From positions 1 through 32,000 of the forward strand of contig JAEOUO010000002.1 in NCBI GenBank assembly GCA_016839265.1: a stretch of 32,000 bases of DNA, in the 5' to 3' direction. The notes under the pieces were generated by a model. That model was not told the origin of the DNA. It saw only the letters and a list, made by a program, of their open reading frames with translations, and did no database searches. Position numbers and translations under genes: made by a program. Positions 1-32,000 of the stretch are shown piece after piece; the first letter of the stretch is position 1; every line of letters starts with the position of its first letter. The stretch comes from Candidatus Odinarchaeota archaeon (GTDB lineage Archaea > Asgardarchaeota > Odinarchaeia > Odinarchaeales > Odinarchaeaceae).

Positions 1-5
1 ATATG

Positions 6-620
6 CTAATTACCTATAGGTTTACATAAAACACCTACCTGGAAGGGTGTTTTAACAGTTTTTAAAACTCTAAGCCCATTTCGTTTACATAAAGTTTTAA
101 GCTCGTCTCCTAAAATAGCCTTCTCATCTCCGTAATACCATACACTTAATCTCTCCTGTATAAACCTCCACATTTTATAGGTTTTAGAGGGTGTTGGAGC
201 GAAAATAATAGCGTAGCCTTCAGGTTTACAAAGTAAACCATGTAGTTTAATAAGTTTATTCAACTGTTTCTCACTAAAATGTTCGATTAACCCTTCACTA
301 TGAACTAAATCATAGCCCCCCTCTAATTTAAGTGAAAACAAGTCTCCCATAATAAATTTAACATTAATATTCTGATTGTAAAAGGTTTGTTTAGCTTTAA
401 TTATAGCAGTTTTCGAGTTATCTACTAAAGTAACAGTTCCTTTAAATAATTTAGCTAACGCTAGTGAAGTTCGACCGCTACCACACCCTAATTCTATTAT
501 TCTAGGTGATTCCAAGTCTAAGTTTTTAAGCAGTTTTTTATAACCCCTCCAGAGTATAGACCACCATAAAGGAACATTAGACCATGTTCTACTCCATTGA
601 GTCTCCCAGTCTTCGGACAC
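6..620 (-). CDS. Class I SAM-dependent methyltransferase
   Basis: Motif I IIELGCGSG, acidic motif II (TLVDNS), GDLF and YDLVHSEGLIEH. GTG start preceded by GGTGG. Confidence 0.85.
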   Translation of the reverse strand: MSEDWETQWSRTWSNVPLWWSILWRGYKKLLKNLDLESPRIIELGCGSGRTSLALAKLFKGTVTLVDNSKTAIIKAKQTFYNQNINVKFIMGDLFSLKLEGGYDLVHSEGLIEHFSEKQLNKLIKLHGLLCKPEGYAIIFAPTPSKTYKMWRFIQERLSVWYYGDEKAILGDELKTLCKRNGLRVLKTVKTPFQVGVLCKPIGN

Positions 621-734
621 AAAACCACCATTAAAATAAACTTCATAATTGAAAGCATAAGTATATTAAAATTTCTGTAAATATATATTAAAAGTACGAG
701 TCATAATAAAAACTTTGTTAAAAAAGTGATCTTC

Positions 735-1253
735 ATGGAAGGCAGATTCGTATTTAAGATAATTATAGTAGGAGATGCGGCTGTAGGGAAAACCAGCCTA
801 GTAAGAGGTTTCATAAAAGAGAGGTTTAGATCAGATTATCTACCAACGTTAGGTGTTGACATATACTATAAACAACTAACCGTAAACTCTACGCCTGTAG
901 ACTTATCTATATGGGATATAGCCGGTCAGAAAGGCTGGGAAATTATGCACAAAAATTATTTCAAAGGATCTGACGGCTGCATAGCTGTTTTCGATTTAAC
1001 TAGAAATAAAACATTAGCGAATCTTAACTCTTGGATTCTAAAAGTTAAAGAATACACTAAACCAGATATCCCTTGCATAATATTAGGTAATAAAAGTGAT
1101 CTAAAAATAGCGATTGAAGTAAAATCTTCTAATATCGAGAAAATCACTAAAGAAACAGGTTACTTATACTTTGAAACAAGCGCTAAAACCGGTTTAAACG
1201 TTGAGGAAGCGTTTACAACTCTTGTTAACTTAATACTTGCTAAAATAAAATAG
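735..1253 (+). CDS. Rab-like small GTPase (Ras superfamily)
   Basis: G1 GDAAVGKT, G2 YLPTLG, G3 WDIAGQ, G4 NKSD, G5 ETSAK. RabF-like segments LGVDI, YFKGS, AVFDLT. ATG at 735 preferred over GTG 726. No C-terminal Cys. Confidence 0.92.
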   Translation: MEGRFVFKIIIVGDAAVGKTSLVRGFIKERFRSDYLPTLGVDIYYKQLTVNSTPVDLSIWDIAGQKGWEIMHKNYFKGSDGCIAVFDLTRNKTLANLNSWILKVKEYTKPDIPCIILGNKSDLKIAIEVKSSNIEKITKETGYLYFETSAKTGLNVEEAFTTLVNLILAKIK

Positions 1254-1425
1254 GTTTAAAATTCAACTCCGATTCTTCAATGCAATTTTAGGATGATAAA
1301 AATTATTTGAAAATGTTAAGTTAAATCTGTCAACTTCACATAATATCGTAAAATTAACTTTTTAGATAAAGATCTTGTTAAAGTTTCATTAACGAATTTT
1401 GAACATATCTAACTTTACTTCGCTT

Positions 1426-2934
1426 TTAATTAGATTTATATATTTTTGTAGTGCGGTTAGCAATATCTGTTACAGAACATACTAACATATATTTTCCTTC
1501 AATTACTTCAAAAGGATGGTAACCCCACCACTCAGATACTATGATATAATCTAACTTAGTCTCGTTGAGTAATGTAAAAAGAGTTGATTCGTTTTTTGGA
1601 AAAGAATAATATTCTTTGAATTTAAACTCAGTCCAAATGTTTACTTGATATATGAAGGGCGTTAGTATAGAACTCTCATTATCCTGTTTAAGATCTTTTA
1701 CAATTAGAGAAGCCATCCTTAAACTATCATATTCATATATTGTTAAATTTACATATCTATTATAGAAATTAAGCTCTGAGATTGAGTAATATACTGGTAG
1801 GGAAATTATTGTTGTGGATAGTAATATAATTAAAACAACAGTTCTTAACTCTCTTTTATTCTTTATAATTGAGCTCATATTATTCTTTATTTTTTGTATT
1901 TTAGAATTTACTACAATAATTGAATCCGCGATTAAAACGCTAAACAATACGATTATACCAAAGTATGCTGGTAGCAAATACCGCCAGCCAATGTTTAGAG
2001 CAACCTTAGCGGGATTAACATAAAGTAATATTAAATAAAATAACATGCTATAAAAGAATAAGCTTATTTCAAAAAACTCTATGCGTTTATTACGCCAAAC
2101 TTTTAATAATATAAAAATAAATACGATGCATGTTACTATAGTAAGATATTTCTCATATGACCAGTTACCTAAGCTAATTAATAAGTAAAAATTAGTTATT
2201 ATAATACTACCTAAATTAATTATAAACTGCTCAGCATTTTCTATCGATAACAAATTAAAATACCTTCTCATTTCCAAATACTTTGTTATTAAAAACCCTG
2301 TAGCTCCTATTACTACAATTAATAGAATTAAGCTAAGCAAACGTTTTTTGTAATTTTTAATAAAACCGATATTAGTTAGGATTAAAATCGGGACAGCGTA
2401 AAAGGCAGTCTCCTTTGTAAATAAACATATTAAAGCAGTTAAAATTGAAGGGAGAATATATCTTTTATCATAGTGTGTTTTATATAAAAAATAGTATAAA
2501 ACCACCAACCAAAATGCGATTGGTAAATCTATTAAATTACTTTGACTTGCAAGGATAAAAAAACTGCTTAAAGTTATGGAAATGCTACTTAACAATGATT
2601 TCAATATGCTACGGGTTATATCTAAGACCATTAAATATGTGACTATGGTTAGTGAAACCCCGTATAAGTAATTTACCCAAATGAAAATATCTAATGAAAA
2701 ACCAAATAGATAGTAAACTAGGAAGTAGGTTAGTAATGGTACGGCTCTACAGATAAGAATAGGATTAGATGCGATGTTTGCAATATTTTTCGAATTAACT
2801 AAATAATAAGCTTCATCAGGATAAAGGTTCCCTGTAGATCTTAAAGGATTATAAATTATGCGCACTATAAGAGAAACTAGTATTAAGCTGATAATAATTA
2901 GACTATGTGTAGTTAAAGTTTTATTCAAAAACAC
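1426..2934 (-). CDS. Multi-pass membrane GT-C glycosyltransferase (ArnT/PMT-like, polyprenyl-phosphate-sugar donor)
   Basis: Many hydrophobic helices, DE motif after TM1 (YPDEAYY), IDLPIAFW, FTKET, RYLLP, and a soluble C-terminal domain. Confidence 0.7.
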   Translation of the reverse strand: MFLNKTLTTHSLIIISLILVSLIVRIIYNPLRSTGNLYPDEAYYLVNSKNIANIASNPILICRAVPLLTYFLVYYLFGFSLDIFIWVNYLYGVSLTIVTYLMVLDITRSILKSLLSSISITLSSFFILASQSNLIDLPIAFWLVVLYYFLYKTHYDKRYILPSILTALICLFTKETAFYAVPILILTNIGFIKNYKKRLLSLILLIVVIGATGFLITKYLEMRRYFNLLSIENAEQFIINLGSIIITNFYLLISLGNWSYEKYLTIVTCIVFIFILLKVWRNKRIEFFEISLFFYSMLFYLILLYVNPAKVALNIGWRYLLPAYFGIIVLFSVLIADSIIVVNSKIQKIKNNMSSIIKNKRELRTVVLIILLSTTIISLPVYYSISELNFYNRYVNLTIYEYDSLRMASLIVKDLKQDNESSILTPFIYQVNIWTEFKFKEYYSFPKNESTLFTLLNETKLDYIIVSEWWGYHPFEVIEGKYMLVCSVTDIANRTTKIYKSN

Positions 2935-3169
2935 CCCTTCTATTACCTTTAGTAATTGCTTATATACAAAATTTTTATTATTATCTTTTGAATAGCTGTG
3001 TATTTATTATTATGCAAAAATTTAAAAATAGTATTGGCTTAATTCTTAACGTTCACAGAATATAAATTGGGAGGATAGTGTTAGAAACAGTAGTTTAGGC
3101 TTTTAAGCCTTAAAACATTTTTAAATATGTGGCAAGTTTAATTATTTAATTTTAACATGGTGGATTAAT

Positions 3170-5386
3170 ATGGTGAAAATTAAGAACGCTGATGAGATAA
3201 GGAATCTTATTCAAAACTGTCCATATGAGCAGAGGAGAATATTCTCTATTACCGCTCATATAGACCACGGTAAAACAACTATGACTGATTATCTTCTAAG
3301 GCGCGCTGGATTGATGAGTGATGATGCAGCGGGTATGGTTCTTATGACTGATAGTGACCCTGAAGAGCAGCTTAGAAACATAACTATCTTTACAAGTGTA
3401 GCTCAATTAAGTTATGAGTATAAAGGTAAAGAATATCTGTTTCAAATAAATGATACACCAGGTCACATAAGCTTTACCGGGGAGGTTTCTAGGGCTTTAA
3501 GAGGTTCAGATGGTGCTGTTATTCTAGTGGATGCTCTTGAAGGGGTTATGACGCAGACTGAAACAAATATAAGGTTAGCGGTAGGCGCTGAATTATGTAA
3601 ACCTGTTTTATTCATAAATAAAGTTGATAGATTGATTAGTGAGTTAAGATTAGAACCTAAGAAAGTTTCTCAAAAAATCGATCAAATAATCAATAAAGTT
3701 AACGATCTTATACTTAAAATCGCTCCCCCAGATTTAGCGAAGAGTTGGATGGTAAGATTTGATAATAATAGTGTAGCATTCGGCTCAGCGAAACACGGGT
3801 GGGCTGTCACCTATGATATTATAAAAGAAAAGAATATCCCGCCTCTTATATTCTTTGAGAAATATAAGCAAGGTGAGGAAGGTATTAAATGGATGCGTCA
3901 AAATCTCCCTCTCGATGAGGCTATTCTCAGAATGGTTATACAGCATTTACCGGATCCGAAAACAGCTCAAAAATACAGGATGCGCCGAATTTGGTCGGGG
4001 GATGTAAACTCTGAGATAGGTGTGAGAATCGCTGAATGCGATCCTGATGGTCCTCTTCTAGGGATGTTCACAAAAATATTCATAGACCCTAAGTCTAAGC
4101 GGCCTACCTTAATAGGTAGAGTATTCTCCGGGACTCTTAAAACAGGTGATCTGATATATTTAGTTAACCAGAAAAAAGAGGAGAGAGTTAAAAGACTAGG
4201 CGTAATGGAGATCACTGATATATTAGACTGCGAGAGTATACCTGCAGGTAACTTATTCGCTGTATTCGGTTTTATGACTCCTGCTGGTGAAACATTCATT
4301 CAACCCGGTTCGAATATACCCCCGTTCGAGGAAATAACTTATGTAGCTGAACCTGTAGTTAGTAAAAGTATAAAACCGATTGACCCTCAGGATTTAGCCA
4401 GGCTCGGTGAAGTGGTATCTAAATGGATTATGGCTGATCCGACAGCCGAGTTTAAATTTAACCAAGAGAGCGGTGAATATATTCTCAGCGGCATTGATCC
4501 TCTTCAAATTGAAATACTAACCAAAAGAATAAACGATCAAGTTCCGATAAATGTAAGTCCACCTGTGATAGTATACAGGGAGAAAGCGTCAAAACAAGGG
4601 GTTGAGATTCATACAAAATCTCCGAACGGACATAACCGTATAAAACTTTATGTTGAACCGTTAGATGAAACCACAGTAGAGCTTATAAAGAAAGGCGAGA
4701 TCTCAATCGAGCAGGATGCTAAAGTGAGAGGTGACATTCTTAGAGAAAAAGCTAACTGGGATGCGAAACTAGTCAGAAAAATATGGGATATTTACGGAAC
4801 CAATGTTTTCATAGATAATACTAGTGGTGTTCAGAGACTTGAAAGAATAAAATCTTATATTATGTCGATTTTTAGAGATTTTATAAACGGAGGGACACTC
4901 GCTAAAGAGCCTGTGATGAATCTTAAAGTAGTTATGACTGATGCGACGGTTCACGTTGATCCAGCGCATACAGGTTACCATGAAATAGCAGGAATGGTTT
5001 CTTCAGCACTTAATATCAGTTTTCTAACAGGGGAGCCTAAACTTTACGAGCCTATTCTTAAAGTTAACATTAAGACACCTTTAGGAACTGAAGGTGAAAT
5101 TATTAAAGTGGTTAACAAGCATAGAGGCCAAGTCACTAATATGGAGACAGAAGAAGATACAACTGTTATAACAGCTTCAATTCCTACAGCTGAAACGCTT
5201 GGAATCGCTGACGAGTTTAGAAGTGCAACCGCGGGTAAAGCATTCTTCGGCTACGAGTTTATCGGTTTCCAGCCTCTACCTGAAAATCTTCAAATACCTA
5301 AGATTCTTGAAATTAGAAAGAGGAAAGGTATTTCAGAAGAGCTTCCTACAGTGAAATTATGGGAGAGATTTATCTACAAAACATAA
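3170..5386 (+). CDS. fusA: Archaeal elongation factor 2 homolog, probably the EF-2 paralog outside the rps12-rps7 operon
   Basis: AHIDHGKTT, DTPGH, NKVD, domain III EPVV, domain IV loop HVDPAHTG, domain V EPILKV, C-terminal RKRKG. No ribosomal protein genes adjacent. Confidence 0.93.
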   Translation: MVKIKNADEIRNLIQNCPYEQRRIFSITAHIDHGKTTMTDYLLRRAGLMSDDAAGMVLMTDSDPEEQLRNITIFTSVAQLSYEYKGKEYLFQINDTPGHISFTGEVSRALRGSDGAVILVDALEGVMTQTETNIRLAVGAELCKPVLFINKVDRLISELRLEPKKVSQKIDQIINKVNDLILKIAPPDLAKSWMVRFDNNSVAFGSAKHGWAVTYDIIKEKNIPPLIFFEKYKQGEEGIKWMRQNLPLDEAILRMVIQHLPDPKTAQKYRMRRIWSGDVNSEIGVRIAECDPDGPLLGMFTKIFIDPKSKRPTLIGRVFSGTLKTGDLIYLVNQKKEERVKRLGVMEITDILDCESIPAGNLFAVFGFMTPAGETFIQPGSNIPPFEEITYVAEPVVSKSIKPIDPQDLARLGEVVSKWIMADPTAEFKFNQESGEYILSGIDPLQIEILTKRINDQVPINVSPPVIVYREKASKQGVEIHTKSPNGHNRIKLYVEPLDETTVELIKKGEISIEQDAKVRGDILREKANWDAKLVRKIWDIYGTNVFIDNTSGVQRLERIKSYIMSIFRDFINGGTLAKEPVMNLKVVMTDATVHVDPAHTGYHEIAGMVSSALNISFLTGEPKLYEPILKVNIKTPLGTEGEIIKVVNKHRGQVTNMETEEDTTVITASIPTAETLGIADEFRSATAGKAFFGYEFIGFQPLPENLQIPKILEIRKRKGISEELPTVKLWERFIYKT

Positions 5387-5392
5387 TCTCCC

Positions 5393-5399
5393 TTTTTTT
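5393..5399 (+). terminator. Possible oligo-T archaeal terminator after EF-2
   Basis: T7 run 6 nt after the stop codon. Confidence 0.35.
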
Positions 5400-5413
5400 A
5401 GGGGCTGATTTTT

Positions 5414-5833
5414 ACGGTTAAAAATGAGGTTGTAGCAGCTTTATCCGGCGGCTTAATAGGATTCGGGGATCCGCTTATAAAAATTAGTATGGAGGCGGCT
5501 GGCCTTAATAATTTTTTATTTTATGATATTATAAGCTGGGGTTCACTGCTTTTAAACTGGCATTTCCTTTTAGGGATGAGCTTAGCGCTTTTAGGTAGTA
5601 TAATCTACGTTGTAGCGTTATCTAAGGGTAAGGCTTCTATAATTAACCCTCTCTCAGGCGGCGCTTCGTATATAACAATAGTTATATTATCATATATTTT
5701 GCTAGGTGAAAGTATCACGATACCTAAAACTATCGGCATATTCATTATTATATTAGGAATATACTTGTTAAGTCACTTCTCAAATAATAAACCAACGAAT
5801 ATAGTAAATAATACTAGTGGTGAAAACGTCTGA
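5414..5833 (+). CDS. Half-size EamA/DMT transporter subunit 1 (start uncertain; ORF track starts at 5489)
   Basis: EamA pattern (ALSKGKASIINPL...LGESITIPKTIGIFIIILGIYLL). The first TM helix (EVVAALSGGLIGFGDPLIK) lies in frame upstream of ATG 5489. Frame is open from 5402. Confidence 0.75.
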   Translation, partial: TVKNEVVAALSGGLIGFGDPLIKISMEAAGLNNFLFYDIISWGSLLLNWHFLLGMSLALLGSIIYVVALSKGKASIINPLSGGASYITIVILSYILLGESITIPKTIGIFIIILGIYLLSHFSNNKPTNIVNNTSGENV

Positions 5834-6231
5834 TGCTTCAAATACCTTTAGAAAACTTGCTGATCAGTATCATCTTTGTTATATTAGCGTCAGCTATATT
5901 CGGTGCGGCTACGCTTTTATTTAAGAAAGCCACAATGGCTGTTGGTGAAATAAAAGTTCATGAGTTTAAAAAAGATTTTAAAGGAAAGGTTAGCAAACTG
6001 CTCAATAAATATATGGCTATAGCTATAATTCTTCAACTTGTAGCGTGGTTAATATTTTTAATGGCTATCTCTCGTTACCAGGTTAGTATAATTGTCCCAG
6101 TATTATCTACTACGTATATTTTCACAGCGTTTTATTGTAATCGTTTTCTTAAAGAAAAATTAAGCTGGAGGGAGATGCTAGGTATTTTAATAATCATTCT
6201 AGGCGTTATTATTTTAACATATCCCTTTTAG
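5833..6231 (+). CDS. Half-size EamA/DMT transporter subunit 2
   Basis: AISRYQVSIIVPV...FLKEKLSWREMLGILIIILGVII. Coupled to the upstream gene through a TGATG overlap. Confidence 0.85.
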   Translation: MLQIPLENLLISIIFVILASAIFGAATLLFKKATMAVGEIKVHEFKKDFKGKVSKLLNKYMAIAIILQLVAWLIFLMAISRYQVSIIVPVLSTTYIFTAFYCNRFLKEKLSWREMLGILIIILGVIILTYPF

Positions 6232-6394
6232 TTTTTTATTGAAAAATTTTAATATTTTAGTTTGTGAAGATATACGCTTATACTATGATATTTTAACTGA
6301 TGAAACCCTAGATTCTACAATATTAATATAAACTATATATGAAAACTTATAAAGAGATGAAAGTTAACGCATTTAATATAAACGATGATTTAAA

Positions 6395-8509
6395 ATGTCT
6401 AATTCGAATACTCTTATGACATCTTTGTTTAACCCTAAATCTGTCTGTGTAATAGGGGCTTCCACTAAACCTGGTAAACTCGGTTATAATATCTTAGAGA
6501 ATATAGTGAAATACGGTTACCCAGGGCGCGTGTATCCTGTTAACCCTCATTATCAAAATATTCTCGGCTTAAAAGTTTATTCAAGTGTAAGTGAAATAGA
6601 TGATGAAATAGATTTAGCGGTTATTGTGATACCTGCGGAAGCGGTTGTTAAAGTAGCTGAAGAATGCGGTGTTAAACAGGTTAAAAACATTGTAGTTATA
6701 TCAGCCGGGTTTAAAGAGACGGGGAAAGAAGGGGCTGAAAGAGAGAAAGCTCTTAAAGATATATGTGAAAAGTATAAGATGAAGCTGCTCGGACCGAACT
6801 GTCTAGGCGTTATAGATACCTTCACACCTTTAAACGCTTCTTTCGCAGCGCAGATGCCTTTAAAAGGTAATATAGCGTTTATCTCTCAGTCCGGTGCTCT
6901 GGGAACAGCGATACTTGACTGGTCTTTTAAGAATAGAATAGGCTTCAGTAAAGTGATAAGTTTAGGTAATAAAGCAGATCTATCTGAATCGGATTTCATT
7001 GCAGCGTTAGCAGAAGACGTTAACACTAAGGTAATCCTTCTTTATATTGAAGATGTTAAAGACGGTGATAAATTTATTGAAAACCTAAGAAAAACTGTTA
7101 GAATAAAACCGGTGCTAGTTTTAAAATCAGGTTCATCCGCAGCTGGGCAAAGAGCAGCAGCCTCTCATACCGGATCTCTTGCAGGTAGTAAAATAGCTTA
7201 TGAAACCATGTTTAAACAATTCGGTGCTTTACAAGTGGAAACTATATCTGATTTATTTAATTACGCGAAGGTTTTTTCAACTCAACCTCTGCCGAAGGAT
7301 AACGCTGTATGTATTTTAACTAACGCCGGCGGGCCCGGTATTATAGCTACAGATGCCTGTGAACGGTATGGTTTAAAACTAGCTTCACTTAACTCTGAAA
7401 CTTTGAATAATCTTAGAAAACAGCTACCCTCAAACGCTTCTATTTATAATCCTGTGGATATCCTAGGTGATGCTCAACCTGAACGTTATTATACAGCTTT
7501 GGAAGCACTTAAAAATGATGATAATATAAGTTCTATAATAATTATTTTAACACCTCAAGCTACAACTAAGCCTACTGAAACTGTTTTAAAGTTAATTAAA
7601 CTCGTTGATAAACTTGATAAACCGGTAACTTTTTCTATAATGGGCGGAGAGCAAGTTACTGAAGCTAAGAAAATTTTATCCGAGAATAATATTCCCGTTT
7701 TCAGTTTTCCAGAAGATGCGGTTGAGAGTATAGCCGCTTTAACCCGTTACACGTTTATTCGCGAAAAGAAGCTGTCGCATAGAAAATTTAGAATTTCAGC
7801 GAATAAAGAAGCTGTCCGTGAAATAATTAAGAAAGTTTTAAATGAGGGCCGTCGAACTCTTTTATCAAGTGAAGCGTGTAAAATACTAGGTTTTTACGGG
7901 GTTAAAACACCTAAAGTTTATTTAGCTTCAAATAGTGATGAAGCCTGTTCTGCTGCCACTGAAATAGGTTACCCTGTTACTTTGAAAATCGCCTCACCTG
8001 ATATAATTCATAAATCTGATGTAGGGGGCGTAGCTTTAAATGTGAAAAACGAAGAGGATGTGAGGAAAATCTTCATAGGAATGGTGGCCAATGCGCACAA
8101 GTTTTTCCCGAATGCTAGAATATACGGGGTTGAAGTATACGAGTATGTTGAAAAAAGCCGAGAGGTTATAATCGGAGTTAATAAGGATCTTCAATTCGGT
8201 CACCTTTTAATGTTCGGGCTTGGTGGAGTATACGTTAATTTTCTCAGAGATGTAGCTTTCAGAATAGTGCCGGTTAATACTCAGGATATTGATGAAATGA
8301 TAAAAGAAACAAGAGTGTATACTCTACTTAAAGGAGTCCGCGGGGAGAAGCCTGCTGACATCGACTCTGTTATTAAAACTATTATTGCTGCATCTCAACT
8401 AGTGCAGGATTTCCCGGTTATATCCGAGTTAGATGTTAACCCGTTATTTGTTTATAATAAGGGTGAAGGCTGCATGGCTGTTGATGTTAAAATGTCTTTA
8501 TATATTTGA
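6395..8509 (+). CDS. acdAB: ADP-forming acetate/acyl-CoA ligase, fused alpha+beta
   Basis: CoA-binding N-terminus (VIGAS..PGKLG, GPNCLG, SQSG), phospho-His motif ASHTGSLAG, NPVD, ATP-grasp C-terminus (HKSDVGGV, FGLGG, ELDVNP). No GNAT domain. Confidence 0.93.
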   Translation: MSNSNTLMTSLFNPKSVCVIGASTKPGKLGYNILENIVKYGYPGRVYPVNPHYQNILGLKVYSSVSEIDDEIDLAVIVIPAEAVVKVAEECGVKQVKNIVVISAGFKETGKEGAEREKALKDICEKYKMKLLGPNCLGVIDTFTPLNASFAAQMPLKGNIAFISQSGALGTAILDWSFKNRIGFSKVISLGNKADLSESDFIAALAEDVNTKVILLYIEDVKDGDKFIENLRKTVRIKPVLVLKSGSSAAGQRAAASHTGSLAGSKIAYETMFKQFGALQVETISDLFNYAKVFSTQPLPKDNAVCILTNAGGPGIIATDACERYGLKLASLNSETLNNLRKQLPSNASIYNPVDILGDAQPERYYTALEALKNDDNISSIIIILTPQATTKPTETVLKLIKLVDKLDKPVTFSIMGGEQVTEAKKILSENNIPVFSFPEDAVESIAALTRYTFIREKKLSHRKFRISANKEAVREIIKKVLNEGRRTLLSSEACKILGFYGVKTPKVYLASNSDEACSAATEIGYPVTLKIASPDIIHKSDVGGVALNVKNEEDVRKIFIGMVANAHKFFPNARIYGVEVYEYVEKSREVIIGVNKDLQFGHLLMFGLGGVYVNFLRDVAFRIVPVNTQDIDEMIKETRVYTLLKGVRGEKPADIDSVIKTIIAASQLVQDFPVISELDVNPLFVYNKGEGCMAVDVKMSLYI

Positions 8510-8529
8510 AAAAAATTATAGGTGATAAT

Positions 8530-9591
8530 ATGAAATCTTTATTTGTTGTTTCATGGGAAGGGTTTTCAGGGAAAACCGCATTTATACTAGGTTTATCACA
8601 GGTTTTAATAGAGAACGGATTTAAAGTAGGTTATTTCCGTCCTATCGGGCGGCCTCAAACATCTGTAACAGAAGGGACAATAGATCCGGATGTTCTTTTA
8701 ATGAAAGAGGTTTTAAAACTACCTTTCACTTTAAGCGAATTAACCCCTATTTTAATAGAGCCTAACTATTTAAGTGTCTACGCTAAACGGGATGTTGAAA
8801 AATTAAAAAACATGATCCTAACTCAATACGGTAAACTGTCACAGAGCTCTGATATAATGATAGTTGAAGGCGGTGTTTCCCCTGAAACCATGACTGCTTT
8901 TAAATTAAATAATATAAATATCGCTGAACTCTTAAATTCAAAGGTTTTAGCTATTTCCGGTGGTGTAAGCGACAGCTCTATAGAGAAAATATTATTCTAT
9001 AAAAATATTCTAGATATGAAAGATATTCCACTAGTTGGAGCTGTTTTAAACCAGGTTCCACCGCATATGATGGAGAAAGCTGAATACGAGTACTCTGAGC
9101 TTCTTAATAAAAACGGGGTTAAAGTTTGGGGGGTAATACCTAGAAATTATGAGATTTCTTCACCGACAGTTAGAGAGCTTTTAGAATTATTAGAAGGGGA
9201 GATTCTCGTAGAAGGTGACATAAACCGTGTTATCGAAAAAATATTCATAGGAGCTATGCAAACAGAGTCTTCTTTAAAATATTTTAGAAGAAGCGGTAAT
9301 AACGCTATTATCACAGGTGGGGATCGAGCTGACATAATCTCTGCGGCTGTGGAGACTAACGCTTCCGTTATAGTTTTAACAGGTAATATGAAACCTTCAG
9401 AGCAGGTATTAGTTAAAGCTGAGGAGAAAAATATCACGGTGGTAATGGTACCTCAGGACACTTACTCAACTGTTAAAATTCTTGAAGGTCTCACTGGAAA
9501 GATTAAGCCGTCTGACACTTATAGGATAAGTTTAACAAAGAAAATGGTTTACGATCACATTCCTTGGCGTGAATTATGCGACTCTATTTAG
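8530..9591 (+). CDS. Phosphotransacetylase-N-terminal-like protein (BioD-like P-loop plus DRTGG domain)
   Basis: SGKT, GYFRPIG, IVEG, ITGGDRAD, VLTG. No PTA catalytic C-terminal domain. ATG 8530 follows GGTGAT (ORF track 8506). Confidence 0.85.
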   Translation: MKSLFVVSWEGFSGKTAFILGLSQVLIENGFKVGYFRPIGRPQTSVTEGTIDPDVLLMKEVLKLPFTLSELTPILIEPNYLSVYAKRDVEKLKNMILTQYGKLSQSSDIMIVEGGVSPETMTAFKLNNINIAELLNSKVLAISGGVSDSSIEKILFYKNILDMKDIPLVGAVLNQVPPHMMEKAEYEYSELLNKNGVKVWGVIPRNYEISSPTVRELLELLEGEILVEGDINRVIEKIFIGAMQTESSLKYFRRSGNNAIITGGDRADIISAAVETNASVIVLTGNMKPSEQVLVKAEEKNITVVMVPQDTYSTVKILEGLTGKIKPSDTYRISLTKKMVYDHIPWRELCDSI

Positions 9592-10855
9592 ATTCCTGAA
9601 GCTCCTTAATGATCTTCTCCGCGACATCCACTCTGATCTTACCTATTTTAATAAGTTCTTCAACCACTTTGTCCACGATATCTTCACTGGCACCGGCTGT
9701 GATCGCGATATTTCTAGCATGTAATCGCATATGACCTTTTTGAATACCTTCAGTAGCTAAAGCTCTAATCGCTGCGAAGTTTTGAGCTAAACCCAGTGAA
9801 GCCGCTACCTCCCCTAACTCGTTAGCTGTTTTCACATTTAAAATTTTTATAGCTAGTTGAGCTATCGGATGAGCTTTAGTCGCTCCACCTACCAGCCCTA
9901 CAGCCATAGGTAACTCTATTGAACCGACTAGATTACCTTCACTGTCCTTCTCCCATCTTGTTAAAGGTTTATATTCACCGTTTAAAGCAGCATAAGCATG
10001 AGCGCCAGCTTCTACCGCTCTAGTATCATTGCATGTTGCTAACATTAACGCTGTTACCCCGTTCATGATGCCTTTATTATGTGTAGCGCATCTGAATATA
10101 TCCGCGTCCGCGAACGCATAAGCGTCTAATATTTTATCAACAACATCTTCACCGCCTAAAGCTTCTTTATCGAATGTTGCTTTAGCTCTGCATAAACGGT
10201 AAACCGCTAGGTTCGAAATAATTCTTAAACCAACCCGGCCACTTGTTATCTGAGCTATTTTTTCCGTGAGAGCTTCACACATAGTATTAACAGCGTTAGC
10301 ACCCATCGCGTCTCTAGTGTCGACAAGTAAATGTATGACGAGCATAGAGCCTCTTATAGAGTTTATTACTCTTACAATTATGTCCTTAGCCCCTCCACCG
10401 AATCTGTTTAAAACAGGATCCTGCTCATTCGCTATTTGTAAAAGTTCTATTTTATGTTTTAAAATTTCAACTTTTTTTGCATACGGGTCTTTAACATCAA
10501 GTACTTGAATCTGACCTATCATAATAGGATCTGTGCTAGTGGCGGTAAACCCTCCTCTGATTCTAGCGAGTTTAGCCGCATTCGAAGCCGCGGCAACAAC
10601 AGACGGTTCCTCTATAGCCATAGGGATTAGATAATCCTTTCCATTTATTAGAAAGTTAACTGCTATACCTAGAGGAATCCTAGTGGTTCCTATAACGTTT
10701 TCAATCATTTTATCAGCGATATTAGTAATCGAATCGTTAACATCTCCTAGAACCTCTAAATCTTTATCAGTCAATCCTGCAAATTCTTTAACAATTTCCC
10801 TTCTCTGAGTTATATTTAATTTATAAAATCCGCTAATATCCGAGGTTTTCACCAA
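9584..10855 (-). CDS. mvaA: Class II HMG-CoA reductase
   Basis: ENVIG, IPMAIEEPSVVAA, DAMGAN, HNKGIMNG, EGIQKGHMRLH. TTG at 10855 lies 5 nt after GAAGGTGA (ORF track 10897). Confidence 0.93.
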   Translation of the reverse strand: MVKTSDISGFYKLNITQRREIVKEFAGLTDKDLEVLGDVNDSITNIADKMIENVIGTTRIPLGIAVNFLINGKDYLIPMAIEEPSVVAAASNAAKLARIRGGFTATSTDPIMIGQIQVLDVKDPYAKKVEILKHKIELLQIANEQDPVLNRFGGGAKDIIVRVINSIRGSMLVIHLLVDTRDAMGANAVNTMCEALTEKIAQITSGRVGLRIISNLAVYRLCRAKATFDKEALGGEDVVDKILDAYAFADADIFRCATHNKGIMNGVTALMLATCNDTRAVEAGAHAYAALNGEYKPLTRWEKDSEGNLVGSIELPMAVGLVGGATKAHPIAQLAIKILNVKTANELGEVAASLGLAQNFAAIRALATEGIQKGHMRLHARNIAITAGASEDIVDKVVEELIKIGKIRVDVAEKIIKELQESK

Positions 10856-11037
10856 ATCATTCACCTTCAAAATAATTTGAATAATTATTTCTCTCACTCT
10901 TATGTAAAAACTTTTCCAATAAAAATTTAATCAAAATTAAATTTAACTAACTAAACTTTTATTATAAAATACTCCAAAATCTTATATACTTAATACTAAA
11001 TCAAAGTTGTTTAAATAATATTTGGAGGTTAAAATTA

Positions 11038-11631
11038 ATGTCTGAAAAACAAACTTGGGCGGATCCTAGTCCATTAGGATTATTCGGATTTGGTTTAACA
11101 ACAATATTACTAAATTTACATAACTTCGGTTTATTAGGTGTTGCTAACACTATGGCTGTCGGCTACGGATTCTTTTATGGAGGTTTAGCTCAAGTAATAG
11201 CCGGTATAATTGATCTTAGAAAAGGTAATACTTTCGGTGGGACAGCTTTCTGCTCTTACGGTTTATTCTGGATAGGTTTAGCTACAGCTCTATCCCTTAG
11301 TTCAATGGGATTATTCCCGCTTGTGACAACTATCGACCTTGCTTGGACAATGTTCGTTTGGGGTGTTTTCACTACAATATTCTTTATAGGCTCATTTAAA
11401 ACCACTAAAGCGTTATCGTTTGTGCTAGGTAGCTTAGCTGTTTTATTCTATTTGCTTGCTATTTCTAATGCTGTAATATATCTTACTGGGAACACACTGC
11501 TCTTAACAATCACAGGTTTTGAAGGTATCATATGCGGTGCTAGTGCAATGTATACTGCTGCTGGAATAATCTTAAACGGAATGTATAATAGAACAGTGCT
11601 TCCGTTATGCCCTTGGCAGAAAAAAGACTAA
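11038..11631 (+). CDS. satP: Acetate uptake transporter (SatP/YaaH/GPR1/FUN34 family)
   Basis: ADPSPLGLFGFGLTT (NPAPLGL-type motif), GGLAQ, GNTFGGTAFCSYGLFW, about 6 TM. GGAGG RBS. Confidence 0.9.
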   Translation: MSEKQTWADPSPLGLFGFGLTTILLNLHNFGLLGVANTMAVGYGFFYGGLAQVIAGIIDLRKGNTFGGTAFCSYGLFWIGLATALSLSSMGLFPLVTTIDLAWTMFVWGVFTTIFFIGSFKTTKALSFVLGSLAVLFYLLAISNAVIYLTGNTLLLTITGFEGIICGASAMYTAAGIILNGMYNRTVLPLCPWQKKD

Positions 11632-11806
11632 TAATCGTCCCTCTATTTTTTCGTAAACCTTTTATTAACGTTAAGTTAATTTAACATATATTTAATCATC
11701 AACACATTTGATAGCGGCGGCAGCTTCTTAATATTAACAATTTATATTTAACTATTAAAATTCTCACAGATAGTGTTGATATAATATTTTCAATATGCAT
11801 ATTTTT

Positions 11807-12802
11807 TTAGATGTAGCCGTGTTCAGTATACCATTCGATTGTTTCTTTTAACCCTGTTCTTAAATCATATCGTGGGTGGTAGCCTAATTCTCGTTCAGCT
11901 TTTCCGATACTGTAAGCTCTATTAGAGCAAACTGAGTCCACGGTGCTGGTGTGGTATAAAAAGTTGTCTTTACCGAGTAATTTGTTTAAGCCTTGTATAG
12001 GTGCTATTAAAATTTTAGCCAGTAGTTTAGGTATATGCTTGGTGGGGGGTCTTCTACCAGTTAAATCAGCTAAGATTTCATATACTTGGTTATATGTATA
12101 TGCTTTCTCATCGCTGATTATATATGTTTGTCTATTAGATATATCGCTTTTTTCTAAAGCTAGTGTGAACCCTTCAACAACGTCTTTGACGTGAACGAAC
12201 TGGACTAAATTCTCTCCGCTGCCTACAATAAATCTTGTTCCTATAGAATTTTTAGCGAAAGATGTTATCGTCCAGTATGAGACGTCGTTTATATTTCGCG
12301 GCCCATATATTCCGGAAGGTCTTATTATTGTATAATTTAAACCTTTTCCACCATAGTTTTTAATTATCTCCTCAGCTTTTAGTTTTGATCTCCCATATTC
12401 ATAAGCGGGTTTAGGTTCAGTGTGTTCATCTCCTGGCGGATTTTTAACAGGGCCTATAACTTCAGTTGTGCTGCAATAAATAAATTGTTGAATTTTATGT
12501 TTTAAAGCAGCTTCAACTAAATGTTTTGTTCCTTCAACGTTAATTTTTTCATATAGTTTTTTGGAACCGTGGAAAGTATAATATGCTGCTAAATGGATTA
12601 CGACGTCAACTCCTTTAACTACTGCGTCGAGTGTTTCAGGTCTCCCTAGATCTCCATATCTGAATTCTGTCACCAAGTCTTTTATTAAATCTTTATTGCT
12701 GTTTTCTCTTATCATAGCGATTATCTTATATCCTTTATTTGCTAAGGACTCCACTAAATGGCTTCCTAAAAATCCAGTCGCCCCGGTTACGAGCGTTTTC
12801 AT
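11807..12802 (-). CDS. Extended SDR, NAD(P)-dependent epimerase/dehydrogenase (3beta-HSD/OleD-like)
   Basis: GATGFLG, HLAA, YCSTT, YGRSK (YxxxK), RPSGIYGP, FVHVKD. Confidence 0.85.
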   Translation of the reverse strand: MKTLVTGATGFLGSHLVESLANKGYKIIAMIRENSNKDLIKDLVTEFRYGDLGRPETLDAVVKGVDVVIHLAAYYTFHGSKKLYEKINVEGTKHLVEAALKHKIQQFIYCSTTEVIGPVKNPPGDEHTEPKPAYEYGRSKLKAEEIIKNYGGKGLNYTIIRPSGIYGPRNINDVSYWTITSFAKNSIGTRFIVGSGENLVQFVHVKDVVEGFTLALEKSDISNRQTYIISDEKAYTYNQVYEILADLTGRRPPTKHIPKLLAKILIAPIQGLNKLLGKDNFLYHTSTVDSVCSNRAYSIGKAERELGYHPRYDLRTGLKETIEWYTEHGYI

Positions 12803-12815
12803 TTAAACCAGCTCC

Positions 12816-14285
12816 TTAAAGTAACTGTGTTATCTCATATGAGTGTTTCACATCTCTTCTATATACTGTATATGTGAAAAGTGAGGGGATTGAAGCCCCG
12901 TCGTATGGTTCTATCGGACTTCTCATATACATGTCTGCTAGAGTTGTTATTCTATATACTCCAGTAGCTGGCAGCTCTTCTACTATTTTATTTTTATTAG
13001 GTTCGGATAAAGCTAAACCTACTGATTGAATTTTATCCACGTCTTTGAAGGCCGGATTTAAATGAGCTGACTCTATTATTTTAAGTACTTTAATTAAATC
13101 TTCTACAGCTATTATTTCTATAAATCTCCTCCTGTTATAGATACTAAATTCTGGGTGACTCTCCGCTAAAACGTCTAGAGTGCTTTTTTCTCTTGAAACT
13201 ATTATAGTCCATGGGTTTTCAAGGTTATTTGAGGATAATACTTTGGAACCCTTAAATTGGAGTGTTCGTCTAACACTCTGCAGCAGATACAGGTTTGAAT
13301 CTTTGGTTTTCATTTTAATTTTTCCCCCGATCACATCTAGATGTCTGCCTAGATTTTCAGCGAATTTGACTGCTTCTTCTAGTTTACCAATAAAAACTGC
13401 TTGTGTAGGTGAGTTGCAAAGCTGTTGATCGTATAAAACTATGTTTAACGCTAAGTCTTTAGCAGCTTCATTAGCTGACTCTGAATCAATTACTGCTATA
13501 CCTGTTAAAGGCCCGTTGACTACTAGACGAGGATGATATTGGTTTTCAGCTACAAGTTTAGCGATTACGGTTCTAGCAGGTTCAGCCCCCCAGAAATTAA
13601 CTACACCTATAGGGGTTTTTGTTAAAAGGTATTTAAGAGCCGTGCTGTCATGTGTGAAATAGCTGATGATTATCGCTGAAAGAATTATCTCAGCGGTCTT
13701 ATTATTTTCAGCTAATTCTTCTAAGCCTTTATAAACTTCAATAACACCGAGATAGTTTGAAATAGATGGTTTAAGTATTGTTAAATTCCCGGTTACTAGT
13801 GAGAGAGTGGTTGGAATGAGCGGCGGTATCATGGAATTACCGGAACTTATTATAAATACAGGTCCAGCTGGCATGTACCTGAAGAACTCGTTTTCAGATA
13901 TTTTAATAAACTTACAGAGACCGTCCACTCCTTTATTTAAAGCTGCTTCTAGATTGGTTTTAATATTCTCTTCGCTTAACATGTAAGCTACGAGACGAAA
14001 TTCCAAATCTATTAGACGCTCACTGTACCCTGTTAGCTCTGAGAGTGTTCTCTTCAAGTTATTTAATTCACCGGTATCTAGTTTCCTTCTCCAAATTAAC
14101 CCTAACTCATTGAATATTTTAAGTCTCTCTTCTATGGGTGTTTTCGCCAGGGCTGATTGAATTATTTTAAAATCTTTTATCATTTCACTTAAACTTTTTT
14201 CGCTGAGCTCTAATACTTCTATATCTCCAACTTTTTTTCTATTGAAATCACTTATATTTTTAGGTGTTAAAGGTTTTAACTCCAT
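12816..14285 (-). CDS. luxC: LuxC-like acyl-CoA/acyl-protein reductase (ALDH superfamily)
   Basis: GPVFIISSGN, ILKPS, NFWGAEPA, YDQQLCNSP (Cys290, matching the LuxC D-Q-x-x-C-x-S motif), C-terminal GVYRIT...EPYDG. Confidence 0.78.
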   Translation of the reverse strand: MELKPLTPKNISDFNRKKVGDIEVLELSEKSLSEMIKDFKIIQSALAKTPIEERLKIFNELGLIWRRKLDTGELNNLKRTLSELTGYSERLIDLEFRLVAYMLSEENIKTNLEAALNKGVDGLCKFIKISENEFFRYMPAGPVFIISSGNSMIPPLIPTTLSLVTGNLTILKPSISNYLGVIEVYKGLEELAENNKTAEIILSAIIISYFTHDSTALKYLLTKTPIGVVNFWGAEPARTVIAKLVAENQYHPRLVVNGPLTGIAVIDSESANEAAKDLALNIVLYDQQLCNSPTQAVFIGKLEEAVKFAENLGRHLDVIGGKIKMKTKDSNLYLLQSVRRTLQFKGSKVLSSNNLENPWTIIVSREKSTLDVLAESHPEFSIYNRRRFIEIIAVEDLIKVLKIIESAHLNPAFKDVDKIQSVGLALSEPNKNKIVEELPATGVYRITTLADMYMRSPIEPYDGASIPSLFTYTVYRRDVKHSYEITQLL

Positions 14286-14289
14286 TCTG

Positions 14290-15561
14290 TCATGCTCCTG
14301 GTTTACTCATCATCTCTTCTAATGTTCCACCGCATGCTCTCTGCAGCTCCCAGCCTTCTTCAGGTGTGAATCTTCTAATATAAGTGTACTCCTTACCATA
14401 GTACCTGTCCGACTTATGAGCTTTCATGAAATCGCCTGGATAGAATAATTCAAGCCAGGATGTGGTGAACGGGTTGAATATACCTAGAACTCCCTCCTGA
14501 CCTTCATCCTCCTCTATCAGTTCGAATGTTTTCGGGTCTAGTAGGAAGACATGTGATAAGGGGTGCGGTATTTTATTCATCACGCCAAAACGATCTATTA
14601 ATGCAGTTAACGTCTCCGTCATACCTAATACATCCATGAAAGGCACAGGCTGCTCTTCACCTGATTTATTTTTAGCCGTAAAATATTTTCTTGAAAGCTC
14701 CACTATCGTATCATATGGTGGTATATTTAAGAAACCTTTAGTTCCTCCGCCGGTTACAATAACCCCGCCTTTTCCTAGGTTAACAGGCGGCGCTGTGGTG
14801 GCTAGCTTGTATATTAGTTTTTTAAAAATATTCATTTTATCGAATTTATCTGCCATAAGGTAGACACCTGCCGGGGCTGTGAAAAAAAGTTTCGGCTCCT
14901 CTCTGCTTTTCAGAAATTTCACCACATTCTCTCTATTTAGTTCAAGTTTCTGCCAGTCTGTGGTACCGTCTTTGTTTCGAACCAAGTTCATTCCATATAA
15001 TAACGGAATATTCTTATTGTCAAGTGTTAAATCTACGAAAGCTACAAAGCTTAATTTATATCTTAACTCTGGAGCTGCCATGAATAGTGCTATGCCTTTA
15101 CCTTGCTCTAATATGTCTCCGTAAACGTATTCGAATAGATCTGTATTAGCTTTAATCATTATAGCTAAATCAAGGGGGCTCCTATATATTTTAACAGGTG
15201 TTTTACCTGTTGTTCCGCTTGAGGTGAAATATTCCCCTCCCGGCTCAACGTCTCTTATTAGGAATTGCTTCTGTCCTTCCCCTCTTAACATATCAGCGGG
15301 AACAGCTAGTTTAGCTAAATCATGGAAATCCGCATTTTTCGGGTTAATATCTAATTTCTCAAAGGTCTGCTCGTAGTATTCACTTCTCTTTGAAATAAAC
15401 TCTAAAGCTTCTCTTAATAAGTTTCTTCTAAGTTTTTTAAGGTAATCCGCGGATTTATTAAATAGTGTCTTATCGTTTATAAGATCCCAGATTTTCTTTA
15501 CATACGGATCTTTTAATAATACACTTTTTAAGGCAGTTTCAAATATTTCCCGTGAACCCAT
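14290..15561 (-). CDS. luxE: LuxE-like acyl-protein synthetase (adenylate-forming)
   Basis: FTSSGTTG, VTGGGTKG, DVLGMTE, PGD, C-terminal QRACG (Cys410, at the position of the LuxE acylation Cys). Confidence 0.75.
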   Translation of the reverse strand: MGSREIFETALKSVLLKDPYVKKIWDLINDKTLFNKSADYLKKLRRNLLREALEFISKRSEYYEQTFEKLDINPKNADFHDLAKLAVPADMLRGEGQKQFLIRDVEPGGEYFTSSGTTGKTPVKIYRSPLDLAIMIKANTDLFEYVYGDILEQGKGIALFMAAPELRYKLSFVAFVDLTLDNKNIPLLYGMNLVRNKDGTTDWQKLELNRENVVKFLKSREEPKLFFTAPAGVYLMADKFDKMNIFKKLIYKLATTAPPVNLGKGGVIVTGGGTKGFLNIPPYDTIVELSRKYFTAKNKSGEEQPVPFMDVLGMTETLTALIDRFGVMNKIPHPLSHVFLLDPKTFELIEEDEGQEGVLGIFNPFTTSWLELFYPGDFMKAHKSDRYYGKEYTYIRRFTPEEGWELQRACGGTLEEMMSKPGA

Positions 15562-15644
15562 TTAATTCACCTTAAAATATTTTTCTATTATTTTATGGAT
15601 AGATTTATTTATTTTTTTACTTTTTAATATTGGAGGGTGGTTGA

Positions 15645-16802
15645 ATGTGGAGTGAAAATGATATTCCAATCTCCCCTGTTTCTATAAGTGATATGGTTAG
15701 ACTTGTTGAAAAGCGGGATAAAGTTAAGGTTATTCGTTTCGATGTAGCTGAACCTTATTTTCCCCCTCCTGAAAAAGCTTTAGAATCAACTTGCAAAGCT
15801 GTTTTAGAGGGTTATAACCGTTATTCTCCTACTAAAGGTCTTGTTGAACTGAGAGAGGGGTTGAAAAATTTTCTTGAAGAGACTAGAAGCGTCTCCTACT
15901 CTATTGATGAAATAATTGTAACCCCAGGTTCGAAGTTTTCATCTTATTGTGTTTTTGCCTCTCTTCTAAAACCTGGTGACGAAGTTCTTCTTCTAACGCC
16001 TTTCTGGAGTAGTTTTAAAGCGATTCCAATGCTTCTAGGGATAAAACGTATTAAAGAAGTTTTAACAGACCCTCTTTACAAGGTTAACGAGGAGCGTTTT
16101 CAAAACGCTATTACTAAAAGGACTAAGCTAGTCGTTTTAAATACACCGAATAATCCTACAGGAGGTATCTTAGATAAATCAGATCTAAAGTTTATCGTCG
16201 ACTTAGCTGCTGAGAAAGGATTCTATATCTTATCCGATGAAGTTGATTGGGCTTATACCTATGACGGCCACGTTCACTATTCACCAGCTGCTTTAAGCAA
16301 TGGATTCGAGAGAACTATTATCACGGATAGTTTTTCCAAAGTTTTTTGTATGACTGGATGGCGTGTAGGGTTCGCCGCCGGTCCTAGAAACATAATAGAT
16401 AAAATGAATGTGATTCAACAACATACTGTGACAGCTCCTGTGACATTTGCACAAAAAGCATGCTTGGACATATTACTAGAATATAAAGAGTATGTGAAAA
16501 CTGTTGTGAGCTCAGCTTTAAGAAAACGGAATATGGTTGTAGAAGGGTTAAAGAGTATTACCAGACTAGAATCAACTCCCCCGCCCGGTGCGTTTTACAT
16601 ATTTCCACGTGACAGGTTTATGGTTAATTCGGAGACTTTAGCTGTTGAACTTTTAAATAAAGCGCATGTAGCGGTTGCACCGGGAACAATATTCGGGGAA
16701 GGCTCTGAGCATAATTTTAGGATATGTTATGCTATTCCTGATGAGGATTTAAAGGAGGGGGGTGAACGTTTGAGAGTTTTCTTCGAATCCGCTTCTACTT
16801 AA
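15645..16802 (+). CDS. PLP-dependent aminotransferase class I/II (AspB-like)
   Basis: YSPTKG..LRE, VTPGS, NTPNNPTG, SFSKVFCMTGWRVG, PGAFY, FRICY. The usual DExY reads DEVD. Confidence 0.88.
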   Translation: MWSENDIPISPVSISDMVRLVEKRDKVKVIRFDVAEPYFPPPEKALESTCKAVLEGYNRYSPTKGLVELREGLKNFLEETRSVSYSIDEIIVTPGSKFSSYCVFASLLKPGDEVLLLTPFWSSFKAIPMLLGIKRIKEVLTDPLYKVNEERFQNAITKRTKLVVLNTPNNPTGGILDKSDLKFIVDLAAEKGFYILSDEVDWAYTYDGHVHYSPAALSNGFERTIITDSFSKVFCMTGWRVGFAAGPRNIIDKMNVIQQHTVTAPVTFAQKACLDILLEYKEYVKTVVSSALRKRNMVVEGLKSITRLESTPPPGAFYIFPRDRFMVNSETLAVELLNKAHVAVAPGTIFGEGSEHNFRICYAIPDEDLKEGGERLRVFFESAST

Positions 16803-18510
16803 ATTTTTTGAATAGTCTCCACACTATCAACACTATAGGTATAAGGAAGGCTGCGTTTAACCCTATTATTTGAAGTATTATCATAAGCTGATCTGTTAAA
16901 GTGAGTGTTTCCGGTCTTGCGCCTAGCATCCAAATATAAATATTCGATAAAGAGCTTGCTAAAGTTATTATTGTGGCTAAAAATATGCTTAGAACAGAAG
17001 CGTAGGTTCTTATAAGACTCATTCTTGAACCTACATCTAGATTAGTTATATTTGTTTCATCTCTAGATATTTCAACCAGATTATTTATTTTTTCGAATAA
17101 AGTGTTTTTCATAATGTTTAAACCAGCTGTGATTTGAGCGTGGTTTAAGTAATTTCTATCGGGTATATGATTGATACTACTAGATATCCAGTATAAGTCT
17201 TCTAAAACCCCTATAATTCTTTTTCTAATATTAGCTACGTTTTTCACTGTTTCAATTAACTCTTCTACTTTAAGTTGTTTCGAGAGTTTTGAAGTTTCTT
17301 CACTGAGCAGTTTATTGAATGTTCTGAAGACTTTTTCTTGTACAACTCTCAGCTCCCATAATCTTTGAGGAGGTGAGAACGGCCCCATAGATATTAATGA
17401 TTTTCTCCGTATAAGCGGAAATGTAACTTCTATATGGACCCTAGGGAATGGTTTGAATATTATATCGGAGTAAGGGTTAAACCAGTCGGTTATAGAGTCT
17501 ACTATATATTCGGCTTTTCTATTCATCCATTGTCGGTCTGGTCCTCTTAAACCATAGATCTCCCAAGGATGGTTTCTGATAATATCCACGGCATTCGTAT
17601 GTTGTTCCCTGCATTTACAGTTTATATCCCATATACATATTGAATAATAATTAATTGATGTTTTATCTACTAAGTGGTTGATTATGTTCTTAGCTTCCCG
17701 CTCGTCTATTTCATATATTTTTTCAAGTATTTTAATAAAGTCCGCGTTAGCTTGGTGATCTAAATTGGTTTTTTCGCCTGTTCTAAGCTTGAAATTGCTT
17801 AGTTTTTTGATTAAAATAAATATTAATTCATCAACTGTTAAATCATTTTTCAACGTTAAATGCGGGATTCTCCCCAGCCATTCTCTTTTACCGGAGTTTA
17901 ATATTAGAAAATAGGTTATTGTTATAAAACCGCATCTGTAAATTGTTAGAAGTCGTCTAATATATCCTTTAACAGTGTTACTTGAATTCTTCCACTCGTT
18001 TGAATTAGTATCATATATTTTAAGTGTTACCGGGTTCATTAACTCTATAGGCTGAAGTTCAAAATGTAGAAACGGGTTATTTTTCAAGTATGTTTCTGAG
18101 AAAAGTATTTTGTCAATTCTATCAATGCCTCCGGTTACACCTGACCAGAAAATCCCCCAGTTTGAACCTGAGATTCTCTTTAAGATTTCTATTTTATCCT
18201 CTCGCCAATATAGTAAGTCTTCTAATTTTTTTTCAAGTTTATCACTGCTATAAGGGCCTGAGTTGAAATCAATGAAACTGTCTCCGTATAGGTACCTGCT
18301 TTCATAAACAGTTCGGTATTTCTCATGTAACCATATGTTGAAGCTGTATGTGACACCCACTGAAACACTTTTAAAGTGGAGTTCAAATTCTTTTGAAACC
18401 GGTTTCTTATGTTCTATATCCTCTATTTTTAAATTAACCAGTCCCATGTCTTTTCCTTCAATATAAGACATTAAACCACTCTCAGCATACGCTTCTCCAA
18501 TCGGTTTCAA
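16795..18510 (-). CDS. Hypothetical protein, large soluble region with two C-terminal TM helices
   Basis: 571-aa ORF with normal composition; two hydrophobic helices at the C-terminus followed by KKFK. No family recognised. Confidence 0.7.
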   Translation of the reverse strand: MKPIGEAYAESGLMSYIEGKDMGLVNLKIEDIEHKKPVSKEFELHFKSVSVGVTYSFNIWLHEKYRTVYESRYLYGDSFIDFNSGPYSSDKLEKKLEDLLYWREDKIEILKRISGSNWGIFWSGVTGGIDRIDKILFSETYLKNNPFLHFELQPIELMNPVTLKIYDTNSNEWKNSSNTVKGYIRRLLTIYRCGFITITYFLILNSGKREWLGRIPHLTLKNDLTVDELIFILIKKLSNFKLRTGEKTNLDHQANADFIKILEKIYEIDEREAKNIINHLVDKTSINYYSICIWDINCKCREQHTNAVDIIRNHPWEIYGLRGPDRQWMNRKAEYIVDSITDWFNPYSDIIFKPFPRVHIEVTFPLIRRKSLISMGPFSPPQRLWELRVVQEKVFRTFNKLLSEETSKLSKQLKVEELIETVKNVANIRKRIIGVLEDLYWISSSINHIPDRNYLNHAQITAGLNIMKNTLFEKINNLVEISRDETNITNLDVGSRMSLIRTYASVLSIFLATIITLASSLSNIYIWMLGARPETLTLTDQLMIILQIIGLNAAFLIPIVLIVWRLFKKFK

Positions 18511-18608
18511 TTAACAGATAAAATATAATACTCGTTTATATATTGTTTTAAGGTAAATATACTTAGCTGTTTAGAACTTTTAGAATACGTGGATTGAAGT
18601 GACTGTTA

Positions 18609-19574
18609 ATGGTTTGCGAGGAGATTACGCCTGAAGTGTTCAGGGTATATGATGAATACAGAAGTGACATAGGCTTCTCTAATATTTATCTTATTTTGGA
18701 TGAGAGTATTATACTCATAGATACGGGTGTAAAATCTAAGCCGTTAGCGTTATTAGACGCTTTAAAAACTATAGGTAAAAGTTTAGAGGATATCGGTTAT
18801 ATTCTCCTTACACATGCTCACCCTGATATATTAGGTGGAATTAAATGGCTGGCTAATAAAACGAAGGCTGTTATCTGTTGCAGTCAACCTTCAGCTGGTT
18901 TGTTGAAAAATTTTGATGACATTCTTGTTAAAAGTTTCGGGGTGAATAAAAATTTTAATCGTCTACTCTGGCATAAAGGTATCGGCATAAATTTTAATTC
19001 GTTAACCCCAGGCAGAGTGATCGCTCATAAAACTGTTATATCTGTAAATGATAGAAAACTTATTGTAATCGAGTCTAACGGTCACTGTAATGGTCATATA
19101 TGTTTCTGGATGCCTCAGGGTAATATTTTATTTTCAGGAGACGAATTATTTCCCTATTTTAATAAGCCAAATATGTTTATGATCGATCGAACAGGTTCTT
19201 TTGCTAAGAGAGCGTTCGCCTTGAAATTATTTAAAGAACTTAAACCTCAAATAATATGTCAAACTCACGACCTTCCTGTAATGTATGATGCTGTAAACGC
19301 TGTCAGTACTGCTTTAGAAACCCAGGATTGGTGGAAGAATATTGTTTTAGAATATTTTAACTTGTATAGTGAAGCGAGTTTATTAGATGTAGAGAAGTAT
19401 GTTTTTAAATGTTTTAACCTGAAAGTCCCAGACTATATTGTAAAATTAGAGAATCACTCCACTATTTTAAAAATATTAGAGTTTTTAGAAGCTGAGAGCT
19501 TAATTGAGAAAATACCCTGTAAAAGTGGTGGAGTTGAGAAACAGCGTTGGCGTATTAAAAGCTTTGATTCGTGA
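18609..19574 (+). CDS. MBL-fold metallo-hydrolase with probable C-terminal winged helix
   Basis: LIDTG, THAHPD, GHCNGH, FSGD, QTHD. Confidence 0.8.
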   Translation: MVCEEITPEVFRVYDEYRSDIGFSNIYLILDESIILIDTGVKSKPLALLDALKTIGKSLEDIGYILLTHAHPDILGGIKWLANKTKAVICCSQPSAGLLKNFDDILVKSFGVNKNFNRLLWHKGIGINFNSLTPGRVIAHKTVISVNDRKLIVIESNGHCNGHICFWMPQGNILFSGDELFPYFNKPNMFMIDRTGSFAKRAFALKLFKELKPQIICQTHDLPVMYDAVNAVSTALETQDWWKNIVLEYFNLYSEASLLDVEKYVFKCFNLKVPDYIVKLENHSTILKILEFLEAESLIEKIPCKSGGVEKQRWRIKSFDS

Positions 19575-19575
19575 A

Positions 19576-20841
19576 CTAGGTTTGTTTAAGTTTTCGTTTA
19601 ATTTCATCATTTACAAGTTTTAGAACGTCATCTAATGAAAGGTTGAATCTCTGAGAAATTGTTTTAAGATCTTCAAATTCAGCTTTATATCTTTTCAATC
19701 CTTGAAGTGTAGTCGCTTTTTTAACTCTTATATTTAATGATTCTCCTTTAATATTAATTGTCACCGTTTCTATTTCTCTTTTAAGCTTATATCTGAATAG
19801 AACCGCTCTCCTTAACCCTAACGTGTTAGTATAGTCGAAAACAGCTGACGCTACTTTCTCCTCTTCTTCCAGAGAACATAATGCTTTCAATATATATCCC
19901 GGCCGCCCCTTCTTCATTAAAATAGGCGTTGCTGATACATCTAACGCCCCCGCCTCCATAATTTTTTCAATAGCGTAACTTAAACTCTCCCCTGTGATAT
20001 CGTCTAGATTTGTTTCAAGGATCACTACGTAATCGTTTTCTAAATTTTTTTTAGTGTTAACGTTTATCTTGTTAAATAGTATTAGTCTTAACACATTTGG
20101 GAAGTGTTTAATAATGCGGCTCCCTGCACCATAACCTTCACAAATAATTGTTAAATCATCCGGTATAGTTTTGAATACCGGTTTCAAGTTTGCTATAAGC
20201 GCTACTCCCGTCGGGGTTAAAAGTTCTGCTTTAACAGGGCCGAAGTGGAAACTAATATTATGCTTTTTGATAAGCTCGGAGACAACGGGGACGGGAATAC
20301 TAAAAACACCGTGCGAGAATTTAACGCTCCCTTCTCCCACGGGTATAGGTGTAGCGTAGACTTCAGCTTCTTCTAGTATTGAAAAATATTGGAGTCCTGC
20401 GGTTACACCTAAAATGTCGAAAACAGTATCCGGTGAGCCAAGTTCATGTAAATTTATGTTTTCACCTTTATCTGATTGATGAATTTTCATCTCCGCAGTG
20501 ATTAAGTCTTCAATTACTTTTGAAGCATAATCCTTGTAGGCTTCTTCTAAATTTGTTTTTTCAAGACTTTTATAAAAAATTTCTCTAAACAATTCAATGT
20601 TAACACTATGATATGCGCTAGATACTTCTGTGGAAAGTATTTTAGCGGTTAACCCGCTTCTTACTGTTGAAGTTAACTTGAAATCTTTGAAAGCTAAGTT
20701 TGGGTAATTCTTTTTTATAATTGAATAAACTTCCTGTAGTTTTCTCTCTTCAAATCCCATATCTATTAACGCTGATAAAAACATGTCACCGGATAAACCG
20801 CTTAAACTGCTATCTATGAAAAAGATTTTATTCCGATTCAT
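19576..20841 (-). CDS. larC: Nickel pincer cofactor nickel-insertion protein LarC
   Basis: SGLSGDMFLSALID, HELGSPD, HGVFSIPVP, ELLTPTG, GYGAG, ETNLDD, MKKGRPG, KAEFED. Confidence 0.88.
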   Translation of the reverse strand: MNRNKIFFIDSSLSGLSGDMFLSALIDMGFEERKLQEVYSIIKKNYPNLAFKDFKLTSTVRSGLTAKILSTEVSSAYHSVNIELFREIFYKSLEKTNLEEAYKDYASKVIEDLITAEMKIHQSDKGENINLHELGSPDTVFDILGVTAGLQYFSILEEAEVYATPIPVGEGSVKFSHGVFSIPVPVVSELIKKHNISFHFGPVKAELLTPTGVALIANLKPVFKTIPDDLTIICEGYGAGSRIIKHFPNVLRLILFNKINVNTKKNLENDYVVILETNLDDITGESLSYAIEKIMEAGALDVSATPILMKKGRPGYILKALCSLEEEEKVASAVFDYTNTLGLRRAVLFRYKLKREIETVTINIKGESLNIRVKKATTLQGLKRYKAEFEDLKTISQRFNLSLDDVLKLVNDEIKRKLKQT

Positions 20842-20911
20842 CTTAAAGCTTCCTTAAAAATCATCTCTTATAATCTAAGCCGGTTATAAATAAAAAATTT
20901 AGGGAGATTCT

Positions 20912-21679
20912 ATGCATATTAGGGATATTTTGGAGAAATATAAACGGAATCAACTCTCCTTAGATGCAGCTGAGAAACTTCTGAAAGCTGATGCTATTGA
21001 AAAAATCGGGGAGATCGCAGTTGTTGACGTGAACAGATCTATCCGTAAGGGCGCGGCGGAAATAGTATTGGCGGAGGGGAAATCTACAAGTGATCTTGTT
21101 GAAATAGTGAAAACACTTGATTCTAAAGGTAAAGATGTGATTGTTTCTAGATTAAGAGGAGAACAGTTTGAGACTGTAAAAAATATTTTCCCATTAGAAA
21201 AACTTGTTTTAAATGAAAAAGCGGGAATGATTATTGTAGTTAATAATAAATTTAGCTTTGTCGAAAAGAAGCCTACTGTCGGTTTAATAACCGCTGGTAC
21301 TAGTGACATTCCTGTAGCTGAAGAATGTAGGATGATCTTGGAGTATATGAACTGCAGGGTGCTAACCGCTTACGATATTGGTGTTGCTGGTATCCATCGC
21401 CTTTTCCCTCCTCTCAAGAAGATGATTGAAGAAGATGTGGCGTGTATTGTTGTCGCCGCAGGTATGGAGGGTGCATTGGCTTCAGTAGTCGCTGGGCTTG
21501 TTGACGTCCCTGTGATAGGTATTCCTGTTTCGACAGGATACGGTGAAGGAGGGAGAGGTAAAGCAGCTTTGTACTCTATGCTCCAATCATGTTCAACAGG
21601 TCTTTTAGTAGTTAACATAGATAATGGGGTTTCCGCAGGAATATGCGCTGCTTTAATAGCTAAAAAAACAATTAAATAA
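20912..21679 (+). CDS. larB: Nickel pincer cofactor biosynthesis protein LarB (NCAIR mutase-like)
   Basis: TAGTSDIPVAEE, DIGVAGIHRL, AGMEGALASVVAGL, PVSTGYG, VVNIDNG. Confidence 0.92.
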   Translation: MHIRDILEKYKRNQLSLDAAEKLLKADAIEKIGEIAVVDVNRSIRKGAAEIVLAEGKSTSDLVEIVKTLDSKGKDVIVSRLRGEQFETVKNIFPLEKLVLNEKAGMIIVVNNKFSFVEKKPTVGLITAGTSDIPVAEECRMILEYMNCRVLTAYDIGVAGIHRLFPPLKKMIEEDVACIVVAAGMEGALASVVAGLVDVPVIGIPVSTGYGEGGRGKAALYSMLQSCSTGLLVVNIDNGVSAGICAALIAKKTIK

Positions 21680-22343
21680 GTTTTTCAACTAGTATTGTTT
21701 CAGCTAACCTGCGATCTAGTAAAACAGGTTTATGTTTTTCTAAATCTATTAGAACTCTCTCCTCATCTTTACTTGCGATTTTAAAGCGTACGCCTATCTG
21801 TAATCCTAAACTATATATCGATTTTAAGATTTCCTCTCTTTCATCTACTAGTTTTTTTATTACGCCTTTCTCACCTATATTTAAGCTATAAACATCTATT
21901 AAATGCGATTCTTTCACTCTAGTGTCTATCTTGTTTCCATGCGGACATGTAGCAGGCTTATGCAGCACTTTATAGAGTCTTTCTTCAATTATAGGTGAAA
22001 CAGTGTGTTCTAGTCTGCATGCTTCACTGTGAGCGTGTGCAGGGTTTAAATCTAGAATATCTGTTAAAAATCTTTCAATTATTCTATGTCTTCTTAATAT
22101 TTTTTCAGCTACCAGGGTTCCTTTCCTTGACAGTTTAACTCCTTTAAACGGTTCATAATCTAAATATTCTTTAGCAGCTAATCTCTGAATCATCTCCGTG
22201 ATAGTGCTTGGGGAGCTGGGGATATATTTTGTAAGTTCTGATATTTTTATACGTGTATTCTTTTTCTCATGTAATCTGTATATTATAGCTATGTAATCCT
22301 CCGCCATATTAGTTAGACTGTCTTCTCTTCTCATCGTCATCAT
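21672..22343 (-). CDS. dtxR: DtxR/MntR-family metal-dependent repressor with C-terminal FeoA domain
   Basis: EDY, wHTH, RRHRIIERFL, EACRLEH, CPHG, C-terminal SH3-like FeoA region. Confidence 0.9.
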   Translation of the reverse strand: MMTMRREDSLTNMAEDYIAIIYRLHEKKNTRIKISELTKYIPSSPSTITEMIQRLAAKEYLDYEPFKGVKLSRKGTLVAEKILRRHRIIERFLTDILDLNPAHAHSEACRLEHTVSPIIEERLYKVLHKPATCPHGNKIDTRVKESHLIDVYSLNIGEKGVIKKLVDEREEILKSIYSLGLQIGVRFKIASKDEERVLIDLEKHKPVLLDRRLAETILVEKLI

Positions 22344-22346
22344 TCA

Positions 22347-22392
22347 TTCGGATATACGAATATAAATATTTCGGATATACGAAATATTTATA
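22347..22392. promoter_or_regulatory. Tandem palindromic operator (2 x TTCGGATATACGAA), probable DtxR box
   Basis: Identical 14-mers at 22347-22360 and 22370-22383. The second is the core of a perfect 13-bp-arm inverted repeat, 22361-22392 (TATAAATATTTCG-6 nt-CGAAATATTTATA), between divergent dtxR and feoAB. Confidence 0.75.
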
Positions 22393-22401
22393 AACACGCC
22401 C

Positions 22402-22409
22402 TATAAATA
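22402..22409 (+). promoter_or_regulatory. TATA box of the wHTH-feoA/feoB unit
   Basis: TATAAATA about 30-40 nt upstream of the start codons. A matching minus-strand TATAAATA at 22385-22392 could serve dtxR. Confidence 0.55.
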
Positions 22410-22446
22410 TATTTCGGCGTTTTACATCAAACTACTCGTGGTTTAT

Positions 22447-23004
22447 ATGAATCAACTTGAACATAGTGGATTATACAAAATACTTAAAGAAATCTACAAC
22501 ATGGAATCGCTTAATAAAAAACCCTCGATAGAAGAAATTCAACGCGTTGTAAGTGTATCCGACCGGGATGATTTTATTAAGGCTCTCCGCTTACTTGAAA
22601 AAATGAATTTAATAAAAGTTAACTGGCGTGGTAGAATCCATCTTACTAATAAAGGGCGAGAGATTGTTTTAGCATTAAATGAGAGTCATAATAGTCGTTT
22701 CTTTTTCAACTTTGCTGATAAAAACTCTGCTCTTATTGAAGGTGTTGAGGATATAAAATTTAATGAAGAACAGTTTCAACGTCTTATGGATGTAGATCCT
22801 CCTGCTAACGTTGAAATAATTAAAATATTACCCGGAAACCCTACTATTGAGAGGCAGCTTCTTTGTATAGGGATAATACCTGGTGTTAAAGCTGAAGTAA
22901 TGGCGAAATCTAAATTTGGGGGAACAGTTATCTTGAAGATTGGAGGCTTTGAAGTAGCTTTAAGCCGGAATATAACTCACCGTATACTTGTGAGAAGACT
23001 CTGA
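22447..23004 (+). CDS. feoA: Winged-HTH / FeoA fusion protein
   Basis: N-terminal wHTH (LRLLEKMNLI...IHLTNKG) and C-terminal FeoA (RQLLCIGIIPG...GGTVILKIGGFEVALSR). ATG 22447 preferred (ORF track GTG 22438). Confidence 0.75.
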   Translation: MNQLEHSGLYKILKEIYNMESLNKKPSIEEIQRVVSVSDRDDFIKALRLLEKMNLIKVNWRGRIHLTNKGREIVLALNESHNSRFFFNFADKNSALIEGVEDIKFNEEQFQRLMDVDPPANVEIIKILPGNPTIERQLLCIGIIPGVKAEVMAKSKFGGTVILKIGGFEVALSRNITHRILVRRL

Positions 23005-23044
23005 AGTTTTAAAATTTCTTAATATGCTCTATAAAGTGGTTTGA

Positions 23045-25012
23045 ATGGAATCTAAAAGTTTACCTATGATTTTGCTGGTAGGTAACCCTAATATCGGTAA
23101 ATCCGTGTTATTTAACTCCATCACAGGTATGGGGGTTACTGTTTCAAACTACCCTGGGACAACAGTAGATTTTACGGAAGGCTATTCTAAGCTTAAAGAT
23201 TTCGAGTTTAAAATTTTAGATTTACCTGGAGTATACTCTCTCGGAACCAACTCCATCGAGCAAATAGTTGCGCGCAGTAAAATACTTGAGTTAAAAGATA
23301 AATCTATAATAATAAATGTGGTTGACGCTTCCAATCTTGAACGTAATCTTATCCTGACACTTGAATTACTAGAGCTTGAAGCTCCGATGATTATATGTTT
23401 GAATATGATTGATGAAGCTGAAAAGAAAGGGGTAAAGATAAATTACAGTAAGCTTCAACAGCTTTTAGGTATTCCTGTTGTGCCGACTATTGCCGTTCGA
23501 GGATATGGTTTAGAGGAGCTTATAAAAACTGTTATCTCTGTGTTTGAGGGTAAAACTGTTTTGAAACCTGTTAAATTTAAGTTCGGTAAGGATATTGAGA
23601 GAATAATTGAAGCCTTAGAGAAATTGCTTGAGAAAAATGATTTTAAAATTAATTTTAATCTCTCAGAAAGAGAGCTCGCTATTAGACTTCTTGAAAAGGA
23701 TCCACTTCTTCTCGAACAGGTTAAATTATCTTTTCCTCTAATATACGAGGAGGCTGTTAAACTAGCTAATTTAATTGAAGTAGAGCATGGGGAAACATCC
23801 ACGGTCCGTATAATGAAAGAGCGTAATGCTTTAGCGTCTCATATATCTAGTATGGTTAAAGAATTTCGTAGTCATGTTCAAAGCTTTAAAAGCAGGTTAG
23901 ATTTAATAACAGCGAGACCGTTAACAGGTATACCTATAATGATAATTGTTTTAATAGGGTTATTCTCATTTCTAATTTTCGGTGGCGGCTTACTTGAGGA
24001 GCTTTTTTCTCTCGGTTGGGATATTACAATAAGACCGTTGATAATAGCTGTGTCCAATCTTATATCTAATAACATGGTTGACATAATATTTATAGAAGGT
24101 TTAAGTTTCGGTGTTGAAGCCACGCTGTCAATAGTTTTACCTTACGTTTTCACTTTCTATATTCTTCTAGGCATACTAGAAGATACAGGGTATCTTACAA
24201 GAATAGCTTTTCTAACAGATAGTGTTATGCATAAAATAGGTTTACACGGTAAATCAGTGATTCCGCTTATGATGGGATTAGGTTGCAGCGTACCGGCTAT
24301 CATGAGTACGAGAATTTTAACAACGAAAAGAGAGCGAGTGATAGCTTCATTTATAATCACTTTAATCCCTTGCTCTGCTAGAATCTCAGTTATATTAGCG
24401 GTTGTAGGATCATTCGTAGGTATTATCCCTGTTATATTATTATTCGCATTTACTATAGGAATAGTGTTTGTTTCAGGTTATCTTTTAAACAGAATTTTAA
24501 AAGGTGAAAAAACAGGTTTAGTTATGGAGATACCTCCTTACCGTAGTCCTCAGATTAAAAATATTTTAAAGAAAACATGGCTTAGAATGAAAGATTTCTT
24601 AACAATCGCTTTACCTATAATTATAATTGGAAGCATTCTTTTAGGTACATTAAAATACTTGAACTTGCTCACTCCTATATCCACTATATTCGCTCCGATA
24701 ACTACCGGTCTTCTCGGTTTACCTGCTGTAACAGGTGTTGTATTAATCTTCGGTGTTTTAAGAAAAGAATTAGCCGCTATTATGCTTATAGAAGTGTTAG
24801 GGACAACTAATCTGTTAACTGTTTTAACCCCGATTAATTTAGTTGTGTTCGCCTTAGTTATTAGTTTATACATTCCATGTATTGCGACATTCGCGGTTAT
24901 AGGAAGAGAGCTTGGAACAAAATATGCTATTATTATTCCAGCTTTCACGATTATTACGGCTTTGATTATAGGCGGAGTGGCTAACACTGTTCTAATGCTT
25001 GTGTTTTATTAG
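23045..25012 (+). CDS. feoB: Ferrous iron transporter FeoB
   Basis: GNPNIGKS, VSNYPGTTV, DLPGVYSL, NMID, LEDTGYLTR, GLGCSVPA, PCSAR, MEIPPY, YIPCIAT. Confidence 0.96.
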   Translation: MESKSLPMILLVGNPNIGKSVLFNSITGMGVTVSNYPGTTVDFTEGYSKLKDFEFKILDLPGVYSLGTNSIEQIVARSKILELKDKSIIINVVDASNLERNLILTLELLELEAPMIICLNMIDEAEKKGVKINYSKLQQLLGIPVVPTIAVRGYGLEELIKTVISVFEGKTVLKPVKFKFGKDIERIIEALEKLLEKNDFKINFNLSERELAIRLLEKDPLLLEQVKLSFPLIYEEAVKLANLIEVEHGETSTVRIMKERNALASHISSMVKEFRSHVQSFKSRLDLITARPLTGIPIMIIVLIGLFSFLIFGGGLLEELFSLGWDITIRPLIIAVSNLISNNMVDIIFIEGLSFGVEATLSIVLPYVFTFYILLGILEDTGYLTRIAFLTDSVMHKIGLHGKSVIPLMMGLGCSVPAIMSTRILTTKRERVIASFIITLIPCSARISVILAVVGSFVGIIPVILLFAFTIGIVFVSGYLLNRILKGEKTGLVMEIPPYRSPQIKNILKKTWLRMKDFLTIALPIIIIGSILLGTLKYLNLLTPISTIFAPITTGLLGLPAVTGVVLIFGVLRKELAAIMLIEVLGTTNLLTVLTPINLVVFALVISLYIPCIATFAVIGRELGTKYAIIIPAFTIITALIIGGVANTVLMLVFY

Positions 25013-25131
25013 TGAAATTGTGATAATCTTAATTGCTCTTTTAGTCTCCGTTGAAAATAATTAGTATAAGTAATTAATGGAGATTGTTTTAATTTAGGTT
25101 TACTGTACTTTAAAATTATACGTGAAGTTTT

Positions 25132-25782
25132 ATGACGGTTAAAGCTTTAATTTTCGATTTAGACGGAACCCTGGTTAAAAGCCCTGGTATACCATTATTA
25201 AATCAGATTCTTTTAGAAACATTAAGGGAGCTTGGGGTTGATGTTAAAAACATTGTTTTAGATGATTTTTGGCGTAGTGGAAGTAAACACCGGGAAATTC
25301 TCGAAAAATGGGGTGTGAAGAATCCTATAGCTTTTTGGAAAGTTTTTGATGAAAAAGATTATAATCTTAGATTTCAGCTGATAAAAACCGGTGTTATAAC
25401 TGTTTTCGAAGATGTTGTTGTTTTAAAAGATTTAAAATTGAATTATAAACTCGGGTTAGTCAGTAATTCTTCTAGACGGGTTGTTGAACTTGAATTAGAT
25501 TCCTTTAATCTCCGAGATTTATTTCACAGCGTCATTGTTCTCGGAACTGAAAATCAGGATTATGCGAAACCTGAACCGCAGGGTATCCTATGGTGTTTAA
25601 GTAAGCTTGGTGTTAAAAAAGAGGAGGTTGTTTTCATAGGTGATCTTGAAATAGATTTAGCGGCGGGTTTAAAAGCGGGTGTGAAAACTTTCAGAATTAT
25701 CAGAGGCGATGTAGAAATATCTGATAACGAGGGGTTCACTATTCGTAGTTTACATGAGCTTTACTCTAAAATAATTTTTTAA
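25132..25782 (+). CDS. HAD-superfamily hydrolase, subfamily IA (PGP-like)
   Basis: DLDGTL, VSNS, KPEP, FIGDLEID...AG. Confidence 0.9.
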   Translation: MTVKALIFDLDGTLVKSPGIPLLNQILLETLRELGVDVKNIVLDDFWRSGSKHREILEKWGVKNPIAFWKVFDEKDYNLRFQLIKTGVITVFEDVVVLKDLKLNYKLGLVSNSSRRVVELELDSFNLRDLFHSVIVLGTENQDYAKPEPQGILWCLSKLGVKKEEVVFIGDLEIDLAAGLKAGVKTFRIIRGDVEISDNEGFTIRSLHELYSKIIF

Positions 25783-25825
25783 ATTATTCATAGAAAAACC
25801 TTCTTCGCTAAAACTTTTTCTAAAA

Positions 25826-26191
25826 TTATTTTTCAAAAACATCTGAATAATATCGTGATAGTTTACACGTGTAATCCCCTTCTTCGCGGTTGATTTTTTC
25901 AGCGAGTTTTACTATTTTATCTTTAAATGAATCCGGATTCTCTGTTTCTTCAAGAACTAATGCTATTGATCTTTTAGTCTTTGTACCTATAAAATAGCTT
26001 AACACTCTGAGGTTTCCTATCTTTGTTTTCACGAAGTCGACTCCGTTCTGGTCCACTTTCATATTTGGGAAATGCATGGAGAGGAGTGTTGTAGGAAGAG
26101 AGGGGGGTATCCAACCTCTCCTTAGATATCTTGCCTCTACTACTCCGCCCAATTTATTATCCCATTTTATTATAATTAGGCCTAATGGCAT
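25826..26191 (-). CDS. Stand-alone longin/uDENN-like domain protein
   Basis: GLIIIKWDNKLGGVVEARY resembles the uDENN/NPRL2 (F/W)Dxx(x)G beta-hairpin. The pattern read by eye fits longin topology. Confidence 0.55.
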   Translation of the reverse strand: MPLGLIIIKWDNKLGGVVEARYLRRGWIPPSLPTTLLSMHFPNMKVDQNGVDFVKTKIGNLRVLSYFIGTKTKRSIALVLEETENPDSFKDKIVKLAEKINREEGDYTCKLSRYYSDVFEK

Positions 26192-26256
26192 ATCGTAACA
26201 CGCTCGTATTAATTTATTTTTTCTAGCTTATTAAGTTTATTAATTTTGTTATATTA

Positions 26257-26616
26257 CTACATAATATTAATGAGTTTTTTAAAGTAGGAAATAAAAACTC
26301 TTCCTTTAAAATTACAGGATTTAAGCTTTACCCGCCCCTCTTTCTCCAACTCCATATATTTAGCACCGCTCCCACTATTTAAAATACTTTTCAAGGTTTC
26401 TAAGTCACCTGTTAAAATAACGTCTTTTTTTCTCATACTACAATCTTCAACAGTAATGTTCTCTCCTATAATCACTTGGAAGCACTCCCCTGTATTTGCA
26501 ACGTTTACTTGAACTGTAGCTGATCCTAAAAATTTGAGAAGAATACTCTTTTTACGTGGTGTTTTAACATTCTCATATAATCTGAGTAGTTTTTCAACAA
26601 CAGGTTTTAAACTCAT
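26257..26616 (-). CDS. SCP2 (sterol-carrier/lipid-binding)-like domain protein
   Basis: Beta-meander followed by DVILTGDLETLKSILN...EGRVKL, the typical SCP2 C-terminal pattern; 119 aa. Confidence 0.5.
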   Translation of the reverse strand: MSLKPVVEKLLRLYENVKTPRKKSILLKFLGSATVQVNVANTGECFQVIIGENITVEDCSMRKKDVILTGDLETLKSILNSGSGAKYMELEKEGRVKLKSCNFKGRVFISYFKKLINIM

Positions 26617-26712
26617 TCACTTACGCCCGGCCTTAGATAATAATAATCTTATAAATTAGAGTAGATTTTATAAAGTTGTTGGCTGTTGTTTAGAGAATAA
26701 TTGTGAGGGGAT

Positions 26713-27486
26713 TCAGCTAATATAGGGTTGTCGTTTTAAATCTTCAGAAGGTTTTCTTTGAGTAAACTGTGTTTTTATTTCTTCTAATAATTCTTCCATA
26801 TTTTTGATTTGAGCCATTAAACCTTTTAAATCAATATTTAAGTTAAACACAAAATTAAGAAGCTCTAGAATTGTTTTCGAAGCTAACGGGTCTATCACAG
26901 CTAAAGGGTTTGTATCAGCTAGTAAGCACGCTCCTTCTATTCCAAATTTCTTATAGGCGATGACAGGTATTAACCCGTTCGCTCCACTTATGGTTCCGTA
27001 ATCCATTATAACCGCGTCTTTATATGAAAGGAATAAGCGCAGAGTTTCAGGTGTAGTAGCGGAAACATGAATTTTAGGAGTTAATACTTGGGTGTTCGTC
27101 ATAAAGGCTCCTGTAGCTATTACAAGTTTTACTTTAAAATTATGGAATATTTGCGCGGTTTTCTCTGAAAACTCATATATTCCTTTAGTGGTTGAAGGCT
27201 GGTAGTCTCCTGTTAGAAAGAATAGATCGCGAGCCCCCTTCTTATTTTTATAATAATATAATGTAGCTGAAGGTATTTCCAGTATTGAATTATCGTCTAC
27301 TAATACTTGCGCTGGGAAATCTGAATAGAATATTTCTAAAATTTTATTGGCCTTCAAATTTTCAACGCATGTTAAAACAACATTTTTACCTACATTTGCT
27401 ATCCCAGGCATACCAACCACTGCCATGGGGTTTTTTAACGTTTCAAGATCTATTTTTAAAAATTGGTTAACCTGTATCTCGCTCAT
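26713..27486 (-). CDS. PAC2-family proteasome assembly chaperone-like protein
   Basis: VGMPGIANVGK, GDYQP, TGAF, GANGLI, GACLLADT, C-terminal YIS. Confidence 0.85.
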   Translation of the reverse strand: MSEIQVNQFLKIDLETLKNPMAVVGMPGIANVGKNVVLTCVENLKANKILEIFYSDFPAQVLVDDNSILEIPSATLYYYKNKKGARDLFFLTGDYQPSTTKGIYEFSEKTAQIFHNFKVKLVIATGAFMTNTQVLTPKIHVSATTPETLRLFLSYKDAVIMDYGTISGANGLIPVIAYKKFGIEGACLLADTNPLAVIDPLASKTILELLNFVFNLNIDLKGLMAQIKNMEELLEEIKTQFTQRKPSEDLKRQPYIS

Positions 27487-27510
27487 TTAAATATCCACCA
27501 TTAGATAATA

Positions 27511-28443
27511 TCAATCTTGGTAGTAAATAACGTTATCTTTTATTATAAGACGGCTTAATTCATTTTGTAAAATCTCTAAAACCGCCGGTAGCTCCTTGTT
27601 ACTGATTTTTAAACTGTTTAAAACATCTTCAAACATTATTTTTCTTCTCTGATTAATTAACTCTTTAACATTATTTTTAATTCTAATTATTCTTCTTAAA
27701 GTGTTTCTAATGAAATCTATAGCTGCAGTTTCCTCCATTAATTTGCATTTTGATAATAACTCGGTGATAAAAGTGTTTAAAACTCGCTTATTTAAACTAT
27801 CACTTAAATTATTGTATTCAATAATTTTTCTTTCAAGATCATAGTAGACTGCACTTCTATTTTTTAAAATATTTTTAATTTCAAATTTAGTTGAGCCTAT
27901 TATCGAGCCTTCTAAAAATATCTCTTTATACTCGTAAAAATATGTTTCTTTAAAAATAGGGGATAACGCTAAAATTGTATAAATATACTTGCAGACGTCG
28001 TCTCTGCGTTCACCTAAAACTATTATAGTATTGTTTAAAAGCAGGTGTTTAATTATATGAGCTAAATCCTCTAATTTAGTTTTATCTAGAACAAATTTAA
28101 GCGAGTTAAGCGCTACGGAGTCTATTATCGTGTTTAAAGAATCTTTTTCAAGATTCATAATGAAAGCTAACTGTATTTGGGAAAGCTTCCACCTCATTAT
28201 CTTCGGATCAACGTCTTTACTGCTTACTATTACTATTAAAAATCTCCCTACCTTTCTAAGCCAGAAATTATAGTCTTTAGTGGAGAACATCTCTAAGTCT
28301 TGCCCTGTAATCTCTTTAAAAAAAGAGTTTTGAGCGCTGATATATCCTGAAATCAGAGTCGGATCTACTTTTATCTCACCGTAGATACGGGTAACTATCG
28401 GAATCCCATAAGTGTCTAAAATATAAATATTATGAATTATCAT
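27511..28443 (-). CDS. Longin + cDENN-like + C-terminal wHTH-like protein
   Basis: N-terminal longin (IYILDTYGIPIVTRIY...LISGYISAQNSFFKEI), cDENN-like LAHIIKHLLLNNTIIVLG...YTILALSP (residues 127-162), helix-turn-helix-like tail. GGAGG RBS. Confidence 0.55.
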   Translation of the reverse strand: MIIHNIYILDTYGIPIVTRIYGEIKVDPTLISGYISAQNSFFKEITGQDLEMFSTKDYNFWLRKVGRFLIVIVSSKDVDPKIMRWKLSQIQLAFIMNLEKDSLNTIIDSVALNSLKFVLDKTKLEDLAHIIKHLLLNNTIIVLGERRDDVCKYIYTILALSPIFKETYFYEYKEIFLEGSIIGSTKFEIKNILKNRSAVYYDLERKIIEYNNLSDSLNKRVLNTFITELLSKCKLMEETAAIDFIRNTLRRIIRIKNNVKELINQRRKIMFEDVLNSLKISNKELPAVLEILQNELSRLIIKDNVIYYQD

Positions 28444-28876
28444 TAACCCTCCTTATCTATATTTGATACCGTAAGTTATAAACCGTTATTTAATAATGCG
28501 ATATAAAATGGACTGAACCTATAATTCACCCTTGTTTAACTATTTTAAAATGGTTTTCAACTCATTTTAACTTTATTCTTGATTATAACTATTTTATCAT
28601 TAGTTTTGTTCAGCTTCCGTGGGTTATATTCCTGTAGTTGAGTGTCATCTGTAAAATATTTGTAAGGTAAAAGAAAATTGGGACTGTTTGGATTATAAGA
28701 TTGCAGAAAGATTCAGATAATTAAGGTGACCTTGATTTTTTAAACGTTACTCGCATAAAAGACTCAGCGTATTCCCTAGCGTTAAATAACTTACTTGTTA
28801 ATTTAAACTTTTTATGTTGATTTATTTTTATAATATCTGAAATAAAAATTGTGAATATTTTTTAGAAGGTAGAATC

Positions 28877-29257
28877 GTGAAGGGTGTATATTATCTTTTA
28901 ATATATATTCGCAGAAATATTAGGCTTAAAATAGGATTTTTAGGCGATATTCTTTTTAAAAAAGGGTTTTACGTTTATGCTGGTTCAGGTAAGGGGGAAG
29001 ACAACGGCGGTGAATTATTAAACAGGATTATAAGACATTTACGGTTTATTAAACGAAATAACTGGCATATAGATTATTTGCTTTCTTCAAAATACACTGA
29101 ACTTAAAGGTGTCTGCATTATAAAAGACGAGTTTTTAACTGAATGTGAACTTGTTAAAAAAATACTTTACAAGGGTATTCCTGTGCCAGGGTTTGGCTCA
29201 ACTGATTGTAAGAATAATTGCCCCTCACATCTTATCCGGTTAACATCTTTGATGTGA
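28877..29257 (+). CDS. GIY-YIG/Uri-superfamily nuclease (DUF123-like)
   Basis: GVYYL...GFYVYAGS, RIIRH, WHIDYLL, ECEL, GFGSTDC..C.SHL. Confidence 0.85.
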   Translation: MKGVYYLLIYIRRNIRLKIGFLGDILFKKGFYVYAGSGKGEDNGGELLNRIIRHLRFIKRNNWHIDYLLSSKYTELKGVCIIKDEFLTECELVKKILYKGIPVPGFGSTDCKNNCPSHLIRLTSLM

Positions 29258-29335
29258 ATAATAATATTAATATAGGATTTCAAACACTTTCTTTAAAGGT
29301 ATTATAACGGTAGGTGTTGGTGTTGGCGTGGAGGA

Positions 29336-30847
29336 ATCTTTTTCTCATTTAATAATTTACCCGAAAAAATATATATTTTCGACACTACTTTAAGAGACGG
29401 TGAGCAAACTCCAGGTGTTGCTTTAACCACCGATGAGAAAATTGAAATCGCTCATCTTCTAGATGAGCTGAAGGTTGATGTGATAGAGGCTGGTTTTCCA
29501 ATTTCTAGTGAGGGTGAGGCTAAAGCTGTTAAGCAGATAGCGAATGAAGGGCTTAAAGCTAAGATATGCGCTTTAGCTAGAACTAAGAAGGAGGATATTG
29601 ATAAAGCTATAGACTGTAATGTTTCAAGAATTCACACTTTTATAGCCACTAGTGACATCCACATGAAATATAAGCTTCACATGGAGCCTCATCAAGTTAT
29701 TGATAAAGCGGTTTGGGCTGTAGAGTACATTAAAGATCATGGTATTGAAGTAGAGTTTTCAGCTGAAGACGCTACAAGAACTAGACTTGAATTTTTAAAA
29801 GAGATTTTCACCAAGGTTACGGAAGCCGGTGCTTCATATCTAGATATTCCTGACACTGTAGGTGTTGCAATCCCTATAGCTATGAGGAGGATAGTGAGCG
29901 AGGTTAGAAATATCACTAAGGCTAATATCTCCGTTCACTGTCATAATGATATGGGTCTGGCGGTAGCTAATACTTTAGCTGGAATAGAGGAGGGTGCGAT
30001 TCAACCTCACTGTTGTGTTAACGGGCTTGGTGAAAGAGCCGGTAATGCAGCTCTTGAAGAAGTAGCTGTAGTTTTAAAATATATGTACGGTGTTAAACTC
30101 AACTTAGATTACTCTAAGATTTATGAAACCTCTCAGAAAATAATGAGGTTAACAGGGGTTCCTTTAGCTCCTAATAAGGCTGTTGTAGGCATTAATGCAT
30201 TCTCGCATGAAAGCGGTATTCACGCTCACGGTGTTATCGAATCACCGATGACTTATGAACCGATTTCCCCTGAAGAGATAGGCGCTAGAAGTAGAATTGT
30301 AGCAGGGAAACAGAGTGGCGCTCATGGGGTAGGTAAAATTCTCGAGAATTTAGGCTTCAAATATACTCCTGAACAATTGAAGATAATCGTGGATAAAATA
30401 AAATCACTGGGTGATAAGGGGTTAAACGTTACAGAAGCTGATATTAGCTCAATAGCCAGAGCAGTGATTCAAAGCTTACCGACTCATATGAAAAAGATTA
30501 AGTTAGAAGATATATTGGTTGTTACAGGTAATAAAATAAATCCAACGGCAACTGTAAAACTTCACATAGGAGGTAAAACGGTTATAGTTGCTGCTAACGG
30601 GGTAGGCCCGATAGATGCGGCTATAAACGCTATAAGAAATGCAAGCGAGGAAGTAGCTCCTTTCACTCTTAAAGAATTCAGACTGGAAGCTATCACAGGG
30701 GGAACTCAGGCTGTAGCGGAAACAATTGTAACAATAGTTGATGAAAAAAAGAGAAGCTTTACTTCGAGAGGTTCTAGTGAGGATATTGTTATAGCAGGGG
30801 TTGAAGCGATAATAGAAGCGATTAACAAGCTGATGGCTGAATCTTAA
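29336..30847 (+). CDS. leuA: 2-isopropylmalate synthase / citramalate synthase family, with LeuA regulatory domain; true start unresolved (ORF track 29480)
   Basis: IFDTTLRDGEQTPG in frame at 29375-29416, IEAGFP, HCHNDMGLA, GLGERAGNA, HESGIH, GKQSG, C-terminal GVGPIDA domain. LeuA versus CimA cannot be resolved by eye. Confidence 0.88.
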   Translation: MFFSFNNLPEKIYIFDTTLRDGEQTPGVALTTDEKIEIAHLLDELKVDVIEAGFPISSEGEAKAVKQIANEGLKAKICALARTKKEDIDKAIDCNVSRIHTFIATSDIHMKYKLHMEPHQVIDKAVWAVEYIKDHGIEVEFSAEDATRTRLEFLKEIFTKVTEAGASYLDIPDTVGVAIPIAMRRIVSEVRNITKANISVHCHNDMGLAVANTLAGIEEGAIQPHCCVNGLGERAGNAALEEVAVVLKYMYGVKLNLDYSKIYETSQKIMRLTGVPLAPNKAVVGINAFSHESGIHAHGVIESPMTYEPISPEEIGARSRIVAGKQSGAHGVGKILENLGFKYTPEQLKIIVDKIKSLGDKGLNVTEADISSIARAVIQSLPTHMKKIKLEDILVVTGNKINPTATVKLHIGGKTVIVAANGVGPIDAAINAIRNASEEVAPFTLKEFRLEAITGGTQAVAETIVTIVDEKKRSFTSRGSSEDIVIAGVEAIIEAINKLMAES

Positions 30848-30972
30848 AATTTAAAATAAACCTCTCTTCATATTATGTTTACGATATTATTATATTCTTC
30901 TTTTATAGTACATATTACTTTAATAAACGTTAAATTTATTTGTTAATCTGTTTAAGTTTCGGGGGTGTTATT

Positions 30973-31659
30973 ATGGGTAGTAAGCTATTAGGATGGATTG
31001 TATCCATGGCGATGATTTTCGGACTAACACTTTTGTTTCTACCGGAAGGTTATGCTATGCTTATAACATGGTTTAATCCTGTTTTCGGTTTGAATCTAAC
31101 AGTTATTTTAACTGAACTTTACGCTCTATTCGGTCCTTACAATGATCTTACTCATATATCTATTCTAATAGGTGCAGCTTTAGTTGGTGGTTTGATCGCA
31201 GGGACAGGGAAAGGAGGTATAGCTGTAGCTATTTCAACTCTTTCATTCGGTTTTCTCTTAATGATCGGATTCGGTGTTTTAAGCGTTTTCACAGTTATGG
31301 GTAACCCTACTGTTCAAGCGCAATTAATGTCTCTTGTAACAAGTCCGCCTCTAGGTGTCGACATATTCGCTATTTTAAGTGCTCCTGTAATAGGAGGATT
31401 TGTTGACTCACTGATCACATTTATATTATCAGGGTTTAGCGGCGGTTTAGATATTTCAACTTTAATATCTGGTGTGGGTCAACCTATTCTCACAGCTCTT
31501 ATAGTAAACGTTATTATCGCGTTGATTATGGGTGCTATCGGCGGTAAAATCGGAGGTTACATTCTACCTAAAAAAGAGAAGTTAACTAAAACTGTTGAGA
31601 AAACCTCTCCTAGCCCTCTTGAACCTATGTTTAAACCTGACGAAGGGGTTTCAGTTTAA
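30973..31659 (+). CDS. Gly-rich multi-pass membrane protein of unknown function
   Basis: About 5-6 hydrophobic helices with GxxxG repeats. ATG 30973 follows GGGGGTG (ORF track 30940). Confidence 0.7.
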   Translation: MGSKLLGWIVSMAMIFGLTLLFLPEGYAMLITWFNPVFGLNLTVILTELYALFGPYNDLTHISILIGAALVGGLIAGTGKGGIAVAISTLSFGFLLMIGFGVLSVFTVMGNPTVQAQLMSLVTSPPLGVDIFAILSAPVIGGFVDSLITFILSGFSGGLDISTLISGVGQPILTALIVNVIIALIMGAIGGKIGGYILPKKEKLTKTVEKTSPSPLEPMFKPDEGVSV

Positions 31660-31830
31660 CCCCTACCCTATATTTTTAACATCTTTTAATTATATTTTTT
31701 TTAAATTTGAAATTTTTTCTATGTTGTGAAGATTTTGAAGATATTACCGGAGAGTGAGGATTTTTAACAATTAGTAAAGCTACTTGTGATAGCGGATGTT
31801 CATTCACCTTTGTTAACTAACAGCTTAAAT

Positions 31831-32000
31831 TTACTCAACCTGACCTAGTTTATTTTGATTAATCTGCTGGTACACTTTATCATATTCTTCAATTATTTTT
31901 TGCAGAGAGAACTGTTCTAAAACTTTTCTTCTAGCATTTTCAGATAATTTATTCGCTAAATCTTTGTTTTGAAGTATTTCAAGTATTCGCTGAGCTAACT
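31831..32000 (-). CDS. 3' end of a GT4-family glycosyltransferase, truncated by the window edge and not in the ORF track
   Basis: Manual translation 31998 to 31831: LAQRILEILQNKDLANKLSENARRKVLEQFSLQKIIEEYDKVYQQINQNKLGQVE*, the typical GT-B/GT4 C-terminal helix pattern. Confidence 0.75.
   Translation of the reverse strand, partial: LAQRILEILQNKDLANKLSENARRKVLEQFSLQKIIEEYDKVYQQINQNKLGQVE

What the first reader, a model, noticed from the sequence alone, without database searches (positions are those of the whole stretch)
11807..15561. luxE-luxC-SDR operon without luciferase: candidate archaeal carboxylic-acid reduction system
Seen: three co-directional genes with 4-nt and 13-nt gaps. The LuxE-like protein has SSGTTG and C-terminal Cys410 (codon 14332-14334), the LuxC-like protein has DQQLC290NSP (codon 13416-13418), and the extended SDR has intact GxxGxxG and YxxxK. 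No luxAB, luxD or luxG is in the window. Established: LuxE adenylates a fatty acid and passes it via its Cys to LuxC, which reduces it to an aldehyde with NADPH. Inference: acid to aldehyde to alcohol (or a further modified product) in an organism expected to use isoprenoid ether lipids. Possible substrates are fatty, isoprenoid or aromatic acids; possible products are alkyl-ether precursors or a small signal molecule. HMGR is 1 kb away and an SCP2-like gene lies in the same window. I know of no characterised archaeal system like this, but cannot verify that.
Basis: partly seen in the sequence, partly recalled or inferred. Interest (0 to 1): 0.8.

Follow-up and report, generated by a model that had tools for sequence, protein, structure and literature searches.

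The report
Archaeal LuxE-LuxC-SDR acid-reducing operon
Three tightly linked genes in an Odinarchaeum (Asgard archaeon) genome encode distant relatives, with all catalytic residues kept, of the enzyme pair that glowing bacteria use to turn an acid into an aldehyde, plus a probable aldehyde reductase; the same untested trio occurs in many anaerobic archaea, and the acid it acts on is still unknown.

Summary
Observation confirmed. The first gene encodes a divergent LuxE-type acyl-protein synthetase, not a CoA ligase: it aligns end to end with LuxE and keeps LuxE's Lys, Arg-Arg and C-terminal Cys. The second is a LuxC (fold Z 38.7 to 7XC6 versus 29.5 or less for ALDHs). The third is an NADPH-type extended SDR. 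luxE occurs in 40/401 Thermoproteota and 5/301 Thermoplasmatota genomes, and among 251 Asgards only in Odinarchaeum. luxC directly follows it in 69/69 metagenome loci; the SDR follows in 52/57. An orphan luxE whose genome has no luxC match has lost the catalytic Cys, and a natural LuxE-LuxC fusion exists. Best reading: ATP- and NADPH-driven, CoA-independent acid-to-aldehyde reduction (about 85%), then alcohol (about 60%), as dispensable salvage. The HMGR and SCP2 neighbours are not conserved. No luxD or acyl-CoA dehydrogenase was found, so an ether-lipid role is unsupported. Mevalonate bypass, thiazole and universal HMP salvage fit poorly. The substrate is unresolved. This scan already reported the module on other DNA, including other Odinarchaeum genomes. 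New variant of a known kind.

The parts
14290..15561 (-). luxE-like acyl-protein synthetase (423 aa): ANL adenylating core without the C-terminal subdomain, ending in a flexible Cys arm
   Evidence: HH profile vs LuxE: probability 99.85, E 1e-30, 364 columns end to end; vs PaaK only 97 columns, E 5e-9. Family profile's best PDB hit is 7xc6_E. PaaK/ANL fold. Residues 409-423 have pLDDT under 50.
15205..15222 (-). SSGTTG phosphate-binding loop (residues 114-119)
   Evidence: S114-T117 invariant in 111 homologues and in distant members.
14737..14739 (-). Lys275 in GGGxK, equivalent to catalytic LuxE Lys238
   Evidence: Aligned to LuxE GGGWK; K238A inactivates LuxE (PMC9157457); invariant.
14371..14376 (-). 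Arg396-Arg397, equivalent to LuxE Arg354/Arg355
   Evidence: R397 invariant and R396 nearly so; PMC9157457.
14332..14334 (-). Cys410, acyl-carrier cysteine (LuxE Cys364 equivalent)
   Evidence: Invariant in 111 homologues; RACG aligns with LuxE RGCA; changed to Ser in the luxC-less orphan of G699.
12816..14285 (-). luxC-like acyl-protein thioester reductase (489 aa)
   Evidence: PF05893 E 6e-34; family profile's only PDB hit is 7xc6_A, E 1e-17; model pLDDT 95; Z 38.7, rmsd 2.3, 445 aligned to 7xc6_A, next best ALDH Z 29.5.
13416..13418 (-). Cys290, catalytic thioester cysteine (LuxC Cys296 equivalent)
   Evidence: Aligned; invariant in 116 homologues.
11807..12802 (-). Extended SDR (331 aa), HpnA/3-beta-HSD-like, NADP(H)-type
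   Evidence: PF01370 E 4e-49; best NCBIfam HpnA, below cut-off; best PDB 3wj7, E 6e-38; S111, Y136, K140 invariant and Arg32 in 41/43.
12764..12784 (-). SDR glycine-rich dinucleotide loop GxxGxxG (7-13)
12383..12397 (-). SDR catalytic YxxxK (136-140)
15567..15571 (-). Shine-Dalgarno-like GGTGA before luxE
   Evidence: Read from the sequence; function inferred.
14295..14298 (-). GGAG inside the end of luxE, in front of the luxC start
   Evidence: inferred translational coupling.
12812..12815 (-). GGAG in the luxC-SDR gap
   Evidence: inferred.
9584..10897 (-). Class II HMG-CoA reductase: a neighbour, not part of the module
   Evidence: TIGR00532; not a conserved neighbour outside Odinarchaeum.

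Best explanation
The three genes form one operon for a CoA-independent, two-protein carboxylic acid reductase plus a carbonyl reductase. Step 1: the LuxE-like protein uses ATP (SSGTTG, K275, R397, D377) to adenylate a free carboxylic acid and captures the acyl group on C410 of its flexible tail. Step 2: the tail hands the acyl group to C290 of the bound LuxC-like protein, which releases the aldehyde using NAD(P)H. Step 3: the SDR most likely reduces that aldehyde to the primary alcohol with NADPH. Shown here: gene order, homology, catalytic residue conservation and co-occurrence. Inferred from LuxCE biochemistry: steps 1-2 (about 85%). Inferred from the SDR family and its coupling to the pair: step 3 (about 60%). 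No acid-generating enzyme travels with the trio, the reaction costs ATP plus two reductions, and the module is patchy and decays when split. I therefore read it as dispensable salvage or repair: one conserved, probably short or polar-substituted acid, scavenged or formed by damage, is returned to a usable aldehyde or alcohol. The acid is not identified. I put about 30% on a vitamin/cofactor-type heteroaromatic acid (4-pyridoxate is the candidate that best fits this host, which lacks PdxS), about 30% on an aliphatic or isoprenoid acid, and the rest on other acids.
For: HH A1 vs LuxE 99.85%, 364 columns including the Cys motif, against 97 columns for PaaK. K275, R397 and C410 are invariant and map onto LuxE K238, R355 and C364 (PMC9157457). 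LuxC fold Z 38.7 vs 29.5 or less. Complex prediction: score 0.74, best of 3 controls 0.00; the mark was reached by 58 of 80 solved complexes and 2 of 110 mismatched pairs (counts hold only roughly, own alignments used); runs share at least 58% of contacts, partner pLDDT at least 83. A like complex (7XC6) is solved, so this shows likeness, not binding. luxC follows luxE in 69/69 metagenome loci, the SDR in 52/57. Natural LuxE-LuxC fusion P0251. Orphan luxE in G699 (no luxC match in that assembly) carries C410S, K275R and E316G, while every other full-length copy keeps these residues. The SDR's closest structure is 3wj7, which I recall as Gox2253; bioRxiv 10.64898/2026.10.06.757028 calls Gox2253 an aldehyde reductase. 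Arg32 with no acidic residue suggests NADPH (established SDR rule). LuxC Phe297, needed for activity in the myristate assay (PMC9157457), is Ser in 115/116 family members and Asn here.
Against: No biochemistry and no expression data exist for any member. Identity to LuxE and LuxC is only 16-18%. The SDR is missing beside the pair in 5/57 loci and not found in G553, so step 3 is not obligatory. The SDR's invariant S-x-T-E motif also resembles nucleotide-sugar dehydratases/decarboxylases, so it could do other chemistry (own knowledge). No transporter, kinase or pathway gene is a conserved neighbour, and no riboswitch or shared operator was found, so the salvage role is inference.
Confidence: 0.62

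Rival explanations
1. Long-chain fatty or isoprenoid acids are reduced to fatty alcohols or prenols for ether-lipid synthesis or lipid recycling.
For: Canonical LuxCE acts on myristate (PMC9157457). The SDR's closest families act on lipophilic carbonyls (HpnA, SdmB, OleD). HMGR is 1 kb away here and 7-15 kb away in Thermosphaera-like genomes and G729. Thermofilaceae, which carry the trio, need a polar-lipid fraction or culture filtrate of other crenarchaea (PMC4673724, PMC6965361).
Against: No LuxD and no acyl-CoA dehydrogenase in five carriers including the host. 44/45 carriers have HMGR, and all 33 tested have a polyprenyl synthase. No acyltransferase, alkyl-DHAP synthase or prenol kinase is a conserved neighbour. 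The UbiA neighbour is confined to one lineage and persists where the SDR is disrupted. Phe297 is replaced by Ser/Asn.
Confidence: 0.25
2. Thiamine-fragment salvage (thiazole-acetate to HET, or pyrimidine-5-carboxylate to HMP), as earlier scan notes proposed for bacterial TPP-riboswitch LuxE/LuxC/OarX operons.
For: ThiC is found in 4/28 Thermoproteota carriers against 18/29 non-carriers. A distant family member sits divergently beside an NCS2 permease.
Against: ThiM is found in only 2/33 carriers. No ThiD over cut-off in three complete Thermofilaceae genomes or a complete Thermosphaera-like genome. This host has ThiC. No TPP riboswitch. The SDR is extended, not the FabG-like OarX type those notes describe. 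Collapsed to about 10 lineages the ThiC deficit is not significant (P about 0.32).
Confidence: 0.1
3. Vitamin B6 salvage: E+C reduce 4-pyridoxate to pyridoxal, and the SDR interconverts pyridoxal and pyridoxine.
For: PdxS is not found in this genome or in the complete sister genome, and is found in only 6/33 carriers (3/28 Thermoproteota vs 12/29 non-carriers). The control family NadA shows no such deficit (10/28 vs 13/29). An aldehyde end product would explain SDR-less loci. The polar Ser/Asn beside the catalytic Cys fits a polar substrate.
Against: No pyridoxal kinase over cut-off in any of 62 genomes. Genomes that lost luxC or the SDR also lack PdxS. Methanomassiliicoccales carriers have PdxS. 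Lineage-collapsed P is about 0.35. No B6 gene is a conserved neighbour; the adjacent aminotransferase is Odinarchaeum-specific.
Confidence: 0.15
4. The first protein is a PaaK-type CoA ligase and the second a generic (acylating) aldehyde dehydrogenase working oxidatively; the SDR is an unrelated nucleotide-sugar enzyme.
For: Fold searches rank PaaK-type ligases first. JGI names some homologues 'phenylacetate-CoA ligase'. The second protein has a weak PF00171 hit.
Against: LuxE is resolved for only 118 residues in 7XC6 (PMC9157457), so it can hardly rank in a fold search. Profile similarity to LuxE is end to end, to PaaK only N-terminal. The ANL C-terminal subdomain is absent and its Lys is replaced by GGGxK. 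LuxC, not ALDH, is the clear best fold. The Cys is lost only where luxC is lost.
Confidence: 0.07
5. Bypass or repair of the mevalonate pathway: free HMG is reduced to mevaldate and then to mevalonate.
For: The reaction order fits. HMGR lies nearby in three lineages. Class II HMGR is found in 27/28 Thermoproteota carriers vs 19/29 non-carriers.
Against: Carriers keep HMGR (44/45). Methanomassiliicoccales carriers and G894 have class I HMGR. I saw no invariant basic residue in the predicted acid pocket for a second carboxylate (inference from the motif alignment only).
Confidence: 0.05

Closest known systems
LuxC-LuxE fatty acid reductase of luminous bacteria (Photobacterium phosphoreum, PDB 7XC6; PMC9157457, PMC6279958; Pfam PF05893/PF04443)
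   Same: ANL core lacking the C-terminal subdomain; GGGxK lysine, Arg-Arg and C-terminal Cys; LuxC fold with a single catalytic Cys; predicted interface uses the LuxE segments resolved in 7XC6.
   Different: 16-18% identity; this LuxE falls below the PF04443 and NF052244 cut-offs; order luxE-luxC-SDR instead of luxCDABE; no luxD, luxAB or luxG; LuxC F297 is Ser/Asn; an SDR follows; anaerobic archaeal hosts; substrate unknown.
Gox2253 (PDB 3WJ7; the link of entry to name is from my own knowledge) and HpnA/SdmB/OleD-type extended SDRs
   Same: Extended SDR, Ser-Tyr-Lys triad, NADP(H)-type loop; best PDB and NCBIfam matches.
   Different: Below every equivalog cut-off (HpnA 185 vs 368 bits); own invariant motifs (HLAAYY, CSxTE); coupled to a LuxE/LuxC pair.
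Carboxylic acid reductases (CAR, Nocardia/Mycobacterium type) and NRPS-like acid reductases (own knowledge)
   Same: Net reaction acid + ATP + NADPH to aldehyde through an adenylate and a thioester.
   Different: CAR uses a phosphopantetheinyl carrier and an SDR-type R domain; here a protein Cys carries the acyl group and an ALDH-fold enzyme reduces it, with no PPTase needed.
PaaK-type aryl-CoA ligases (2Y27, 4R1L) and FlxY/DVU1553 ligases
   Same: Shared ANL core fold (Z about 25) and SSGT loop.
   Different: They keep the CoA-binding C-terminal subdomain; profile match is limited to the first 126 residues.

Membership tests
LuxE acyl-protein synthetase | Score over the PF04443 / NF052244 cut-off | tested here: not met
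   No PF04443 hit; NF052244 17 bits vs 550. A few homologues carry a precomputed PF04443 hit.
LuxE acyl-protein synthetase | End-to-end homology, ANL core without the C-terminal subdomain | tested here: met
   HH 99.85%, 364 columns; model ends in a short low-confidence tail; PaaK-like core.
LuxE acyl-protein synthetase | Catalytic Lys in GGGxK, Arg pair, C-terminal acyl-carrier Cys | tested here: met
   K275, R396/R397, C410.
LuxE acyl-protein synthetase | ATP-dependent self-acylation with a long-chain fatty acid | not testable with these tools
   Needs biochemistry.
LuxC acyl-protein/acyl-CoA reductase | PF05893 over cut-off, LuxC fold, catalytic Cys | tested here: met
   118 bits vs 21; Z 38.7, rmsd 2.3, 445 aligned; C290 invariant.
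LuxC acyl-protein/acyl-CoA reductase | Equivalog NF052251 (long-chain specificity) | tested here: not met
   45 bits vs 750; F297 is Ser/Asn and S166 is Pro.
LuxC acyl-protein/acyl-CoA reductase | NADPH-dependent aldehyde formation | not testable with these tools
   Needs an assay.
lux bioluminescence operon | luxAB luciferase and luxD transferase in the genome | tested here: not met
   No PF02273 match; PF00296 hits match Mer/F420 models best; none at all in three complete carriers.
PaaK phenylacetate-CoA ligase | Full-length homology including the CoA-binding C-terminal subdomain | tested here: not met
   16 bits vs 646-700; 97 columns only.
Extended SDR | GxxGxxG, Ser-Tyr-Lys triad, PF01370 | tested here: met
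HpnA / Gox2253-like aldehyde reductases | Equivalog score and aldehyde reductase activity | tested here: inconclusive
   Best match but below cut-off; best PDB hit 3wj7; activity not testable.
TPP-riboswitch LuxE/LuxC/OarX salvage operons (unpublished scan notes) | TPP riboswitch, thiamine genes or importer next to the module, downstream ThiD/ThiM | tested here: not met
   No Rfam hit in six loci; no such neighbours; ThiM in 2/33 and no ThiD over cut-off in four complete carriers.

The most novel reading that the evidence does not exclude
The trio is a thermostable, CoA- and phosphopantetheine-independent carboxylic acid reductase. It performs an undescribed salvage step in anaerobic archaea: it returns an oxidised vitamin fragment (for example 4-pyridoxate, filling the PLP-supply hole in Odinarchaeum and other PdxS-less carriers) or an oxidised isoprenoid to a usable aldehyde or alcohol. 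It may act on the unidentified factor from other crenarchaea that Thermofilaceae need for growth.
Probability: 0.25. Interest if true: 0.8.

Novelty: new variant of a known kind. Interest (0 to 1): 0.52.

Why it matters
LuxCE chemistry has been characterised in bioluminescence. I found no paper on an archaeal LuxE/LuxC system in the searchable library. A conserved archaeal version points to an unrecognised reductive step in about a tenth of Thermoproteota species. A heat-stable acid-to-aldehyde/alcohol enzyme set that needs no CoA or PPTase would also be a useful biocatalyst. It says little about eukaryote origins: among 251 Asgard genomes only Odinarchaeum has it.

Tried and rejected
Single-sequence Pfam and PDB searches do not recognise the LuxE-like protein; profiles were needed. 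LuxE itself did not appear in the fold lists, which is uninformative because only 118 of its residues are solved. Neighbourhood surveys of 80 metagenome loci and about 45 species-level genomes found no fourth conserved gene. UbiA/radical SAM and ilvBC (Methanomassiliicoccales), proABC, ComB-like, glutaredoxin/FTR, lipoate ligase, HMGR and the aminotransferase are each lineage-specific. The idea that LuxC has a truncated C-terminal tail (shorter tunnel) was not supported: the fold aligns to residue 479 of 488, and a C-terminal profile search found nothing relevant. Genome-content tests: HMGR, polyprenyl synthase, ThiM, ThiC, ThiD, PdxS, PdxK and NadA gave no signal that survives collapsing kin. 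Gene trees recover the same clades for all three genes, but the backbone is unresolved, so no donor for Odinarchaeum is claimed. No riboswitch and no shared palindrome upstream. The sigma-70 scan is at chance level and not applicable. No RNA holder was listed. The T. adornatum proteomics supplement gave no match to the terms searched. The T. pendens genome paper was not held.


Full report
Observation. Each start has a Shine-Dalgarno-like word, and GC content matches the rest of the window. The host is an Odinarchaeum. The assembly is 97% complete.

First gene. On its own it escapes PF04443 and gives only faint LuxE, FlxY and PaaK scores. It heads a tight family: 187 homologues, the top 120 at 57-91% identity. 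Every source name that gives an organism is archaeal. The family profile finds LuxE of 7XC6 as its best PDB sequence (E 6e-5; PaaK 0.14). Its full-length distant hits in a 1.8-billion-protein search are PF04443 proteins. Profile-profile comparison aligns 364 columns to LuxE at 99.85% probability, down to the terminal Cys motif, but only 97 N-terminal columns to PaaK. The model (pLDDT 87) has the PaaK/ANL core and a low-confidence tail in place of the C-terminal subdomain, which is how LuxE is described (PMC9157457, PMC6279958). LuxE's catalytic K238, R354/R355 and C364 correspond to K275, R396/R397 and C410; K275, R397 and C410 are invariant in 111 sequences and nearly so in members down to 25% identity. 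An ESM Atlas feature search agrees: after two unnamed archaeal clusters, the named neighbours are LuxE.

Second gene. It hits PF05893 at E 6e-34. The family profile's only PDB hit is LuxC. The model (pLDDT 95) matches 7xc6_A at Z 38.7, rmsd 2.3 over 445 residues, well above all ALDHs (29.5 or less). C290 is invariant. Two residues at the cleft entrance differ from luminous LuxC: S166 is Pro in all members, and F297, whose loss nearly abolishes activity in the myristate assay (PMC9157457), is Ser in 115/116 and Asn in this protein. This hints at a different, perhaps more polar, acyl group (inference).

Third gene. It is an extended SDR with invariant S111, Y136 and K140, and Arg32 in 41/43, which by the established SDR rule favours NADP(H). 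Its best matches are HpnA, SdmB and OleD (all below cut-off) and PDB 3wj7. I recall 3wj7 as Gox2253, which a preprint calls an aldehyde reductase. It is a distinct orthologous group (53-89% identity; named sources archaeal).

The genes work together. luxC directly follows luxE in 69/69 metagenome loci with room to see it, and the SDR follows in 52/57. In one sample of 401 Thermoproteota genomes, 40 have luxE and 37 the SDR orthologue; 35 have both, 34 of them in the same order on one contig. luxE is also in 5/301 Thermoplasmatota and, among 251 Asgards, only in the four Odinarchaeum genomes. One genome with an unlinked pair keeps the SDR elsewhere. A distant member is a single LuxE-LuxC polypeptide with both Cys motifs (P0251). 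A complex prediction supports binding (0.74, best of three controls 0.00; mark reached by 58 of 80 solved complexes and 2 of 110 mismatched pairs, counts only roughly applicable; contact agreement at least 58%, partner pLDDT at least 83). Its interface uses the LuxE segments seen in 7XC6, but since that complex is solved this shows likeness only. The most telling evidence is a natural experiment. Three related genomes have no luxC match; one retains a 58-residue SDR remnant right after luxE. In the most diverged orphan (G699), luxE carries C410S, K275R, E316G and F172I, whereas every other full-length copy keeps these residues. The carrier Cys therefore appears to be maintained for hand-over to LuxC, which argues against a free-standing CoA ligase. 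The caveat is that this is one case, in an incomplete assembly.

Mechanism. Acid + ATP gives acyl-AMP, then acyl-S-C410, then acyl-S-C290; NAD(P)H releases the aldehyde, and the SDR probably reduces it to the alcohol. The first two steps follow from LuxCE biochemistry and residue conservation (about 85%). The last is inferred (about 60%), and the SDR is absent at about a tenth of loci.

What acid? No fourth gene is conserved. The SCP2 match is sub-threshold. Bioluminescence is excluded: there is no LuxD, and the luciferase-fold genes are Mer-like. Fatty-acid chemistry lacks support: no acyl-CoA dehydrogenase in five carriers, and one AMP-binding enzyme in the host. An isoprenoid bypass is not needed, since HMGR is in 44/45 carriers and polyprenyl synthase in all tested; class II HMGR is common in non-carriers too. 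Earlier scan notes on bacterial TPP-riboswitch LuxE/LuxC operons suggested thiamine salvage, so I tested it. ThiM is in 2/33 carriers, ThiD is not found in four complete carriers, no riboswitch is present, and this host has ThiC. ThiC (4/28 vs 18/29) and PdxS (3/28 vs 12/29) are rarer in Thermoproteota carriers while NadA is not, but with about ten independent lineages neither deficit is significant. The host and its complete sister genome lack PdxS, so they need some B6 supply route, yet no pyridoxal kinase passes cut-off anywhere, and genomes that lost luxC also lack PdxS. The cost of the reaction, the lack of an acid-making partner, the patchy spread and repeated decay (split SDR in G578, split luxC in G817, orphans) fit best with dispensable salvage or repair of one conserved acid. 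Its identity is open.

Comparison and novelty. The system works like the LuxCE reductase. LuxC is a member of its Pfam family. LuxE is a divergent branch that fails the family cut-off but meets the mechanistic features. It is not a lux operon, not PaaK and not a CAR. I found no paper on an archaeal LuxE/LuxC system in the library searched. This scan has reported the same module several times on other DNA, including other Odinarchaeum genomes; those notes are unchecked and are not counted as support. Verdict: real, conserved and uncharacterised; new variant of a known kind; interest 0.52.

Noticed in passing
L032:2668-10655 and L113:2652-10648: A distant LuxE/LuxC pair (fused in P0251, separate in Theionarchaea) ends a co-directional cluster: carbamoyltransferase, unknown protein, RaSEA-like radical SAM (TIGR01210 over cut-off), SPASM radical SAM, with a divergent TrmB regulator. 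It looks like an undescribed archaeal biosynthetic or nucleoside-modifying cluster with no SDR.
   Followed up: partly
L169 (G699), L167 (G659), L168 (G651), L188 (G579): Stepwise decay of the operon in related genomes: luxC lost, SDR remnant left, orphan luxE losing its catalytic Cys and Lys; in G579 only the SDR remains.
   Followed up: yes
P0288, P0295, P0305; ESM Atlas cluster rank 3: A second, PF04443-positive archaeal LuxE group exists (170 members, commonest phylum Promethearchaeota); some representatives carry about 150 extra C-terminal residues, one with a weak winged-helix match.
   Followed up: no
L209:6560-11711: A distant luxE-luxC pair flanked by a FIST-domain gene upstream and a V4R-domain gene downstream, suggesting a small-molecule sensing context.
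   Followed up: no
L210:4405-8711; contig of P0259: Other distant members lie beside an NCS2 (xanthine/uracil-type) permease, or beside a sulfotransferase, a sulfatase and a Zn-alcohol dehydrogenase.
   Followed up: no
G000 and G001, whole genomes: Odinarchaeum has no PdxS match and no pyridoxal kinase over cut-off, though it encodes PLP enzymes (for example window 15645-16802): an open PLP-supply hole.
   Followed up: partly
window 13413-13415: The residue after LuxC's catalytic Cys is Asn here but Ser in all 115 other aligned members.
   Followed up: no
window 19576-21679: larC and larB (nickel-pincer cofactor biosynthesis) in divergent arrangement, conserved in Odinarchaeum, next to a DtxR/FeoA/FeoB block.
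   Followed up: no
window 726-1253, 27511-28443, 25826-26191: Asgard-type eukaryote-like genes: a Ras/Rab-family GTPase, a weak longin-domain match (E 5e-4), and a small protein with no family.
   Followed up: no
window 6395-11631: ADP-forming acyl-CoA synthetase, a DRTGG/Pta-N-like gene, class II HMGR and an acetate transporter (SatP) cluster just downstream of the operon.
   Followed up: partly
window 16795-18510 and 1426-2934: Two long ORFs (571 and 502 aa) without any credible family match.
   Followed up: no
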